A stretch of DNA of 64,000 nt. Origin: an uncultured virus (IMG/VR IMGVR_UViG_3300028840_001562). Taxonomy: Duplodnaviria; Heunggongvirae; Uroviricota; Caudoviricetes. A program made the position numbers and the translations under genes. The stretch is taken from IMG/VR virus record IMGVR_UViG_3300028840_001562; one strand, 5' to 3'. Positions 1 to 64,000 of the stretch are shown here, piece after piece. Under the pieces are notes generated by a model. That model worked only from the letters and a program-made list of their open reading frames with translations, was not told where the DNA came from and made no database searches. How positions within the stretch are numbered: position 1 is the stretch's first letter; the number at the start of each line of letters is the position of its first letter.

Positions 1-144
1 GTTGATGATGCTGGTGCTTTAAAAAACGTATATTTCGTTTCGACTAGGATAGTTTATAACGCAATCCAAAACGTGAATGGAATTTGCACTGATGGCGATG
101 CGCTATATATCGCTGTTGACGTTAGGGTTGGCACCCCTCCCGGC
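1..144 (+). repeat. Exact 144-bp direct repeat, copy 1 (copy 2 at 34369-34512)
   Basis: Base-by-base identity from gttgatgatgctgg to cccctcccggc. Confidence 0.97.
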
Positions 145-618
145 CCCACAACTTACGGCACAGGGATCTATAAGATCAGCCGAAACGCAAAACGTCTGCA
201 GGTAATTAACGGTACTGGCAAGGGGACTCTTGGGAACGCAGAGGAGAACTATCAGGATATCACGTTTGACGGCAGACAAATCACGACAATGAGAGACCCA
301 AATGCCCTTGGCACTCAATACACATATGATTATCATCCAGAAGGCGGTGCGTCTTCTTTGAGGCCTACAGCGATGTCTCAAGAGTTGCGTGCCATCGCTT
401 GGAACGGGAAGCATCATTTTGTTGTTCGTGAGCGTAGTGGTGGAATGTTGGCGGATGTGTTTGATTTAATGGATCGTGACGGGAACTTTTTAAAGTCTGG
501 TGGGAACTTAAACTTTAAGACTGTAACAGGGATAGATTTCGCAGAGTTTGAGAACACGGTGCGCATGGGCGCATTGGGTGGTCTGCGAGGCAAGTACATT
601 GTGACTGTTTATAACTAG
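1..618 (+). CDS. C-terminal part of a putative beta-propeller-like virion protein; joins 34222-34368 on circularisation (254 aa)
   Basis: In frame from base 1 (VDDAGALKN...); repeated xWDG/xFDG/xWNG blade-like motifs; homolog at 34513-34958. Confidence 0.7.
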   Translation, partial: VDDAGALKNVYFVSTRIVYNAIQNVNGICTDGDALYIAVDVRVGTPPGPTTYGTGIYKISRNAKRLQVINGTGKGTLGNAEENYQDITFDGRQITTMRDPNALGTQYTYDYHPEGGASSLRPTAMSQELRAIAWNGKHHFVVRERSGGMLADVFDLMDRDGNFLKSGGNLNFKTVTGIDFAEFENTVRMGALGGLRGKYIVTVYN

Positions 619-626
619 GAGGATCA

Positions 627-824
627 ATGGCGGCGTTTGAAGAAAAGGATATTCGGGAAATGTCGTTCCCGAAGGAACAGTTCTGGAACTGGTTAAGGAA
701 CAACGTGCCTAATGGCATATTGGACAACTATGCATATGTGGACTTGGACATGTCTTGGTTTTTCGTTGAAGACCCGGATGACACAAGTCGCGTAGTTGTG
801 AGGAAGTTAAAAGTAAACGTTTAG
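627..824 (+). CDS. Small acidic hypothetical protein
   Basis: SD aggagg; syntenic with 34967-35164, both contain DPDD. Confidence 0.7.
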   Translation: MAAFEEKDIREMSFPKEQFWNWLRNNVPNGILDNYAYVDLDMSWFFVEDPDDTSRVVVRKLKVNV

Positions 825-842
825 TAAGAACAGGTTGGGAAT

Positions 843-1169
843 GTGTCGAGAAAGCGTTGTCTGCGGACTCTTGAAGAGTGGAACCGGGACGTTGATCTTG
901 GCATTGTGGATGAACCAAACCCTCCAGTTGATGGGTGTCCTAACACTGGGATAGGGTGTCCGAAATGTGGGGCGCATGTGACAGACTTAGTGGGGCATAA
1001 GGTGTTGACGGCTATAAGCAAAGATCCGTTGGTTGTGCAGGAAGGTCAGATCATTTACTGCCATGTTTGTGGGTGGGGAGGATGTCGAAAGATAGTGAAA
1101 AACAAGTACACGGATTTCAAGCGCAAGAACAACGGGGACAACGGAGGAGATGGGCGCAGATCCAAATAG
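843..1169 (+). CDS. Zinc-ribbon protein
   Basis: CPKC and CHVC motifs; clear homolog at 35207-35536. Confidence 0.75.
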   Translation: MSRKRCLRTLEEWNRDVDLGIVDEPNPPVDGCPNTGIGCPKCGAHVTDLVGHKVLTAISKDPLVVQEGQIIYCHVCGWGGCRKIVKNKYTDFKRKNNGDNGGDGRRSK

Positions 1170-1479
1170 GGAGCAGCCGACCATTCAGGTGCCCGAGATT
1201 TTTAGGGTACGGCGTGACCAGGCTGTCAGTCTTATCTCCATACCTGTTGTGCTCACTATTATTGGTTTGTTGTTTGGTTTCGCTCGGTCTATTTACACAG
1301 ACCGGGATGCGCGTATTCAACTTATTCGCTCCGAAATACGAGAGACATACAAGGACGCTGCCCATCAATGCGAGCGAGAGGTCGAAAGGCTTGAGGCCCG
1401 GCAAGAAAAGAGACTGGACAATCATGAGAGACGACTTGTCTGGATCGAACAAGCGGTAAACAAGAGTGAGAAAGATTAA
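1150..1479 (+). CDS. Single-TM coiled-coil protein before the endolysin (holin/antiholin-like)
   Basis: One hydrophobic segment followed by a charged coil; homolog at 35496-35810. Confidence 0.65.
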   Translation: MGADPNREQPTIQVPEIFRVRRDQAVSLISIPVVLTIIGLLFGFARSIYTDRDARIQLIRSEIRETYKDAAHQCEREVERLEARQEKRLDNHERRLVWIEQAVNKSEKD

Positions 1480-1876
1480 ACGCATAGTGATCCACTGCTC
1501 TGCCAGCCCTCAAGAGGTCAATGGGAAGATGATTGACGTTGAGGATGTTGATAGGTGGCACAGGGACCGTGGCTGGAAGTGTTGCGGTTATCATGCGGTT
1601 ATTATCAAGACTGGTCAGGTGCAGCGCGGCCGTTCTGATGAGGAGGAGGGAGCTCATGCCAAGGGTGCCAACAAGGATAGTCTTGGCGTGTGTCTTATTG
1701 GGGATGATTGTTTTACTGTGGCTCAGCTTGTGTCATTGAGGGGCCTTTTGAAGATGTGGATGACTCAGTACCACTTAAACTCTAAGGATATTTATTGTCA
1801 CTATCAGTTGAACAGCAACAAGACGTGTCCCAACTTTCGTTGGGAGGACATCAGGGAGTTATTCTTTAAACAGTAG
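1466..1876 (+). CDS. Endolysin, N-acetylmuramoyl-L-alanine amidase (T7 lysozyme/Amidase_2-like)
   Basis: IVIHCSA, GYH, GAHAKG, SLGVCL and H...KTCP zinc-ligand motifs. Confidence 0.92.
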   Translation: MRKIKRIVIHCSASPQEVNGKMIDVEDVDRWHRDRGWKCCGYHAVIIKTGQVQRGRSDEEEGAHAKGANKDSLGVCLIGDDCFTVAQLVSLRGLLKMWMTQYHLNSKDIYCHYQLNSNKTCPNFRWEDIRELFFKQ

Positions 1877-1884
1877 GAGGTCCT

Positions 1885-2070
1885 ATGAAGCCTGGCATAC
1901 AAACGACTGAGTGGTGGGTGACGCTGTTAAGTGTCTTGGGAACGGTGCTTGCCTTGGTCATGGATAAGATTCCGGCCGACAGCGTTTGGGCTGTTGTGTT
2001 GGGATCCGTGGCTGCGGTCATCACCTATATCCTTGGCCGGTCCTGGGTTAAGAGCAAGGAGGGCAGTTAG
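1885..2070 (+). CDS. Putative holin (two TM segments)
   Basis: MKPGIQTTEWW start, two hydrophobic helices, basic tail, directly after the endolysin. Confidence 0.7.
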   Translation: MKPGIQTTEWWVTLLSVLGTVLALVMDKIPADSVWAVVLGSVAAVITYILGRSWVKSKEGS

Positions 2071-2104
2071 AATGGGGTGGTCAAGCTTATATCAGAGCTT
2101 GTAG

Positions 2105-2350
2105 ATGCCTGGAATACTTGGCAAAACAACCGCCGTGCTGCTGCTTATCGTAAGCGCCAGCGTAGGGGCATTGAGCGCCGGTTGCGTCAAGCGGCTAGAT
2201 TGCGACAAGGTAAAAGTCCAACAATTAAGGCAACTTCTGTGCCCAAAACTGGAAAAGTTCTGGAATGACTGTGAGAAGGACTTGGAGCAGTGTGAAAATG
2301 ACGTTGTGGATTGCGACGTTGAGCGTGAGCGCTGTTTGTTGGGTCGGTAA
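2105..2350 (+). CDS. Putative lipoprotein, spanin-like
   Basis: Signal peptide with SAGC lipobox-like Cys, Cys-rich coil, in the lysis cassette; overlaps alternative ORF 2077-2268. Confidence 0.45.
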   Translation: MPGILGKTTAVLLLIVSASVGALSAGCVKRLDCDKVKVQQLRQLLCPKLEKFWNDCEKDLEQCENDVVDCDVERERCLLGR

Positions 2351-2491
2351 TGGTTTGGGTCGATTAGGGGGGAGATCGTTCGTTTAAGGGGCATATAGAT
2401 AGCATTTTGGGGGGGCTTCTCGGGTAACTTGTGGCTGTTTGCCGCTGCCATACTTCGTCACTTCCTTCATTCCGAGCCCCCCCTCTTTTTG

Positions 2492-2520
2492 TTGACAAAA
2501 CTATTACTGAGTAATAGTAT
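2492..2520 (+). promoter_or_regulatory. Sigma70-type promoter with a palindromic operator in the spacer
   Basis: TTGACA (2492-2497), 17 bp spacer, TAGTAT (2515-2520); palindrome ACTATTACT-G-AGTAATAGT at 2500-2518. Confidence 0.8.
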
Positions 2521-2533
2521 TAAAGAGTAGGAG

Positions 2534-2716
2534 GTGGGTTGTATGGATAAGAAAAATAAACAATTACAGGACCTTGTGAGAGAATTGAGGGACCAGAGAA
2601 ACAGGCAGTTACAGGACCTTGTGAAGGAGTTGAGAGAGGAGCTAGCGGGGATGGATCGCAGGTGGTCTACCCCTGTTAGCAGCTGGTCTAAGGACAATGG
2701 GGGGGATAGGCGATGA
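2534..2716 (+). CDS. Small coiled-coil protein with an internal tandem duplication
   Basis: QLQDLVRELR / QLQDLVKELR; SD aggagg; first gene after the promoter. Confidence 0.6.
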   Translation: MGCMDKKNKQLQDLVRELRDQRNRQLQDLVKELREELAGMDRRWSTPVSSWSKDNGGDRR

Positions 2717-2901
2717 CTGCTTGGCTTAGGCGTCTCTGGTGTTCTTTGACGGGCCACGGTGACCAGTATCAAGTTCTGCATGGCCTGGGTCCTCAGCCTG
2801 TTGTGACCGTAAGATGTGTTAGGTGTGGAGCAAGCAAGGTGTTGCCGGTGGCTATAGCAGACAAGGCGATCAAGGACGGAACCATAGGCGAATGGATATA
2901 G
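2713..2901 (+). CDS. Small Cys/His protein (DUF1660-like)
   Basis: LWCSLTGH...CVRCG pattern. Confidence 0.55.
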   Translation: MTAWLRRLWCSLTGHGDQYQVLHGLGPQPVVTVRCVRCGASKVLPVAIADKAIKDGTIGEWI

Positions 2902-3045
2902 CCCGTGCGTTTGACTCCATTTTTCGCGCGGGCAAGGCCCGTGTATTTCACGGCGATTGCATGGGCCGGTCTGCGGGAGCATGTTGCCAAACCGCAGACT
3001 AATTGGCGTGGGGCGGCCAAGCGGCGTTTTGGTCGCCTTCACGCC
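2901..3045 (+). ncRNA. Four-hairpin structured element, related to 45930-46000
   Basis: Stems at 2901-2933, 2936-2967, 2969-2999 and 3005-3045; the first loop is identical in phage B. Confidence 0.5.
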
Positions 3046-3056
3046 CAGGAGGATCA

Positions 3057-3476
3057 ATGACTCATGTAAGAGACACGTCAATCGAAGCCTATAACAAGAT
3101 CAGACAGGAAGGGTTGTTGTCTAAGCTTCGCTTGTTGGTCTATGAAGCGCTGTTCAACTACGGGCCGATGACTCAAAGAGAAACTTACGAGAGTCTTGTT
3201 CGTAGGGGTCACGACATTAGAGAGTACAGCATCAGGCCGCGCTTTGTTGAGATGATCGACATGGAAGTTATCAAGGAGACTGGCACGCGTTTATGTAAGT
3301 TCTCACAAACCAACTCTATTGAATACGACGTGACCAGCAATCTTCCTAAGAAGCCGGAGGCTGATACCAAGAAGCCAAGGCACATAGATCCTAAAGAGCT
3401 GAAGCTGTTCATGGCTGACATAGGAGTCGGCTATATCCATAGGATACAGATAGAGAAACATTGGAATATCAGTTGA
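3057..3476 (+). CDS. Winged-helix DNA-binding protein
   Basis: SD aggagg before ATG 3057; TSIEAY...VYEAL..YGPMT..E...SIRPRFVE wHTH pattern. Confidence 0.65.
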   Translation: MTHVRDTSIEAYNKIRQEGLLSKLRLLVYEALFNYGPMTQRETYESLVRRGHDIREYSIRPRFVEMIDMEVIKETGTRLCKFSQTNSIEYDVTSNLPKKPEADTKKPRHIDPKELKLFMADIGVGYIHRIQIEKHWNIS

Positions 3477-3532
3477 TGAATGTCGGGGGGCAGTGACTGA
3501 GTTTAACTTATTCTTAAGAGCGGAGAGAAGTA

Positions 3533-3931
3533 ATGGCCGAAACATTCCACGATAAGTTCAGAGCTAACATGCAAGCCCTTGGTCTACCGGCACCAAAGGA
3601 ACTGTTCGCCACGCTCGCAGCCACGCTGGCCACGCTCAAAATGGCTGTCTCCCTTATTGGGAAACTAGGCAAGGGAGCCACCGTAGCCGAGGTATTCGGG
3701 GCAGGCATCGCCGCAGAAAAAATGGCACTCATAGCTGCCCTTCCAGCCATTTACTACCTAGGAGCCTGTATAGGGTCGCTCGCCGTTGCCACAGGGGAGA
3801 AGCTCGCAGACAAGGTGACATACCCACTAACAACAGCACTGAACACCTGCTCGAGGCACGATATCCCCTTCGTTGAAGGACTCATGCACTCCGAGAATAG
3901 ACCGTTTAGAAAGAAGCAGAGGATAGCATGA
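3533..3931 (+). CDS. Hydrophobic Ala/Gly-rich membrane protein (moron-like)
   Basis: Long amphipathic/hydrophobic helices, flanked by intergenic gaps. Confidence 0.7.
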   Translation: MAETFHDKFRANMQALGLPAPKELFATLAATLATLKMAVSLIGKLGKGATVAEVFGAGIAAEKMALIAALPAIYYLGACIGSLAVATGEKLADKVTYPLTTALNTCSRHDIPFVEGLMHSENRPFRKKQRIA

Positions 3932-4061
3932 TCTGGGTAATTCTTGGGACACTGCTGCTGTTAACCATGTCCATCGTGGTGGAGGCACAGTTCTTGTTAA
4001 TCCTCTACGGCGCCGCACTGGCTGTCGGAATCGTGATCTTTTGCATTGATAGGATGAAGAG

Positions 4062-4700
4062 ATGAGCAGCTTTATAGATAACTTAAAACGCCTCGGAGTA
4101 TGCCCTGAAGCCATCAAGTGGGCAGCTAACTATAAAACGATAGAGGAAGCATGGAACGTCTGTGACAGAGGAGACTGGTTACTTTGGTACGCTGGGAAGA
4201 TGTCTGGTAAACCGGGTAGTGATAGACGCAAGAAATTAACTCTAGCTGCTTGTCAGTGTGCCAGGCTGGCGTTGCCATATACAGACGATGATAGAGCAGA
4301 ACAGACTATAGTCATAGCAGAGCAGTGGGCTCTTGGGAATGAGTCTGTGACGCTTGAGGATGTTAAAAACGCTGCTTCCGCCGCCTACGCCTCCGCCGCC
4401 GCCGCCTACTCCGCCTACTCCGCCTACTCCGCCTCCGCCGCCCACGCCGCCGCCTCCGCCGCCTCCGCCGCCTCCGCCTCCTACGCCTCCGCCGCCGCCT
4501 CCTACGCCGTTTCCGCCGCCTCCGCCTACGCCTCCTCCTACGCCTCCTACGCCTCCTACGTCGCCTTCGCAGCCGCAAAGAAAGAAGTTTTGAAACAGTG
4601 TGCAGACATCGTAAGACAGTTCTACCCTGAACCACCGATTGTCTCGCTAATTAACAGGAGGAACAATGCCAACCAAAAAGAAACCCTATGTAATCTGTAG
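4062..4700 (+). CDS. Phage protein with an Ala/Ser/Tyr low-complexity tract (Imm5-like family)
   Basis: GVCPEAIKW...AW..C.RGDWLLW...QCADIVR pattern typical of phage early genes. Confidence 0.7.
   Translation: MSSFIDNLKRLGVCPEAIKWAANYKTIEEAWNVCDRGDWLLWYAGKMSGKPGSDRRKKLTLAACQCARLALPYTDDDRAEQTIVIAEQWALGNESVTLEDVKNAASAAYASAAAAYSAYSAYSASAAHAAASAASAASASYASAAASYAVSAASAYASSYASYASYVAFAAAKKEVLKQCADIVRQFYPEPPIVSLINRRNNANQKETLCNL
4375..4567 (+). repeat. GCC/TCC/TAC trinucleotide low-complexity tract
   Basis: Directly visible; encodes AAYASAAAAYS... Confidence 0.9.
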
Positions 4701-4962
4701 AACCTATAGCGCTGGTGTGTTCGCAGGCACACTCCAATCAAGAAAAGGTAAGGAGGCCGTGTTAACAAATGCTAGACGTATCTGGTACTGGGATGGCGCG
4801 GCAAGCCTAAGCCAACTTGCAATGGAGGGAACAAGCAAACCAGAAAAATGCAAGTTCCCGTGCGAGGTGAAGGAAGTAACTTTGACTGAGGTCGTTGAAA
4901 TATTGAAGGTTACTGAGAAGGCTAGAAAAAGCATTAAGGACGTTCCAATATGGAGTGTATAG
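4666..4962 (+). CDS. DUF6948-like phage protein
   Basis: YVICRTYSAGVFAG...NARRIWYWDGAASLSQLA. Confidence 0.75.
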   Translation: MPTKKKPYVICRTYSAGVFAGTLQSRKGKEAVLTNARRIWYWDGAASLSQLAMEGTSKPEKCKFPCEVKEVTLTEVVEILKVTEKARKSIKDVPIWSV

Positions 4963-5168
4963 AGAAACAAGGCGACGGCTACGGCTGCGGCGGCGGCTAC
5001 GGCGACGGCTGCGGCGACGGCGACGGCGACGGCTACGGCGGCGGCTACGGCGACGGCGACGGCTGCGGCGGCGGCTACGGCGACGGCGACGGCTGCGGCT
5101 ACGGCGACGGCTGCGGCTACGGCGGCGGCTACGGCGACGGCTGCGGCTACGGCGGCGGCTACGGCTAA
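4950..5168 (+). CDS. Gly-rich GYGDG repeat protein
   Basis: GGC-GAC/TAC/TGC tract at 4972-5166; this repeat type commonly follows DUF6948 genes. Confidence 0.6.
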   Translation: MECIEKQGDGYGCGGGYGDGCGDGDGDGYGGGYGDGDGCGGGYGDGDGCGYGDGCGYGGGYGDGCGYGGGYG

Positions 5169-5255
5169 ACAATATGCTGCACGGGCGGCTGCTAGGTTAA
5201 TTCATGGGGATGATGACTAGGGAAAGTGGTCGCCCGTGTGGGAGGAAATAAAAAG

Positions 5256-5771
5256 ATGAGCATCAAGAATGACTTAGACGAACTGAAAAAAGAGATCAAA
5301 CCTGTCATCCCAACAAAACGAAGGCTCTTAAAATGGACAATAGCTTTGTGCGTTATTGTGGTTGGCTTAACAACAGTGTTCGCAGTGACGGGTTGGTTTC
5401 AAGAGGGTGTTCAGGTCTCACGACAAGAGTTCGGTCCCAAAGAGATGCTGCGTAAATACGAGTGGTTCAAAGACGCTGCCTCAATGCTGGACAAGAAGCG
5501 GGCCGACATTGCGGTCTACCATTCCAGGATAGGTGCCCTAATCAAGTCATACGAAAACGTGTCGAGAACCGAGTGGCCGAGAGATGACAGAGAGCAAATT
5601 GGCCTTTGGTATACTGAAGTCGCTGGAGTCAAGGCGAGCTATAACGCTCTTGCGGCTGAGTACAATTCCCAGATGACCAAGTTCAACTGGAGATTTGCAA
5701 ACAAGGGCATGTTGCCCAAGGGCGCGGACGACCCGTTGCCTAGAGAGTTTAAACCCTACGTTACTCAATAG
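5256..5771 (+). CDS. Membrane-anchored helical protein (LemA-like)
   Basis: SD ggagga; one TM segment; YN.LAAEYN motif. Confidence 0.6.
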   Translation: MSIKNDLDELKKEIKPVIPTKRRLLKWTIALCVIVVGLTTVFAVTGWFQEGVQVSRQEFGPKEMLRKYEWFKDAASMLDKKRADIAVYHSRIGALIKSYENVSRTEWPRDDREQIGLWYTEVAGVKASYNALAAEYNSQMTKFNWRFANKGMLPKGADDPLPREFKPYVTQ

Positions 5772-5779
5772 GAGGAGCC

Positions 5780-6346
5780 ATGAAAACGAGATTGTTTGTG
5801 TTGCTGTTGTCCATATTTGTGTTTGGTTGTGAGGAATACGGGACTAAAGAAGCAATTAGTTCTTCAGGTGTAAAAGCAACAAAAGTGCAGATAACAACAA
5901 ACGTTAAAGGTATAACGGTTGAGCAAGAGAACGTGAAACAGCGGCTGTTGTTAGACAACAAACCGGGTTCAATTAAGCATCTCTATGTGATCTCGGCCTA
6001 TTCCGGACAAGTGATCGTCTACAGCACAGTAAAAGGCAAGGTTACAAGTAGTGGTAAACGGCTGACCCCGTATCATATTGCTGCTATTGACGGCCAATAT
6101 GTGAGCAGAGCTCACCAAGGGGCTGAGGTAAATATTGGTGGTACTAATTTTGTTACGGGCGAAGTCATTCAAGATGATGGTACCTATGGCCACTCTGTTC
6201 CCTATGTTTATTGGTGGGATACCAAGGGAGTATACCACCAACACTATGTTTCAGGTGGCCAAATACTTCATGTGTCCAGTGAACCACTGAAGGTAAAGGG
6301 GATCATTATCAATATGGAACTGATGCACGGAATGAGGCAACCATAA
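5780..6346 (+). CDS. Putative lipoprotein
   Basis: Signal peptide ending VFGC; VKGKVTSS...DDGTYG motif. Confidence 0.7.
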   Translation: MKTRLFVLLLSIFVFGCEEYGTKEAISSSGVKATKVQITTNVKGITVEQENVKQRLLLDNKPGSIKHLYVISAYSGQVIVYSTVKGKVTSSGKRLTPYHIAAIDGQYVSRAHQGAEVNIGGTNFVTGEVIQDDGTYGHSVPYVYWWDTKGVYHQHYVSGGQILHVSSEPLKVKGIIINMELMHGMRQP

Positions 6347-6374
6347 CACAGCTATTAAAGGAAAACACAGGAAG

Positions 6375-6401
6375 CTTTAATAAGAGAAGGCGTTATTAAA
6401 G
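6375..6401 (+). promoter_or_regulatory. Inverted repeat CTTTAATAA-N9-TTATTAAAG, identical at 46055-46081
   Basis: Perfect 9-bp arms ending 3 nt before the ATG. Confidence 0.7.
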
Positions 6402-6404
6402 ACG

Positions 6405-6668
6405 ATGAACCCTGTAGCTAAGGTGGAGATTGTTGTTGAGGTTACTAGGCGATGTGCAAACCAGTTCATCGGAACCATCAGCGAGAGCGGCAGGACATAC
6501 AAGGGAGTTGCGACAAACAAGTCTGATGCTGTGCAAGCAGCGATCAAGAAGTGGGCATCAACCATTGATGCTGCTGGGGTGTGGGGCAAGAGATGGACAA
6601 ACGGTCAGTTGTTGGTAAAAGTTGGGTATGGGCAAGGCCGAAAACCCTGTTGTGAAGTCTGTCCTTGA
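6405..6668 (+). CDS. Small protein with a possible HicB-N/dsRBD-like fold
   Basis: beta-beta-beta-alpha pattern; homolog at 46085-46315. Confidence 0.6.
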   Translation: MNPVAKVEIVVEVTRRCANQFIGTISESGRTYKGVATNKSDAVQAAIKKWASTIDAAGVWGKRWTNGQLLVKVGYGQGRKPCCEVCP

Positions 6669-6978
6669 GTATCTTCACATACTGGAAAAGAGGCTGAAGG
6701 GAGCTTGCTTTTTCTGGAGAAACAACAACGTATCTGTTTATGATCGCACCAAAAGTGTCTATCGTAGGATGCCGTTTGGTTGCATCTATGGGGTGCCCGA
6801 CATCATTGGGCTAATGTATGGGCGCATGGTTGGCATTGAGTGCAAGTCAGAGAAGGGCACAATGTCAAAGGCCCAGAAGGAGTTTATGAAGCGCATGATC
6901 GAGGCCGGTGGTGTGTACATATTAGCGCGCAGCGTAAAGGATGTGGAGAAGGGGCTTGATATCCAGCCTGGTAACTGA
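6628..6978 (+). CDS. VRR-NUC family nuclease (resolvase-like)
   Basis: GVPDII...IECKS..G.MS..QKEF PD-(D/E)xK motif. Confidence 0.88.
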   Translation: MGKAENPVVKSVLEYLHILEKRLKGACFFWRNNNVSVYDRTKSVYRRMPFGCIYGVPDIIGLMYGRMVGIECKSEKGTMSKAQKEFMKRMIEAGGVYILARSVKDVEKGLDIQPGN

Positions 6979-6994
6979 TTTTTTTTGCTGTTAA

Positions 6995-7008
6995 ACTATT
7001 ACTGAGTA
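6995..7008 (+). promoter_or_regulatory. Operator copy 2 (partial)
   Basis: ACTATTACTGAGTA immediately upstream of ORF 7020. Confidence 0.65.
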
Positions 7009-7019
7009 GGGGTGTTGCT

Positions 7020-7562
7020 GTGTTAGACAAGGGTACATTTTGGGAAGAGTTGCAGATCATGTTTCAGGCACACCATGTCTTCAAGCCACAGGATAAAGTG
7101 TCTGTATTTTATAGGTTCTTCAAGAACGAGAAGCCAGAGCACCTACGGGGGGCGTCTGAGCTTGCAGCCAAAGAACTTGAAAAGTTTCCAACGGTTGCAA
7201 GGTTTTCGATGATGCTTGACAGGGTAAAGCGTGACGATCCGTCTTGTCAGCGCAAGAAAGAGGATTGTCATTTTTGTAAGGGTAACGGGACGATAAGCGC
7301 GCAAGATGAGTCTGACAGGTGGTTTACGTTCGCTTGCAACTGCCCCAATGCAGTCCATTATGGCTACCCGGCATGGCGTTCTAAGCACCGAGAAACATTC
7401 AGGATTTATAACTGTTATGTGGACATGGTGACACATCCAGAGCTTTATCATCGGGGCCTCGCGTTATTGAAAGCTAATCGCGTGCATATGCCCGAAGATA
7501 TTGAACAAAAAATCCTAAGAAGGATAGACCGTATTCATGACAATCAAGAGCCGCCATTCTAG
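7020..7562 (+). CDS. Putative replication helicase loader/inhibitor-like protein with zinc finger
   Basis: KFPT motif, CxxC.G.G and FACNC; homolog 40213-40764 lies next to an initiator. Confidence 0.55.
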   Translation: MLDKGTFWEELQIMFQAHHVFKPQDKVSVFYRFFKNEKPEHLRGASELAAKELEKFPTVARFSMMLDRVKRDDPSCQRKKEDCHFCKGNGTISAQDESDRWFTFACNCPNAVHYGYPAWRSKHRETFRIYNCYVDMVTHPELYHRGLALLKANRVHMPEDIEQKILRRIDRIHDNQEPPF

Positions 7563-7733
7563 GTTAAGGCAAGAAGGGGCCGTGTTTGGGTTCGCACCCA
7601 TGCCTAGCCCTTCATTGCGTCGAGATCGCCCGTCTAAGGGCAATCTGGAGCGTTTTAGCCGTATATTGGGAAGGCTCGGGGTAGAGGTTATGAGTTGGGA
7701 GCGATACAAGCAGTGGGATAAGAGGGACGAGGG

Positions 7734-7922
7734 ATGAAGCCACATGAGATCAGACAGCTAAGGCGGTTTCTGGGCCTTACACAGGTTGAGTTTTCAGACA
7801 TTCTTGGGTTGGCACCGATCACGGTATCCAGCTATGAGCAGGGACGTCGCAAGCCCTCACAGTGCGTGGTGCAACTTCTTCGTTACGTGAAGAGGGACGC
7901 CATGGGATCCATGAGGAAATAG
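7734..7922 (+). CDS. XRE-family HTH regulator
   Basis: IRQLRRFLGLTQVEFSDILG...TVSSYEQGRRKP. Confidence 0.9.
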   Translation: MKPHEIRQLRRFLGLTQVEFSDILGLAPITVSSYEQGRRKPSQCVVQLLRYVKRDAMGSMRK

Positions 7923-7970
7923 GAAGGCGAAGAATAGCACAAATTGGTTGCATGATCTATGGCCTTGAGG

Positions 7971-7987
7971 TATTACTGAGTAATAGT
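7971..7987 (+). promoter_or_regulatory. Operator copy 3 within a probable promoter
   Basis: TATTACTGAGTAATAGT exactly fills the 17 bp between TTGAGG and TACCTT. Confidence 0.7.
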
Positions 7988-7997
7988 TACCTTATGT

Positions 7998-8651
7998 ATG
8001 AGGAGGAAAGCTATGAAGGAAGTGTATGGGAAGGTGCTCGCTATACAAAGCGAGATGACGAAACTGCCCAAGAATGGGTACAACTCTTTCCACAAGTACG
8101 CCTACGTCACCGAGGCTGATGCCATGGAGATGTTCAGGGACTTGTGCGTCAAGCACGGTGTTGTCGTGATCCCCACCATCTCCATTGTTGCCCACAACGG
8201 AGATCTCACCACCATCAATGCCTCGTATCGCATTATCGACTGCGATACGGGAAAGGAGATAACGTGTGAGATCCCCGGCCAAGGCCAAGACAAGGGAGAC
8301 AAGGGAATTTATAAGGCGATAACAGGTAGTTATAAGTACTTCATTATGAAAACATTTATGATTCCCACCGGTGACGATCCAGAGCGTGACGAGGGCGTGA
8401 AGCCAGTGCAAACCAAGAAAGCCTATACGCCGACGGCATCAAGCTCAAGCAACCCGCTGTGGTCCTCTGAGTTCAAAGGGAAGATGTATCTACACGCGAT
8501 CCCATGCAAAGAGTTCTCAGAAGAAGAACTCGCTAACGCTGGGCTGAAGCAGGGCAAAAAGAGCTGGTACATGGAGTACGACGAAGACACCTACAAACAC
8601 CTCGAGGAACTCCTCTATAACATGAAGGACACAAGCGATGTCCCGTACTGA
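7998..8651 (+). CDS. erf: ERF-family single-strand annealing protein
   Basis: KNGYNSFHKYAY, GQGQDKGDKGIYKAITGSYKY, IPTGDDPE. Confidence 0.88.
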   Translation: MRRKAMKEVYGKVLAIQSEMTKLPKNGYNSFHKYAYVTEADAMEMFRDLCVKHGVVVIPTISIVAHNGDLTTINASYRIIDCDTGKEITCEIPGQGQDKGDKGIYKAITGSYKYFIMKTFMIPTGDDPERDEGVKPVQTKKAYTPTASSSSNPLWSSEFKGKMYLHAIPCKEFSEEELANAGLKQGKKSWYMEYDEDTYKHLEELLYNMKDTSDVPY

Positions 8652-8744
8652 CAAGAAAGACCCCAACAAACCAATCATTGACTTCCTTGGTTCCCTTTCC
8701 AAGCTCATGGTAAAGATTACCAAAAAGCAAGGGGAAACAAAGAA

Positions 8745-8942
8745 ATGATCTATGTCGTTATTGCGTGGCTCGTCATACTCACTGGAATATGGGTCTTCCA
8801 GCTGGTCCGCAAGGGAAAGCCGCGCTCAACCCAACGCCGTGACCAAGAGATCGACCTGGTTGTGGAAGATATCCGAGATCACGGCGTTGGGTACTTAGAA
8901 ATCACAAGAATAGATCCTGACAAGGTGTTCTATCGTGAATGA
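8745..8942 (+). CDS. Small single-TM protein
   Basis: N-terminal hydrophobic helix; overlaps the start of the dehydratase gene. Confidence 0.6.
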   Translation: MIYVVIAWLVILTGIWVFQLVRKGKPRSTQRRDQEIDLVVEDIRDHGVGYLEITRIDPDKVFYRE

Positions 8943-9879
8943 TAAAGTTGTTCTGATAGTTGGCGGAACAGGAACGCTTGGTCAAATGATTCTGCCAAAA
9001 CTTATAGACACATCAACAAACGTTAGAGTTCTCTCAAGGGGAGAGCATAAACAAGTAGAGCTTGCCCACAAGCACAAAGACGTTGAGTTTATGCTTGGCG
9101 ATGTTGCAGACCGTGAACGCGTAGAAATAGCCTGCCGTGGTTGCGATGAAGTCTACCACTTCGCCGCCATCAAACACGTCCACAAAGCAGAGCGTGACGT
9201 TCACCAGGCCATCAAGACAAACGTTCTCGGGACTCTCAACGTAATCAATGGCTGTATCCGAAACAACGTGAGCAAGTGCATATTCACAAGCACAGACAAG
9301 GCCGTTGAACCCCTTAACGTATACGGGGCATCGAAACTACTGGCAGAACGTGCGTGGATAGCTGGCAACCAAGGAGCACACAACTCTAGGTTTTCTGCTG
9401 TGCGCTACGGCAACGTCCTTGCCTCTAGTGGTTCAGTCCTTGAGCTGTGGCTGAAGCAACGCGACAAGCAAGAAGCTCTTACCATAACAGATCCAGAGAT
9501 GACGCGCTTCTTTCTAACCGTGGAAGAAGCCGCCACGTTTGTCTTCCAGTGTATGCAAGAGATGGAAGGTGGCGAGGTGTTCATCCCCAAGGTCAAGGCT
9601 ACCTCCATGAAGATGATGGCCAATATGTTGTCTGACAGAATCAAGAAGACCGGCGTAAGACCTGGCGAGAAAATGCACGAGGTCTTGATAAGCAAGAACG
9701 AGATGATGCAGGCAAGAGACGCGGGGCATTGCTTTATCAGATACCCAGACACTGACTGGTTCACCTTTGAAACAAAGGGACAGTGGTTGCCGAAGGATTT
9801 CGAGTACACATCCCTAACAGCCCAACAGTACACAGACAATGAACTGAGGGACTTGCTATGTACTTTATTGCAGAAATAG
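8935..9879 (+). CDS. pseB: UDP-GlcNAc 4,6-dehydratase (PseB/FlaA1/CapD family)
   Basis: GGTGTLG, HFAAIKHV, STDKAVEP.NVYGASK, VRYGNV..SSGSV, MTRF, GVRPGEKMHE. Confidence 0.9.
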   Translation: MNDKVVLIVGGTGTLGQMILPKLIDTSTNVRVLSRGEHKQVELAHKHKDVEFMLGDVADRERVEIACRGCDEVYHFAAIKHVHKAERDVHQAIKTNVLGTLNVINGCIRNNVSKCIFTSTDKAVEPLNVYGASKLLAERAWIAGNQGAHNSRFSAVRYGNVLASSGSVLELWLKQRDKQEALTITDPEMTRFFLTVEEAATFVFQCMQEMEGGEVFIPKVKATSMKMMANMLSDRIKKTGVRPGEKMHEVLISKNEMMQARDAGHCFIRYPDTDWFTFETKGQWLPKDFEYTSLTAQQYTDNELRDLLCTLLQK

Positions 9880-10499
9880 GCTCATGCCACATGGGCAAGC
9901 TGGACTATGCCAAGGAGGCCATTGACCTTGCAGCTGAGGCCGGCGCTGATGTCTGTAAGTTTCAGTTATTCAGAGGCAAACAGTACACCAAGAGCGGAAA
10001 CATCGAGCTAAGCGAGGATCTGTGGCGCGACATCGTGGAGTATGCAAAGGACCGAATACCAGTCACTGCAAGTGTGTTCGACAAACATACCTATTTGATG
10101 ATTAGGGGTTGCTCTGGCTTGCCGTTTATCAAGTTCGCCTATTCTCAACTTCACAACTACGACTTGCAGAGCAGGGCATACCGGGCTGGATATGACATTA
10201 TCGTCAGCTGTGACCACATGACTTATAAGATACCGCATCACAAGGCCAAGAAGCTCTATTGCGTGCCCGAATACCCGGTAAAATATAAGATTGATTTCGA
10301 GGGTTGTTTTCCCAAGTTCGATGGGTTCTCAGATCACACCTATGGATTAGAGCAGACATTCGCCGCAGTACGTCGTGGTGCACAGATCATCGAGAAGCAT
10401 TTCAAGCTAGATCATGATGACATTGTGTGCCCTGATGCTGAGTTCGCTATCACACCAAACAAACTAAGGGTTCTTGTTAAGCACTTGAGGGAGATATGA
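9858..10499 (+). CDS. neuB: Nonulosonic acid synthase (NeuB/PseI family), lacking the C-terminal AFP-like domain
   Basis: FIAEIG..H.G, KFQ, GFSDHT and IIEKHF motifs. Confidence 0.9.
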   Translation: MYFIAEIGSCHMGKLDYAKEAIDLAAEAGADVCKFQLFRGKQYTKSGNIELSEDLWRDIVEYAKDRIPVTASVFDKHTYLMIRGCSGLPFIKFAYSQLHNYDLQSRAYRAGYDIIVSCDHMTYKIPHHKAKKLYCVPEYPVKYKIDFEGCFPKFDGFSDHTYGLEQTFAAVRRGAQIIEKHFKLDHDDIVCPDAEFAITPNKLRVLVKHLREI

Positions 10500-11212
10500 A
10501 GGTTCTAGTCATTGGTGGAAATGGCTCTATAGGCAAGCGCTATTGTGCCATCTTGCGTTATCTCAAGGTGAACTATGAGATTTACGAGATCAACGATGTG
10601 TTGGCTAATTCGGCGCCACCAGAGGCTGACAGGTGGCTGATCGCATCTCCCACTTCAACCCACTTCGAGTATTGTATGGAAGCTATTAAGCGCAGGAAGC
10701 CATTCTTGTGCGAGAAGCCGCTATCTAAGTCTCTGGATCAGTGCAGGGAGATCAGGGATGCTGCCCAAGCGGCTGATGTTGATGGCCGGGTGGTATGTAA
10801 TTACAAGATAGCATTTGAGATAAATTTTGGTGGGACTGTGTTTGAAGGGGCGCTGCCCTACAAATACGAGTATTTCAACACTGGCAAAGACGGTGTGTTT
10901 TGGGACTTGTGCCAGTTGATATACATGAATCCCAACCTGTTGATAGACACAGATAGCCCGACATGGTGTTTGTGGATGCACCAACCGAAGCAGCCATCCA
11001 GGACTTTCGTAGACGCAGAGAAACCACAACCAAGCATATTCATCCTGGAATGTCTTGAGCAATCTTATCGCCAAATGATTCAAGCGTGGTTTCGAGATAA
11101 CCCGAAATGGCCAAATCTTGGCATAGAATCTCTATGGTCTTTAGATGACGGAGTAAATATGACCAAGGCGGTTATTGAAAGAATGGAAAGAGAAAAGGTG
11201 AAGATTTTATGA
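10496..11212 (+). CDS. Gfo/Idh/MocA-like NAD(P) oxidoreductase
   Basis: VIGGNGSIG, IASPT..H, LCEKP. Confidence 0.8.
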   Translation: MKVLVIGGNGSIGKRYCAILRYLKVNYEIYEINDVLANSAPPEADRWLIASPTSTHFEYCMEAIKRRKPFLCEKPLSKSLDQCREIRDAAQAADVDGRVVCNYKIAFEINFGGTVFEGALPYKYEYFNTGKDGVFWDLCQLIYMNPNLLIDTDSPTWCLWMHQPKQPSRTFVDAEKPQPSIFILECLEQSYRQMIQAWFRDNPKWPNLGIESLWSLDDGVNMTKAVIERMEREKVKIL

Positions 11213-11282
11213 GCGGAAATGTCTGAGGCTATATTTTTCAGCTTGATTGTAATGGCGAAACTTCAAGACAAAGAAACGGAGA

Positions 11283-11960
11283 TTGAATCTTATGAAGACG
11301 CTAATAGGAATACAAGTCAGGGCCAGAAGCACCAGGCTTCCGAATAAGCACCTTGAGGAGATCGGCGGCAAGAGCTGCTTGCAGCACGTCTGGGACAGTG
11401 CACAGGACGCCTCCAAGGTGAAGCGCAGTGGTGAGGAGGTCGTAGTTTCCTTGCTTGTTCCGGAGGATGAGAAGCTTGCGTTTGTTAACCTTGGCTTCGA
11501 TCCCATCTTCTATGGTGACGGTGCCGACCTTCTTGGCCGTTATGCCTCGGCTGCCATACATTATAGCGCTGATCGCATCGTCAGGGTTACAGGTGACTGT
11601 CCCATGTTGCCTCCAATGTTGATCCTAAAGTGTATGGAGCAGTTACAGACCGTTGATTACAGCTCCAATACTACGGAGCGCACCTACCCAGACGGTTATG
11701 ATATACAAGGGTGTTCCAAGGAAGCCTTGTTATGGTTCTGCCATAACCAGAACGGAGAGAGGGAGCACCCCTTTGTTTTATTCGACAAGAACCAGATGGT
11801 GCGTGAGCAGTTCACAGCGGACGGGTTCAAGTGGGGTCAGATTATCAATGCGGAGTGTATTAATCAACGCAAGGTGTCGTTGGATACAAGGGAAGACCTC
11901 GAATGTATAAGGCGTTTTTATGATGCAATGCGAGCACCCAAGGTGGTGTCGGCGAGCTGA
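11283..11960 (+). CDS. Cytidylyltransferase (SpsF/PseF/NeuA-like)
   Basis: IQVRARSTRLPNK, RIVRVTGDCP, YPDGYD, SLDTRED. Confidence 0.88.
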   Translation: MNLMKTLIGIQVRARSTRLPNKHLEEIGGKSCLQHVWDSAQDASKVKRSGEEVVVSLLVPEDEKLAFVNLGFDPIFYGDGADLLGRYASAAIHYSADRIVRVTGDCPMLPPMLILKCMEQLQTVDYSSNTTERTYPDGYDIQGCSKEALLWFCHNQNGEREHPFVLFDKNQMVREQFTADGFKWGQIINAECINQRKVSLDTREDLECIRRFYDAMRAPKVVSAS

Positions 11961-13125
11961 GCGGGCTATCGCTCAGACAACCTGCACCAATTCCAAGCGC
12001 CCATCGGCGTTTATTGAGGGCATTTATCCTACTCATGTCGCAAAGGGGCATGGGTGTTATCTCTATGATGTTAAAGGAAACAGGTACATAGATTTCGTAG
12101 GGGGACTTGGCACCAATATTCTTGGTTACGGTCATCCGAAGGTTACTGAGGCGGTGGTAAAGTATGCCTATCGTGGTCCGTCGTTGTCACTGCCTCACAC
12201 CTTGGAGGTTGAGGTGGCCGAGAAAGTGAAGGACATGTTTCCGTTTATTGAGAAGGTACGCTTTTTCAAAACGGGTTCGGAGGCATGTTCTGCTGCGGTG
12301 CGTATAGCCAGAGCGTACAATAGTTCTGGGAACTATGTTATCAGCGATGGCTATCATGGGTGGCATGACTTGTTCACATCCATGTCGAGTCCTGCTTTGG
12401 GGGTCCGTGATTCATTCTGTGCTGTAGACACCTTCTCATACAACCCAACCACCTACTACGCAGCATGTTGGATCACGGAACCCCTCCATTTAGATGCTTC
12501 TCCTGATCGGATTAAGGAAGTGCGTCGTTGGATGGGGTTAGCTGAAAAGAACAATTTTGTTACAATTTTCGACGAAATTGTGACCGGTCTTCGCGTGCCC
12601 AACCACAGCGTGGCTAGCTGGTGGAAATTAAAGCCTGATTTGATCTGTCTTGGGAAGGGGATAGCGAATGGTTATCCGTTATCCATAGTGGGTGGCAGGT
12701 CGGAGGTGATGGATTGTGGCGAGTGGTTTTGCTCTTCTACTTATGCTGGTGACGTGGTGTCTTTGGCGGCGTGCCAGGCGACGCTCAACGAGGTATCGAA
12801 GAACAAGAGCGTGGAGGACCTCTTCTTCTATGCGGACAATTTCTTATCCTCGTTGAACAGCATTTTAGACCTGATCGATGTTGAGATCGAGGGCTATGGC
12901 ACCAGGGGCTTGCTTGACGTATCTACCCGTAACGCTGCCCTGCTTATGCAAGAGTGCTGTAAGGCCAACATATTATTGGGAAAAGCTTATTTCTTTTCAT
13001 GGGCTCATCTTGAGGCTGAGATCACAGAGCATGTCCTGAACGTTATAGGAGACGTTGTAGAGCGCATCAAACGGGGCAGGACGCGCCTTGAGGGGCCCAT
13101 GCCGATACAAACCTTCAAGAGGTGA
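11920..13125 (+). CDS. PLP aminotransferase class III (GSA-aminomutase-like sugar aminotransferase)
   Basis: GCYLYDV.GNRYIDF, FKTGSEA, FDEIVTG, DLICLGKGIANGYPL. Confidence 0.88.
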   Translation: MMQCEHPRWCRRAERAIAQTTCTNSKRPSAFIEGIYPTHVAKGHGCYLYDVKGNRYIDFVGGLGTNILGYGHPKVTEAVVKYAYRGPSLSLPHTLEVEVAEKVKDMFPFIEKVRFFKTGSEACSAAVRIARAYNSSGNYVISDGYHGWHDLFTSMSSPALGVRDSFCAVDTFSYNPTTYYAACWITEPLHLDASPDRIKEVRRWMGLAEKNNFVTIFDEIVTGLRVPNHSVASWWKLKPDLICLGKGIANGYPLSIVGGRSEVMDCGEWFCSSTYAGDVVSLAACQATLNEVSKNKSVEDLFFYADNFLSSLNSILDLIDVEIEGYGTRGLLDVSTRNAALLMQECCKANILLGKAYFFSWAHLEAEITEHVLNVIGDVVERIKRGRTRLEGPMPIQTFKR

Positions 13126-13128
13126 GAG

Positions 13129-13453
13129 AATGGACGTTACAGCGGCAGCAGAGGCTTTAGGGGTGGATTCTCGGTGGCTATCCAGGGCCATATGGCATCA
13201 TCGTGTGCCCTTATTCGGTCGTCGTTGTTATATGGGCGGTGTTGTGTATGAGGCTAAGCCTGGTGCATTGCGGTGGTTGGTGGACAGGTCACCTGATGCC
13301 ATCGTCTATGCTTATCGGCGCAAGCATTGTTCAGAGGCTGTCAAATACGAAGTGTTATCAAAGCGTTATGGTGTGTCTCGTTACGAAAAGGGGCAGTTGC
13401 CTAGTGGTTATGCAGACTTAGAGCACACAACGCTATGGTTAGCGGAGGCTTAG
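13129..13453 (+). CDS. Hypothetical protein, possible HTH
   Basis: MDVTAAAEALGV..RWL pattern. Confidence 0.5.
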
Positions 13454-14059
13454 TTGATGGTATCTGTAGATCGTAACGAGTTGAAGTTAAGGTTATCTCC
13501 TGAGTTACCTCATGAGCAGTTAAAGTGGCGCAATGATGCTCGTATTTGGCGTTGGTGTCGTCAGAATCACATCATCACCAGGGCTCAGCAGATGGAGTGG
13601 TTGGATCGCATAGAGATGGATCCTGCGATACAGATGTTTGGTATTGACTCATCCAAAGCCGGGTTAGTTGGGACCTGTGGTTTAACGGGGATCAACACCT
13701 ATCATCGCACGGCTGAGTTTAGCCTATTTATAGGTCCTGAGTATCATGGCCATGGTTATTCACGCCCAAGCCTGGTCCTATTATTGGATTATGGGTTCAA
13801 CCGGATGAACCTGAAGTGCATCTACGGAGAGGTGATAGCTGGCAACCCAGCGTTAAGCCTATTCTTATCTGTTGGTTTCCGTGAGGAGGGTATTCATCAT
13901 TGTCGGTACTTCAAGCATGGCAAGTATCATGACGCAGTGAGCATCTCTATCACGGATGGTGAGTACAGGAAGAGGGGTATATATGAGACGGTATTTGATG
14001 ATTCTATTGATGCTGGTGATGGTTGGCATGTTATTCGGATGGTGGACAAGGACCGCTGA
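13454..14059 (+). CDS. GNAT N-acetyltransferase (PseH/RimJ-like)
   Basis: KWRND, VGTCGL, AEFSLFI, GHGY, YGF..MNL, GF..EG. Confidence 0.85.
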   Translation: MMVSVDRNELKLRLSPELPHEQLKWRNDARIWRWCRQNHIITRAQQMEWLDRIEMDPAIQMFGIDSSKAGLVGTCGLTGINTYHRTAEFSLFIGPEYHGHGYSRPSLVLLLDYGFNRMNLKCIYGEVIAGNPALSLFLSVGFREEGIHHCRYFKHGKYHDAVSISITDGEYRKRGIYETVFDDSIDAGDGWHVIRMVDKDR

Positions 14060-14177
14060 GTGTGTGTGGTGTCCTAGTTACACATGTTATGGGTCCTGTC
14101 CTAGTGGTTGTGTGTGTGTTACCCCTCCTGGTCAAGTTGGGGGCAAGTGCTATGGCATAGGTGTAGTGCCTGAATGA
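13983..14177 (+). CDS. Secreted Cys-rich mini-protein
   Basis: Signal-peptide-like N-terminus followed by 7 Cys. Confidence 0.55.
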   Translation: MRRYLMILLMLVMVGMLFGWWTRTAECVWCPSYTCYGSCPSGCVCVTPPGQVGGKCYGIGVVPE

Positions 14178-14365
14178 ACGGACTAGTAGCTTTAGTTATT
14201 GTTTTTCTTTTTTCTCTTTTGTCTTTTGCAGCTGGCTGGCTGATATGTGCTTCTACCAAGAAGGACATGCCTAAGTCAGTCAGTAGGTCTAACTCAGAGT
14301 ACCCTGTATGTAGGGATGATGACGAGACAGCATACAGGAGAGAGAGAGAAGTAGGTCGGATATAA
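14174..14365 (+). CDS. Small single-TM protein
   Basis: ATGA overlap with the previous ORF; hydrophobic N-terminus. Confidence 0.55.
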   Translation: MNGLVALVIVFLFSLLSFAAGWLICASTKKDMPKSVSRSNSEYPVCRDDDETAYRREREVGRI

Positions 14366-14933
14366 CACGGACATTAGGGGTTTGGGCACCCCCTGTGCGC
14401 GGCTATGGCCTCAAGCAGAGCTACGCCCCCTCTGGAGTCTTCTGGGTAGCTTCCGGGAAAAGAGAAAGAAAAAAGAATCCATCTACTCTGAGGTTCTTAC
14501 TTCTCTTCATCTGTTCTCTCTTACTCCGTGTGCCCTTTAATACGCTCTCTCCTCGAGTTAGTTGGTGTCTCGTACCACGTTGATGGTCACATACCTGTCC
14601 GGTACCGTTACATGCAGTAAGTCCGAATAGGGGCGGAGTTATCTCCAGTCCGCTCCCTCCCACATGATTGGGCGCCTCATAGGCCATACCGATGGGACCA
14701 TCTCCTAACACGGTAGGGGTTAGCTCCCCTACTGAGGGATTTTGAACAGATCCCAATGAACTGCATTTGTTGCTTGTTTTGAAAAGGTCTATGTGGTAGG
14801 TGGTGTTCATACGTAGTTCGTTCCTAGAGTCATAGTCGGGGCCAGCAGGATGTCAAGCATCTTCTGGCCTCGACTAGCATCTAGGCTATTACACTTGCCT
14901 TTCTAATAACAAAAGCATTACACTGTAACAGTC

Positions 14934-16064
14934 ATGGCTGGCAAAAGCGGTCCCACACAACTCCAGATCGAATACGTTGAACCACAAACACTCGTCCCAG
15001 ATAAGACCAACCCACGATCCATTACAGAAAAAGAACTGTCTAAGTTGCGGAAAAGCTTAGATACTTTCGGATTCGTTGAACCCATCATAGCTAGACGAGA
15101 AGATAACTTAATCATAGGCGGGCATCAACGCGTTAAGGCGAACAAAGAGGCAAAGATTCCGGTTATTTATGTTGAAGGGATGTCAGACGAGAAGGCAAGG
15201 CTGCTCAATATCGCACTGAACAAGATACAGGGCGAGTTCGATGAGCCAAAGCTACGAGCCGTACTACAAGCCCTACATGAAGACGGAGCAGACCTAACAC
15301 TGTCAGGCTTCGATGAAGCAGAACTGAAACCACTAGTAGCAGTTGGAACAGATCTCCTCACAGATCCAGATGAGGTGCCGGAAGTTAAAGATGAAGATGT
15401 TTATGTGAAAACGGGGGATTCATGGAATTTGGACGGGAGTATTGTAACTTGTTGTGATTCAACAGATATTATGATTAACAGGGATGTTTTGACAGATCCG
15501 CCCTATGGTATGAAAGCAGTAGAAAATAGCGGAGTTTTAAAAGCCAAAGGGTACCCTCCGATTTGTGGAGATGTGGATAACACGGTTGCCTGTAAATTTG
15601 CTAAACAGATGAATGATCTACCAAGTCATAAAGTTGTTTTGTGGGGCGCTAATTATTATTCTAATGTTTTGCCAGCATCCTCATGCTGGATTGTCTGGGA
15701 CAAGAAAAACGGGCTTTCAGATCAAATGGACTGTGAACTAGCATGGACAAACATAAATGGAGTAACTCGAAAATTTGAGTGTGCAACAGAGAAAGTAGAT
15801 AGAAAACACCCTACACAGAAGCCAGTAGCGTTGCTGGCTTGGGTTTTGGAAAGATTCGACATGGGGGAAGATATTTATGATCCATTCGGTGGGGCAGGCT
15901 CTACTTTGATCGCTTGTGAACAAACAGGCCGCAAATGTGTCATGATGGAAATCGACCCATACTACTGTCAGGTGATTATAGAAAGATGGCAAAACGCAAC
16001 GGGAAAAAAAGCAAAGCTGTTGCAACGCGGCGAGGACGCAAAGGACTCTACTCCCCAGAGATAA
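14934..16064 (+). CDS. ParB-like N-domain fused to an N6/N4 DNA methyltransferase
   Basis: NPR...FGFVEPII...IIGGHQR; TDPPYG, HPTQKP, DPFGGAGST. Confidence 0.9.
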   Translation: MAGKSGPTQLQIEYVEPQTLVPDKTNPRSITEKELSKLRKSLDTFGFVEPIIARREDNLIIGGHQRVKANKEAKIPVIYVEGMSDEKARLLNIALNKIQGEFDEPKLRAVLQALHEDGADLTLSGFDEAELKPLVAVGTDLLTDPDEVPEVKDEDVYVKTGDSWNLDGSIVTCCDSTDIMINRDVLTDPPYGMKAVENSGVLKAKGYPPICGDVDNTVACKFAKQMNDLPSHKVVLWGANYYSNVLPASSCWIVWDKKNGLSDQMDCELAWTNINGVTRKFECATEKVDRKHPTQKPVALLAWVLERFDMGEDIYDPFGGAGSTLIACEQTGRKCVMMEIDPYYCQVIIERWQNATGKKAKLLQRGEDAKDSTPQR

Positions 16065-16390
16065 CAGAAGAGATCTGTAAGATCCTCGCAGCAGGTTGTA
16101 CCGATAAAGATGCCTACGAATACGTCGGCCTTAACCATGACTCGTTCTATAAGTGGTTGAACAAACACGCTGAATTTGCTGAGGCAGTAAAAAGAGCCAA
16201 AACCAAAGCACGAGTCGCAGTAACCAACAAACTCGTTGAACTTATCAATGACAAAAACCTAGGAGCCATCGTGTGGTGGCAGAAAAACCGCGACCCAGAA
16301 AACTGGAAAGACTCCCCAGAAGTCGTCGTCCAGTCCAATACCCAAGTAAACGTGGTCGCTAATGGCGAAAAAGCCTCACTACCTATCTAA
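15986..16390 (+). CDS. terS: Terminase small subunit
   Basis: HTH pattern (YSPEITEEIC...FYKWL...EFAEA) directly before TerL. Confidence 0.8.
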   Translation: MAKRNGKKSKAVATRRGRKGLYSPEITEEICKILAAGCTDKDAYEYVGLNHDSFYKWLNKHAEFAEAVKRAKTKARVAVTNKLVELINDKNLGAIVWWQKNRDPENWKDSPEVVVQSNTQVNVVANGEKASLPI

Positions 16391-17714
16391 GCCTAAAACC
16401 GTAGGCACCATCAAACTCCACGAAAAACAGGGACAGGTGTTCTTCGCCGATAAGAAGTACAGGGAAATACTAGCCTGTGCAGGCGAACAAGGTGGCAAGA
16501 GCTTCATGGGGGCACTGTGGCTCGCTAAACAAGTCTGTGAAGATCAGAACTATGCGTATAACTATGTCGTAGGCGCCCCAACCTACAAGATCATGGAACA
16601 ATCAACCAAGATCGCCTTCAACCGAGTGTTCACCAGTGTTTATGGTGCACCAGAAGGGAAAACAGACAGTTTCAAGCTGAAAACAGGCGGCAAAATATAC
16701 TTCCGCTCCTCTACTGACCCAGATTCGGTCATAGGTATTCCCGACTGTAAGGCAGCGTGGGTGGATGAGCTGGGGAAGTGCTCAAGATTGTTCTACTATA
16801 ACGTCAGAGGCAGGCTGGCACGACTACAAGGCCGTGTACTAGGTACTACCACCCCCTATGCGCTCAACTTCGTCAAGAAAGAGATCATAGACCCCGCAGA
16901 ACGGGGAGACAGAGAGGACATCTTCTACCGTAAGTGGGCCTCCGTTGAGAACCCAAGCTACCCCAAGGAAGAGTACGAGCGTAACCGAGCCCTCCTGCCA
17001 CCCAAGATCTTCGCCATGCGGTTCGGCGGTGAACATGAACAGATGGAAGGGCTGGTATACGACTGCTTCAGCCACGCCAACGTCATAGAGCCCCATGACC
17101 TACAAGACGCCATACACTATGCCGGGGTGGACTGGGGACACCGTAACCCGTTTGCCATGACTATACGAGCCGTCACACCAGAAGGACGTCACTACACGGT
17201 AAGTGAGTTCAAGAAGGCCGGCCTTACACCAGATGAGATGCTAGACGCCGCCAAGGCCAAGCACAGCGTGTTCAACATCAAGACCTTCTTCTGTGACCCC
17301 TCCAACCCAGCTATGATATTGGCCCTACAGCGTGCCGGCCTGTCTGCTTGCGGCTTTCATGAGGCATCGCCCCAACATAAGCAGATAATGTCGGGTGTAG
17401 AGGCCCACTATGCCCTCATCAAGTCCAACAACTACTTTGTGTTTAAAGGCCGCTGTCCACACCTAGAAGACGAGTACTCCACCTACCACTACGACAAGGA
17501 CGTCGAGGGCAAGAACCAGAAGGAAAACCCCGTCGCTGAAGATGACCACCTGATGGACTGCGAGCGATACGTTACAGTAGGTACATTGCATTTGACATAC
17601 AACATGGGCGTCAGTAGAATGACTGCCGATAAGGTACCGTCCAACCCATTTACGCGCAATGTCGATAGACTACTCAGACCCAGCCGGCAGGAAAAGCGTT
17701 GGGATGACTACTAA
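16362..17714 (+). CDS. terL: Terminase large subunit
   Basis: AGEQGGKS Walker A, WVDE Walker B, TTTP, GVDWG, CDPS, DDHLMD. Confidence 0.93.
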   Translation: MAKKPHYLSKPKTVGTIKLHEKQGQVFFADKKYREILACAGEQGGKSFMGALWLAKQVCEDQNYAYNYVVGAPTYKIMEQSTKIAFNRVFTSVYGAPEGKTDSFKLKTGGKIYFRSSTDPDSVIGIPDCKAAWVDELGKCSRLFYYNVRGRLARLQGRVLGTTTPYALNFVKKEIIDPAERGDREDIFYRKWASVENPSYPKEEYERNRALLPPKIFAMRFGGEHEQMEGLVYDCFSHANVIEPHDLQDAIHYAGVDWGHRNPFAMTIRAVTPEGRHYTVSEFKKAGLTPDEMLDAAKAKHSVFNIKTFFCDPSNPAMILALQRAGLSACGFHEASPQHKQIMSGVEAHYALIKSNNYFVFKGRCPHLEDEYSTYHYDKDVEGKNQKENPVAEDDHLMDCERYVTVGTLHLTYNMGVSRMTADKVPSNPFTRNVDRLLRPSRQEKRWDDY

Positions 17715-17960
17715 GTGGGCAAGATAGATGACATTCTAAAGTCCCGACAAGCTCCCGGCATCCACATCAAAACCACGTTCTCTCCTTACTTTAATCATGG
17801 GCTCGGCAAGTGGATACACAAGCCAAGCGACGTACAAGAGAACATCAAGAAGCTGAATGACGAGACTGGCATGGATGTAGTCGAGATGGGTAACGACGAC
17901 CATCCAGATGACCTCAAGCCAGAACGCAAGCCATACCCATCGCTGAATGAGTTTGATTAA
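17715..17960 (+). CDS. Hypothetical protein
   Basis: Exactly fills the terL-portal gap. Confidence 0.6.
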   Translation: MGKIDDILKSRQAPGIHIKTTFSPYFNHGLGKWIHKPSDVQENIKKLNDETGMDVVEMGNDDHPDDLKPERKPYPSLNEFD

Positions 17961-19735
17961 TGGAAAAAGGCATCGGAATTGTAGACTTACACGCCCAAGT
18001 CCGTGATGAGCCCAGGTCAACCGAGCAGAGCGAGGAACAGCAAGATACAGCCAAGATGGTCAACGAGCTTTGGCTTCGCTCTAAAAGGAGGCTTCAGACC
18101 TCGTTCAGACGGTTTCAAGAGAACAGAGACTTTTTTCTAGGTAGGCAGTGGAGTCGTAGACGTCCATCATATCGCTGTAGCGAGGCCATCAACATATGTT
18201 GGGCATACATCCAGACTCTTGTGCCAATCATGACGGATAACCGCCCCAAGACTGAATACAAGCCACCAGAGCCAGATGACCGTGAGTTTTCAGAGATCCT
18301 AACTCAGGTCAACGACTCTCTTTGGGAGAAGTACAGTTGGGACTTCACTCTGACACAGGCCATCATCGACTCCATGATCTATGACTATAGTCATATGGGT
18401 GTGTTCTGGAATCCAGAGCTAGAGGATGGCATGGGCGACGTCGAGCTGAAGCTCATGTCGCCTTGGAACTGCTTCCCGGACCTGTCAGTGCCTGACATCA
18501 ACCCGTTTGGTCGCTACTTCATCCATGCTGAGCCTGTCCCATTAGGGGAGATGAAAAGACAGTATCCAGAGCAGGCCCATCTGCTGCACTCAGACGTTGA
18601 GTCACTGATGGACCGTGTTGGTAGGGATGAAGACCGCAAGACCATCTTTCACAGCCCCCAGGATGCTGGAAGACCCGAGCCAGAACCGGAGATGACTGAG
18701 CTAGATAAGCCCATCATGAAGGTTCAATGCTGGCTAAGAGACAACACGACCATTGAGGAGTGTCTTGAGGACGACGACGGCAACAAGAGGACTGTGACCA
18801 AGCGTAAGTGGCCAAATGGTCGCTATATTGTCATAGCCAACAACATCATCCTTCGTGATGAGGAGATGCCATACAAGGATGGCATGATCCCAGTGGTTAA
18901 GCTGGTAGATCATGGGTTGCCACGTGAGTACGCTGGAATGGGTGAGATTGACCAGGTTAAGGGGATTCAGAGGCTGGTCAACACGACCACTTGCTATATC
19001 GCAGATACCATGAAGCAGAGCGGCAACCCCATCTGGCTGTTCGGGGCAACGTCTGGTGTGGAAGTGGACAACGTAACCAACGAGCCTGGCCTTAAGATCA
19101 CAGCAACCGATGTTAACCAGGTTAAGCGGTTCGCTGGTGAGGGGATGCCTGGCTATATCATGTCCTATTTGGACAACCTTCTTGGTCTTGGCAACCTGGT
19201 GTCTGGTGTGCAGGACACGACTCGTGGAGCAGTACAGCCCGGCGTAACGTCAGGGTTGATGCTTGAGGGCTTCATTGAGGCTGCTCAGACAAGGATTAGG
19301 CTTAAGAATAGGAATTTGGATAAGGCCATTAGGGAGATTGGACGCATGGTGGCATCAAGGATCATGCAGTTCTATGGTGTGCCCAGGGTGTTCAGGATCA
19401 CCAACAAGCAGGGCTTCCCTGAGTTCTTTGAGTTCTTTGTTACAGAAGAGGGCAACCAGCAGTACGCTCATATCAAGCGTGCTGCCAATGGCCCCAACAT
19501 GGGTTTTGACAAGAAGCTGGTTAAGGGGATGCCTGATGTATCTGTGACAAGCGGTAGCGCTCTTCCGTTTGTTAAAGCTCAGAAGGCTGCAACTGCTATC
19601 ACCCTGTTTAATAACGGGATTATTGACGAGGAAGAGGTCTTAAAGGCCCATGATTGGCCGAACAAGGAAGAGGTCTTACGTCGTGTCGTGGAGAGGAAGC
19701 AGGCCATGGCACAGCAAGCAGGAGGTGGACAGTGA
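17960..19735 (+). CDS. Portal protein (P22-like)
   Basis: 591 aa after terL; F.GRQW, G.GEI....GIQ, VSGV....RG motifs. Confidence 0.85.
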   Translation: MEKGIGIVDLHAQVRDEPRSTEQSEEQQDTAKMVNELWLRSKRRLQTSFRRFQENRDFFLGRQWSRRRPSYRCSEAINICWAYIQTLVPIMTDNRPKTEYKPPEPDDREFSEILTQVNDSLWEKYSWDFTLTQAIIDSMIYDYSHMGVFWNPELEDGMGDVELKLMSPWNCFPDLSVPDINPFGRYFIHAEPVPLGEMKRQYPEQAHLLHSDVESLMDRVGRDEDRKTIFHSPQDAGRPEPEPEMTELDKPIMKVQCWLRDNTTIEECLEDDDGNKRTVTKRKWPNGRYIVIANNIILRDEEMPYKDGMIPVVKLVDHGLPREYAGMGEIDQVKGIQRLVNTTTCYIADTMKQSGNPIWLFGATSGVEVDNVTNEPGLKITATDVNQVKRFAGEGMPGYIMSYLDNLLGLGNLVSGVQDTTRGAVQPGVTSGLMLEGFIEAAQTRIRLKNRNLDKAIREIGRMVASRIMQFYGVPRVFRITNKQGFPEFFEFFVTEEGNQQYAHIKRAANGPNMGFDKKLVKGMPDVSVTSGSALPFVKAQKAATAITLFNNGIIDEEEVLKAHDWPNKEEVLRRVVERKQAMAQQAGGGQ

Positions 19736-20061
19736 CAGTAAAACAGTTTGAGGATCTAGTTGTTTCACTAGAGGCTACTCAAGCCTCCTCTGCTGATGTC
19801 GGCATCGACGTGTTGCGTTGGGCGCTGGATGAGCTTAAGAAGAAGGCTCCCAAGGTGACATCTAAGCCGGTTGTTACGGCGCCGCCAGCTGAAGTGAAGA
19901 AGGTGAAGCATGGGAAAAAGTAAGGCCGACACGAAGAAAGAGGCTAGGAAGAAAGCCTTTGAGCGTCTTATCAAGGCAGACTCATTCCTAACACGCCGCA
20001 TTGCCAAGGTGGACAAGATATTAGCCGACGAGGATACGATGCTGAAGAAGAGGGGGAAGTG

Positions 20062-20229
20062 ATGCCTTTCGTATCTCAAGCACAGCGTCGCTTTATGCAC
20101 GCCAAGCATCCCAAGATCGCCAAGGAGTTCGAGGAAGCTACACCGAAAGGTGTTAAGTTGCCGGAAAAGGTAAGGAAAAAGAGAATCAGAAGAGAAGCCA
20201 TGAAACGAATGGCCGGGAGGGAAACGTAG
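20062..20229 (+). CDS. Small basic phage protein (MPFVSQAQRRFMHAKHP...)
   Basis: Translated by eye; stop-start coupled on both sides. Confidence 0.65.
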   Translation: MPFVSQAQRRFMHAKHPKIAKEFEEATPKGVKLPEKVRKKRIRREAMKRMAGRET

Positions 20230-20526
20230 ATGCCGGAACAAATGCAACCACAACAGCAACAAGCACCACCGCAGGGTGATCCTATGGAGGCTATTCAGAC
20301 TCTTGGGGCGTCCTTGCAAGCAATGGTTGAGGGCTTCAGAGGATCTCAGAACCCAGCCGCACAGAAAGCGTCTGAGATGTTCGCTCAAGCCCTTACCTAT
20401 TTCAATCAAGGCGTTCAGGTCTTGGGGGGCGCTGGGGCACCAGAAGGGCCCGTTCCAGAGGGACAGGCTCAGGGCACCCAGCCTGTTGAGGCAGCAGGTA
20501 CATCACAACCAGTTCCTATTGGTTAA
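20230..20526 (+). CDS. Gln/Pro-rich hypothetical protein
   Basis: Coupled ORF in the head operon. Confidence 0.6.
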   Translation: MPEQMQPQQQQAPPQGDPMEAIQTLGASLQAMVEGFRGSQNPAAQKASEMFAQALTYFNQGVQVLGGAGAPEGPVPEGQAQGTQPVEAAGTSQPVPIG

Positions 20527-20535
20527 GGAGGCAGT

Positions 20536-21429
20536 ATGCCGGATGAAGGGGTTATCAACCCTACAGAAAGTCAGGATTCTCTGTTCTCGTCCAACCCTAC
20601 GGGTGATACTGGACAGACGGATGTGATGACTGGTGAAGATGTTGGGCAACAACAGCAGGCTCAACAGAAATCAGGCATCGATCTAGATGCAGAGGTCCCC
20701 ATAACTTACCGGGGGGATACGATACCAGTCCCTCTAAAGAAGCTAGTTAATCACTATCAGCTAAGGCATGACCTTCAAGAGAACCAAGCGGCCTTCAAAC
20801 AAGAGAAGGCACAGTGGGAAGCAGAGAAGCAGCGTTATGAGGAAGCATCTCGTCTATACGACAAATATCATGCTGTGGATCAACATGCCGTACAGAATCC
20901 CGACTGGTGGCAGCATGTTTCTGAGGCCTACAACAATCGAGGTTCCTTTACGGGTGATGAGGAGATCAGTCCTCAAATTGCTAATACGCTGAACCAGGTT
21001 ACTCAGACTTTGGAGTCTATGAATCAGAAGATCCAGAGTTTCGAGAGCAAGTTCAGCGAAGTCGAGGTTAAAGAAGAAGAGAAACTCATCGATCAGGAGT
21101 ACACGTCCTTGAAGAAGGAGTTTGAGTTCTTTGACTTCGAAAGTCCAGATGAGTCGGGGTTAACCCCCAAAACTCGCATCCTGAAACATGGTGCGGATCA
21201 TGGGTTCCCCACGTTCAAAGCCGCGTTTTTCGACCTCTATGGCAACCAGTTGATTAAGACAGCCAAAGAAGGAGCTATGAAAGAAACGACGGAGGCGATC
21301 AAGAAGTCCAAGCAGGCCGGTGTTATCAACGTTGGGGCAACAGCTGGTCCCACCGAGGCGAAAGTCAACACCAGGCAAAGCTGGGACGAGATGACAGAGA
21401 AACTTAAACAAGAATACGGAGTAATTTAA
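20536..21429 (+). CDS. Putative scaffolding protein
   Basis: Acidic coiled coil immediately before the capsid gene. Confidence 0.7.
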   Translation: MPDEGVINPTESQDSLFSSNPTGDTGQTDVMTGEDVGQQQQAQQKSGIDLDAEVPITYRGDTIPVPLKKLVNHYQLRHDLQENQAAFKQEKAQWEAEKQRYEEASRLYDKYHAVDQHAVQNPDWWQHVSEAYNNRGSFTGDEEISPQIANTLNQVTQTLESMNQKIQSFESKFSEVEVKEEEKLIDQEYTSLKKEFEFFDFESPDESGLTPKTRILKHGADHGFPTFKAAFFDLYGNQLIKTAKEGAMKETTEAIKKSKQAGVINVGATAGPTEAKVNTRQSWDEMTEKLKQEYGVI

Positions 21430-21431
21430 CA

Positions 21432-22355
21432 ATGGCACTTACTTGGGATAATGTTAACGCGATCAGTCGCAAATATTATGTGCCCAAGTTGGTGGACAAC
21501 ATCTTCGACAGCAATGCCTTCTTCATGAGAATGAAGAAAAAAGGCAAGATGCCAACCTATAGTGGCGGCACAAAGATTATGCAGCCGATCATCTATGCCA
21601 CAAATACAAGTGGTGGGTGGTATTCCGGAGATGCAAACCTGACCATTGACGCAGTTGATACAAAGACTGCGTTGGAGTTCAACCCGAAGTTTGGCTATCA
21701 GTCGATTACTGTGCTTCGCACTGACATTTTGAAGAACAGTGGCGATGCGGCGGTGATCGATCTTGTTAAGGCTGAGTTTCAGGTAGCTGAGCGGTCCATG
21801 CGTGATCGCTTTGGTACTGGTTTGTTCTCGGACGGTACGGATAGCGAGTCCATCACTGGGGCAAGAGTGTTTTGTTCAACGAGTTCGACCTATGGTGGGA
21901 TTTCTCAATCCACCTATTCATGGCTCCAAAGCCAGGTAGACTCTAGTAGCACAACGCTAACGATTCCGACCTTGCAGACTCAGTTTGAGGCTGCGAGTGA
22001 GGATAATGACATGCCGACTGTCGCTTTTACGACCGGCACGCTGTACAACGCATATTATGGCCAGTTACAGCCGCAGCAGCGTTTTAGCGATGGCGACACG
22101 GCACGTGGCGGGTTTAAGAACATCCTGTATAACGGCATCCCCGTTATGATTGACAGTCATGTACCTGCGAATCACTGGTTCTTCTTCAATGAGAACTACA
22201 TTGATTTGCGTACACACAAGGATGAGAACTTCCGCTTTGAGCCGTTCCTGCGTGTCCCGCAGAACAACGTGAACTATGCGAAGATTTGGTGGGCTGGTGA
22301 GCTGGTTTGCTCAGCTCCTCGCTACCAGGCTCTTCTCAGTGCATTGACTGGTTAA
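21432..22355 (+). CDS. Major capsid protein
   Basis: 307 aa; PKLVDNIF..N, GGFKNI.YNGIPV..D motifs; position after the scaffold. Confidence 0.85.
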   Translation: MALTWDNVNAISRKYYVPKLVDNIFDSNAFFMRMKKKGKMPTYSGGTKIMQPIIYATNTSGGWYSGDANLTIDAVDTKTALEFNPKFGYQSITVLRTDILKNSGDAAVIDLVKAEFQVAERSMRDRFGTGLFSDGTDSESITGARVFCSTSSTYGGISQSTYSWLQSQVDSSSTTLTIPTLQTQFEAASEDNDMPTVAFTTGTLYNAYYGQLQPQQRFSDGDTARGGFKNILYNGIPVMIDSHVPANHWFFFNENYIDLRTHKDENFRFEPFLRVPQNNVNYAKIWWAGELVCSAPRYQALLSALTG

Positions 22356-22366
22356 GGGGGTGAATC

Positions 22367-22891
22367 ATGACAACGCCTTATGGATATAGGGTTAGCTTTC
22401 GTGATTCCGTGTCGAGCGTAACTGCGACGATCCCTTCCGGTTATGCACTTGGCATGGAACGCATTGATGGTGGAACAACTTATCGTTATTGTTACAATGC
22501 TGGTAACTCCCAGATTGGGCCAGGTTACTGCTTCAAGACAGTAGGCGGCGGAAGTGGCCCCTACAGCATCACGATTTCGACAACAACCGAAGTCATTTCG
22601 GATACGCTTGGCGTCATTCCTGGTGCTCACAATACGGCCACAACCGGTACTTACTTCTGGGCAGCAACCAAGGGCGAGGTTGGGAAGCTGCTTGTGTCGA
22701 ACGTTTCCATTGCTACAGACGCAGCTATCGCTGTGGCTGCCAATGGCGCCTTGACCAAGCTGACATCCAACACCGCTGCAATCGGCATCAACCTTGGAAA
22801 CAGCAACGGAACAGGAGCAACCGACACACTTAGTGGCGACTTCTTGATCGACTGTGAGTCTCTCAAGTACGCCATGACAATCGAGGCATAA
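22367..22891 (+). CDS. Capsid decoration/cement-like protein, Ser/Thr-rich
   Basis: Follows the capsid gene; G..YRY and YFW...G motifs; about a quarter Ser+Thr. Confidence 0.65.
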   Translation: MTTPYGYRVSFRDSVSSVTATIPSGYALGMERIDGGTTYRYCYNAGNSQIGPGYCFKTVGGGSGPYSITISTTTEVISDTLGVIPGAHNTATTGTYFWAATKGEVGKLLVSNVSIATDAAIAVAANGALTKLTSNTAAIGINLGNSNGTGATDTLSGDFLIDCESLKYAMTIEA

Positions 22892-23958
22892 TGTCTAAGG
22901 AAATCCTTTCACTTGGCAGGGAGTACCAGCCACTTATTAGCAGGCCACCGCAGGCCGAGCAGGACATGTATCGACAAGCATGTTCTGCGGATGACATCAC
23001 GGTGAAGTCCTGGAAGCATACCTGGCTGGAGAACTACAGATCCATTCGGGATAAGTACGGTGGGTTCGAGAATGTGACTTATGGCAAGTTGCAAGGCAAG
23101 AACAGACACCGCCCTGCTATCGTTATCGGGGCCGGGCCATCTGTTGGTAGATCGCTGGAGGCATTGAAAGAGTCGGGAGATATTTTGAGCATTTCCTGTC
23201 TACATAACTATGCCTACTTCGAGGACAACGAGTGGCACCCTGATTACTACCTAACGCTTGATGCTGGCGCGGTGGTGATTGATGACATGGTGGAAGCCGG
23301 AACGAAGGAACGTGAACATTACTTCGAAACAACGAAGGACAAGCACCTCATTGCTTGTAGTTTCACGGATCCACGCTTGCTAGACTTGTGGCAGGGAGAG
23401 GTGAGCATTTTCAACTGCTTGATTCCCAATCTGGAGTTTCAGAAGGAATTGAACGCGATTGAACGCTTTTCCCACTACATCTCTAGCGGTGGCAACGCCC
23501 TTGGCGCTTCGATGTATACGGCCAAGGTAATCATGGGCTCAAACCCGATCATGTATGTTGGAGCTGACTTCTGTTTTTCCCATGACAAGAAGTTTCATAG
23601 CTGGGGCAGCAAGTACGACGATGTGGGCAACGCGATACGTTGTTTCGACGTGTTTGGTATGCCGCGTTATACTTGGCAGAGTTACTACAACTTCAAGATC
23701 TGGTTTGAGTACATTGCCTGCAAGGTTCCTGGTATTTGGATTAACTGTTCAGATGGCATCTTAGGTGCTTATCGTGACGGGAACATCAGCCAGTTCGTTT
23801 ACCAGGAACTAAAAGAAGCGCTTGTGCAGTATACGATGGCCGACGTTATTTACAGGCACAAGATCAACGATAAGGGCGAGAAAATAGAGGAAAAGACGTA
23901 CAAACTGAGCGACTATTTTTCTAACACCAAACATGAAGACGATCTGATATTGTTTTAG
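22891..23958 (+). CDS. maf: Maf/DUF115 (MptE-like fold) putative nonulosonate transferase
   Basis: AIVIGAGPS, HPDY..TLD, SGGNA, G.NPI.YVGADF.F motifs. Confidence 0.8.
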   Translation: MSKEILSLGREYQPLISRPPQAEQDMYRQACSADDITVKSWKHTWLENYRSIRDKYGGFENVTYGKLQGKNRHRPAIVIGAGPSVGRSLEALKESGDILSISCLHNYAYFEDNEWHPDYYLTLDAGAVVIDDMVEAGTKEREHYFETTKDKHLIACSFTDPRLLDLWQGEVSIFNCLIPNLEFQKELNAIERFSHYISSGGNALGASMYTAKVIMGSNPIMYVGADFCFSHDKKFHSWGSKYDDVGNAIRCFDVFGMPRYTWQSYYNFKIWFEYIACKVPGIWINCSDGILGAYRDGNISQFVYQELKEALVQYTMADVIYRHKINDKGEKIEEKTYKLSDYFSNTKHEDDLILF

Positions 23959-23968
23959 GAGTTTAACA

Positions 23969-24265
23969 ATGGCGTATACAGTAACCACAAGGAAACATTG
24001 GGTTGGTGGCGATACGCGGGCCGTGGCGTTGGAAGTCACTGCTGATGCGGCAACACAGAATGTGAACACCAACTTGAAGTACATTCACTTTTTCACGGCG
24101 ACGCCGAAAAGCATGGTAGCTTATACAACGCTGTCCGCTGGCATTGCCGCTGGTTGGGTCATCAACAAGAACAAGCTGGCGGCTGGAACGGCTGCGAATG
24201 GTTATTTGGCAGTATCTAATGCCACAAGCGGGGATGAATACGAGATCGTCGCCTATGGCCGTTAG
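23969..24265 (+). CDS. Small Thr/Ala-rich virion protein
   Basis: Composition, C-terminal IVAYG, head operon position. Confidence 0.6.
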   Translation: MAYTVTTRKHWVGGDTRAVALEVTADAATQNVNTNLKYIHFFTATPKSMVAYTTLSAGIAAGWVINKNKLAAGTAANGYLAVSNATSGDEYEIVAYGR

Positions 24266-24276
24266 GGGGTTGAATC

Positions 24277-24648
24277 ATGGCAACTGTGTCAAGATTTCCC
24301 ATTACACTTACGACTGACTCAACGCTTACTTCCAACTTTGCCATGCCTGGTCAGTGGCGCTTTACAGCGCTTGAGGTGCCACCAACGTCAGATTGGTGCA
24401 TTACAGCGACCTGTGCGATCTTTGTCCGTGCTGCTGGTGCGGCTGACGGAACCTATTATGAGGGTTCTATCGTCAACCCGGCCGGCGTTGGCACGGGCGG
24501 CCTTCCGTGGAAGGCTGGCCTAAGCAACACAGTCAGCGGGTCCGTTATGGAGTGTCCTCCGCTGCAATATGCGGAACATTTCAAGATTGAAACAACAAAC
24601 ACATCAACAGCTGCCGCTATGTTCTATGCTATTGGAACGCCCGGCTAG
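24277..24648 (+). CDS. Thr-rich putative virion protein
   Basis: Composition and position. Confidence 0.6.
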   Translation: MATVSRFPITLTTDSTLTSNFAMPGQWRFTALEVPPTSDWCITATCAIFVRAAGAADGTYYEGSIVNPAGVGTGGLPWKAGLSNTVSGSVMECPPLQYAEHFKIETTNTSTAAAMFYAIGTPG

Positions 24649-24656
24649 GAGGAGAG

Positions 24657-25073
24657 ATGGTACAGCCGTATACTCAAACCACCCATGAGGTGGTCAACTG
24701 GAAGGCTAAGGTCTGGAACGATGATGACAAGGACTATGTGGAAGACTTCAAGGGAGAGACGATAAGGGTCCCAGCCAAGGGGTATATCGTTATGGACTTT
24801 CTTGAAGCTAGGGCTTTTTTGGGCAAGGGGACGCCGATCAAGAAAGATGGCCAAGGTAGGGTTCTGAATCCGAAGATGCTTAGGACAGAGAAGATACACC
24901 CAGATTTTTCCGAGAAAGAAAAGATCGAAGCTCAGAAGATTGCAGAGTTCAACAAGGATCATGATGAAATTGTAACGCAGATGAAAAATGCTGGTACAGT
25001 TGGTGAGGCCACGCCAGATCCGACGTCCCCGATGCCACGTAGGCGAGGGAGGCCACCTAAAAGTGACCGTTAG
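24657..25073 (+). CDS. Hypothetical protein with a C-terminal RRRGRP motif
   Basis: SD aggagg; AT-hook-like tail. Confidence 0.65.
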   Translation: MVQPYTQTTHEVVNWKAKVWNDDDKDYVEDFKGETIRVPAKGYIVMDFLEARAFLGKGTPIKKDGQGRVLNPKMLRTEKIHPDFSEKEKIEAQKIAEFNKDHDEIVTQMKNAGTVGEATPDPTSPMPRRRGRPPKSDR

Positions 25074-25704
25074 CGAATTTGAAAACGAGGCACGGAGATT
25101 GGGTGACTTCGAGTCTGATACGTTCATCTCAAGCTCCGAGATATACAAGGCCATTGAGGCGGTGTGTCAGGAAATCTTGGCGATCATTGGCCTGATCGAG
25201 ACAGAGGACACGTCGATCACCACTGTTGCGAGCACGCAAGAGTACGACTATCCAACGAGGATGGAGTTTGTTGAGCGTGTGCGTTATGACGGTGACGATC
25301 TACAGAAGATCGGCTTCCGTGAGTGGGATATTGACAAGGGCTCAACGGATCCAGAGGGAACGCCAAGAAAGTTCGTGATCTGGAACAAGAAGCTCTATCT
25401 GGTTCCAACACCAGACGAGGCCAAGACGCTGACCATCTTTGGCTATAGCCGGCACGAGGATGTCAGCGCAGCAACGACGATTGCTATCCCAGAGATCCTG
25501 CACCATAGGATGATAAACAAGATCGTCTATCGTCTTTTAATGAAAGATAAGGATTACCAGGGGGCCAAGTTCTTTCTTGATGAGTGGAGAAACTACGACT
25601 TGCCTGCGATCTATGACTACAAGCGTCAGTATAGAACAGGCGGCAAATATCAAGTGGTTACTTCAGAAGAGGATGTGAACACCACGGAGTATGGGATTAT
25701 ATGA
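25063..25704 (+). CDS. Head-tail adaptor / tail tubular protein A-like
   Basis: EYDYP, GTP..F, LYL.PTPD motifs; position. Confidence 0.7.
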   Translation: MTVSEFENEARRLGDFESDTFISSSEIYKAIEAVCQEILAIIGLIETEDTSITTVASTQEYDYPTRMEFVERVRYDGDDLQKIGFREWDIDKGSTDPEGTPRKFVIWNKKLYLVPTPDEAKTLTIFGYSRHEDVSAATTIAIPEILHHRMINKIVYRLLMKDKDYQGAKFFLDEWRNYDLPAIYDYKRQYRTGGKYQVVTSEEDVNTTEYGII

Positions 25705-25707
25705 TCG

Positions 25708-27588
25708 GTGGCCAATCCTCAAAAGGTCAAATGGTATTATGAGCGGTTTGACGGTGGGTGGAACACTAAGGCTAGTCCTGGTGACTTAGATCCGTCTGAA
25801 AGCCCTGATCTACTTAACGTTCAATTCGACGACACTGGTGGAGTCGCTACCAGGGATGGCTCTGCCATTCTTAACACACAAGCCATTGGCTCTGCCCCTA
25901 TTGACCAGGCAGCTTCTTATAATGGCTCGATGGTTGTGTGGGCTGGTGGTGACATGTATGCCAAATCTGGCACGACGTTTGTCACTATTGCGTCTGCTCA
26001 GAGCCAGTTCGTATCTGGAGTTAAGGTTGCTTATACGGTCTATCAGAACCTTCTTATGTTTTCAGATGGGACCGGCGGGCCCTGGAAATACTCTGATCGT
26101 GACGCCTTTTACCAACTAGGTATTAGTACACCGTCGGCGTGCACCGGGGCCTCCGGGGGCTCTGGTCCCATCTCAGCTGGCACTTATTACTACAAGGTCA
26201 GCTATGTTAACTCGCAGGTTGTGGAAGGTGAGGCTGGGTCAGCCTCTGTTGGTGTTGTTCTGACCAACACAGCTGCTGTAGACCTTACAGACATTCCAGT
26301 CGGGGCTACGTCGCTTGGCGTAGATGCCAGAAACATCTACAGGTCGACCAGTTCAGATGGGCCGTTCTACTACATAGCCCAGCTTGCTGATAACAGCACA
26401 ACAACCTACACGGATACGACAGCGGTGGGTGACGAGTCCACCCAGACAGACGTTGATGATGCTACGGCGCCCAATCCGTGGAACACGGTAGCTGCGGATC
26501 AGGAGAGGCTGTGGTTTGACAACAAGACTTCAGACAAGACCATCCTGGGTTATACGGAGCTAGCCAACCCGTTCATTTCTGAGGCTCTGAATCTGTTCAA
26601 CATGGGCAAGGGGGATGGTCAGGACATCTTGGCCTTGGTGCCAATGCAGGACTTATTGGCTGTGTTCAAGGACAACTCTATCTGGATCATCTTTTACAAT
26701 GGATCCACGGCACCGACGTCCTGGCAGAGGCATAAGACGCAGATTCCAAGGGGCATTGTGTCCAAGTACGCTTGGGCCAAGACAAGGGATGGCATCTTGT
26801 ACTTCGGCAAGGACAACGAGATTCCCACTGGGGCTCATATTATGACCGGCGTGGACTCTGCCATGACCACAGATGGTTTTGTCATAACTGATGAGATCGC
26901 AGATAAGATCGAGAATCAGTTCTTCAACATGGAAACGGCACACTTCGACCTAATCGAAGGTGTTACCTATAAGAACAAGCATTACTTCAGCTTCCCCAAA
27001 GACGGGGACACGTCGTTTCCTGCTCATATCCTTGTGTATGACGACACCAGGGTTACTAAGCAGGGTCAGCCTGGCATTTGGTATCCATGGGATGGAATCA
27101 ACGTCAACACATGGGTTGTGCATGACGGTGTGTTGTACTCAGGAGATTCCCAGGCCACGGGGTATGTCAGGAAGCTGTTTGCCGGTGTCTACAACGACTC
27201 TGGTGAGGCCATAAACAGCTATTTCTGGGCTGCTGAGGCTGGTGGAGAGAAAAAGATCGAGGATCATGTGAAGACCTGGAGGAAGGCCGACCTCTGGTAT
27301 GGCTTGCTTGGTGCATGGAATATGCGCCTTAAGTGGAGAGAAGGCGGGGCTGGCGGTGTTGGTAACACGACCAACATTGACTTAACGCCCGGCGGCACTT
27401 TGTGGGGAGCTTTCAACTGGGGAGAGGAAGACTGGTCTGCTGGTAACGAGAGACAGAGGCTTAGGTATTCCTTGGGCATTTTGCACACTAAGCTGGCCCA
27501 GATTGGCTTTGACAACAATGACACTGTTGGCCAAGCCTTCTCGGTATATAGGGCCATTTTATCTGCAAACTTGAAATCAGAGAGGTAA
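25708..27588 (+). CDS. Tail tubular B / P22 gp10-like nozzle protein
   Basis: FDGGWNT...ESPDLLNV.....G...RDG N-terminus; beta-rich, 626 aa. Confidence 0.75.
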   Translation: MANPQKVKWYYERFDGGWNTKASPGDLDPSESPDLLNVQFDDTGGVATRDGSAILNTQAIGSAPIDQAASYNGSMVVWAGGDMYAKSGTTFVTIASAQSQFVSGVKVAYTVYQNLLMFSDGTGGPWKYSDRDAFYQLGISTPSACTGASGGSGPISAGTYYYKVSYVNSQVVEGEAGSASVGVVLTNTAAVDLTDIPVGATSLGVDARNIYRSTSSDGPFYYIAQLADNSTTTYTDTTAVGDESTQTDVDDATAPNPWNTVAADQERLWFDNKTSDKTILGYTELANPFISEALNLFNMGKGDGQDILALVPMQDLLAVFKDNSIWIIFYNGSTAPTSWQRHKTQIPRGIVSKYAWAKTRDGILYFGKDNEIPTGAHIMTGVDSAMTTDGFVITDEIADKIENQFFNMETAHFDLIEGVTYKNKHYFSFPKDGDTSFPAHILVYDDTRVTKQGQPGIWYPWDGINVNTWVVHDGVLYSGDSQATGYVRKLFAGVYNDSGEAINSYFWAAEAGGEKKIEDHVKTWRKADLWYGLLGAWNMRLKWREGGAGGVGNTTNIDLTPGGTLWGAFNWGEEDWSAGNERQRLRYSLGILHTKLAQIGFDNNDTVGQAFSVYRAILSANLKSER

Positions 27589-27591
27589 GAG

Positions 27592-28218
27592 ATGGCTGTT
27601 GTTGATGAGCTTAAACGTAGCTTTGCTGAAGCGCGACGAGGCGCGAAGATGAGAGCCGCTGACGTACAAAGGCAAGGGCAGCAGCAACTAAAGAGGGCTG
27701 GCGTTGTTCTTGGTGTTGGTGGGTCTGGTGCGATCGCCAAGGAGGCTGGTAAGCAGAGGCGCAACATTATGATGCAGACTGGCACTGAGTTGTCTCAGCT
27801 TGGAGCTGCGGAGGCTGGTGCATTAGAGCAACGAGAGGAACAGAAGAGGCAGAGAACGTTTGCTGAGCAGGAAGCCTTGAAGCAACGTGAGTTTGCAATG
27901 GGTGAGGCTGAGAAGGAGAGAGCGCAGCGGGAGCGTGAGTTCTCGAGGCAGTACGGGTTAGCACAGCAGCAGTTCGGCTTCCAGCAAGAACAGTTCGCAG
28001 AGGCTAAGAGGCAGTTCCAACAAGAGTTTGATCTAAACAAACAGATCAGCCTTATCAACTCAGCATTGGCTCTGAGAGAGTCTGATTTGGTCAACCCCAG
28101 GAAGTGGCGCGATCTTAGTGGCTTGTTGCAGACGCTGGGTCTTAGCTCACAACCAGTGGTGAGGCCTGTTGGTCGTGAAAACATGTATGGTCCATATACT
28201 GGATATGAATACGCATAG
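27592..28218 (+). CDS. Putative ejection (internal virion) protein
   Basis: Q/E/R-rich coiled coil after the tail genes. Confidence 0.55.
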   Translation: MAVVDELKRSFAEARRGAKMRAADVQRQGQQQLKRAGVVLGVGGSGAIAKEAGKQRRNIMMQTGTELSQLGAAEAGALEQREEQKRQRTFAEQEALKQREFAMGEAEKERAQREREFSRQYGLAQQQFGFQQEQFAEAKRQFQQEFDLNKQISLINSALALRESDLVNPRKWRDLSGLLQTLGLSSQPVVRPVGRENMYGPYTGYEYA

Positions 28219-28223
28219 GTGGT

Positions 28224-28568
28224 GTGATGGCTATTCAACCTGTTATCCCTAGAAAACCTGGGAGGGGCGGCCTTGCAGACTTTGCATCTGGCGCCCTAGG
28301 CTTGTTGGCGGCTATTCCTGGTCCACAGCAAGCTGTGTTGGCACCGGCTGCGGCTGGTGCCCAGTTTGGGCTAAGCCAAACAGACAAGGGTGGTCCAGCA
28401 CCCCAGTCACCTCTTGTCAGTGTTGCTAACAGGGATCCTGGCGTTCAAAAGCTCAGGGTTACTGAAGCTTCAGAGGCTTTGCAACGCACCACGTTGTTCA
28501 GTCCAGACCAGAAAGAGAGACTAGCTAAGACGCTAGGGTTTGCTCAGCAGAAATTTGGAGGGGCATAA
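28224..28568 (+). CDS. Putative ejection/pilot protein
   Basis: Gly/Ala-rich hydrophobic N-terminus. Confidence 0.5.
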   Translation: MMAIQPVIPRKPGRGGLADFASGALGLLAAIPGPQQAVLAPAAAGAQFGLSQTDKGGPAPQSPLVSVANRDPGVQKLRVTEASEALQRTTLFSPDQKERLAKTLGFAQQKFGGA

Positions 28569-29764
28569 TGGCCATTATCTCAGTACAGCCGATCCCCAAT
28601 AGAGAGAAGGACGACCTGGAGAAGATAGCTTTGGGTCTGCAGATCGCAACGTCAGCGTTGCAGATCCCGTTTAGCATTGCTGGGTTTATTAAGGATGCTA
28701 GGGCTGGGAAAGCAGATGAGCAGCTGAAGAAAATCGAGGCGGCTGGGAAGGTAGAGGCGCTTGAGCCAGTTAGAAAAACTGAAATGGTGCCACAGGCAGA
28801 AGATCCTATTTCGGCTGCCTTGACCACTAGAAGGGATGGTCTGATAGGGGTAACCAGATTAAAGCCCCAAGAGGGTCCTGGGGTTATGGCGTTGCCTGAC
28901 GTGTTCCCGTCTCAGCATGAAGCTGGAGTAAGGTTCAAGGCCATAAAAGACGACACTGCTGCCATTATGAAAAGACTTCAGATGTCAAAGCTTGCAGAGG
29001 ATCAGGCACCATTGACTGATGTGCAAAAGAAGTGGCTTGAGGGCATTGAACCCGGGTCTTCTGTGTCGATAAGGACGCAAGGCCAACTAGCGAAGAACTT
29101 GTTGCCCATTATGAGCTTTGCCCTGCAAAAGGGGAAAGAGGAGAAAAGAGTAGCAAAAGAAGAGAGAGAGCTTGACCTGACACCGGGTCAGTTGGCTATC
29201 GATAAGGCGTTTGCCAAAGATTATTCAGAGTTTGTTGCTGGCGGTGGTTTTGCTGATGCCAGAAAGAACATAGATCAGCTTAAGGACGTAAGAGATAAGT
29301 TGAAAGAGGGCAAGTCAAACTACACTGGCCCGATTATTGGAAGTGTCCCGAAAAGAATTAGAACCATCACCAACCCAAAATCTGTTTCAATGCAAGAGGC
29401 TGTTGAAGAGGTTGTGCAAAGAAACCTTCGCCTTGTATTGGGCGCGGCATTTACAGAGAAGGAAGGTACGAGACTCATCGAACGAGCTTATAACACATCT
29501 CTGGAAGAGAATGAGAACCTTAAGAGACTCAATCGTCTCATTAATCAAGTTGAAAGTGCATACAAAGCCAAAGAGTCTGCTGCAAATTACTTTTCCAAGA
29601 ACGGCACATTGAAAGGTTGGGTCGGAACATTGCCAGCTGGGCCGCAAGACTTCCTGAAGGAGGAAAGGGACCCTGACATCGAGGCATATTCTAAGCAGTA
29701 CAATCTTGAGTACGATCAAGCGAAGAAGATAATTGACAGGAGGAGAGAGGCCAGTGGCGAATGA
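28568..29764 (+). CDS. Putative ejection protein
   Basis: Helical; GAAFTEKEG motif; position. Confidence 0.55.
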   Translation: MAIISVQPIPNREKDDLEKIALGLQIATSALQIPFSIAGFIKDARAGKADEQLKKIEAAGKVEALEPVRKTEMVPQAEDPISAALTTRRDGLIGVTRLKPQEGPGVMALPDVFPSQHEAGVRFKAIKDDTAAIMKRLQMSKLAEDQAPLTDVQKKWLEGIEPGSSVSIRTQGQLAKNLLPIMSFALQKGKEEKRVAKEERELDLTPGQLAIDKAFAKDYSEFVAGGGFADARKNIDQLKDVRDKLKEGKSNYTGPIIGSVPKRIRTITNPKSVSMQEAVEEVVQRNLRLVLGAAFTEKEGTRLIERAYNTSLEENENLKRLNRLINQVESAYKAKESAANYFSKNGTLKGWVGTLPAGPQDFLKEERDPDIEAYSKQYNLEYDQAKKIIDRRREASGE

Positions 29765-31346
29765 TATAAATCTGGAAAGCCTTACTGCCAAACAAAGGGC
29801 GTTGTTGGCCCCTCCATCTGAAGAAGAACTTGCTGCGTCAAGAAGGGTGCTTCAGACGGCGCCAAGTGAAATAGAAATGCAAGAGACTCGCGTTGCGGAA
29901 GCAATGCCCAAGGTTGCGCAAGTGTCCACAGGCGAAGCTCTGGGGCGTGGCTTTGCGTCTGGTGCTACGTTTGGATTTGGTGACGAGCTTAGCGCTGTAG
30001 CAGAAAAGGCCATTGCGCTTGTTAGACAAAAGATGCCGTTTATGAGCGAGTCAGAGGTGGCCAATAGAGTACTCAGCAAGCCTCTTGGCGAGCTTATAAG
30101 AGAGAATCGACAAGAGATCGAAGAGACTAGGGAAGCCCGTCCTAAAACATTCATGGCTGGTGAAATGCTTGGCGGCATAAGCACCACTGCCCCATTAGGG
30201 GTTGCTGGGGCAACGAGGGGTGTGGCAGCCCCTGCGACTGGGCTGCTGTCTAAAGTCGTAAGGCCAGCTGCGGCTGTAACAAGGACGCTTGCAAGGCGCC
30301 CAGGGCAGACTGGGCTGCTTATAGGTGCAACAGGTGGGGTTGGAGAAGGTGAAGGCTTTAGCGGAAGGCTTGGCGCTGGCTTGATAGGTGGCGGCCTTGG
30401 TTATGGCATTGGCAAGGTGTTTGGCACACCCAAGAGCCTTGAAAACGCAGCACAAGATTATGGCAGGCGAGCTGTGGGGTTTATCAAGTCTACTATCAAA
30501 AAGGCTGGTGGTTTGGACAAGGTAAACCAATCAGTAGAGACATTGCTTGAAAAGGGGATCATAAGAGGCGGGATTTCGGAGATTGCCCAAAACATTGATA
30601 ATCTTAAGATGCAAGCCGGTCGCCAGATTGGGCGCATATTGAAAACTCTTGATAAGGCTGGCTTCAAAGCTCTCAACTCAGAGCAGCTTATAACCAAGAT
30701 AGCAAGCTCAAGGATGCCTGGGACTCAGAGAACTATAGGCGAGTTGCTTGAAGATCCGTTGTTTAAAGCCATCAAGAATCCGTTTCAAGAACTTGCCGAG
30801 TCCATTCGTTTTAACATAGGAGATGAAAGCACTTTTGCTGCAGCGCAAAACCTAAAACAGGCATTGAGACAGCGTGGTTGGAAGCTAGGAGAAGAGTTGC
30901 CAGGCAAAGAGCTGTTTAGAGAGGCGTATAAGATTGTATCGAACGCTGTTGATGAGGCTGTTACCAAAGCTCAGCCCGTTATTAAAAATAAGGGGTTGGC
31001 CAAAAGATTTATCGGCGCCAAGAAGGCCTATCAAGCTGCAAAGACAGCAGAAATTGGTGTCGAAGATGCCGTTCAAAGAATGGCTGGAAACAGAAAGCTT
31101 GGTTTGACTGACCTTATTTTTGTCAGCAACCAGTTGGCCCAGGGGAGGCCAGCAGCCGCAGCAGCAACTCTTGTAGGAAAGAAAATCATGGAGTCTGGAA
31201 CCGTTAAGAGTGGTTTGGCTAGGGCTGCGTTTGCAGCATCGAAGCAGATGCCGGCAGTACAAACGGCAGCAAAGTTGGCTGGTCCACCGGCTGTGGCAGC
31301 AACAACGCCGTTAGTTCGCAGGCCTCTTGCAGAGGGGGGAAGATAA
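29733..31346 (+). CDS. Putative large ejection protein
   Basis: GATFGFGDEL motif and Gly/Ala zipper typical of podovirus internal proteins. Confidence 0.6.
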   Translation: MTGGERPVANDINLESLTAKQRALLAPPSEEELAASRRVLQTAPSEIEMQETRVAEAMPKVAQVSTGEALGRGFASGATFGFGDELSAVAEKAIALVRQKMPFMSESEVANRVLSKPLGELIRENRQEIEETREARPKTFMAGEMLGGISTTAPLGVAGATRGVAAPATGLLSKVVRPAAAVTRTLARRPGQTGLLIGATGGVGEGEGFSGRLGAGLIGGGLGYGIGKVFGTPKSLENAAQDYGRRAVGFIKSTIKKAGGLDKVNQSVETLLEKGIIRGGISEIAQNIDNLKMQAGRQIGRILKTLDKAGFKALNSEQLITKIASSRMPGTQRTIGELLEDPLFKAIKNPFQELAESIRFNIGDESTFAAAQNLKQALRQRGWKLGEELPGKELFREAYKIVSNAVDEAVTKAQPVIKNKGLAKRFIGAKKAYQAAKTAEIGVEDAVQRMAGNRKLGLTDLIFVSNQLAQGRPAAAAATLVGKKIMESGTVKSGLARAAFAASKQMPAVQTAAKLAGPPAVAATTPLVRRPLAEGGR

Positions 31347-32057
31347 ATGGCTGCTCCATCGTTAAGCTACACACTGACAAACGGCACTGCAGCAGATGCC
31401 GACCAGGTGATGCAGAATCTGAACGATCTGCTGCTGGGATACACGGACGGCACCAAGGATCTGACAATCTCAGCGTTGACTTGTAACGGCAACGTGGCTT
31501 TAGGTGACGCATCGAGTGACACCATCACGTTCACTGGTCAGGCTGCTTCTGGGTTGGCGCCAAATGCAGACGGCACGTTAGATCTGGGAAGCACAACCAA
31601 CAAGTGGCAGAACATCTATGGAGAGTCGCTTAGGATAGACAATACAGCAACAGACGGCGGGGCGATCTACTTCGATGCTGGGACGACTGAGTACATAAAG
31701 GCGAGCGCAGACGGTACAAATTTAGAAATCGGCGGGTTCACGTCGTGGACTGGTCCATCGTCAAAATCGGCAATTTCTGGATGGGCGCATTTTACCGGAA
31801 CGGACACGCCAGTTACGATCAATGAAAGTTGGAATTTAGATTCCATTACAGATGGTGGCGCAGGAATTTATACAATGAACTGGGATGTAGATTTTGCTGC
31901 GAGTGGTGGATATTTCATAAGTGTTAGCGGGAACGCTCAAAGTCAAAGTATTTCAACGCGAGCCGCTGACAGTACGCAAGTGCGTTTTTATAACTTGGCC
32001 GGAACGTTGGTGGACTCGTCCATTTGTGCTGTGCTCGTAGGAGGTGCAAGGGTATGA
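31347..32057 (+). CDS. Tail fibre/spike protein
   Basis: NGT.ADA.QV..N adaptor, LDLGST..KW, S.NLDSITD.G.G.Y motifs. Confidence 0.7.
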   Translation: MAAPSLSYTLTNGTAADADQVMQNLNDLLLGYTDGTKDLTISALTCNGNVALGDASSDTITFTGQAASGLAPNADGTLDLGSTTNKWQNIYGESLRIDNTATDGGAIYFDAGTTEYIKASADGTNLEIGGFTSWTGPSSKSAISGWAHFTGTDTPVTINESWNLDSITDGGAGIYTMNWDVDFAASGGYFISVSGNAQSQSISTRAADSTQVRFYNLAGTLVDSSICAVLVGGARV

Positions 32058-32461
32058 TTAAAAACAGAGTTTATGAAATGCCAGACGGAAGTGTGCATGT
32101 TGTAACGTTTGCACCCAATGCAAGAAAGCAAGGGGAATCGGATCAAGACTTCGCAAACCGAATCTGGGAAAAGATGAAGCTCAAAGACCCCACGTTGCCC
32201 GATGCTTATGTCGATATAGAAAAAGCAGACATGCCAGAACGCGTTGATGCTGACGGTGTGTCGATACGAAATCAGTGGCGTTTAAAAAACAAGAAGCTGC
32301 AAGTAGATCCATCAGTCAAAAACTTTTATCGCAAGTTATACGATGACCAAAAGTCACTGGACGCCCTATTAGACAAAGATGAATGGACAGACCAGGAACT
32401 GAAGCAGATAGAGAAACTTCGCAACAAGGTTGAAAGGTGGAAGGCAAAACTGAGTGGCTAA
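32054..32461 (+). CDS. Putative tail fibre assembly protein
   Basis: ATGA-coupled to the fibre gene; DMP...RNQW motif. Confidence 0.5.
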   Translation: MIKNRVYEMPDGSVHVVTFAPNARKQGESDQDFANRIWEKMKLKDPTLPDAYVDIEKADMPERVDADGVSIRNQWRLKNKKLQVDPSVKNFYRKLYDDQKSLDALLDKDEWTDQELKQIEKLRNKVERWKAKLSG

Positions 32462-32924
32462 GTTCATCCTGCGTAAGAGTGTCCGCGCCCATGCGGACAA
32501 GCCCATTCTTGAGGAAAAGGGCGATCTTCTCGGCTTCGATGGAGTCTCTTGGGCTCGTATCCCCATAGGTGAAACAGAAGGCCATGTGCTTCAAGTCAGC
32601 AGCGCATCGACGTATGGTGTCAAGTGGAGTTCTACCACGGGGCAGACTGGCGTGCCGACAACAAGGAGTCTTGTTGCTGGTAACGGGTTGACCGGTGGTG
32701 GTGATCTAAGCGCTGACAGAACGTTTAATGTTGGGGCTGGCTCAGGCATCATTGTTGGGGCGGACGATGTTGCAATCATATCGGCCGGTGTAACGCCTGG
32801 TACATATCAAACGGCTGACATAACAGTTGATTACATGGGAAGAGTGACCTCTGCGGCAACGGGTGCTGGAGGTGGTGGTGGCACCTATGCACCATCGGAC
32901 AGCTTCCTTTTGATGGGTGGATAA
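32454..32924 (+). CDS. Fibre-like virion protein
   Basis: AGNGLTGGGDLSADRT and GVTPGTY...ITVD..GRVT motifs. Confidence 0.65.
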   Translation: MAKFILRKSVRAHADKPILEEKGDLLGFDGVSWARIPIGETEGHVLQVSSASTYGVKWSSTTGQTGVPTTRSLVAGNGLTGGGDLSADRTFNVGAGSGIIVGADDVAIISAGVTPGTYQTADITVDYMGRVTSAATGAGGGGGTYAPSDSFLLMGG

Positions 32925-33253
32925 TGGCGAACACGAACAAGATACTTGGCCAAGCCTCGTTGACGTCTGGTGCGACCATAACGGTGTACTCGGCACCAGC
33001 TGCAACGGAGGCTATTGTTAGCACCGCTTATATCTGTAACAGGGACAGTTCAGACACAACCTTTAGGCTCTTGGCGGCAGTAAGCGCTGCTGCGTCGGCT
33101 AACGAGCAGTATCTCTATTATGACGTGGCGCTTCCGGCTAATGACACGTTTGCTGCCACGGTGGGGATGACGCTTGGAGCGTTGGACGAGGTTAGGGCGT
33201 CGTCTCCTGATGGTGCTGTTAGTGTGACACTTTTCGGCGTAGAAGTAAGCTGA
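32924..33253 (+). CDS. Small virion protein
   Basis: KILGQ...YLYYD...FGVE family pattern. Confidence 0.6.
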   Translation: MANTNKILGQASLTSGATITVYSAPAATEAIVSTAYICNRDSSDTTFRLLAAVSAAASANEQYLYYDVALPANDTFAATVGMTLGALDEVRASSPDGAVSVTLFGVEVS

Positions 33254-33298
33254 TGTTATTTAACATGTTTCCAAGCGAAATAGCATAATGGTGACACT

Positions 33299-34222
33299 AT
33301 GAGCCACGGACCAACAAATCCAGGCAAAGACCCTGTTAGCATATCTGGCCCAGTGTCTGGAGTGATGAGCACTTCTGGCATTGTTGATGTTAGTGGCCCT
33401 ATAGGCATTACAGGAACGGTTAACACGTCAGGCACTGTGAACAATGCTCTTTCCGGAGTGTTCAGTGCTAGTGGTATTGTAGACGTTTCTGGCCCCATAG
33501 GGATAACCGGAACGGTAAACACGTCTGGAACGGTCAACAATGCTATCTCTGGTGTTGTAAGCACTTCGGGCATTGTGGATGTTTCGGGGCCTGTTGCGAT
33601 CACTGGAACCGTCAATACATCTGGAACTGTGAACAATGCCATATCCGGAGTGGTTAGCACGTCAGGCATTGTTGATGTGTCTGGTCCTATTGGGATCACG
33701 GGAACGGTTAACACGTCCGGGACGGTCAATAACGCCTTGTCAGGTGTGATGTCAGTATCTGGGCCTGTGACGTCGTATGTCCAGTTACAGACATCCAACG
33801 TATCTGAAACCAACCCCATGTATGTTGGTGCTGCGGTTGAGAACTCATGGCTATCTGTGGGGACTATCACGACAAGTTATAACGACGTGCTTACTAACAC
33901 GGTAAGCACTGACATCAGCAGGATAACTGGTTGCCTTTATGCTGACGTGTTCCTTTCCATTACCAAGGGGAACTCGCCAACAGACTTGCGGTTTTACATA
34001 GAAGGAACTGACGACTCTGTGAGTTATTACGCAATCAGGGATGGCTGGGAGTCCCTTTGGATATATGACGACACGATTGTTGGGAGTTCGGGACGAAGCG
34101 AGTGTTTGAGGATTCGCATACCTGCTGACACTTTCCGCATAAGAGTTCAGGCTGGTGGAACCACATCTTCGGCAACGTTTTCGCTGGACACCTTCAAGAT
34201 AAAACAAATCTCATTCAGGTAA
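33299..34222 (+). CDS. Ser/Thr/Gly/Val repeat fibre-like protein
   Basis: Four 32-aa repeats followed by a beta-rich C-terminal domain. Confidence 0.7.
   Translation: MSHGPTNPGKDPVSISGPVSGVMSTSGIVDVSGPIGITGTVNTSGTVNNALSGVFSASGIVDVSGPIGITGTVNTSGTVNNAISGVVSTSGIVDVSGPVAITGTVNTSGTVNNAISGVVSTSGIVDVSGPIGITGTVNTSGTVNNALSGVMSVSGPVTSYVQLQTSNVSETNPMYVGAAVENSWLSVGTITTSYNDVLTNTVSTDISRITGCLYADVFLSITKGNSPTDLRFYIEGTDDSVSYYAIRDGWESLWIYDDTIVGSSGRSECLRIRIPADTFRIRVQAGGTTSSATFSLDTFKIKQISFR
33374..33757 (+). repeat. 4 x 96-bp coding tandem repeat
   Basis: SGIVDVSGPIGITGTVNTSGTVNNA(L/I)SGVxSx with synonymous divergence between units. Confidence 0.9.
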
Positions 34223-34539
34223 TGGCTGGCTTTCTGGCATTGTACGACCCGGGCACCTATCAACAGGTGTGGAGCGCTGCAATAGGAAGCCCATGGAACT
34301 GTAACGCAGTTTGTTGGGACGGCGAAATGTTTTGGATTGGAACGTCTTTTTACATCGGCGCATACAAAGTTGATGATGCTGGTGCTTTAAAAAACGTATA
34401 TTTCGTTTCGACTAGGATAGTTTATAACGCAATCCAAAACGTGAATGGAATTTGCACTGATGGCGATGCGCTATATATCGCTGTTGACGTTAGGGTTGGC
34501 ACCCCTCCCGGCGCCGAAACGCAAAACGTCTGCAGGTAA
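34222..34539 (+). CDS. N-terminal part of the propeller-like protein, frameshifted at the junction
   Basis: Continues correctly into bases 1-618; here it loses frame after 34512. Confidence 0.7.
   Translation: MAGFLALYDPGTYQQVWSAAIGSPWNCNAVCWDGEMFWIGTSFYIGAYKVDDAGALKNVYFVSTRIVYNAIQNVNGICTDGDALYIAVDVRVGTPPGAETQNVCR
34369..34512 (+). repeat. Exact direct repeat of bases 1-144, copy 2
   Basis: Identity checked base by base. Confidence 0.97.
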
Positions 34540-34958
34540 TTAACGGAACAGGCAAGGGGACAGCAAACAACCCTACAGAAAATTATCAGGACGTGACTTT
34601 TGATGGTCGCCAGCTAACGACGATGCGCGAACCAAATTTCGGTGGAACTCAATATATGTATGATTTCCACCTAAGCGGAGGGGCATCTCCGTTGAAATCG
34701 ACGGTATGTGGCACGACAAACTTTTTAAAGGCGATTGCTTGGAATGGGAAACATTTTTTTGTTGTTAGGGAGCGCAGTGGCGGGATGTTGGCAGATGTAT
34801 TTGATTTGATGGATCGTGATGGGAATCTTTTGAAATCGGGCGGCAACCTTAACTTTAAGTCAGTCACAGGATTAGACTTCGGGCAATTTGAGAACAACCG
34901 AAGGATGGGGCCGCTCGGTAGTCTCAATGGGAAGTACATAGTAACAGTTTACAATTAG
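34513..34958 (+). CDS. Phage B homolog of the propeller-like protein (5' truncated)
   Basis: Aligns to 179-618; ends GKYIVTVYN. Confidence 0.75.
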
Positions 34959-34966
34959 GGGTTGGC

Positions 34967-35164
34967 ATGGCCGAAAGAAAAAAGAAGTTATGGATTAGGG
35001 TTGAACGGGAAAAGGTTCTCGAGGTTTGCAAAGCCACATGGCCGGATCTTTTCGAAAATGTTCTTTGGAAAGACGTTCAATTTATGGGTGACGATCCAGA
35101 TGATTCATCTTGGTTTGTGTTCATAACAAACATTCAAGATGACGATTCTATTTTGCCACGTTGA
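34967..35164 (+). CDS. Small hypothetical protein
   Basis: Syntenic with 627-824. Confidence 0.65.
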   Translation: MAERKKKLWIRVEREKVLEVCKATWPDLFENVLWKDVQFMGDDPDDSSWFVFITNIQDDDSILPR

Positions 35165-35206
35165 TTATGCTATGATGCCGACACAGCACCCCAGAAGGGG
35201 GGAACA

Positions 35207-35536
35207 GTGTCTAAAAAAAGGGGGCTTAGGTCTCTGGAGCAATGGAACATAGATGCAAGGCTAGGAATTGTTGTTGAACCGGAACAGTCAAAACATTGTG
35301 CGCCAAATACTGGAATCGGGTGTCCAAAATGCGGCGCGCACCTTACTGATTTATCGGGACACGTCGTGTTACAGGTAGTAAAAAAACATCCGTTGATTTT
35401 AGAAGAAAAACAAATTGTTTATTGTGGCGTATGCGGTTTCGGCGGTTGCCGAGAAATTGCCAAGAATAGGATAAACAAAAGATGGGTGAACGGAAATGGT
35501 GGAAAGCGGCGGAACTTCAAATCGGGAACGGAATAA
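35207..35536 (+). CDS. Zinc-ribbon protein
   Basis: PNTGIGCPKCGAH shared with 843-1169. Confidence 0.75.
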   Translation: MSKKRGLRSLEQWNIDARLGIVVEPEQSKHCAPNTGIGCPKCGAHLTDLSGHVVLQVVKKHPLILEEKQIVYCGVCGFGGCREIAKNRINKRWVNGNGGKRRNFKSGTE

Positions 35537-35810
35537 CGATCAGGTGCCCGAGATTTTTAGGGTACGGCGTGACCAGGCTGTCAGTGCTGTCGCCCTACCT
35601 GTTGTTATCACTATCATTGGTGTGCTTATTGCTTTCGGTCATAATTTTTACACAGATAGGGACCAACGCATCCAAATTGTACGCAAAGACATCCAGCATT
35701 ACATTGACAGGGAAATTGACAGATTAGAGGAAAGGCAAAACAAACAATTTGATAGAATTGAAAGGCGAATAGTTTGGATTGAACAGGTTGTTTCAAAGAG
35801 TGAAAAATAA
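35496..35810 (+). CDS. Single-TM coiled-coil protein
   Basis: QVPEIFRVRRDQAVS shared with 1150-1479. Confidence 0.7.
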   Translation: MVESGGTSNRERNNDQVPEIFRVRRDQAVSAVALPVVITIIGVLIAFGHNFYTDRDQRIQIVRKDIQHYIDREIDRLEERQNKQFDRIERRIVWIEQVVSKSEK

Positions 35811-36265
35811 TGGAGCATTGGAACAAATATAAATATTTTAGGCCCTTTGACACGTCTGATAATTGGGGCGATCCACAAAAAATGAACCCAGATTTGTTGG
35901 TTAGGCTCGATTCGCTTCGAAAATTTATAGGCCATGCGTTGCATGTAACGAGCGCATACAGGCAAATGGATAAAAAGCAACACGGCCTTGGAAACGCGGT
36001 TGACATTATTTGTCCCGCCTTTGAAGATCCTAGCGATTTATTCGATTTATATTTGTGTGCCGAGCGTTTTAATTTTACTGGTATTGGAATTTATGTTCAT
36101 TGGGCATGGCAAGGCAAAACGGTCGGCGGTTTGCATGTTGATGTTCGTGAAATTGAAGATGGGTTCCCCAAAGGGTCAAGGTGGTTATCCTATAGAACAC
36201 CAGGAGGGACCCAGGAATATACGTCCTTGAATTGTGAAACCATTCGATCATTTGGGTTAGTTTAA
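35810..36265 (+). CDS. Peptidase M15-family endolysin
   Basis: M...L...LD.LR, VTSAYR, H..G.AVD, GIGIY, LHVDVR. Confidence 0.85.
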   Translation: MEHWNKYKYFRPFDTSDNWGDPQKMNPDLLVRLDSLRKFIGHALHVTSAYRQMDKKQHGLGNAVDIICPAFEDPSDLFDLYLCAERFNFTGIGIYVHWAWQGKTVGGLHVDVREIEDGFPKGSRWLSYRTPGGTQEYTSLNCETIRSFGLV

Positions 36266-36873
36266 TGCTTTATTTCGAAATAGGCGACACGACGGTCCCA
36301 ATTCTTTTGTTATTGCTTGACGGTGGAGTTGCACAAACCGGAAAAACCGTTGAGGCTGCCGTGTGGAACAAGCAAAGCAATACATTCCTTGATTTCGATG
36401 ATAATACATTCAAGTCGAGCGCTTGGGTCGAAAAGTGGAAAACGCTAACCGACATGAACGGGACCGACGCGGATTTGGCGGGGTTTTATCGATACATTTG
36501 GGATTCATCTTCGCCTATCACTGTGCAAGGCGAATATGCGTTTTTGTTTAAATGGAACGACGGCACAAATGGCATCATAACATTGGACGATGTTTATTTT
36601 GACGAATCAGAAAGCCCGGCCAATATTGCAGACGCGGTTTGGGATGAAACAGCTTCCGATCATGTTGCTGCAGGATCGACCGGGTTAGAGCTAAAAAAGG
36701 TTCGCGCCGCTTTGATCAATCGACAGGAGCTTGCAAACGGATCGAGTAGCAATTTTGTTACTTACGATGATGACAACACAACGCCGCTCATGACCCACGA
36801 TGTTGTTGACAAAGATGATGCTGCAGTATCGCAATCGACCGGTGTTCCAGCCAAGCGGAGCGCACCGTCATGA
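36265..36873 (+). CDS. Putative virion protein
   Basis: IADAVWDE...H...GSTG motif. Confidence 0.6.
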   Translation: MLYFEIGDTTVPILLLLLDGGVAQTGKTVEAAVWNKQSNTFLDFDDNTFKSSAWVEKWKTLTDMNGTDADLAGFYRYIWDSSSPITVQGEYAFLFKWNDGTNGIITLDDVYFDESESPANIADAVWDETASDHVAAGSTGLELKKVRAALINRQELANGSSSNFVTYDDDNTTPLMTHDVVDKDDAAVSQSTGVPAKRSAPS

Positions 36874-37769
36874 CGCTAGTTACTAGGGGCTTAGGTGGCG
36901 GAGCTGCAGGGGATATTTATCAATTTAATACGCCGATAACGGGGTTGATTTCTAACCCAGTGTTGGAGGGGGTGATCAATTTGAGCGACAAGACTGGATA
37001 TTTGTCTTTTACAACGCTGAAGGGGATCATTAGCGGCCAAATTACAGTTCCGCCATATTATTGGCCTCCGACCGGTGACGGTGCAACAGAGGTTTGGCGT
37101 GTTGGAGCTGCTTCTGGTGATTTTTATTCCGAAGTGCAAGAGGAACTTTATACAGAATTGGATGCTGACGATACATATTATGGCAGGCCAGGCCCAACTG
37201 GAACACAGGATGTTGAATCGACATTTTATGACAACGATGCAAGCGATAAAAGAAGCGGGCACGGAAAAAACACGGTTAGCTCGACATTGAAACCAGGCAC
37301 GGATGACTTTCAACTGTTCGTTGCATTTAAAAGCAAAAGCGGTGTTTTTTCTGCGTATCAAGAGCTTTTCATTTTAGTTGCTGATAGTTTGAATCTTGCA
37401 GACGGTGGTTTTCATTTTTGGAACACTTCCACAACTTGGTATTTGAGTGTTTTAGATTCTGCAGGGAATGAGCACAATACAACGTGGGCAAGCAGTGGTG
37501 CCGGGTGGGAAGATGATACTTGGTATTTTGTCCGATGGTATGCTGACAGGTCACTGACTAAGGCGCGGTTGTGGGTCGATGGTGTTGAAAAAACCACCGG
37601 TAAGCTCAACGATGATTTGAGTTCGTTGGGCACAATTAGCCCGTCAAACATCAATGTTCGCTTGGCTAGGAATTTCAACGAATCAAGCAGTTCTTTGCGG
37701 CTTCATGGCAACTTGTTTGCAGTGGCATACGCCAAAAATCTGACCTATATTTGGCCATATTGGAGCTAA
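36870..37769 (+). CDS. Putative virion protein with a LamG/ConA-like domain
   Basis: DDTWYFV...ARLWVDG motif. Confidence 0.55.
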   Translation: MTLVTRGLGGGAAGDIYQFNTPITGLISNPVLEGVINLSDKTGYLSFTTLKGIISGQITVPPYYWPPTGDGATEVWRVGAASGDFYSEVQEELYTELDADDTYYGRPGPTGTQDVESTFYDNDASDKRSGHGKNTVSSTLKPGTDDFQLFVAFKSKSGVFSAYQELFILVADSLNLADGGFHFWNTSTTWYLSVLDSAGNEHNTTWASSGAGWEDDTWYFVRWYADRSLTKARLWVDGVEKTTGKLNDDLSSLGTISPSNINVRLARNFNESSSSLRLHGNLFAVAYAKNLTYIWPYWS

Positions 37770-37779
37770 GGGGGTTAAA

Positions 37780-38133
37780 ATGTCGGCAAACCGAGATTTG
37801 GTATTTTTCAGCGGGGAACAAAAAACCATCACGGTCACCATCTATGACGAGGACGAGGCAACTGTTGACCTAACAGGGGGCACTGGTTGGTTTACGATCA
37901 AAGATAAAAGGTCGGACACAGACCCCGGAAAGATGCAAAAGACAATCACTGTCTTGAATCAGGTCACCTATCCGGGCCAATGCACGGTCGCCATCACCAC
38001 AAGCGATTGGACAAGTATTGACCCAGGCGAATATTACTATGATTTGAAAATCAAGCTTTCAAGTGGTGATATTTATTACCCTTTATATGGCCAAGTCACC
38101 GTGCGGGAAAACGTAACAACTAAAGACAGTTAG
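37780..38133 (+). CDS. BppU-like baseplate/virion protein
   Basis: VDLTG.T..F, GEYYYDL, G.VTV...VT. Confidence 0.65.
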   Translation: MSANRDLVFFSGEQKTITVTIYDEDEATVDLTGGTGWFTIKDKRSDTDPGKMQKTITVLNQVTYPGQCTVAITTSDWTSIDPGEYYYDLKIKLSSGDIYYPLYGQVTVRENVTTKDS

Positions 38134-38213
38134 AGGCTTTCGAGGTTGCCCTATGGCGGCCGATCCTCTCCCACCCTTTCCCACGGCACCCCACGCGGCG
38201 TGTGATTTTCAAG

Positions 38214-38242
38214 TTGACACGCTTCCCGTTTCTCGCTATCCT
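38214..38242 (+). promoter_or_regulatory. Sigma70-type promoter
   Basis: TTGACA-17 bp-TATCCT at the late/early boundary. Confidence 0.6.
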
Positions 38243-38541
38243 AAAAATAGGCAAAGGACATACCCCAAACATAGGAGAACCCCCAAAATGAAGATTTTTT
38301 CCAAAATGCTTCGCCATTGGAAGTGGAAACGTCGCGCCTTGACCAGGACGCAAGTTTTAAAACGCAAGGGTTTTTAGGGAGGGCGCGAAAATGACTTGGA
38401 ATCAATACAAAGAGATCAAACAACAGATGCAACACCCCATCGCAATCAATGTGCTTGATGCTAGTTTTCCAGAGCACAGCAGAAGGATGATTTTGAAAGT
38501 TGAGGGAAAAAAGGTTCGCCGTTCACGGAATGGGGGAAATC

Positions 38542-39039
38542 ATGATTAGGTTTTTAATTATCCCTTTGGTGCTTTTGGCAGCATGTGGGACGCCGTTCCC
38601 AGATATTCCTTTTTTAGAAACAGAAAATTACAGCCTGATGGTTGCCGGTGACAACCCAGAACTAGAGTTGAAACCGACTGAAGAGTTGTTTGATGCAGTT
38701 GTTGATTGGGCTAAACAATATCCAGAAGCGTTTGAAGATTATGATTTTCATTCGATCGCTGACAATTTAATGGTCGAATATTCATTCGAGGTTGTGCGTT
38801 GCAATGATGGAAATATTGTGGGCGGAGTTTTCAACCCTCCGAATCATATCAAAGTAAAGCATTACACCGGATCGCCGAGGCACGTTGCCCACGAATTGGT
38901 ACATTGGATGCTCTACCATGGCGGCAAAGTTACCTATAAGCACGTTGATGAAACAGATTATCTCTATGATGATATTGAAACGATAGGACGCCAACATATT
39001 AGGCGTGATGGTTGGTTTGATGATGTTTACGGAGGGTGA
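38542..39039 (+). CDS. Lipoprotein with an HExxH zinc-metallopeptidase motif
   Basis: LAAC lipobox; VAHELVH. Confidence 0.7.
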   Translation: MIRFLIIPLVLLAACGTPFPDIPFLETENYSLMVAGDNPELELKPTEELFDAVVDWAKQYPEAFEDYDFHSIADNLMVEYSFEVVRCNDGNIVGGVFNPPNHIKVKHYTGSPRHVAHELVHWMLYHGGKVTYKHVDETDYLYDDIETIGRQHIRRDGWFDDVYGG

Positions 39040-39228
39040 TGCAATGCAATGGTGGGGATTCAAAAAGACAAACGGCGAAATTTGCATCAAAGGTTACAAG
39101 AACAAAAAGCAAATTGAGCGCTCTCACCGCTCGAGGGTAATAGATGCAACCTATGGACCGATTGACGCTGAAAACTATTTCGTCGCAGCGGAAAAGATCG
39201 TTCCAGTTTTGCGTGAAGGCGTTTGATC

Positions 39229-39379
39229 TTGACTAGCGGCATGGTTTCTCATAGGGGTTTGAACATGGAGCTTTGGCAATCAACAAGTTTTAAAACATCG
39301 CGGCAACGGTCCTTTGCCAAAGCTCTCGTTTGCCGCACCGAGGCGGTCGTTACTCCTATGGCGGCCGCCTCAATTTTTT
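39229..39379 (+). ncRNA. Leader element 1: -35 box, pseudoknot-like pairings, terminator
   Basis: 39267-39279/39314-39326, 39300-39308/39327-39336, hairpin 39340-39371 with T run. Confidence 0.5.
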
Positions 39380-39525
39380 GACATCTTTTCCCGAAAGGGT
39401 TAAGCATGAAAAGTGACCCTTGCAAAATTCAAAAACAGATTGATTTCGATTCGGTAGACAATTCCACTGCAAGGGTCAGTTTGCCGGATCTGGGAGGGGT
39501 TGAGTCAAAAGCCGACCCCTCCCCA
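39378..39525 (+). ncRNA. Leader element 2 with the same architecture
   Basis: TTGACA at 39378; 39414-39424/39468-39478, 39448-39459/39479-39490, hairpin 39492-39523. Confidence 0.5.
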
Positions 39526-40209
39526 CTTGATTTAATGGAACGCGGATATTTCCCGCTTTGGCGGAAAGTGGTCGATTGGGAATGGGCGGATGATTCTATA
39601 GTTTTTTCGGCGTGGGTGAAAATTCTTATGTTAGCAAACTGGGAGCCAAGGAAGTGGCAGGGGATAACAATCAACCGAGGCCAATTCGTTTCAAGCAGAT
39701 CAAAATTAAGTAACTATTTGAAATTATCCGAACAACAAACACGCACTGTTGTCTCAAAACTTGAATCAACCGGGGAACTAACCAAGAAAGCAACCAAGCG
39801 TTTTTCGCTCTATACTATTGAAAATTATGACAAATATTTCCAGGCCGTTCGGACATCAACCAAGTTTGCAACCAACTACCAACCAACTACCAACCAACTA
39901 CCAACCACAACTAAAGAATTAAAAGAAAGAATAAAAAAGAAAGAAATATATAACGCTCATTTTCTGGAATGGTATTCGATTTACCCAAAGAAGATGGCCA
40001 AGGCAGAGGCACAACGAGCATTTAATGCTCTTCGTTTAAACAACGGAACATTCGAGGATTTATTGAACGGAACGAGGCGTTGGGCAGACCATTGGGCCGA
40101 TTCTGGCACAGATGCTCAATTTATCCCATATCCGTCGCGTTTTCTGCGCAGACGGCAATGGAATGACCGACCCGAAAAGGGTTGGAAGGACACTTTTTTG
40201 GAGGGATGA
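39406..40209 (+). CDS. Replication initiator / replisome organizer (conserved part starts near 39535)
   Basis: GYFPLWRK..DWEW, RGQFVSS, iteron-like ACCAAC tract (TNYQPTTNQLPTT), F.EWY..YPKK, FIPYP.RFL...W. Confidence 0.85.
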   Translation: MKSDPCKIQKQIDFDSVDNSTARVSLPDLGGVESKADPSPLDLMERGYFPLWRKVVDWEWADDSIVFSAWVKILMLANWEPRKWQGITINRGQFVSSRSKLSNYLKLSEQQTRTVVSKLESTGELTKKATKRFSLYTIENYDKYFQAVRTSTKFATNYQPTTNQLPTTTKELKERIKKKEIYNAHFLEWYSIYPKKMAKAEAQRAFNALRLNNGTFEDLLNGTRRWADHWADSGTDAQFIPYPSRFLRRRQWNDRPEKGWKDTFLEG

Positions 40210-40212
40210 AAA

Positions 40213-40764
40213 ATGGTTGAGCGAAGGCAATTTTTAGAAGCATGTGAAATCATGGCGGAAAACCTGCCCGTTGTGGGACCGGCAAAGCGAATGGACGGGC
40301 TATATAAGCTATTTAAGCATGAGCCGATCGACGCCATACAAAGGGCAGCCCGGTGGTGCGCCATGAATCTTGATAAATTCCCTGTGCCCCGCCAATTCGC
40401 AGACCAAATAGCGTTTGCAAAAAGGCAAACCGCAACACAGGAGGGGACACAGGTTGATCCATGCGAATACTGCCACGGGGACGGCGTTGTTTTCTGTATC
40501 AACACGGTCACAATGCACCGGTCATGCTTTCGTTGCCTGTGCGCCAATGCAGCCAAATTTCGTAACTACCCTGATTTTTTCGGCGCTGGCCTAAAAGATT
40601 GGGAGATCGAAAACACAATCGAACCCTCCGAATACCTGTCAGATAAGTTGTCGAAAGGATTGGCAATTTTAAAGCGGATGAAATTGAAAATTCCAGAAAA
40701 ATTAGAGAACAAAATCAACACCTTGGTAAAACTAGGCCGTGAGAGCGCCGACATTCCATTTTAA
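40213..40764 (+). CDS. Putative helicase loader/inhibitor-like protein with zinc finger
   Basis: Follows the initiator; KFP, CEYCHGDG, FRCLC. Confidence 0.6.
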   Translation: MVERRQFLEACEIMAENLPVVGPAKRMDGLYKLFKHEPIDAIQRAARWCAMNLDKFPVPRQFADQIAFAKRQTATQEGTQVDPCEYCHGDGVVFCINTVTMHRSCFRCLCANAAKFRNYPDFFGAGLKDWEIENTIEPSEYLSDKLSKGLAILKRMKLKIPEKLENKINTLVKLGRESADIPF

Positions 40765-41039
40765 CGGGTCGAGGGGGTGCGTGGTATGGATCAATCAAAG
40801 ATCGTTAACGTCGCAAGCACAGGTGAAGCCAGGGGGCACAGTTTTGAGTCAGATGCGGCCTCTGTGGACTTTTTCACGGACAAGTTTTCAAGACTGAATA
40901 ACTCTGAAGATCGTATCAGGTTTGTTGAAAACCTTGATCCGATCGAAATGCGTGATTTGCTTATATATTTGGCCGAATCCGACGATTGTATCAGCAATAG
41001 CGATTGGTTTCATGGTTGGATTGATATGCAGGGGGGTGA

Positions 41040-41261
41040 ATGATGCCGCTATGCAAGAACTGTCAACGGCGCATTTATTGGGTCGCCACAGAGACAAGGA
41101 AAACAATGCCGGTCGATCCTGAGATAATAACGGTCATATCAGAAAACGGCAGCATTGTTAGGGGAAGGGTTCCGCATTGGTTCACTTGTCCCAACATAGA
41201 ACAACACAAATTAGGAGGGCAAAAAAATGGAAGTCAAAAAAGGCATGATTGCATTGCATGA
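41040..41261 (+). CDS. Small zinc-binding phage protein
   Basis: CKNC..I.W..T....MPVD...HW.TCP. Confidence 0.7.
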   Translation: MMPLCKNCQRRIYWVATETRKTMPVDPEIITVISENGSIVRGRVPHWFTCPNIEQHKLGGQKNGSQKRHDCIA

Positions 41262-41481
41262 AGAGGCCACAGGCAACACCGTTTTTATACAGGCAAACAA
41301 TATTCAATCGGTTCGGTGTTGCTCAAAATTCAACCACCTTGAGCTGCAAGCATACAAAAACGACCCTGACCACATGCGGAGATTAATGCGTCACAACACG
41401 GAAATCAGATATGCCGGGGAAACCCTTTTTGTAACCGAATCAGTCGAAGATGTTTTTAAAATGCTTGCAATGGTAGTTTAA
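41227..41481 (+). CDS. Hypothetical protein
   Basis: SD aggagg; C-terminal VTES.EDV motif. Confidence 0.6.
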   Translation: MEVKKGMIALHEEATGNTVFIQANNIQSVRCCSKFNHLELQAYKNDPDHMRRLMRHNTEIRYAGETLFVTESVEDVFKMLAMVV

Positions 41482-41608
41482 AAATGCTTTGGTATCACAA
41501 GAAACAGAAAGGCCGCAGCGAGCGGGTCGCCACGGCCTTTCAACAAAAGAAGGTGCATCATCCAACCGTCAATGCCTTCTTATCATAACCCGTATGGGGA
41601 AGTCAAAG

Positions 41609-42700
41609 ATGAGCATTTTAAAGCCGGTCACTGATGAAGTTGCTTACGTCAAAATAAGCGGATTTGGTTTTGCAGGAACGGGCAAAACATGGACAAGCAG
41701 CTTGATCGCAGAGGGGTTGCACAAAAGAATCGGGAGCAAGAAGCCCATTGCATTTTTCGATTCTGAAGGCGGCCTTACATTCGTCAACAAAAAGATTTTT
41801 GAGCCGTCCAGCATCCCAGTTGTCGCTGTAAAAAGCAAATCGTTCGCAGACCTTATGCGCTTTATGAACGATGCGGAAAAGGAATGTGATATTGCAATCA
41901 TCGACAGCGTTACCCATGTTTGGGCCGACCTGCTCGAATCCTATAAGGCAAAAAAAGGACGCGATAGGCTATATATACCTGATTGGGGGATTTTAAAGCC
42001 TCAATGGTGGAAGTTTAGCGACAGAGTTGTGCGGTCAAAATTGCACCTGATTGTTTTGGGCCGTGCGGGTTACGAATATGAAACAAGCACAGACGAAGAA
42101 ACGGGGAAAAAAGAAAGTTACAGAAGCGGCACAAAGATGAAGGCCGAGGGAGACTTTTCTTTTGAACCAAGTTTGAATTTGGAGTTTGTGAAATTCAGAC
42201 CAACCGAAAAAGTGATGGTCAAAGACTATGGCGTTGGTGAGTATATAGCTAATAAAAAAATCGGTCTTCATGATTGGGTAAGAGTTTGCACCGTTCATAA
42301 AGACCGCTGGAACGAAATGGACGGCAAAAACATTGTAAAGCCAACATACAAAGATTTCGAGGCCCACATTGAAAATTACAATTTCGGCGGTGAGCACAAA
42401 CCCCTTGAACAGATCGAGGACAGCAAAGACCTTTTCAAAAATGAAGATGACGGGAGGCTCGAAAAGACAAGGCGCGAAATCTTACTCGAAAAGATTCAGG
42501 CCGAAATAATCTATATTTGCGGAGCAGGAACAGCGGGGAAAGTAAAAGAGGAAAAGATCAAATTGTTTGACAATGTTTTCGGCACAACAAGTTGGACCGA
42601 GGTTTGCGGATTTGAAACTGATCAACTTGAACGATCGCTTGACATACTATTTCACACTAGAAAGGCGAAGGATGCCCAGGAACAAAAAGAGGTAACATGA
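41609..42700 (+). CDS. AAA_24/Sak4-like recombination ATPase
   Basis: GFAGTGKT, FDSEGG, IIDSVTH.W. Confidence 0.85.
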   Translation: MSILKPVTDEVAYVKISGFGFAGTGKTWTSSLIAEGLHKRIGSKKPIAFFDSEGGLTFVNKKIFEPSSIPVVAVKSKSFADLMRFMNDAEKECDIAIIDSVTHVWADLLESYKAKKGRDRLYIPDWGILKPQWWKFSDRVVRSKLHLIVLGRAGYEYETSTDEETGKKESYRSGTKMKAEGDFSFEPSLNLEFVKFRPTEKVMVKDYGVGEYIANKKIGLHDWVRVCTVHKDRWNEMDGKNIVKPTYKDFEAHIENYNFGGEHKPLEQIEDSKDLFKNEDDGRLEKTRREILLEKIQAEIIYICGAGTAGKVKEEKIKLFDNVFGTTSWTEVCGFETDQLERSLDILFHTRKAKDAQEQKEVT

Positions 42701-43144
42701 TATGGGGAATGAGAAGGGACAAGGAGAATTCATGCCAGAGCTTATGCACTATAGATGCAGCACGGCAATGAAACGTAAAATAAACGAATATTGTGAACGC
42801 AATGACATCACTGTTGCCCAGTTCGGCAGATGGTCCGACAGGTATTTTATCGACAAATTTCCAAAAACACCGCCCGTTATCACGGAGGAAGATGCAGATG
42901 GAACAAGCTAAACCTGAATTGAACAGGCAATATAAGTTTGTGATTTTGCCACATATTTGCATAAGCGGATACTGGTCTCAAAGAATCAAGGACAATATCA
43001 ACGAGGAAATGGATTGGTTGCGCAATGACATAATTCAAGCAATTAAAGGGGCTGTCGGCGCAATAAACGCTGGAGTGGCAAACGACACCATGACAATCAC
43101 AAATGTTGTTGTTGATGCGTCGGCAAGCTTCCAGGGGCCTGGCG

Positions 43145-43450
43145 ATGATGCTTCAAAAACTAAATGACATAAATCCAGTTACCCTAGATCCAAAGCTTGA
43201 TGCTGAAAGACTAGGGAAACAGATTGATCGCGTGCGAGATTACATGCTTGATGGAAGATGGCACACCCTTGAAGAGATTAGTTTGCACACTGGAGCGCCA
43301 CCCGCTTCAGCATCGGCAAGGTTGAGGGATCTAAGAAAGCCAAAATTTGGGTGCTACTTCGTTGAAAGAAGGCGTGCCGGACATCCAAAAGCAGGCATTT
43401 GGGAATATAGAATAGGAAATAGGGGCGAACAACTTGTGTTTTTGTCATAA
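43145..43450 (+). CDS. Winged-helix DNA-binding protein
   Basis: M.DG.W.TLEEI...SARLRDLRK...WEYR. Confidence 0.75.
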   Translation: MMLQKLNDINPVTLDPKLDAERLGKQIDRVRDYMLDGRWHTLEEISLHTGAPPASASARLRDLRKPKFGCYFVERRRAGHPKAGIWEYRIGNRGEQLVFLS

Positions 43451-44069
43451 AAATGGCGGCCGCAGCGAAAACCTTAACAACGCTGGTATGGGTGGATCAA
43501 CAGCAAGCTGCGTGGATGGAGTTTGAAGGGTGCGATGCTCTAGCAATGCGTACTGGCCAATCATTGCCAAAAAACCGCACCTGCCGCCTATTTTGGATTT
43601 TAGCGCTTACGATGTTCATGTTCGGATGAAAAAGAAAGGGGAACACAATGGAACTAGAATTGAAAGAGGAAATTTGCCGCAACATCTTGATGAAACATGC
43701 GAAAAAGGCAATGGGGCTTGGAGCAAAAGACAAGGTGGGCATGATTTGGGTTATGCAGGGAGAAACGATCGAAAAGGCAAAAATACACCTAATTGAAAAC
43801 GATGAAGATCCGAGACAAATGAAGATAGGCGAAGATGAATAAACAGAAAATGGGAAAGATTCTTCAGTTTCCAAGGATAGAAACTAAAGAGCTTACCCTT
43901 GATCAGATCATGAAAGAGCTTGATATGGTTGTTGTAAAAACAAAAGAGTTGTTTGAGGCGTCGGAGCAGACAAAAGCTGAAGCTGAACGCTTGTTACATA
44001 CAGCAAAAGCCATTTCAGCGTTTTCAATAACTGGCTGGGCAATTCTAATCATTTTGATGGTGCTTTGAG

Positions 44070-44894
44070 ATGAAAATCAAAGTTCATACTGATTGGAAAA
44101 TTCACGGGGAAACAGTGCGATCTGCTCTCGGGTCGAATTTGGTTGAATCATTTGACAACGCAGATGCCGCCATTTTCTTCCCTGCAACACCACAACACAA
44201 AGAAACAGTTGAATGGTGCAAGCAAAGGGGAATCATAACAGCGGTATATTGGATGGGTCAGGAAGCAAAAAAGGCTGTAATTAACAAAATATGGCGCGAC
44301 AAATTGCCAAAGTATGATTTGCAATTTTGCGTTCATGAGCGCCTGAAATTGGAGCTTGATACAGTGGACCTTTTCGCTTCTACAATCTATTTTTTCCCGA
44401 AGCAGATCCCATCTTATGCAAACGCACCTATGATGCCGATGGTAGCCGCCTATCTTCCTAATTTGCCAAATTACATGCCGGAAACTGTTACGTTGATTGC
44501 TGACAAAGTTCCTGACATTAAATTTTTAATCTATGGGAACAAGGAACCATACAAAAACTTGCCAGGAAATTGTGAACAGCATGGTTGGGTGACTCCCGAA
44601 AAAGCAAGCGAAATTCTGAAAATGTCAACTTGTGTTTTGAGGGTAACAGCGCATGACGGATTCCCTCAAAATGTCATTGAAATGAAAATGAGGGACCGAC
44701 ACGCGGTCACAAATTATTTTTATCAGGGCTGTTTGCATGGAAAAACGATCGAAGATTTTGTTCAAATTCTGAAAGACAAAAAAACACACCTGCCCGACGT
44801 TTCATTTTGGCCGATGTGGTACAGGGCGCACTGTTCTCCTGAAACATTCAGAAAACGGGTTGTTGCGAAATTCACAGGGAAAATGGGCAAATAA
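44070..44894 (+). CDS. Putative GT-B fold glycosyltransferase
   Basis: PDIKF.IYG, HGWV, LR.T.HDGFP.NVIE. Confidence 0.65.
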   Translation: MKIKVHTDWKIHGETVRSALGSNLVESFDNADAAIFFPATPQHKETVEWCKQRGIITAVYWMGQEAKKAVINKIWRDKLPKYDLQFCVHERLKLELDTVDLFASTIYFFPKQIPSYANAPMMPMVAAYLPNLPNYMPETVTLIADKVPDIKFLIYGNKEPYKNLPGNCEQHGWVTPEKASEILKMSTCVLRVTAHDGFPQNVIEMKMRDRHAVTNYFYQGCLHGKTIEDFVQILKDKKTHLPDVSFWPMWYRAHCSPETFRKRVVAKFTGKMGK

Positions 44895-44895
44895 A

Positions 44896-45927
44896 ATGGA
44901 AAAATTGACGGTTTGTCACGTTAGGTCGCATAGGGGGCCAAGGGAAACAAAGCTTGCATACTGCCAGAAAAAAAACGGCAAGGTTACACCTCTTTGGATA
45001 GGTCTTGCCGGGAATGAATACCAAACAACAATGCCTTTTGAGCGTGCCATTGAACCGCCCCCAGGGCAAAAGGGGCTGTTTCTAAAAAAAGCCGTGGAAA
45101 TAATTAACAAAAGCGTTGATGTGTATCATGTTCACAATGAGCCGGATTGGCTAATTACCGCAATGAAGGAATTGACATCGAAACCAGTGGTTTGGGATGT
45201 TCACGACCTAAACAGCTTGCGAACAGGAATCACAAGAGAAGATGAAAGGCTTGCTTTTGAACTTGCCGACGGGATTTTGACAGTCAACCAAGAATTGGCC
45301 GCCATCATAAGAAGCAAAACCGAAAGAGATATTCCAATCGGCCAATATCCAAGCTATTGCCCAATGGATTGGATGCCGCCACCAATACAAGAGCCAAACG
45401 GGCCGGACATCATTATCGCAACAGGATTAAACCCGCTTGCTGGCCATTACAGAAATTGGTTTAGCTGTTTCGATGAGATCCTAGACAGCGGGTTTACATT
45501 AGTGTGTTATTCGGGCGCAATTAAAGATTATCATAACCTTTTTCGATATAGGTATGAAATAAAAGAGCCGATCGACATAATAGAGCTTTTGGGAGCATAT
45601 TCTAATGCTCATTATGGTTTGGCGGGGGCTCCAAATCATAACCCGTTAATGTCGCTCGCGACACCTAACAAGCCTTTCGAATACATAGCCGCTGGAATCC
45701 CAGTAATTGTTTTTGGTAGGCACCACAAAATGTTGGAAACTTTCGAGCGGTTAGAGATCGGCATAGGCATAGATTACATGAGCGAATTACCCGATGCCAT
45801 CGAACACGCAAAACGCACCAAAATGCGCGAAAGCGTGATCCAAAACAGAACCTTGTTCACCATGGATAGGCACGAACCGCTTGTTTTCGATTTTTATGGC
45901 GATGTGCTCGATAGGGAAAAAACATAA
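44896..45927 (+). CDS. GT4-family glycosyltransferase
   Basis: DVYHVHNEPD, KPVVWDVHD, PNK.FEYIAAGIPVI. Confidence 0.85.
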   Translation: MEKLTVCHVRSHRGPRETKLAYCQKKNGKVTPLWIGLAGNEYQTTMPFERAIEPPPGQKGLFLKKAVEIINKSVDVYHVHNEPDWLITAMKELTSKPVVWDVHDLNSLRTGITREDERLAFELADGILTVNQELAAIIRSKTERDIPIGQYPSYCPMDWMPPPIQEPNGPDIIIATGLNPLAGHYRNWFSCFDEILDSGFTLVCYSGAIKDYHNLFRYRYEIKEPIDIIELLGAYSNAHYGLAGAPNHNPLMSLATPNKPFEYIAAGIPVIVFGRHHKMLETFERLEIGIGIDYMSELPDAIEHAKRTKMRESVIQNRTLFTMDRHEPLVFDFYGDVLDREKT

Positions 45928-45929
45928 AT

Positions 45930-45964
45930 GGTTCTTGCGTTTGACTCCATTTTTCGCAAGGACC
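45930..45964 (+). ncRNA. Hairpin with the same 15-nt loop as 2901-2933
   Basis: GGTTCTTGCG-TTTGACTCCATTTTT-CGCAAGGACC. Confidence 0.55.
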
Positions 45965-46084
45965 ACGCGCCGCGAATGGGTTGCCAACGTGGTGCAATGG
46001 GGCGGTCGGGGGCGCGGGCGCGGTCGGGATCGGGTTAAACCAAACAGCCGAATCCTTTAATAAGAGAAGGCGTTATTAAAGACG

Positions 46085-46315
46085 ATGAACCCAACAGCCA
46101 AAGTTGAGATCGTTGTTACAGTGACAAAGAGATGCACAAACCAATTTATAGGGACCATACAAGACAATGGCAGGTCTTTCCGAGATGTTGGAACATGCAG
46201 GTCCGACGCTGTTCAACGCGCAATAAAGAAATGGGCATCAACTATAGACGCATCAGAAGAATGGGCAAAACGATGGGTTAACAGCCAGCTAACTGTGAAA
46301 GTTGGAACTACATGA
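46085..46315 (+). CDS. Homolog of 6405-6668
   Basis: MNPxAKVEIVV...SDAVQxAIKKWASTIDA. Confidence 0.75.
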   Translation: MNPTAKVEIVVTVTKRCTNQFIGTIQDNGRSFRDVGTCRSDAVQRAIKKWASTIDASEEWAKRWVNSQLTVKVGTT

Positions 46316-46486
46316 AAGAAGCTATTCGCAGATATGTTAATATCATGGACGATCGTATTGCCCACGGCAGATACAACAAGATCGTGCGAAAACACTATGG
46401 GGTGCAGAGCAGACAGATCGCGGCCCTTATGGACATACTAATTGATCTGAAAGTATTGCCGAAAGATCCACCGGAAAGCTTGTTGA

Positions 46487-46996
46487 ATGACAAAAGCGAT
46501 TGCAAAGAAGGTTAGGACTAGCGGGAAAGGGCTTGTCGGCAGACCGACAAAGTTCACGTTTGACAGGATCAGGCGTTACTTAGAAGCGTGCAGAGCTGGT
46601 TATTCTGTCTCGACTTGCATAGCAAAAGCTGGATGGAAAGAAACATCTTTGCGTAAGTATAGGGAAAATGCGCGATTTTCGCGAATGGAAACAAAGGCGC
46701 GTCAAAAGGGTCAGTCCGTTCTTTGTGAAATGGCCATTGATGCTGTGAAAATGTCACTTCAGAGGGGTTACTGGCCAGCAGCGGAAGGCGTATTGACTCG
46801 TTTTGATCCTGCTTGGAAACAGGAGCCCCAATACATGGGCGACACAACGAATGTTTTACAGTTTATCATAAACAATGCGGTTCAAGCCGATTCGTCGAAC
46901 ACGAGGGTAATAAGGGAAGTTGTCGGTGAAGCAACGCATGAGGGTGAAGGCGATCAACAAGAAATCGAAAGTTCCAATGATCAGCTTGAAGAATAA
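46487..46996 (+). CDS. terS: Putative terminase small subunit
   Basis: GRPTKFT HTH start, W.AA...L.R motif, upstream of terL. Confidence 0.65.
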   Translation: MTKAIAKKVRTSGKGLVGRPTKFTFDRIRRYLEACRAGYSVSTCIAKAGWKETSLRKYRENARFSRMETKARQKGQSVLCEMAIDAVKMSLQRGYWPAAEGVLTRFDPAWKQEPQYMGDTTNVLQFIINNAVQADSSNTRVIREVVGEATHEGEGDQQEIESSNDQLEE

Positions 46997-47172
46997 TTGG
47001 GCAAAATTTAAAGAAATTTTGAACAAATTCAAAATAGACAAAAGAGATATATTTGCGCCACATGAACACAGAACGGCAGAAATAGCGGAGCTTATTTTTT
47101 CCAGTTTGATTTTGTTGAAAATGTGCCAATCCGATGAAGAGGAAAACGGACCTATTGTAAATGGTGATAACG

Positions 47173-47526
47173 ATGGCAAAAGTTAAACTATTCAACGAAA
47201 AAAACAGACTCAAAAAAGCAAAATGCCCAGAATGTGGCAAAAGAAGCACTGTCAATGATTGGGGTAATAATGATTACGAATTAAGAGGGTGCGACCTGTG
47301 CGGATCTCACGCAGCTTATAAATGCCCGAAATGCGCGAAGTTAATAGATGGAATTAATTTTATTCCAGAAGATGAGGCCGTTAAATGTAAAGCGTGCCTT
47401 GATACAGGCGTAACTTTGCCAACCCAGGCACCAGAAACGCCAGACTGTGACGGTAATTATTGGGATGGTGGCGGTTATCGGTGCGATTGTGGTCAAAAAC
47501 CCACAAGACCGCTTGAGTATGAATGA
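47173..47526 (+). CDS. Cys-rich zinc-finger protein
   Basis: Several CxxC pairs. Confidence 0.6.
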   Translation: MAKVKLFNEKNRLKKAKCPECGKRSTVNDWGNNDYELRGCDLCGSHAAYKCPKCAKLIDGINFIPEDEAVKCKACLDTGVTLPTQAPETPDCDGNYWDGGGYRCDCGQKPTRPLEYE

Positions 47527-48959
47527 AACTAGATGTTAAAAAGAGTTACCGGCCCGCTAAAAAGCTTGCCAATCATGTTCGGTCGAATTGGTACAACGAC
47601 CCCGTTGGGTTCGGTCAGAAGATTTTAAGAGTCAAGGAATTCCACGAAAAGCCACAACTGCTTGGCTTGCGGGAGATGGCAAGCACAAACGATGTGCTCA
47701 TGCGAACCGGGCACGGTGTAGGCAAGTCATTCACGCTTGCCGCTGCAATCCTTTGGTTTTTCTGGACTAGGCCATTTTGTCGTATACCAATTATCGGGCC
47801 GTCATGGTCGCAGTTGAAGCGTTTCCTGTGGGCTGAAATTGATAAAATGTGGTTGCGCTTGCCGAAGGAATTCCAAGCCGCAGCGCACAAGACAAAGCAG
47901 CAAAGCTTTTACATGAAGGGGCCGGGGAAATCTGCCCATTACGAACCATGGAAAAATCTGTGGTGCTCGTTTACTTTTTCAGCAAACACAGACCCGGACT
48001 TGCTCGAGGGTTTGCATGCTGGCCGCGTGTTTATCGTGATCGACGAGGCCAAGGCCGTGAAAAAGGAAGCGTTTGATGCGATCGAGGGTCAAATCACAGA
48101 AAAGGGCATCTACCAAAAGGTGATGGCATCAACCCCTGGAGATCCAACCGGGGAGTTCTACGACGCAAACACAAAGCACGCTGATAGATGGAACATCATT
48201 CACGCGACGCAATATGATTCTCCTATGATCAACCCACAGACCATAGAGGACAAAAAGAAGAGGTGGGGCGAAAGTTCCCCTATATTTATTTCTAAGGTGT
48301 TGGGCAATTTTGCCCCCGGGGGGATTGACCGCATTTTCACGCTCACCGCATTGGAAAATGCAATGGGGAAGATGCCAGCTATTGAGGGAGACAGGTGGCT
48401 TGGCGTTGACGTGGCTCGTTTTGGCAATGATATGACGGCGTTTGTCATTTATCAGGGCGGCCAGGTATTGCATTATGAACAGTATGGAGGGCGTGATCTG
48501 ATGCACACGGCCGGGCGCATCACGGATTTTGTCAGAAAAGGCGAAATCGAGGGCGTGTGCATTGATGACCGAGGTTTGGGCGGGGGCGTAACGGACCGGC
48601 TACGCGAAACCCTGCCCGCCTCGGTCGAAATGGTGCCAATAACAGGTGAGGAGCGGGCACAGGATGAGGAGCACTATGCTAACTGGCAGACCGAGCTGCT
48701 TTTCGACATTCAGGATAAAATGAACACCGGCGAATTGAGATTGGGCAACTTTGAAGAGTTAAGAGCACAGCTTTCAACAATACCCTATGAGTTTACAAGC
48801 GCAGGACAATTCAAGATGCCAAGCAGGCCCAAGTTTCACTTGCCAGACGGTGGTGCAGCTCTGTCTTATGCGCATTACGGAGCAAGCGTTGCACACGGTT
48901 CAAGCCTATCTGCATTCGATGATTTGAACCGGGCAGCAGTGATTCCTTCGCAGTGGTAA
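47523..48959 (+). CDS. terL: Terminase large subunit
   Basis: TGHGVGKS, VIDEA, STP, GVDVARFG.D, IDD.GLGGGV.D. Confidence 0.93.
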   Translation: MKLDVKKSYRPAKKLANHVRSNWYNDPVGFGQKILRVKEFHEKPQLLGLREMASTNDVLMRTGHGVGKSFTLAAAILWFFWTRPFCRIPIIGPSWSQLKRFLWAEIDKMWLRLPKEFQAAAHKTKQQSFYMKGPGKSAHYEPWKNLWCSFTFSANTDPDLLEGLHAGRVFIVIDEAKAVKKEAFDAIEGQITEKGIYQKVMASTPGDPTGEFYDANTKHADRWNIIHATQYDSPMINPQTIEDKKKRWGESSPIFISKVLGNFAPGGIDRIFTLTALENAMGKMPAIEGDRWLGVDVARFGNDMTAFVIYQGGQVLHYEQYGGRDLMHTAGRITDFVRKGEIEGVCIDDRGLGGGVTDRLRETLPASVEMVPITGEERAQDEEHYANWQTELLFDIQDKMNTGELRLGNFEELRAQLSTIPYEFTSAGQFKMPSRPKFHLPDGGAALSYAHYGASVAHGSSLSAFDDLNRAAVIPSQW

Positions 48960-48981
48960 CTCGAAACAACTTGAAAATGAC

Positions 48982-51273
48982 TTGCCAAATTGTCAAAAAC
49001 CGTGTTACCCGTCTAATATGCCACGAACAAGAAACCGCGTTTTGAGGGGAGAGCGCGCCCCATCCAAAGCAAGGAAGTTCAAAGAGCGTCCTGCCAAACC
49101 GCCCATTAACAAAGCCGAAGGTGTCGCTGGTTTTGAGGTGCAAATGTATGGGTGGGATAACCTTCGGGACGCTGACGAATACAACCCCGATCTGTATGGC
49201 GCCTCCGGCATTACTGTTTACAACAAGATGGCCAGGAATGACCCAACGATTCAGGCAATGCTGCTTTCGTTGGAGCTTCCAGTTACAAATGCCGAATGGA
49301 CAATCCAAGAGCCGAAAGACCCCGAAAAATTAGAAACAGAATGCTCCGAATGGTTGCAATGGGCTGTTTTTGAGGGGATGGAACAAGAGTTTGATTCCGT
49401 TTTGCGGCTGGCAATGGAGTCATTGAAATGTGGCTTTTCACTTGGCGAAAAAATCTATGATTATGACGCAAAGAAGCGTTGTTTTGTAAAAAGCCTCGCC
49501 CCAAGAGAGCAGTCAACAATCAAACAATGGGTCATTGATAACAACGAAAATCTGACAGCGTTCAAACAACAAGTATATTCAGGCGTTACCAGGGGAACCT
49601 ACAACATACCCCGATGGAAAACTGTGCTTTTTGTAAACCGCCCAAGCTCAGGGAGCCCCAAGGGGCAAAGCATTCTTAGGGCGGCCTATAAGCCATGGAA
49701 GCGCAAAGAGAAGTTCGAAAAGTATCAAAACGTACAATTTATGCGCCATGCGGTTGGTATCCCAAAGATAGTGCTACCGAAAAACGTGAACGCATCGGAC
49801 AAGGTTGCAGCGGCCAATATCGCCAAGAACCTAAGAGCCCACCAGCAGAGTTACGCCATTTTCCCAGAGGGTTGGGAAGTTGATTTTATGGATCAGGGTC
49901 AATCCAAGTTTTTGGATATTCTGCCAGGCATCAAATATTGTGATGATCAGATGATCAAGGCGGTTTTGGCTCAATTCCTGAACCTTGGTGAACATGCCAC
50001 AGGTAGCTATGCGCTTGGCGAATCGTTTGTTTCGATTTTCCTTCAGAACCTCGAGGCAACGGCCAAAAGTATTGCTAGGGTGATCAACAGGGAATTGATT
50101 GGCGACCTAATCGAAATGAATTTTCCTGGTATCGAACAGGGCCGAAGGCCGAAAATTGTGGTTTCTGGTATCATAACGGAAGCTTACAAGGAAATGGCAG
50201 AGGCTTATTCTGCGCTGTTTACGAGCGGCGCTGTCACTCATGACGAAATCACGGAAGATGCGATCAGAGAGCGGATGCACTTGCCGTTGAAGGATAAAAA
50301 AGCCCAGAAAGAAGAGGACGAGCCAGAGCAGGACGAAAAGGACGAAAACGGGGATGGGGTAACTGGTCAAGCCATGACACTTCCTATACCGCTAGCAAAA
50401 AAGGCAGCCGCGTTACCTTCCGAAATAGCCGGTTACCCCATCCTTCAGAAAAGAGAGATCAGGCCCTCCGAGCGATATGTCACTTGGAAGATGATCGAGG
50501 GGAGTCTTGATTCCGGTACTGGTCAAATAGTCACCATTACTCAGGATTCCCGGCAGCAGATCCTTGACCTATTGCAGCAACAGATCATTGACGTTTTGAA
50601 AAGCGGCCAGCCTGGCGAGGCTTTCAAGATTGCTGTTCCCGATGAGATGGAACGTGCAACCGCTGAGTCTATCAAAACCGTGTTGACCGAAATGTATGAT
50701 TATGGTCGGCAAACGGTCAAAGATGAGCAGAGAAGGCAACAGGCGGCCCAAAAGAAGGCCGCAGAGCTGAAGAAACCACCGAAGGTCAAGAAAGTAAGCC
50801 CAACAAAGAGCGTTGCAGACCCTAAGAACGCCGAGGCTATATTGGAAGCCATGAGCGTGCGGTTAGGCCAGCGGGTATGGCAGCAGGTCGAAAACAGCGC
50901 AAGGGATCTTGTCATTGCACAACTGGCAAGAGGCCAAGCCGATGTTGAATCAATCATGGAATCGATCGGGGAACTTTCTTCAAAAAAAATAGAAACATCG
51001 GCAAGCAATGTAGTTAATGAGGCGTTCGGCAAGGGCCGAGCTTATCAGATTGAAGAGGTCGGCGGAGACATTCAATATGTCGAACTTTCATCAATGCTCG
51101 ATATGAATACATGCGAGGAATGTGCGAGGCTGGATATGGAGCTTGGGCCTATTCTTGTTGGCTCTCCAGAGTATGATCGCTATATGCCGCCCCTGGTCAA
51201 CGATTGCTTAGGCGGTGGCCGATGCAGATGCGTTTACGTTGCGACGTTTGAAGAGTCTGCACCGGAAGCATAG
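48982..51273 (+). CDS. Mu gp29/DUF935-like portal fused to a gpF-like head morphogenesis domain
   Basis: G.SILRAAY..W, GSYALG; C-terminal D.NTC..C..LD...CRC. Confidence 0.85.
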   Translation: MPNCQKPCYPSNMPRTRNRVLRGERAPSKARKFKERPAKPPINKAEGVAGFEVQMYGWDNLRDADEYNPDLYGASGITVYNKMARNDPTIQAMLLSLELPVTNAEWTIQEPKDPEKLETECSEWLQWAVFEGMEQEFDSVLRLAMESLKCGFSLGEKIYDYDAKKRCFVKSLAPREQSTIKQWVIDNNENLTAFKQQVYSGVTRGTYNIPRWKTVLFVNRPSSGSPKGQSILRAAYKPWKRKEKFEKYQNVQFMRHAVGIPKIVLPKNVNASDKVAAANIAKNLRAHQQSYAIFPEGWEVDFMDQGQSKFLDILPGIKYCDDQMIKAVLAQFLNLGEHATGSYALGESFVSIFLQNLEATAKSIARVINRELIGDLIEMNFPGIEQGRRPKIVVSGIITEAYKEMAEAYSALFTSGAVTHDEITEDAIRERMHLPLKDKKAQKEEDEPEQDEKDENGDGVTGQAMTLPIPLAKKAAALPSEIAGYPILQKREIRPSERYVTWKMIEGSLDSGTGQIVTITQDSRQQILDLLQQQIIDVLKSGQPGEAFKIAVPDEMERATAESIKTVLTEMYDYGRQTVKDEQRRQQAAQKKAAELKKPPKVKKVSPTKSVADPKNAEAILEAMSVRLGQRVWQQVENSARDLVIAQLARGQADVESIMESIGELSSKKIETSASNVVNEAFGKGRAYQIEEVGGDIQYVELSSMLDMNTCEECARLDMELGPILVGSPEYDRYMPPLVNDCLGGGRCRCVYVATFEESAPEA

Positions 51274-51354
51274 TTGACACTTTGACAAAAACGCTTGACA
51301 TTTTGGCAAGCATTCCTTCACAATACCTGCAGAAACTTTCCAAGGGGCTTTTCC

Positions 51355-51579
51355 TTGCCGTATCCAAACGAGCACGCTTGCAGGGTCAAAGATCCAAGCC
51401 AATTTGACAGTTTTAGCCGAGACAACAGCAAGAGCCCAAATCTGATTTTTGGCATCAAAAACGGAAAACCAGAGATTCAATCCTTCAGGTATCCCATCAA
51501 TGATTGGACGGAAGATAAAGCAACGAACCATTGCGATATGAATGGGGGCGATTTTGAGCCAGCAGAAACAGACAGTTAG
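51355..51579 (+). CDS. PYPNEH-type head-associated domain, possibly the frameshifted N-terminus of the protease
   Basis: TTG start with SD; PYPNEHACR...QSFRY...W...FEPA. Confidence 0.55.
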   Translation: MPYPNEHACRVKDPSQFDSFSRDNSKSPNLIFGIKNGKPEIQSFRYPINDWTEDKATNHCDMNGGDFEPAETDS

Positions 51580-52849
51580 TTTTTCTGACAAATATAATAG
51601 CATCAAGCAAATACCTGCACAGTTCAACACGCTTCCAGAAACAGCTAAAGAGCTTGTTTTAGATGTTCTCAACATCATGGATGTTGGTTCATTTGGCGAG
51701 TCTTTGGCTAATGCTGCAGCGTGGGGTGTTGTAAATAAGCAGTTCCAGCAGCTTGATGACGGTTCATGGGTTGAGCGTGAGCAAAGGCCAAAACTTAGGA
51801 TTGTGCAATCCAAGGTGGACGTAATTCACTGCAGGACGAACTTCGAAGGGGCGGCACAATCTTGGATTCAGGTATTCAAATCCGGCAAATTCAAGCACGA
51901 CCTATATGGTGATTTCGAGATCAATAAAGAGCTGATGTCCTCGATGGTCGAGAACTTCCACAAATACATAGATCGCGACGTGATGGTCGATTATAACCAT
52001 GCCAGCTTTTCCGATGATCCTGATTCTGCCAAAGCTGCCGGTTGGGTTAGAGAACTTGAAACCAGGCGCAACGATTCACAAGTATGGGCCTTGATTGATT
52101 GGACTAACAAGGCCGTTGAATACATAAATGAGGGTGAATATCGGTTCATTTCACCGGAATGGACTGAAAACGCAAAATGCAATAAGACCGGCAAGGATTT
52201 GGGGCCGATGTTGCTTGCCGTTGGTTTGGTTAATCGCCCATTTCTAGCGGGCATGAAGCCCGTGCAATTATCTGAAATCCCATTGAATGGAGGGGAAACA
52301 GAGATGCCTATTCCCAAAGAAGTGTTTGAAGTGCTTGGAATCCCTGAAGATTCCGAGGAAAAACAGTTGCTTGAAGCGATCAAAGATCGTCAAAGCCTGC
52401 TTTCCGATGAGATCCGCAAGTTAGTTGAACCAGCGGAGGGGGAATCGTTGGTTGAAGCGGTGACGCGGAAGGTGGGCGAACTTGAGGAGGCAGCCAAAAA
52501 ATTAGATGCGATGCAGAAAACAGTTGAAGAGATGAAGGAAGAAAATGCCAAGGTTGTCGCAGAAAAGAAGGCGTCGGAGGCCAATGCTTTCGCCGACAAG
52601 ATCATTTTGACAGACAAAAAGGCCCTTCCTAAGCAACGCGAGCAAATCATCAAAATGTGGGAAAAAATCGGGGAAGAGGAAACAAAGAAGTTTTTTGATG
52701 AAACCCCCGAGCTTGATCATTTCAAAGTGCAGGGGGCAGGAAGTGAAGAGGAAAACATTGAATTGACCGAAGGTGAACTTGCTGCAGCGAAGGTGCTTGG
52801 CAATGATCCCGAGAAGTTGAAAAAATTTAAAGCGGAAAAACCGCAATAA
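51542..52849 (+). CDS. Mu gpI-like prohead protease/scaffold with an N-terminal ChaB-like domain
   Basis: VDYNH, AAGW, WT..A...I...EYRFISPE, GLVNRPF; LPETAK...AAWGVV....GSW. Confidence 0.85.
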   Translation: MGAILSQQKQTVSFSDKYNSIKQIPAQFNTLPETAKELVLDVLNIMDVGSFGESLANAAAWGVVNKQFQQLDDGSWVEREQRPKLRIVQSKVDVIHCRTNFEGAAQSWIQVFKSGKFKHDLYGDFEINKELMSSMVENFHKYIDRDVMVDYNHASFSDDPDSAKAAGWVRELETRRNDSQVWALIDWTNKAVEYINEGEYRFISPEWTENAKCNKTGKDLGPMLLAVGLVNRPFLAGMKPVQLSEIPLNGGETEMPIPKEVFEVLGIPEDSEEKQLLEAIKDRQSLLSDEIRKLVEPAEGESLVEAVTRKVGELEEAAKKLDAMQKTVEEMKEENAKVVAEKKASEANAFADKIILTDKKALPKQREQIIKMWEKIGEEETKKFFDETPELDHFKVQGAGSEEENIELTEGELAAAKVLGNDPEKLKKFKAEKPQ

Positions 52850-52864
52850 GGGAGGTAGTGAATT

Positions 52865-53284
52865 ATGACAGCCTTGACTGCAGATAGAGCTTTTCAGGCA
52901 AAGGATGGTTATTTCCAAGATTTTCCTGTTGAAGCGTCAGAGGTGATTTACAAAGGAGCGATTGTTGGTGATAACGGTGCGGGTTATGCACAAGCTCTCG
53001 CTTCGGGCGATCCTTTCTTGGGAATTGCTATTGAACAAGCAGACAATTCGAGCGGATCCGCTGGTGACATTAATTGTGTTTGTCGCAGAAAGGGCATCGT
53101 GCGTTTTACTGGTCAATCCGGTTTTTCGCAAACTGATGTTGGCACTAAAGCCTACGCGCACGACGATGGAACTGTAAGCGCAACAAAGGGCTCGAAAACA
53201 TTCATTGGTTATTTTGTTAAATATGAAAGCGCATCAGTAATGTGGGTTGATCTCATGCCTGATGCAAACGACGAAATTACTTGA
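52865..53284 (+). CDS. Head decoration/cement protein
   Basis: MTALT.DR, IYKGA.V, FLGIA; lies before the capsid gene. Confidence 0.75.
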   Translation: MTALTADRAFQAKDGYFQDFPVEASEVIYKGAIVGDNGAGYAQALASGDPFLGIAIEQADNSSGSAGDINCVCRRKGIVRFTGQSGFSQTDVGTKAYAHDDGTVSATKGSKTFIGYFVKYESASVMWVDLMPDANDEIT

Positions 53285-53303
53285 TAAGGGAGGGGCGTGA
53301 AAA

Positions 53304-54212
53304 ATGAGTTCCATTGTTACACCTGATTTTGTTGCCGGTGTTTATACTAATTACCGGTCGGAGTTTAACGAATACTATGCAGCGGCTTTGAAGGAATTTC
53401 CGCTTGCAGACCTAGTTACTGAAGTTCCTAGCACGAAAGACACAGAGGATTATTCGTGGCTTGGTGATCTTCCGGCGGTTCGTGAATTTGTTGGTGAGCG
53501 TGTTTACAAGGGTATCGCGGTCCACAACTACAGCATCAAAAACAAAACATGGGAAAACACGATTGCCATTGATGCTGATACTTTTGAGGACACGAATCAG
53601 GTCGTGCAGATCCGCCCACGGGTTCAGGATCTTGCGGCGTCTATTGTCCGTCATAAGTTCTCGTTGCTGACTACGTTGATTGAAGCGAATGGGACAGTTT
53701 ATGACGGCCAGGCGCTCTATTCGAATTCGCATAGCAGCGGCGAGTCTGGAACACAGGACAACCTGTTAAGTGGTGCCGGTACGTCAGTTGCAAACCTGAA
53801 AACCGACATGATTGCAGCAAAGGCGGCGTTGCGCAAATTCAAAACCGACACTGGCGAATATGTTAATGCCGGTATGAATTTGGTAGTTATGGCACCCCCT
53901 GCCCTTGAAGGAGTGTTTGACGAATTCCTAAATGCGACAATCATCAGTCAAACAACGAACATCTTTAAGGGTGCCGCAAAGCTAATCATCAACCCATACC
54001 TGACAGATGCTAATGACTGGTATCTGTTCAACGTGGTTGGTCCGATCAAGGCCCTTATTTTCCAAATGAGGGAACAGCCAAGCCTCACGGCCATCACAAG
54101 CCCGCAATCCGATCATGTATTCAAATACAACGAATACCTGTGGGGCACCAAAGCTCGCTATAATGCCGGTTTCGGCCTTTGGCAGCTTACATGCAAAGTC
54201 GTCAACACCTAA
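53304..54212 (+). CDS. Mu gpT-like major head protein
   Basis: Y.WLG..P..RE.VGER, Y.IKNK.WE.TI, YDGQ, ARYNAGFG.WQL. Confidence 0.92.
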   Translation: MSSIVTPDFVAGVYTNYRSEFNEYYAAALKEFPLADLVTEVPSTKDTEDYSWLGDLPAVREFVGERVYKGIAVHNYSIKNKTWENTIAIDADTFEDTNQVVQIRPRVQDLAASIVRHKFSLLTTLIEANGTVYDGQALYSNSHSSGESGTQDNLLSGAGTSVANLKTDMIAAKAALRKFKTDTGEYVNAGMNLVVMAPPALEGVFDEFLNATIISQTTNIFKGAAKLIINPYLTDANDWYLFNVVGPIKALIFQMREQPSLTAITSPQSDHVFKYNEYLWGTKARYNAGFGLWQLTCKVVNT

Positions 54213-54233
54213 TTAGGGGTTGATTGAACGAAC

Positions 54234-54276
54234 AAAAGGGGGCGGGGTTGGCAGACAGCTTGCTCCGCCCCCTTTT
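54234..54276 (+). terminator. Intrinsic terminator after the major head gene
   Basis: AAAAGGGGGCGGGG...CTCCGCCCCCTTTT. Confidence 0.8.
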
Positions 54277-54291
54277 ACCAAGGGGGGTTGA

Positions 54292-54750
54292 ATGTCAATC
54301 ACGGTAGGCACCGATGGTTATTGCACGCTGAAGGATATAAAAAACCAACTGCCCTTGCGGAAGTTTTCAGGAACAAGCAAACCATCGGAATCTGACGTTG
54401 AAGGCTTCATCACAGATGCCTTTTATCAAATGAATGATGCCTTGCGTTCTGCAGGGTATTCCGTTCCAATGACAGATGCGACAGATCAGGCAACGCTGAA
54501 AATCATCAACGCAAAAATCGTAGCGGTAAGGATAGAGCAAGCAATAGCGATCAGTCAGAGGCGCGATATAGGAGACAGTATCGCGCCAATACAAGACGAA
54601 ATAACGGCCTTTTTTGATGGTCTGAAAGATGGAAGTTTACAGCTTTCAACAGGAGATAACCCGGCATACACCCCTGATGGGCAAGAGGACTTGCTTGCAG
54701 GTGGGGACAACGAGACTCCTGATTTCAAAATTGATGATGCGACGGACTGA
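54292..54750 (+). CDS. Head-tail adaptor (Mu gp36-like)
   Basis: YCT..DI, L...GY.VP; position. Confidence 0.7.
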   Translation: MSITVGTDGYCTLKDIKNQLPLRKFSGTSKPSESDVEGFITDAFYQMNDALRSAGYSVPMTDATDQATLKIINAKIVAVRIEQAIAISQRRDIGDSIAPIQDEITAFFDGLKDGSLQLSTGDNPAYTPDGQEDLLAGGDNETPDFKIDDATD

Positions 54751-55211
54751 TGGGGGCAATCAAGTTACAAATAGGGATGCAGGGCGATCGGCAGTTCAAC
54801 CGCGTTCTGATAACCAAAAAAAACCAGGTCGAAGATTTCCGCCCTATTTGGTCAGATATACGGAATTTTTTGATGATTACCATGCGGGAACAGTTCGCAA
54901 CCCAAGGTGCTCGAACGGCATCGTGGAAACCGCTTTCAAGAAAGTATGCTGCTTGGAAAACAAAGAACTATCCAGGGCAAACGATTCTGCGTTTGACCGA
55001 TCGGCTGTTTCGCAGCCTTACGGTTCCAGGTTCAAGCGATATGATCTATGAATCCACGCCAAGGGAAATGAAGTTCGGCACAAAGGTAGAATATGCAGCA
55101 AAGCATCAATTTGGTGTAAAGCCGGTTCCTAGGCGTAGGTTTTTGAGTTTGACGCAAGCAGATAGGGACAAAATCAGGTTAATTATACAGAAAGCATTGA
55201 CGGCAAATTAA
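54750..55211 (+). CDS. Virion morphogenesis protein (Mu gpG-like)
   Basis: W.PLS..Y, IL.LT.RL..SL, GT.V.YA..HQFG, P.R.FL. Confidence 0.85.
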   Translation: MGAIKLQIGMQGDRQFNRVLITKKNQVEDFRPIWSDIRNFLMITMREQFATQGARTASWKPLSRKYAAWKTKNYPGQTILRLTDRLFRSLTVPGSSDMIYESTPREMKFGTKVEYAAKHQFGVKPVPRRRFLSLTQADRDKIRLIIQKALTAN

Positions 55212-55714
55212 TGATTCGCGACGTTTTAGACAAAATGAAAGATGAGCTTGATGACAACTTGCATGAAAAGTTGATTGATCAAGATCAAAATTATGATGAA
55301 GTGGAATACAATGTCGCCAATGATACGGTCGAAATTTACGTTGGTGAGCGAGATATTGCTGCAGTTCAAAACTTGCCTGCCGTCCTACTAATCCCGGTTG
55401 ACACGGATCGGGTTGAATATACTAGCCAGAAAAAGGATTTTTTTCATAATGTCGCAATGGTCGTGTTGGTTGTTGCCAGCGACCCAGAGGTCGGTCAGAA
55501 AAAATGCTGGACGATATTACGAGCATGCGAAAACGTGTTCGAATCACAAGTGGCAGATTGGCCGCTTGGTGCAGTGAATCAGTTTCAAACAACTGAATAT
55601 TCTTATTCGGAAATTGGGCGGGTTCAGACCGGGAGGGGTGAAAGCGTTTGGACGGCTGGCCTCATTTGTAGAATCAGGGAGCGTGTAGACGCTTACCTTT
55701 CAACGCAAGTATAA
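55211..55714 (+). CDS. Putative tail terminator
   Basis: LPAV motif; position before the tube gene. Confidence 0.55.
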   Translation: MIRDVLDKMKDELDDNLHEKLIDQDQNYDEVEYNVANDTVEIYVGERDIAAVQNLPAVLLIPVDTDRVEYTSQKKDFFHNVAMVVLVVASDPEVGQKKCWTILRACENVFESQVADWPLGAVNQFQTTEYSYSEIGRVQTGRGESVWTAGLICRIRERVDAYLSTQV

Positions 55715-55846
55715 GGGGGCTTTATGGGCAAGATTACGATTAAAAGCAATCCTGGTGGGACGATCGTGGTCGATCCGAAGGATGTAAAAAAGGAAAAACC
55801 TGAAAAAGATTCGAAAGAAAAAGACAAGGAAAAGGAGGGTTAAGGA

Positions 55847-56773
55847 ATGCCGCTAATTGCACAAAGGGCCTGCATGGCCGCTAAAGAAGAGGGTACAGAG
55901 GGAAGCGCCGAAACCCTAACAAATGCCGATGCTTTTCTTTGTTACGAGCCAAGTTTTGACGATGTAACGGACATCCACGAAAGAAACCCTATTAGGCCGA
56001 CGCTTTCGCAGATGAATCCTGTTACGGGTCGTTATTACGGCGTTTTGACGTTTAAAGTTGAGCTGAAGGGATCGGGAACAGCAGGAACAGCCCCAGAATG
56101 GGGGAAACTGTTCAAGTTCTGCAAAATGACGCACACCAATGTTCCGGTAACGTCTGACACCTACACCCCCGCAAGTTCTGGAGATCCTTCATGCACGGTC
56201 GCGTTCTATGTTGACGGCAAGCGTTACCAGCTTGCCGGCGCGAGGGGAACGTGGAGGTTTTCGGCGAATGTCGGCGAGATTGTAATGGTCGAATTTACCT
56301 TTTGGGGTATTGCAACGATTACAGACCAAACGCTGCTTTCAAGCATTAGCTATGATGATACGGTGCCTGAGCCGCTGCTAGGAACGTCTTTGACTGTTCA
56401 TAGTGACACGGACTTTATATGTGAAATGTTCGAGCTTGATTTGGGCAACACGCTTGCCCTTAGGCCGGACATTTCCGCAACAACTGGCATTAAGTCAATC
56501 CTTGTTCCTGATCGTAAATGCGTTGGCAGCATCAAGGTTGAGGAACGTCTTGTTTCTGATGAAGATATTTACGGCAAGTTGTTTGATGGAACCGAGGGAA
56601 ACCTAAGCGTCACGCTTGGAGCCACTGCAGGGAATATTTGCACTATCACAGCTCCAAAGCTGCGCTATACAGACATCACTCAAGAATTCCGCGACGGCAT
56701 CTTAGTTCTTACATGCGCATTTCAACTGAACATGAGTTCAGGGGATGATGAAATTTCATTAGCGTTCACATAA
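55847..56773 (+). CDS. Major tail tube protein
   Basis: VELKGSGTAGTAP.WG, GARG, G.TAGNI motifs. Confidence 0.75.
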   Translation: MPLIAQRACMAAKEEGTEGSAETLTNADAFLCYEPSFDDVTDIHERNPIRPTLSQMNPVTGRYYGVLTFKVELKGSGTAGTAPEWGKLFKFCKMTHTNVPVTSDTYTPASSGDPSCTVAFYVDGKRYQLAGARGTWRFSANVGEIVMVEFTFWGIATITDQTLLSSISYDDTVPEPLLGTSLTVHSDTDFICEMFELDLGNTLALRPDISATTGIKSILVPDRKCVGSIKVEERLVSDEDIYGKLFDGTEGNLSVTLGATAGNICTITAPKLRYTDITQEFRDGILVLTCAFQLNMSSGDDEISLAFT

Positions 56774-56807
56774 TCAATTTAACTTCCGAAAGGATGGGGG
56801 TGGCGAA

Positions 56808-57245
56808 ATGCCTGATCTAAAAAGCGCATTGACAGAACGAACAGCATGGTTTGATTGGGAACACGGCATAAGCGTTCATTTGCGCTATATCGACCGCAAA
56901 GAGCTGTCGAACTGGCTGAATGAGTCAAAGCGAAGCAAGTGGAATCCACAAACTCACCAAAGAGAAGAAACAACCGACAACAGTAAGTGGCTGAAGTTTC
57001 TTGCAACCGCCATTGTTGATTGGAAAAATCTTACTGCAGCAAACGCGCATTTGATTGGGCCGTTCAAGAAAGGCCCAAAAAAAGAAGTTTACGAGGCTAG
57101 TCAGAGCAACAAGGAATTGATCCTAGAGCGTGCTTATGGTCTTGAAAACTTCATTTTTGATAAGATCCGGGACATTCAGCAGTTTGAAGAGGAAAGGGTT
57201 GAAGAGGAAAAAAAAGGCTCCGGGAGTGGGCAGCCTACTGCTTAG
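56808..57245 (+). CDS. Tail assembly chaperone (G-like)
   Basis: Lies between tube and tape measure; slippery A8 run near the 3' end. Confidence 0.75.
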   Translation: MPDLKSALTERTAWFDWEHGISVHLRYIDRKELSNWLNESKRSKWNPQTHQREETTDNSKWLKFLATAIVDWKNLTAANAHLIGPFKKGPKKEVYEASQSNKELILERAYGLENFIFDKIRDIQQFEEERVEEEKKGSGSGQPTA

Positions 57246-57601
57246 ATAGAAAGAATCGGCAGTGTTTTAGGTGTGAAGAGGAAAAAGAGAAGTTCGGCAG
57301 ACCGACTCCCGATTGTGATCAATGTAGATTTTTCAGCTTGCAAAAAGAATTCCTCCCGGCCAATTCGGAGGCATGGAGCTTGTACTTGATATTGACAAGC
57401 ACGACCACGATGGAACAGGGCTTCAATTACAAGGGGGCGGAATTCTTATACGACCTTTACAAGCCCACCGATCCAATTTTGACATTCGAAAAGATGAAGG
57501 TGTGTTACGAGGAGGACGTTAAAGTTCATAATCGTAACATGGAAGAACGCATTTCTTCAACTAAGAAAACAAAGGGCAAAAAATGGCCGAACCGACGGTA
57601 G
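57209..57601 (+). CDS. -1 frameshift extension of the chaperone (GT-like)
   Basis: A AAA AAA at 57209-57215; the -1 frame is open (RLREWAAYC...CFRC...CDQC) into ORF 57338-57601. Confidence 0.75.
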   Translation, partial: KKRLREWAAYCLDRKNRQCFRCEEEKEKFGRPTPDCDQCRFFSLQKEFLPANSEAWSLYLILTSTTTMEQGFNYKGAEFLYDLYKPTDPILTFEKMKVCYEEDVKVHNRNMEERISSTKKTKGKKWPNRR

Positions 57602-60249
57602 TTATACCGATAAGGGCTCAAGATGACGCTAGCGCTAAGTTGAAGCGTGTGTCCAGGGAACTGGACACGATGCGCAAGAAGTTGAATCAATCAACGGATG
57701 CGGCAAAAAAAAGCGCTGCATCATCGGCTGATGTGGCAAAGGGATTCAGGAGCATGGCGCTTCGTGCTGCAGGAGCTGTTGTTGGAATCACGGCAGTTTA
57801 CAGAACTATTAGGACTGGCATAGCCGATGCCATACAGGCGGAACGAGCCAACAGAATGCTTGAAAATCAGTTTCGGGCTCTCGGTGTAACATCTAATGCC
57901 GTTGTTGATGATTTGAAGCTTTTTGCAGGCCAACTGGCTTCACAAACTAATTTGTTCGAAACGGATGTTATAGAATTGACCCGTCTTGTTTCGTCGTTTG
58001 GAGTGTATGGAGATCAGTTGAAACAGACAACGGCCGCTGTCTTGGATTTGTCTGCAGCTATGGGGATTGATCAAAAGGCCGCCGCGCTTGCTGTTGGGAA
58101 AGCTATACAGGGTCAAATTGGCGGTTTGAGTAGATACGGAATCACGATTGAAAATGCTGCGACACCTGCAGAGCGTTTGACTAATCTGCTGAACAAGATG
58201 CGAGAAACAGGATTCAGCGGAGCTGCAGCAAGGGACATTGACACAACAGCAGGAGCAATGCGTGGTTTGACAAAGCAGTTTAGGGAGTTCTGGGAGGCCG
58301 TTATGGCAGCCGAGGGCACTCTTGGCAGGTTTGTCCGCGAGGTAGTCGAAAATCTTACCATAAGTGTGAAAGCCGTACGAAGCTTTTTGATTGGACCTAG
58401 CGACGCTGAAATGGGGATAACCCGAGTTAGGGGTTTACAGCAACAGAAGGCGTTGGCTAAGGAAATCGAACAAACAAACAGAAAATTGACTGATCAAGCA
58501 GAAAAATCTGCAACCTCGAGGGCTAAAGAGGAAAAAGCTTTAAAAGAGATTGAAGCACTTGAAAAGGACCGCCTTAAACAGCAACAGCAATTTTCGCAGA
58601 CGTTGAAAACGGCCACAACAGAATTGATGACCGATGAAGAAAAGATAAATGCCATTTATGCGGAACGTATTGCCATGGCTAGGGAAATGGCATCCCAGGG
58701 TTTTATAACCCAGGCAGAATTGCAATCATCGGTGGCGATCTTTCGTGATGCGTTTATTGACGCGATCGACACAATAGAAAAAGAACGCCTGGACAAAGCT
58801 AAAGACACAAACGCCGATGTTGCTGAAGATTTTCAAACCAAGCTGGAAAACGTCGCTTTTGCTGGTGATCTTGGAGGAATGTTAAGTGCTCTAGGTGGTG
58901 GAGGTGCGGCAGGGGCGGGTGCGTTAACTGGTGTTGCCTCGGCCCTTACTGGAATCGGCGGCGCCATATCAAGCTTTCAGATCATTATGGATTTACCGAA
59001 ACAAATCGAGGGTATGATCGAGGGTTTGATTGATAGCATTACAGGATTCTTTTCTACCATTGGCGATTGGTTCGGCGCTTTGTTCAGTTCGGCCGAATGG
59101 TTTCAAACAAAAGGCGATGCAGTTAACTGGGCGCTCGAGCAAATGGGTGATCGGGTTGACGATCTAAAAGCATCACTCGATCGAATGATGGACACAGCCA
59201 GAACATCGAGCGAGCTTGTTAACGCTTGGTCGGAGCGTGTAAGTATTGGACAAGACAAGATAAGTGGCGTCATTGATAAAATAGACGCTTTAATCAAGAA
59301 AAGAACCATGACCGATCCTTTTACCGGTGAGGAGTGGATCAAGTTCGGTAAGGGTTCGCGTCGTGAAATGAAGGAATACCTTGAAGAGGTAATCCCGCTG
59401 ATAGAGCAACAGGGTCAGTTGCTTGTTGATCAATATAACGCGAATATTCAGCAGATTCGTGAAGAGTATGCGGAAAAGCGTGCCGGGTTGCTTGAACAGA
59501 TCAGTTTAGCGCAAGAGCATCTTGCGATTGTTGAGCAGGAACGCGATCGCTTGCGTGGCTTGCTAGAGGATCTTGTCCAGGGGTTTCAAGAGGCGAAAAT
59601 GACTGTTGCAGGTGCGCTTTTAAGCCCACAGGAAACAACAGCGGCCGCTTGGGATGCTTTTAGAACTGCAACAGGTGAAGATAAGGCGGCAGCGGCGGAG
59701 AGGTTGCAGCAATCTCTGTTAGATGAATTTCAGAGCGCACAAGAGGCCGCAGCGGCCGGTCTTATCACTCAAGAAGAGCTTACAAGGATTCAGGCCGACA
59801 TACTTGGCCAGCTTGAAGCGGCCGAAGCGGAGGCAACAAGCGAAGCCCAGAGGTTGTTAGATATTCAGCAATCTGCAGTTGATAGGGCGCATGCAGATGC
59901 GTTGAGGCTTGAAAACGAGTTGAAAATATTGAACGAAATGGAAGCTGCCGCGATTGCAGAGCAAAAGCAGTTGCTTCAGAATCAGCTTCAAGCCCTAAAG
60001 GACATCAAGAACGTATTGGAAAACCGTTCAGGATTCCAACACGGCGGCATAGTGGAAGAGAGCGGGCTTGCATTTGTGCATAAGGGCGAAACAGTGCTTC
60101 CTCCGAAAGCAATGCCAAACATGATCAATATCTCAATCAATGGGCAGGGCTCGGGTGGCCGTGGCCGCGAAATGCTGGCAAAAGAGATCGCAGAGATTCT
60201 AAGACTGAACACCGGCAACCTTAGACAAGCATTGAAAAGGGCTATCTAG
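57583..60249 (+). CDS. Tail tape measure protein
   Basis: 888 aa helical Ala-rich; I.AQD.AS start; FQHGG.V...A.VH.GE.V end. Confidence 0.9.
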   Translation: MAEPTVVIPIRAQDDASAKLKRVSRELDTMRKKLNQSTDAAKKSAASSADVAKGFRSMALRAAGAVVGITAVYRTIRTGIADAIQAERANRMLENQFRALGVTSNAVVDDLKLFAGQLASQTNLFETDVIELTRLVSSFGVYGDQLKQTTAAVLDLSAAMGIDQKAAALAVGKAIQGQIGGLSRYGITIENAATPAERLTNLLNKMRETGFSGAAARDIDTTAGAMRGLTKQFREFWEAVMAAEGTLGRFVREVVENLTISVKAVRSFLIGPSDAEMGITRVRGLQQQKALAKEIEQTNRKLTDQAEKSATSRAKEEKALKEIEALEKDRLKQQQQFSQTLKTATTELMTDEEKINAIYAERIAMAREMASQGFITQAELQSSVAIFRDAFIDAIDTIEKERLDKAKDTNADVAEDFQTKLENVAFAGDLGGMLSALGGGGAAGAGALTGVASALTGIGGAISSFQIIMDLPKQIEGMIEGLIDSITGFFSTIGDWFGALFSSAEWFQTKGDAVNWALEQMGDRVDDLKASLDRMMDTARTSSELVNAWSERVSIGQDKISGVIDKIDALIKKRTMTDPFTGEEWIKFGKGSRREMKEYLEEVIPLIEQQGQLLVDQYNANIQQIREEYAEKRAGLLEQISLAQEHLAIVEQERDRLRGLLEDLVQGFQEAKMTVAGALLSPQETTAAAWDAFRTATGEDKAAAAERLQQSLLDEFQSAQEAAAAGLITQEELTRIQADILGQLEAAEAEATSEAQRLLDIQQSAVDRAHADALRLENELKILNEMEAAAIAEQKQLLQNQLQALKDIKNVLENRSGFQHGGIVEESGLAFVHKGETVLPPKAMPNMINISINGQGSGGRGREMLAKEIAEILRLNTGNLRQALKRAI

Positions 60250-61061
60250 TGTCTGTTAGAATACTAAACGTCAATAAAATCAAGACAGTGCAGCGATTAT
60301 TTACTGCGTCAAGTGAAGATGAAGATTATCCGGCAAACAACCTGCAGACTGATAATTATTCGCAAACTTGGCGAACTGAAGATGTTGCAACGGCTTATAC
60401 GGTTGTGCAGGATTTTGGTGCCGCAACTGAGTGCGACACTTGCTTTCTTGGCAATGTCAATTTGACATCAAGCGCGACGGTCAAGATTCAGGCAAATGCG
60501 TCGGATTCGTGGGGCGCCCCTTCGGTTGATGAAACCATAACGGTTTCAGGGTTGGGTTTAAGCCCTCCACACCGCAACCTATACCATGAGTTAGCGTCGG
60601 CGGAAACGTATAGGTATTGGCGCATTTCAATATCTGATACAGGCAACACAAATGGGTTTTATGAGGTTGGCGAATGGTGGTTGGGCTCGAGGACAACGCT
60701 TGATGCTACGCAACAGCCTGAAGTTGAGCACCGCGAAATTTACGATCGCAACAACATTGAACACGTTACAGAGTACCTTCAAAAGTATGTTTACAGCCGT
60801 GCAGATCGTCGCACATTTGTTTTGAATTTCAACAAAATTACAAAAACCACAATGAACACGCTTCGGGCTTTAGAGCGCGCACAAGATGGGTCTGGTTTAC
60901 CTTTTGTGTTTGTTTTGGATACCTCGGCTACACCGTACGAGGGCTTTTTTGTTAGGATCGCTGGCGACGTGACTGTCGAACAGTCGGCACCGACTTATTA
61001 TGATATTCCGTTAACACTTGAAGAGGAGGCGGCAGGCCAAAGCCTACCGGCTGTTGAATGA
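60249..61061 (+). CDS. Distal tail-like protein
   Basis: Follows the tape measure; YPA.NL, YRYWRI motifs. Confidence 0.6.
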   Translation: MSVRILNVNKIKTVQRLFTASSEDEDYPANNLQTDNYSQTWRTEDVATAYTVVQDFGAATECDTCFLGNVNLTSSATVKIQANASDSWGAPSVDETITVSGLGLSPPHRNLYHELASAETYRYWRISISDTGNTNGFYEVGEWWLGSRTTLDATQQPEVEHREIYDRNNIEHVTEYLQKYVYSRADRRTFVLNFNKITKTTMNTLRALERAQDGSGLPFVFVLDTSATPYEGFFVRIAGDVTVEQSAPTYYDIPLTLEEEAAGQSLPAVE

Positions 61062-62290
61062 GCACAAATCTAACTGGTAACGGTCTGCTTGGTTTGACGG
61101 TCCCATCGCCTGGAGGCGATTCAGGCACTTGGGATACCGTGTTGAATGATGACACTTTCACAGAGGTAGCGAAAGCCCTATATGCTGCTAGGGAAGATCG
61201 CAACATAAGCATTTTGGGCGGAGGCAAGATCGAATGGGATGAAAGCGGGAATCAGGTCAGTTTTTCAAGCGATATAGTGATTTATGACCATATCACAAAC
61301 AAGACCACAACGGTTGAAACTTCCGATTCTCCCATAACCTTGGATGCAGCCAATAAAGTCGCATACATAGAAAAGACAAGGGAGCCGACTAGCAACGAAA
61401 CGCCGTCACCAACAGTTGTGGCGGCTGGCTCCCTTCCTAATGCTGTCGATGACAATGGCATAATAGCGTTGTTTCACAGGACTTCGGACGGTACACTTTA
61501 CGTTCCATGGGCACGAAAGGAAATTCTTGACGGTGATCATTGGAATTTTGGAACGTCTTTAACATGGTTCGAAAGATTAGCAACAACGCATAAACCTGGA
61601 TTTCACAACCTTTCTTCTGATGCAACGCAAGTTATTATACCTGGATCAGCAGACAACCCTGCCGTTGTTGTTATTAATGGGAAGTTGTATGCAAACACGT
61701 CGGATAGCACAATGGACATCGACACGGCTGGACGTGATGGCCTAGATACGGGATCAAAGGCGGCAGAGACTCCTTATTATCTTTATGCGATACCAGCATT
61801 GAGCGGCAGAGGGTTTGACACAGTTTGTTCTGTGACCGCCCCAGGTACTGGACCGACAGGGTTTTCCGACTGGTCTTATTTAGGGGCTTTTTCGACATAC
61901 GAGGCGAGCACGTCTATTTATCCATTTAAATCTGATCGCGGCATTTTAATTTATGATACCGCCATAGATGCTACCAGCCATACAGGCGATACAAATTACA
62001 CAACCAAAACTATAACCAACATGCCAACGACAGTAAAAAAAATATGGGCACATGCGACATATTCAGGAACACAGACAGGTTACAATGGGGAAATCAGGGG
62101 GCAAACAACGCTGGTTGGTGCCGTCGTTCCTGTTTATTTGATGCTGCAGGTTTCAGGCTTGTATGTTCATCAAAACGGATGGGTTCCTATATTTACTGCT
62201 CAAACAATTTATTTAAAAACAGGTCACGCAAGCAACACTATTAATTTTTACTTTATGGGCTGGCAGGAAAACCCAATGGAATGGCAATAA
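61058..62290 (+). CDS. Tail fibre/baseplate-associated protein
   Basis: GLDTG...A...YYLYAI motif; beta-rich. Confidence 0.6.
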   Translation: MSTNLTGNGLLGLTVPSPGGDSGTWDTVLNDDTFTEVAKALYAAREDRNISILGGGKIEWDESGNQVSFSSDIVIYDHITNKTTTVETSDSPITLDAANKVAYIEKTREPTSNETPSPTVVAAGSLPNAVDDNGIIALFHRTSDGTLYVPWARKEILDGDHWNFGTSLTWFERLATTHKPGFHNLSSDATQVIIPGSADNPAVVVINGKLYANTSDSTMDIDTAGRDGLDTGSKAAETPYYLYAIPALSGRGFDTVCSVTAPGTGPTGFSDWSYLGAFSTYEASTSIYPFKSDRGILIYDTAIDATSHTGDTNYTTKTITNMPTTVKKIWAHATYSGTQTGYNGEIRGQTTLVGAVVPVYLMLQVSGLYVHQNGWVPIFTAQTIYLKTGHASNTINFYFMGWQENPMEWQ

Positions 62291-64000
62291 ATGGCATTGA
62301 TTTATGGTTCAGGTGTTTACGGCTCCGGGGTGTACGGAGGCGGATACACGAAGGAAAGCGAGTTCAACAAGTTTTTTGGCGGCCTTGTTGTTCTTATTGA
62401 CCTTGAATTGCCCGATGTTGACGATCCGGTTTTGATCAGCGCAGGACAAGCGCGTTTTAACAATTACAATTATGAAGGCACGTTAATTTCGCTTGGGCCT
62501 GTGCGCCGTTCTATGCAGAAAAACCTCGGCATTTTCGAATCAATGTCGATTGATTTTACTGTTTCAGATGTAAGCCAAACCTATTCAGGCTTAACGCGGC
62601 CAATCAAAGGATCTTTGGCAACCGTAAGGCTTGGCACCAAATACATGGTGCGTAGCGAATATCAGGTTATTTGCAAAGGTATTGTGGATGAATTTTCGCT
62701 GAATGATTTCACGATGCGGTTTGTCATTAGAGATTACCTTTTTGACTTGCCGGAATATCCATTGACCGGGACTGTTAACGAGGACGATTTCCCAAATTCC
62801 TACCAGGGGCACAGGGGCATGCCTTTGCCTGTCTGCTACGGCACCCATTCATATACAACAAGCGACGTTGAAGATTATAGAGATCGTGGCGCCTGGCCGA
62901 CCCTTTATATCGACAACACTTCGGGAGCAAAAAAGTTTTTGATAGCATGGCATCATGTCAAGAAAATAGATGAGGTTTACGCAACGAAACCATCGGGCGG
63001 GAGCACGCAATTAACTGTGACAACCGATTACGATGCTTATGCGAATGGTTATATTGATGGCCATGAAGCTGCTTGGATTGAAATGGATGATGCGCAATTT
63101 TCAAGCAAGCTATTAGAAAGCGGTAGCCTTGGGCATCTTACCGTCAATGTTCAAGGAAAAATGGATACAGGCGGCAACCTTATAACAAACCCGATCGAAG
63201 CGATGCTTGATTTTTTCGGTGCATATTTGAACAACCCGGATTTTGATTCGGATAGTTTTAGCGATGCTGAAGATATTTGCGACGATCGCGATTATGTGGT
63301 GAGGGGCGGCGTAACAGAGAGGAAAACGACGGCGGAAATTCTACAAGATTTTGCCAAATCATTCAATGCTCGGTTCTATGTGACGCAGTGCGGAAAAATA
63401 GGATGCAACATTTTCGCACCACCGGCTCTTGGGGAAACATCAAAACTTTTCCATGAGGGGCGCGACATCATTCAAAACAGTTTCAGCATCGACCACAATG
63501 CAAACATCGAAGGGGCGGAAGATACGCAAATTATTAACAAGATCGAATATTTAAGCGATTATCATTATGCTAAAGGGGCGTTTTTCAAATCAAATATTGT
63601 TAGTGATGCTGATTCGATTGCTGATTATGGCGAAAAGGAATTTCAGATTTCAGCGCCTTGGTCAGATCAAGATGCCTCGAGCGATGTTGCAGGTCGTATA
63701 TTGATTCAATTCAAACAACCGGTGGCGCATGCGAATTTCCAAATTGGGCTTGCCGGGCTTCTGTCTGAACTGTCGGAACAGGTATTCGTAACGCATGCCA
63801 ATGGAGCCGAAGGCGAAGCTTGGAGTGATCGCCGCTTGCAGATTTTGAATCATTCAGTAAACCCGATGCGCGGGACGGTCGATTTGCGTTGCATTGACGT
63901 TAGCCCAATTACAGAGAACGGTTTTTTTTTGGATGATGAAGATCGCATTACAAGAACATCGACGGGAACGGCTGGCGTTACTAACACAAGCGGAACCATT
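62291..64000 (+). CDS. Tail tip/hub protein, 3' truncated by the window
   Basis: ATG directly after the previous stop (MALIYGSGVYGSG...); LP.CYG and L.TNP motifs; apparently open to the end. Confidence 0.6.
   Translation, partial: MALIYGSGVYGSGVYGGGYTKESEFNKFFGGLVVLIDLELPDVDDPVLISAGQARFNNYNYEGTLISLGPVRRSMQKNLGIFESMSIDFTVSDVSQTYSGLTRPIKGSLATVRLGTKYMVRSEYQVICKGIVDEFSLNDFTMRFVIRDYLFDLPEYPLTGTVNEDDFPNSYQGHRGMPLPVCYGTHSYTTSDVEDYRDRGAWPTLYIDNTSGAKKFLIAWHHVKKIDEVYATKPSGGSTQLTVTTDYDAYANGYIDGHEAAWIEMDDAQFSSKLLESGSLGHLTVNVQGKMDTGGNLITNPIEAMLDFFGAYLNNPDFDSDSFSDAEDICDDRDYVVRGGVTERKTTAEILQDFAKSFNARFYVTQCGKIGCNIFAPPALGETSKLFHEGRDIIQNSFSIDHNANIEGAEDTQIINKIEYLSDYHYAKGAFFKSNIVSDADSIADYGEKEFQISAPWSDQDASSDVAGRILIQFKQPVAHANFQIGLAGLLSELSEQVFVTHANGAEGEAWSDRRLQILNHSVNPMRGTVDLRCIDVSPITENGFFLDDEDRITRTSTGTAGVTNTSGTI

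Follow-up and report, generated by a model that had tools for sequence, protein, structure and literature searches.

Nonulosonic acid genes and a stand-alone Maf-like transferase fixed beside the capsid genes suggest virion glycosylation in a podovirus-like phage lineage

The DNA analysed here (the window) is a stretch of 64,000 nucleotides from an uncultured virus, IMG/VR record IMGVR_UViG_3300028840_001562, in which a cassette of nonulosonic acid (sialic acid-type) sugar genes precedes a packaging and head block containing a gene for a Maf-like (DUF115) transferase (Table 1). Positions 1-34,368 form a complete circular podovirus-like phage of about 34 kb, the size given in the earlier note, and match at 100% a 34,464-bp direct-terminal-repeat record. 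The part of the window past 34,369 belongs to another, different phage, and a 152-nt repeat common to both joins the two. Such a join could suggest that the cassette is an assembly artefact or captured host DNA. However, it lies 10 kb away from the Maf gene, the cassette sits inside the complete circular record and on one 27.9-kb contig with even read depth over 7500-25500 (runs X1 and X2, each a candidate source), and its gene order is conserved over many independent genomes, where these are core genes; an artefact is therefore practically ruled out. The GC content of the sugar cassette is 0.486 and that of the phage 0.497.

Table 1. Features of the sugar cassette and of the packaging and head block in the window.
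Feature	Position	Strand	Basis
PseB-like UDP-GlcNAc 4,6-dehydratase, 314 aa	8935..9879	+	PF02719, 265 bits
Short NeuB-family nonulosonate synthase, 213 aa, no SAF	9858..10499	+	PF03102, 83.7 bits
Short Gfo/Idh/MocA NAD(P) oxidoreductase, 238 aa	10496..11212	+	PF01408
SpsF/PseF-like cytidylyltransferase (CMP-ulosonate synthetase)	11283..11960	+	PF02348
Class III (GSA-like) PLP aminotransferase, 401 aa	11920..13125	+	PF00202
ORF inside cassette, 121 aa, not conserved	13088..13453	+	singleton among 21 records
PseH-like GNAT N-acetyltransferase, 201 aa	13454..14059	+	PF13302
Terminase small and large subunits, P22/SU10-type portal; start of packaging/head block	15935..19735	+	Pfam, PHROG
Major capsid protein, 307 aa, candidate acceptor	21432..22355	+	phrog_9953 major head protein
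Capsid decoration/cement protein, 174 aa, candidate acceptor	22367..22891	+	structure match, position
Stand-alone Maf (DUF115/MAF_flag10) GT-A glycosyltransferase domain, 355 aa	22891..23958	+	PF01973
Conserved small Ser/Thr-rich protein, 98 aa	23969..24265	+	S+T 0.195, just 3' of Maf

The open reading frames described in the earlier note were all found in place on the plus strand, and HMM and structure searches returned the expected Pfam families above their cut-offs, with a Maf fold as the best match of the DUF115 protein. Successive intergenic distances in the cassette (8935-14059) are -22, -4, +70, -41, -38 and 0 nt. The best NCBIfam model for the first gene is PseB (TIGR03589, 280.7 bits, under its 407.75 cut-off), and T120-D121-K122 and Y130/K134 are shared by at least 90% of 18 members of the family. 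In the synthase, S158-D159-H160 and E179/H181 align to S213-D214-H215 and E234/H236 of N. meningitidis NeuB, presumably the metal/PEP ligands, and the TIM-barrel motifs SDH (S158-D159-H160) and EKH (E179-K180-H181) are kept in at least 90% of 19 members. A C-terminal SAF/antifreeze-like domain was not found in the window NeuB, which stops at 213 aa; longer relatives in the family retain a C-terminal extension, and the solved NeuB 6NCS, with 290 aa, indicates that shorter forms exist. The Atlas feature and structure matches of the oxidoreductase are Gfo-family or related proteins. This enzyme was found in 30 of 37 records, and one genome without it (G020) has an aldo-keto reductase following the GNAT gene. 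The NCBIfam matches of the cytidylyltransferase are of the CMP-Kdo synthetase type (KdsB-type models), under cut-off, and its Q-x-R..R-x-P-x-K motif is invariant in 18 sequences. D218-E219 and K246 of the aminotransferase are likewise invariant in 18. Its PDB matches are GSA aminomutases and aminoglycoside C-6' aminotransferases; a PseC/DegT identity was considered and rejected, the enzyme being of class III. The 121-aa reading frame gave no match in Pfam, PHROG or NCBIfam, and the best NCBIfam model for the GNAT protein is PseH (TIGR03585, 54.5 bits, under 93.1).

The PseB, PseH, PseI and PseF families are all matched, each under its NCBIfam equivalog cut-off and PseF via PF02348 and KdsB-type models only. 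To this extent the phage enzymes resemble those of the pseudaminic PseB-C-H-G-I-F pathway. Two canonical steps were not found: the PseC-type DegT aminotransferase (PF01041) was found in 0 of 37 records (control genomes positive 14/14), and so was the PseG hydrolase (TIGR03590; control genomes positive 5/14). Judged by homology, the gene set differs from the canonical pathway. Since both steps are missing from all 37 records, the donor pathway has gaps on present knowledge and a self-sufficient pseudaminic route from UDP-GlcNAc, PEP and CTP cannot be assumed; either the host supplies steps or the chemistry is rerouted. Among the Aeromonas glycosylation islands, subgroup IA shares the order oxidoreductase, pseF, class III aminotransferase with the phage, and the group I subgroups ID and IE also have no PseG (PMC7874193). 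The phage differs from these islands in having no PseC/DegT, in usually carrying Gfo in place of the aldo-keto reductase, and in a NeuB that is shortened or relocated beside the terminase.

In the head block, the capsid protein carries a Ser/Thr patch, D170-S-S-S-T-T-L-T177, whose positions 171-174 and 177 are Ser or Thr in 63-66 of 66 distinct family capsids versus 10-20% of 10 Maf-less relatives. The Ser/Thr content is 0.175 in family capsids against 0.140 in these ten relatives (portals 0.102 and 0.101), a comparison of mutually related sequences with distant, mostly higher-GC controls that does not amount to a true significance test. The decoration protein (S+T 0.20) gave a low-confidence model (pLDDT 59), of which VIA ranks 1-8 are all phage or archaeal-virus capsid chains (best Z 9.3, rmsd 3.5 over 127 residues), and its Atlas neighbours include Phage_cement_2. 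Both the capsid-entry matches and the position of its gene after the capsid gene point to a decoration role. Its stop codon overlaps the Maf start in a TAATG, so that the stop-start coupling of Maf within the head genes noticed earlier is real and shared with the decoration gene. The 98-aa protein has no family match in Pfam, PHROG or NCBIfam; its gene lies immediately 3' of Maf in 72/74 viral and 59/61 metagenome loci, and it is probably a virion protein serving as a second candidate acceptor or an adaptor.

The Maf protein (22891-23958) matches PF01973 with 54.2 bits (cut-off 34.6), and its predicted model (pLDDT 94.8) has the M. magneticum Maf 5MU5 as top fold match (Z 22.0, rmsd 3.0 over 242). 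It gave no match among 50,697 phage records. D124 and D226 align with E324 and D415 of 5MU5, reported to be essential there (10.1101/2020.06.03.131540), and are invariant in 61 homologues. The phage protein thus has the GT-A/DUF115 fold, the essential acids and a link to nonulosonate biosynthesis genes in common with the Mafs of M. magneticum, Clostridium botulinum, Geobacillus and Shewanella. Unlike them, it is phage-encoded beside capsid genes with no flagellin, and a conserved Ser is apparently not kept. This Ser, which precedes the second acid by about 23 residues, is reported as essential in two bacterial Mafs (10.1101/2020.06.03.131540); the phage has G200-G201-N202-A203 in this region (register +/-1 residue), with G200-G201-N202 invariant and no Ser/Thr at 202-203. 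The phage protein is also far shorter (355 versus 666 aa). A TPR/flagellin-binding domain is absent from its model, whose end is formed by a beta-hairpin and a single short helix, and no GlfM was identified; flagellin binding by bacterial Mafs reportedly needs TPR/extra domains or a GlfM partner (10.1101/2023.12.03.569772). Its neighbours are capsid genes and not a flagellar locus. As far as the model can tell, the protein is Maf-like but not a flagellin Maf.

The Pfam family bears the name MptE-like, and the archaeal MptE pterin pyrophosphokinase 8SD5, of related fold, ranks second (Z 14.1). It is nevertheless highly improbable that the protein is a true MptE serving as an auxiliary metabolic gene. 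The Maf match is much stronger (Foldseek 5e-12 versus 3e-6), and the 8SD5 stretch HAHGDN, which we take to be the MptE signature, aligns at noise level (1.9 bits) to non-conserved phage positions. The genomic context is also wrong for MptE, the phage having no pterin or folate gene by Pfam and the protein co-occurring with nonulosonate genes. The grouping with Maf on which the earlier proposal depended was thereby upheld.

The lineage is widespread and comprises uncultured podovirus-like phages of 33-41 kb, with at least 160 viral and at least 295 metagenome matches. The decoration gene is immediately 5' of Maf in 75/75 testable viral and 59/59 metagenome loci, and the order capsid-decoration-Maf is kept in 72/72 and 52/52, respectively, the two sets overlapping. 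When loci were selected by capsid and had enough downstream DNA, Maf was flagged in 73 of 74, the sole miss (L225) being explained by an erroneous anchor, its true downstream DNA amounting to about 200 bp. In 19 near-complete genomes the aminotransferase was found in 19, the cytidylyltransferase in 18, PseB, NeuB and GNAT in 17 each and Gfo in 16, with the full set of six in 14. The reverse selection, by aminotransferase, gave Maf in 17 of 18 records, each at least 90% complete. A survey of viral contigs like that proposed in the earlier note found Maf and the sugar genes travelling together, with Maf fixed in the head module; the six sugar genes and Maf are core genes of the lineage. NeuB lies in the block just 5' of the terminase gene in 13/19 genomes. 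G019 retains Maf with the aminotransferase as its only sugar gene, and G016 and G081 have no NeuB, so Maf can persist without a complete phage pathway. The cassettes of G018 and G026 are encoded antisense to the structural genes. An integrase is encoded in 6/19 genomes, the other 13 giving no match to that integrase family. Maf distances track those of the decoration protein (rho 0.45) no better than other core genes do (0.74-0.82 for the main structural genes). In a second phage lineage a similar cassette lies between the adaptor and the tail genes, and a DUF354-like protein takes the place of Maf.

Sequence and predicted structure establish which enzymes are present, that they have their catalytic motifs and are inherited together, and that Maf has a fixed place between capsid-surface genes. 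Sialic-type sugar genes together with a cut-down Maf fixed behind the capsid genes suggest that these phages probably sugar-coat their own heads, and we give a probability of about 0.68 that the lineage puts an O-linked nonulosonate on its capsid or decoration protein. PseB would convert host UDP-GlcNAc into a UDP-4-keto-6-deoxy sugar, on which the oxidoreductase, class III aminotransferase and GNAT protein may set the amino/acetamido pattern. UDP would be removed by an activity outside the phage genome, probably a host PseG-type hydrolase, before NeuB condenses the sugar with PEP into a 9-deoxy nonulosonate and the cytidylyltransferase forms the CMP-sugar. Maf, co-translated with the decoration protein, would then transfer it to Ser/Thr in the cytoplasm before lysis, the putative acceptors being the capsid protein, with S171-T177 as the leading candidate site, the decoration and 98-aa proteins, or a combination of these. 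A more specific version remains tentative, at well below even odds: a rerouted pathway lacking PseC and PseG, with a minimal Maf coating hundreds of capsid subunits at the D-S/T-S/T-T-T patch with an unusual nonulosonate. Here the oxidoreductase and class III aminotransferase might aminate the sugar side chain, giving for example an 8-amino or 8-acetamido nonulosonate. Speculatively, the likeliest benefit is a hydrated acidic capsid surface, with less sticking to particles and non-hosts or resistance to proteases and grazing.

Virion coating is favoured by the fold and catalytic residues of Maf, its fixed head position and its co-inheritance with the sugar genes, by family capsids richer in Ser/Thr while portals are alike, and by the lack of flagellin-binding modules; the second lineage with its DUF354-like protein and the mycobacteriophage precedent also speak for it. 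In Che8 and related mycobacteriophages, capsid proteins are reported to be modified by phage-encoded glycosyltransferases (Freeman et al. 2023). The Maravista transferases are described near the right genome end, whereas the phage Maf is in the head operon, and the available portions of these accounts mention no nonulosonate donor or Maf. Weighing against virion coating are the PseC/PseG gap, the incomplete sets of G019, G016 and G081, an essential Ser apparently not kept as Ser/Thr, the inverted cassettes of G018 and G026, the integrase in 6/19 genomes, and Maf distances that track the decoration protein no better than those of other core genes do.

The main rival is host-surface modification, in which cassette and Maf would alter the glycan of host flagellin, pilin, S-layer or polysaccharide, blocking superinfection or acting in lysogenic conversion. 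Flagellins are the only acceptors reported for Mafs in the accessible accounts (10.1101/2020.06.03.131540, 10.1101/2023.12.03.569772), the cassette is similar to the Aeromonas flagellin islands, host steps are required, and the integrase in 6/19 genomes leaves room for lysogenic conversion; two genomes also have an inverted cassette. The lake-virome phage cluster LBVG_26 (neuABC/capD/pglC) likewise places a nonulosonate pathway in a phage and is read as changing the host surface; it differs in having NeuC, PglC and PseA, and the available text draws no Maf/capsid link (10.1101/655167). This explanation is nonetheless unlikely, because Maf lies between capsid-surface genes at all testable loci, is translationally linked to the window's decoration gene and has no flagellin-binding modules, while 13/19 genomes gave no match to the integrase family searched and a lysogeny role would be ill-suited to a late head-operon gene. 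Somewhat less probable again is a division of roles, in which the CMP-ulosonate that Maf places on the virion (Kdo, Pse or Leg) would come from the host, with the phage genes only enlarging or modifying this supply, or having some other purpose. It would accommodate the missing PseC and PseG and the genomes having Maf without NeuB; bacterial Mafs are reported as promiscuous, taking Neu5Ac and Kdo (10.1101/2020.06.03.131540), and in Aeromonas the aldo-keto reductase, along with the class III aminotransferase, supplements a complete pse set (PMC7874193). However, PseB, NeuB and the CMP-transferase, needless for tailoring alone, are retained in 17-18 of 19 genomes. Finally, the sugar could be placed on phage DNA against nucleases, DNA being reported as a frequent target of phage glycosyltransferases and G019 encoding a TET/JBP-like oxygenase. 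This is very improbable, as no hydroxymethylase/TET gene was found in the window phage by Pfam or PHROG, the TET-like match is a single one among 146 scanned proteins of relatives, and Maf is located in the head rather than the replication module.

If virion coating is true, this would be the first Maf known with a non-flagellin acceptor and, in the literature searched, the first tailed phage known to make its own sialic acid-like donor for a particle coat. The sugar genes take about 15% of the 34-kb genome and are core in the lineage, which points to strong selection. The coating would also account for many phage genes labelled as MptE-like or GSA aminomutase auxiliary genes, and glyco-engineering would profit from a stand-alone nonulosonate transferase of 355 aa that acts on a short Ser/Thr target. 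Environmental virions would carry a chemical layer affecting adsorption, decay and capsid proteomics. On the more specific, tentative version, the second lineage would have arrived at a like coat with a GT-B-like transferase, and sialic-like coats would be a recurrent virion trait in environmental phages.

The earlier note had taken the DUF115 protein (PF01973) encoded downstream of the decoration gene for a Maf-type protein, and in our study the structural comparison has supported this assignment over MptE, the archaeal pterin pyrophosphokinase. Its sole significant sequence match in the PDB is 5MU5, the Maf structure of M. magneticum, and its model (pLDDT 94.8) aligns with 5MU5 at a Z score of 22.0 (rmsd 3.0 over 242 residues, Foldseek concurring) as against 14.1 for MptE and 7-9 for sialyltransferases. 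In bacterial Maf, E324, D415 and a Ser residue are essential according to the accessible part of an earlier report (10.1101/2020.06.03.131540). Counted along the 5MU5 alignment, D124 and D226 are the counterparts of the two acids and both are invariant in the 61 aligned of 120 listed homologues; the essential Ser appears not to be kept as Ser in the phage protein. Shewanella Mafs are described, in the available text of another study, as binding flagellin only with a TPR or a GlfM partner (10.1101/2023.12.03.569772). The phage protein, about half the length of 5MU5, therefore resembles bacterial Maf in fold and in both essential acids but, having no TPR, is not of the flagellin-recognising kind. 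It had no match among 50,697 phage records, and the GTDB host search gave four matches, each on a contig of 3-33 kb from a metagenome-assembled genome, the labels of these genomes being unrelated.

With the Maf profile, 160 matches were obtained among viral and at least 295 among metagenome sequences; the best 80 of each were taken, the two sets overlapping and including near-duplicates. Among these loci with enough flank, the decoration gene was found immediately 5' of Maf in 75/75 viral and 59/59 metagenome loci, the 98-aa gene 3' of it in 72/74 and 59/61, and the capsid gene upstream in 72/72 and 52/52; no cellular setting for this Maf clade was seen among the loci with enough flank. On selecting the loci by capsid instead (best 80 of 209, six being too short), Maf was present in 73 of the 74 scored with enough flank, the lone miss being an anchor error, in a test that is partly circular as its patterns were derived from Maf-bearing genomes. 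The gene 5' of Maf is predicted to have a capsid-decoration-protein fold, in a model with pLDDT of only 59. The complex prediction of Maf with this protein scored 0.00, which gives no verdict and is evidence neither way, and distance correlation revealed no special co-evolution of the two, Maf tracking the core structural genes generally. In G016, a complete genome devoid of NeuB, the 98-aa gene is triplicated (L026:11056-11900).

The Ser+Thr content of the candidate acceptors was 0.175 for the family capsids, 0.20 for the decoration proteins and 0.195 for the 98-aa protein, with approximately 0.10-0.12 for the enzymes. Ten more distant relatives, several of them from cultured phages such as Mx8, served as control capsids, and no Maf or sugar gene was found within 5 kb of their loci; these average 0.140, whereas the portal has the same content in controls and family. 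In the D170-T177 patch, residues 171-174 and 177 were Ser or Thr, by aligned count, in 63-66 of the 66 distinct family capsids compared, as opposed to 10-20% of the controls, and the variable-length insertions which the controls hold here suggest that the region may form a loop. Common ancestry alone could be enough to fix this patch. A Ser/Thr-rich repeat protein, whose gene closes the tail block, is a possible further acceptor or fibre (Table).

Table. Coordinates of the features in the window and in related viral loci
Coordinates	Feature	Remarks
4352-4585	Low-complexity coding repeat	Ala/Ser/Tyr-rich
4941-5208	Low-complexity coding repeat	Gly/Asp/Tyr/Cys-rich; immediately after DUF6948 gene
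8935-14059	Sugar cassette	PseB-like dehydratase, NeuB, Gfo oxidoreductase, cytidylyltransferase, class III aminotransferase, orphan ORF, PseH-like GNAT
14934-16064	ParB-N6/N4 DNA methyltransferase fusion	Between cassette and small terminase
22891-23958 (+)	Maf, 355 aa
33299-34222	307-aa protein	Three 32-aa repeats (96-nt period); Ser/Thr/Gly/Val very rich; tail block end
Within 44070-45927	GT4-like glycosyltransferase, 355 aa	Second phage; PF13439, below cut-off
Within 44070-45927	274-aa protein without family match	Second phage; neighbouring ORF of the above
L186:7640-14348; L168:8193-15997; L192:7995-14116	Cassette of second podovirus-like lineage, between adaptor and tail genes	NeuB, PseB, class III aminotransferase, GNAT, conserved 424-457 aa protein, cytidylyltransferase

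The sugar genes occupy 5.1 kb, or 15% of the genome, and their presence together with the DUF115 protein, as first noticed in the window, has been confirmed and extends to the entire phage lineage. In 19 Maf-bearing records of at least 33 kb, including the phage under study, the aminotransferase was found in 19, cytidylyltransferase in 18, Gfo in 16, and PseB, NeuB and GNAT in 17 each, with the full six-gene set in 14. Of the 50 longest records, 35 have NeuB, as do 14 of the 16 that are at least 90% complete; in 13 genomes this gene lies in a block just 5' of the terminase, in 4 others within the cassette. The reverse test used 50 of 79 aminotransferase-selected records, picked for length and mostly outside the Maf set, and recovered Maf in 27 of the 50 and in 17 of the 18 that are at least 90% complete. 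This aminotransferase clade looks phage-resident, because the contigs of its 120 closest relatives are at most 51 kb, many being 33-42 kb.

The catalytic motifs are kept across the family (TDK and YxxxK in PseB, SDH and EKH in NeuB, the PLP lysine K246 in the aminotransferase), NeuB being 213 aa long and without the SAF domain. All NCBIfam matches of the cassette proteins fall below the equivalog cut-off, hence exact substrates are not assigned. The PseB/PseH/PseI/PseF-type families suggested at the outset gave matches, each under its cut-off and PseF only through PF02348 and KdsB-type models; the canonical pathway was not borne out, since PseG (TIGR03590) and DegT-type PseC (PF01041) were found in 0 of 37 records in searches with positive controls included. 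Judged from gene content, the donor pathway is different from the canonical pseudaminic route. In the Aeromonas flagellin islands, pseF lies between an aldo-keto reductase and a class III aminotransferase, both of them extra to pseB and pseC, and PseG is missing from two island subgroups, as far as the available part of the source describes (PMC7874193); the phage order of oxidoreductase, pseF-like gene and class III aminotransferase agrees with this. The record G020 has an aldo-keto reductase and no Gfo, a swap which suggests that a redox step may be coupled to the class III aminotransferase, despite three complete records (G068, G074 and G081) with neither. Two routes fit these genes. A pseudaminic-type sugar would result if the class III enzyme substitutes for PseC and the host removes UDP; alternatively, the oxidoreductase and aminotransferase may oxidise and aminate a side-chain hydroxyl, as occurs in Kdo8N synthesis, while the host provides PseC and PseG. 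A nonulosonate of the 9-deoxy, N-acylated type is the likeliest product. Replacement of PseG by Gfo, acting as a GH109-like NAD-dependent hydrolase, was also considered and ranked low, Gfo being missing in 7 of 37 records and replaced by an aldo-keto reductase in G020 and weakly in G085.

We consider, with a probability of about 0.68, that the phage-encoded system puts a sialic-acid-like (nonulosonate) sugar on its own capsid surface. Remodelling of the host surface by the cassette and Maf is an unlikely reading; in its favour, integrases occur in 6 of 19 genomes, the cassette is inverted in 2, and similar genes of lake-virome phages have been read in this way in the accessible part of one study (10.1101/655167), while Maf itself keeps its place among the head genes. 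Rather more doubtful is a donor made by the host and used by Maf, a reading that agrees with the retention of Maf without NeuB in G016, G019 and G081. In G019, shorn of most sugar genes, an FkbM methyltransferase and a TET/JBP-like oxygenase lie 5' of the terminase gene (L097:9041-10506). Each of the remaining readings, namely modification of the DNA, MptE activity and an artefact, is very improbable. Concerning the last, the read-coverage check asked for earlier found even depth along a single 27.9-kb contig that spans 7500-25500 without differences in the sequencing runs X1 and X2; the window may have come from either run. The IMG/VR genome G002, 34,464 bp long with direct terminal repeats and a completeness of 100%, matches bases 1-34,368 at 100% identity.

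All long ORFs of the window lie on the + strand. The first phage is podovirus-like, as it has terminases, a P22/SU10-type portal, major head protein, adaptor and probable nozzle, with no tape measure or tail tube among the genes of bases 1-34,368. From 34,369 to 64,000 a second phage follows (GC 0.459) with a Mu-like head (protease and capsid), tail tube and tape measure, linked to the first by a 152-nt stretch that repeats bases 1-152. The two phages were probably joined in assembly, at a point 10 kb away from Maf. Further blocks at 34731-34959 and 35495-35684 are alike between both phages (75% identity), and the tail-tip and lysis-region sequence common to the two may point to a common host. 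Immediately 5' of its terminase genes, the second phage has two neighbouring ORFs which may be a separate glycosylation module, the 274-aa protein perhaps being another glycosyltransferase. Scans for promoter-like sigma-70 sites (12 against 20.3 expected) and terminator-like sites (21 against 14.9) were uninformative.

Giant viruses glycosylate with sugars which they make themselves. In mycobacteriophages, capsid glycosylation is established (Freeman et al. 2023, through the accessible text of citing papers PMC11256854 and PMC12619734), and neuB occurs in viromes (PMC3877843, in its table). No report of a phage Maf/DUF115 protein or nonulosonate virion coat was found in mainly openly accessible literature at abstract level, supplements apart, and the available parts of PMC13317340, PMC12691614, PMC4481668, PMC13477221 and 10.64898/2026.04.20.719630 gave nothing decisive; such genes might be catalogued in virome AMG tables and bioRxiv supplements.

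Long sugar clusters were also observed in the viral records L178, L202, L203 and L200, three of which are estimated to be larger than this lineage. They encode PseB, a class III aminotransferase and a cytidylyltransferase, in many cases NeuB and Gfo too, besides GT2/GT4 enzymes, methyltransferases, radical SAM or PEP mutase; that of L178 terminates at an SU10-type adaptor gene. The second lineage (for example G085, 52 kb and complete; G070; G088) has the order portal, capsid, adaptor, sugar cassette and tail-like genes. These records have no PF01973 match; one weak match was seen among 16 records, in G090. Instead of Maf, its L186, L168 and L192 loci have the conserved protein of 424-457 aa, which matches DUF354 weakly in two of three records, and they carry additional genes for a formyltransferase, a deacetylase or an aldo-keto reductase; a transferase role for this DUF354-like protein is a guess, as it has no PDB sequence match. 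A like cassette among the virion genes of another lineage supports a virion-linked role. In the fold search with the Maf, other uncultured phages and mimivirus-like viruses also proved to have DUF115-fold proteins, which are more distant and in some cases form fusions with methyltransferases, and Maf-like transferases therefore extend beyond this lineage in viruses.

Follow-up and report, generated by a model that had tools for sequence, protein, structure and literature searches.

The two tandem RNA structures located in front of the replication initiator gene of an uncultured tailed phage belong to a genuine family of leader RNAs that has not been catalogued and that appears to act in the manner of a leader-ORF attenuator. 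Each unit consists of a promoter-like site, a start codon, a long stem (P1), a second stem (P2) that crosses P1 in a putative pseudoknot and a terminator-like hairpin, and single counterparts were found in two further phages (L118 and L463). The original prediction, made from the letters of the DNA, of an RNA family that controls termination or translation of replication genes is supported as the most likely reading, since the homologs covary and Rfam holds no match. For the mode of action, we assign a probability of roughly 0.45 to each unit being a translation-gated attenuator in the early operon, directly before the replication initiator, that acts on read-through mRNA; this mechanism is drawn from four units in three phages, with weak −10 boxes in the window (the whole stretch of 64,000 nt that was analysed) and a weak U-tract in unit 2.

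Two phages are fused in the window (parts 1-34485 and 34513-64000), with a 123-bp repeat at the junction. Bases 22-34485 are identical to a complete record of 34,464 bp (G001), and read depth is about 14 for the left phage and about 35 on the right side. Both units reside in the right-hand phage (phage B), within an unbroken contig piece (37801-41775, two sequencing runs), and the region of the element is identical in another assembly of the same phage (L381). All phage B genes are on the + strand, in the order lysis and accessory genes, the early promoter P0, three small genes, the two units, the DnaD-like initiator, a zinc-finger gene, a Sak4-like gene and then terminase, portal, capsid and tail genes (Table 1). 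P0 is the likely source of a long read-through mRNA, and a simple script scan found no terminator-like site between P0 and unit 1; a strong upstream promoter not followed by a terminator-like site before the unit was present in 3/3 phages (the window phage, L118 and L463). From their sequence, the three direct repeats inside the initiator gene are likely the origin iterons, and weak leads suggest that the zinc-finger gene may be loader-like.

The left and right phages have several modules in common, including lysis genes (1-619 with 34369-34959, and 6375-6571 with 46055-46251), and given these shared modules they probably infect the same host group. A homolog of the post-initiator zinc-finger gene of the right phage, L118 and L463 is located at 7020-7562 of the left phage, and neither an initiator of the phrog_2514-type family nor a promoter-pseudoknot-terminator unit was seen before it. 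The left phage also carries a repeated motif, TATTACTGAGTA, in promoter-like positions (2504-2517, 6994-7011 and 7971-7990), twice followed by ATAGT, which is possibly an operator or a phage promoter. Sugar-modifying or glycosyltransferase-like genes were noticed by eye in the ORF list of both phages (8935-14059, 22891-23958 and 44070-45927).

Table 1 Features of the early region of phage B, in window coordinates
Feature	Position	Strand	Details
Upstream early promoter P0	38214..38242	+	TTGACA-17-TATCCT; best + strand promoter of 34500-48000
Small gene	39044..39226	+	Stop codon ends 3 nt before the unit 1 −35
Unit 1 inner promoter-like site	39229..39258	+	−35 TTGACT at 39229, weak −10
Unit 1 leader ORF	39265..39381	+	38 codons, ATG 39265; runs across P1, P2 and terminator
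Unit 1 P1	39268-79 / 39314-25	+	12 Watson-Crick pairs
Unit 1 P2	39300-06 / 39330-36	+	Crosses P1; 7 pairs, plus 3 pairs over a one-base bulge (39300-09 / 39326-36)
Unit 1 intrinsic terminator	39340..39379	+	13-bp hairpin (39340-71) and T6; in terminator list
Unit 2 inner promoter-like site	39378..39407	+	−35 TTGACA at 39378, weak −10
Unit 2 open frame	39406..39534	+	43 codons, fused to initiator; counterparts of 46 (L118) and 47 codons (L463)
Alternative short frame	39413..39457	+	GTG at predicted start, TAG stop inside P2; function doubtful
Unit 2 P1	39414-24 / 39468-78	+	11 pairs
Unit 2 P2	39448-59 / 39479-90	+	Crosses P1; 12 pairs, exactly 3 of them G-U
Unit 2 terminator-like hairpin	39492..39533	+	Hairpin 39492-39523, weak U-tract
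Replication initiator core	39535..40209	+	DnaD-like / replisome organizer; phrog_2514, E 1.9e-24, from profile position 2
Three direct repeats	39869..39907	+	11-nt spacing, inside initiator gene; likely iterons
Zinc-finger gene	40213..40764	+	Rare; after initiator; clade marker common to L118 and L463

Most of the anatomy given in the original prediction was recovered. The two −35 elements are in place, but each −10 box agrees with the consensus at just 2-3 of 6 positions and a consensus promoter scan lists neither inner promoter of the window units. Likewise, the claim of two terminators stands for unit 1 and only in part for unit 2, whose hairpin has just CTTGATTT behind it and is absent from the terminator list. 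The 3′ strand of P2 was said to follow P1 directly; this is so in unit 2, while in unit 1 the core of that strand begins 3-4 nt after P1. The shared sequence GTTTGCCG is indeed found in the P2 3′ strands of both units, and the three non-Watson-Crick positions of P2 in unit 2 are all G-U pairs, in a stem that is longer than had been implied. The 38-codon ORF of unit 1 exists as described, its stop codon overlapping the −35 of unit 2, and the unit 2 frame does read into the initiator, as it also does in L118 and L463. The weak −10 of unit 1 doubles as an SD-like AGGGG (39253-57), and the promoter-like site of unit 2 holds both the ATG at 39406 and an SD-like AAGGG (39395-99), the latter in a small CCC-GAAA-GGG hairpin. 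Two 13-nt repeats of unit 1 sequences (terminator 3′ side and loop L1) lie in the intergenic stretch around P0, at 38150-38162 and 38351-38363; they are possibly a decayed third copy, or due to chance.

The predicted layout of TTGAC(T/A), ATG, long P1, crossing P2 and hairpin is far from what random sequence yields. Fold z-scores were −4.1 and −3.8 for the two units, and P1, P2 and hairpin occurred together in 0 of 23,204 dinucleotide shuffles of 39229-39540, with P1 and P2 alone in 30. The layout was found nowhere else on either strand of the window, and a strict structure descriptor run over 2.06 Mb (462 loci) matched only unit 1, unit 2, L118 and L463; as it was tuned on these four, this result measures specificity rather than independent discovery. 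The P1 sequences had been called unrelated, which is wrong: 8/10 pairs are identical between the units and the other 2 show two-sided changes, with one pair removed by hand choice. By hand alignment, 1 of the 7 P2 pairs is changed on both sides and 2 on one side, and the terminators have 7/9 pairs in common. Judged from these sequence comparisons, unit 1 and unit 2 are diverged duplicates.

The units of L118 and L463, which are phages related to one another, are single and lie directly before the initiator. They consist of TTGAC-16-TATGAT, a P1 of 11-12 bp at the predicted start, a P2 of 9 bp right behind P1 and a 12-bp UUCG terminator with a U-tract, followed by GGAGG and the initiator start. 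Between them, 12 two-sided pair changes were counted over the three helices (4/12 in P1, 3/9 in P2 and 5/12 in the terminator) against 2 broken pairs, although the L463 P2 needs a 2-nt register shift and in plain MAFFT columns 7/9 P2 pairs fail. The length differences sum to 3 nt, and L2 is identical (8/8), whereas the P2 5′ strand is the least conserved element (1/9 in the column register). A covariance model, the check proposed in the original prediction, was built from L118 and L463 and misses unit 1 and unit 2, and MAFFT gave no structural alignment of the four units. The kinship of the window units with L118 and L463 therefore rests on position, shared neighbour genes, helix and loop lengths and short motifs, namely the TCAA that opens L1 and a CGG/CCG core shared by the P2 stems. 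Across the units, TCAA opening L1, CGG/CCG in P2 and CC in L2 are invariant, P1 starts at the predicted transcription start in 4/4 units, 34-38 nt after TTGAC, and the spacings are 4-9 nt from P2 5′ to P1 3′ and 0-3 nt from P1 3′ to P2 3′.

The family is rare in the searched set, with 3 phages among about 200 initiator loci and a marker-gene scan. Scanning for the structure in front of 132 relatives of the initiator turned up 2 matches, L118 and the looser L163; a further such scan gave 1/71, the L381 assembly of the window phage; and a relaxed one gave 3/197 (L118, L381 and L043, the last without promoter) with 0/197 in the antisense control. L463 was reached via the rare post-initiator marker gene (2/98 stretches). 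BLAST of the element against phages and against plasmids gave no match. DNA-pattern scans of viral contigs produced 3 matches, none of them structured, and none in 29 loci; another, with a pattern blind to L118, produced at least 115 stretches, of which 88 distinct ones were examined without finding the full layout, and one with 80 loci (73 distinct) recovered only L118. One chance pattern match drew attention to an unrelated conserved repeat in a viral contig (L016, 601-619 and 823-841, two copies 222 nt apart).

A looser relative precedes the initiator in L163 (1044-1200), where a promoter is followed by a 13-bp P1 and a crossing P2 of 14 bp, L2 contains an additional hairpin and a clear terminator is missing; it is a long-loop relative in geometry and unrelated in sequence. 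The protein P0150 may be of this type, as the DNA for its 41-aa extension could form these crossing helices, the loop being longer as in L163 (0/150 shuffles, an indirect measure). For P0049 and P0061, a P1 in the extension was not supported (139 and 10 of 150 shuffles, respectively).

The reading frames would fit a role of translation. An SD-like site and an ATG lie 2-12 nt before P1 in 4/4 units, with anti-SD duplex scores of −6.4 (unit 1), −4.5 (unit 2), −4.0 (L118) and −8.5 (L463), those of unit 2 and L118 being weak. From this ATG the frame is open through knot and hairpin in 4/4 units, closing in the U-tract of unit 1, 25 nt before the unit 2 ATG, and it is fused to the initiator in 3/3 gene-adjacent units (unit 2, L118 and L463). 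The odds of this are modest: composition-matched shuffles kept the three fused frames open with chances of 0.22, 0.22 and 0.43, which amounts to about 0.02-0.09 before the ATG phase is considered, L118 and L463 being related. Open frames of 43 or more codons precede 4/196 initiator loci; two are these phages, and the others are L090, a gene overlap, and L102.

The inner initiator ATG at 39535 has no SD (anti-SD duplex +0.6), unlike most neighbouring early genes, and it marks the N-terminus of the initiator family: 144 of the other 149 matches listed align within their first 30 residues, so the family is generally without extension. Since the ATG at 39406 lies inside the −10 of unit 2 itself, it is usable only on transcripts from further upstream. 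The TATGAT −10 box of L118 and L463 supplies this ATG by itself, and the inner start has a good SD in both, so that neither phage needs the extension. In two proteins closely related to the L118 initiator the extension stays open with 7 changes, 4 of them unpaired and 3 pair-keeping (codons hand-mapped on L118), and for P0205 changes number 6/45 in the extension versus 11/249 in the core.

A second frame opens at the predicted start in the four units (ATG, GTG, ACG-ATG and ATG) and has an aligned TAG/TAA stop just before the terminator in L118 and L463, an arrangement broken in unit 2, where the 39413 frame resumes later and its stop codon overlaps the inner initiator ATG as TAATG. It shows no codon-position bias (12/12/12). 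As a competing reading, this frame could do the same gating job on the short transcript. Amber recoding past the TAG at 39455 was rejected, as TAG closes 6 of 40 listed frames and the window holds no tRNA, and no slippery heptamer was seen by eye before P1.

From these features we propose the following mechanism. On long mRNA from the upstream promoter, a ribosome would load at the SD-ATG 5′ of P1 only until P1 closes. Once loaded, it would trail RNA polymerase through P1, P2 and terminator, so that the terminator is passed and expression of the replication genes follows; in unit 2 that ribosome would continue into the initiator, yielding a form of 267 aa. If P1 closes first, P2 would lock it, the start would be buried, the terminator would form and the operon would be off. 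Transcripts from the inner promoter, which overlaps the SD-ATG, would begin at P1 without SD and either end at the terminator as a compact RNA of ~110 nt or leak to the downstream SD (L118 and L463). Duplication of the unit in the window phage would place two such gates in series.

Several observations are consistent with this scheme. Opening the start region was calculated to cost 7-9 kcal/mol on short nascent RNA and 11-22 kcal/mol with P1 complete, a rise that would set the race; the scheme also presumes that something tips this race. Each long transcript is expected to carry the SD-ATG, because the unit comes right behind a stop codon in an operon whose strong promoter lies further upstream, no terminator-like site intervening. 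For RNA from the inner promoter that start is out of reach, and termination is expected. All three helices (P1, P2 and terminator) can form together, and neither stem competes with the terminator. The candidate antiterminator helix between the P2 3′ strand and the terminator 5′ side was rejected, as 264-545 of 1000 shuffles gave a switch helix as stable. Something other than refolding must thus stop termination, and a translating ribosome would be the simplest candidate. A 10-nt complement between the 5′ end of the P0 transcript (38250) and L2/P1 of unit 1 was discarded as well, its count being within the null and the match not being repeated at that site in L118 or L463.

RNA control of replication initiators is textbook knowledge for plasmids and P4; to our knowledge, it is little described for ordinary tailed phages with DnaD-like initiators. 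The element offers a compact (~110 nt), covariation-backed and testable switch in which a start codon is laid over a promoter −10 box, and its topology is unusual, with two long crossing helices and no linker between P1 3′ and P2 3′. If the translation-gated model is right, replication in phages of uncultured hosts would be linked to host translation capacity, and initiators annotated with odd N-terminal extensions of 40 aa would flag such leaders.

The closest functional parallel is the pyrBI (pyrL) attenuator, in which an intrinsic terminator is entered or crossed by a leader ORF whose sequence is unconstrained, and no alternative antiterminator is needed. Here, too, the leader ORF covers the terminator and the peptide sequence appears unconstrained, as judged from the open frames and the P0205 changes. 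It differs from pyrL in that the start codon would be gated by a pseudoknot and overlaps a second promoter, the ORF is fused to the regulated gene, and phage replication rather than biosynthesis would be controlled. The pyrL leader has nucleotide-sensitive pause tracts; L1 of the units has short T runs only.

A search of Rfam with Infernal, as the original prediction had suggested, retrieved no already-described family: there were 0 matches at gathering score in the window, only 2 hairpin-level matches (E 2-3) in 39000-39700 and, at E 1, no match in the leaders of L118 and L463. A literature search found no description of this leader element. IsrK, P4 seqA-CI and P1 c4 are alike in being phage leaders that carry their own promoter, an intrinsic terminator and an upstream ORF, occur in a short and a read-through form and control replication or early genes, as described in PMC4825925 and PMC3632133; a c4 listing is part of PMC2864571. 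The analogy with P1 c4 and P4 CI immunity, by which unit 1 had been suggested to act in trans, does not extend to membership of that group. The element has no match, even at E 10, to the respective Rfam models (C4, c4-a1b1, c4-2 and IsrK); it has no tRNA-like processed RNA and is built on two long crossing helices; matches of 10 or more nt are at chance level, leaving no flanking complementary target pair of that length; and instead of an icd/kil-antirepressor operon the initiator is directly next in 3/3 phages.

In the rep leaders of IncI1 and IncB plasmids, a pseudoknot activates rep translation and a countertranscript blocks it, according to the accounts in PMC8053102 and PMC10724649; the likeness lies in a pseudoknot and a translated leader controlling the initiator, where the pairing sequence could define the type. 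In contrast to these, 3/3 phages have a terminator hairpin placed between P2 3′ and the start of the initiator, so P2 3′ does not abut the SD, and the main leader frame is fused to the initiator. As to a separate leader peptide coupled to rep, the unit 1 ORF stops 25 nt short of the ATG at 39406, and the frame with the TAATG overlap is interrupted by a TAG. Weak opposite-strand promoter sites (9 of 12) are present in the window (39620/39622) and in L118 and absent from L463; a conserved antisense promoter was not found. DNAVirus_4859 (Fremin et al. 2023, PMC10690425 supplement), an RNA of 106 nt from aquatic phages found <=25 bp from HTH_36 / Phage_rep_O genes, is similar in length and gene context and is listed in that supplement without terminator; the comparison is by description only. 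Type III antitoxin arrays (ToxI/TenpI/CptI) are near-identical tandem pseudoknot repeats under one promoter, followed by a toxin gene, whereas here each unit has its own promoter site and terminator, the units are diverged, the initiator is next and Rfam gives no match. HDV-like and theta ribozymes contain nested P3/L3, P1.1 and P4 between P2 5′ and P2 3′, for which the spacings in our units leave no room, and they gave no Rfam match either.

Other readings assign the same structures a different role. The short terminated RNA might be the main product and target, in trans, leaders that are being transcribed from its own phage or from a superinfecting one; P2 would serve as a type-specific code, as in IsrK- or CI-like immunity or incompatibility, and unit 1 as an extra regulator for unit 2. 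P1 at the predicted start in all four units is the layout of a stable small RNA, the P2 5′ strand changes fastest between L118 and L463 next to an invariant L2, and the L463 P2 does not cross-pair with the others (−4 to −5.5 versus −15 kcal/mol in cis), while the P2 stems of unit 1 and unit 2 keep a shared core and cross-pair at −9.6 and −10.0 kcal/mol; IsrK, acting on its own read-through mRNA, and P4 CI, both described in PMC4825925, would be precedents. We nevertheless consider this unlikely: the mature fold engages the two P2 strands with each other in cis, the P2 of L118, from another genome, cross-pairs with the two window units as well as these do with each other, and L118 and L463 have one unit only. 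Moreover, phage B complements of 10 or more nt number 7 and 4 (null means 2.5 and 2.7, maxima 11 and 7), the L118 and L463 contigs contain no complementary target above chance, and neither a repressor nor an integrase was seen in the phage B part of the window. A combination, in which one stretch serves as ribosome-gated attenuator and also gives an untranslatable small RNA from the promoter over the start codon, pairing in trans via the fast-changing P2 code, is a speculative proposal to which we give rather little credence. If true, it would provide RNA-only copy-number or superinfection control of the initiator in tailed phages without visible repressor, and the duplication would give two cross-reacting gates.

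The invariant loop letters, including the L2 preserved between L118 and L463, suggest a recognised shape, so the pseudoknot might instead bind a protein or small molecule (e.g. for initiator feedback, or a host factor) and control termination or translation in cis, the frames being incidental; T4 gp32 binds a pseudoknot in its own leader, as stated in PMC10690425. This is doubtful, given that the missing SD at 39535 would go unexplained and that, with no switch helix above chance and all three helices compatible, binding has no obvious lever. Its size of ~75 nt, early-promoter position, two copies per phage and location ahead of the replication genes liken the P1/P2 fold to HK022 put (about 70 nt, two copies, PMC9378689); as a put-like element, the fold would bind RNA polymerase and make it pass adjacent and later terminators. 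Put is described in that source as two successive stems with a triplex, no pseudoknot and no adjacent terminator, whereas the element's helices cross. HK022 put binds the β′ zinc-binding domain. An antiterminator that is always active would bring no control when placed next to its own terminator, and the frames would have no explanation, which makes this reading improbable. Still harder to accept is that the pseudoknot never forms, with P1 and P2 either replacing each other as hairpins in a simple switch or being remnants without function. Folding does give P2 alone as a hairpin when its 5′ end is blocked, and by our own reasoning 9-12 bp in a loop of 34-43 nt, with a linker of 4-9 nt spanning P1, are sterically demanding; but covariation of both helices excludes a lack of function, and neither competes with the terminator.

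Besides the units described here, initiator leaders appear to host several RNA architectures. Other structured leaders were observed upstream of the initiator in L093, L104, L110, L147, L170, L179 and L382, with a 5′ segment or first-hairpin loop complementary to the terminator loop, and with c4-like hairpins. In L463, the minus strand upstream of the replication module carries a tRNA-Met and a Y-RNA-like/tRNA-like segment (713-784 and 1099-1166), the Y-RNA-like segment scoring 34.7 bits with the YrlA model, below gathering.
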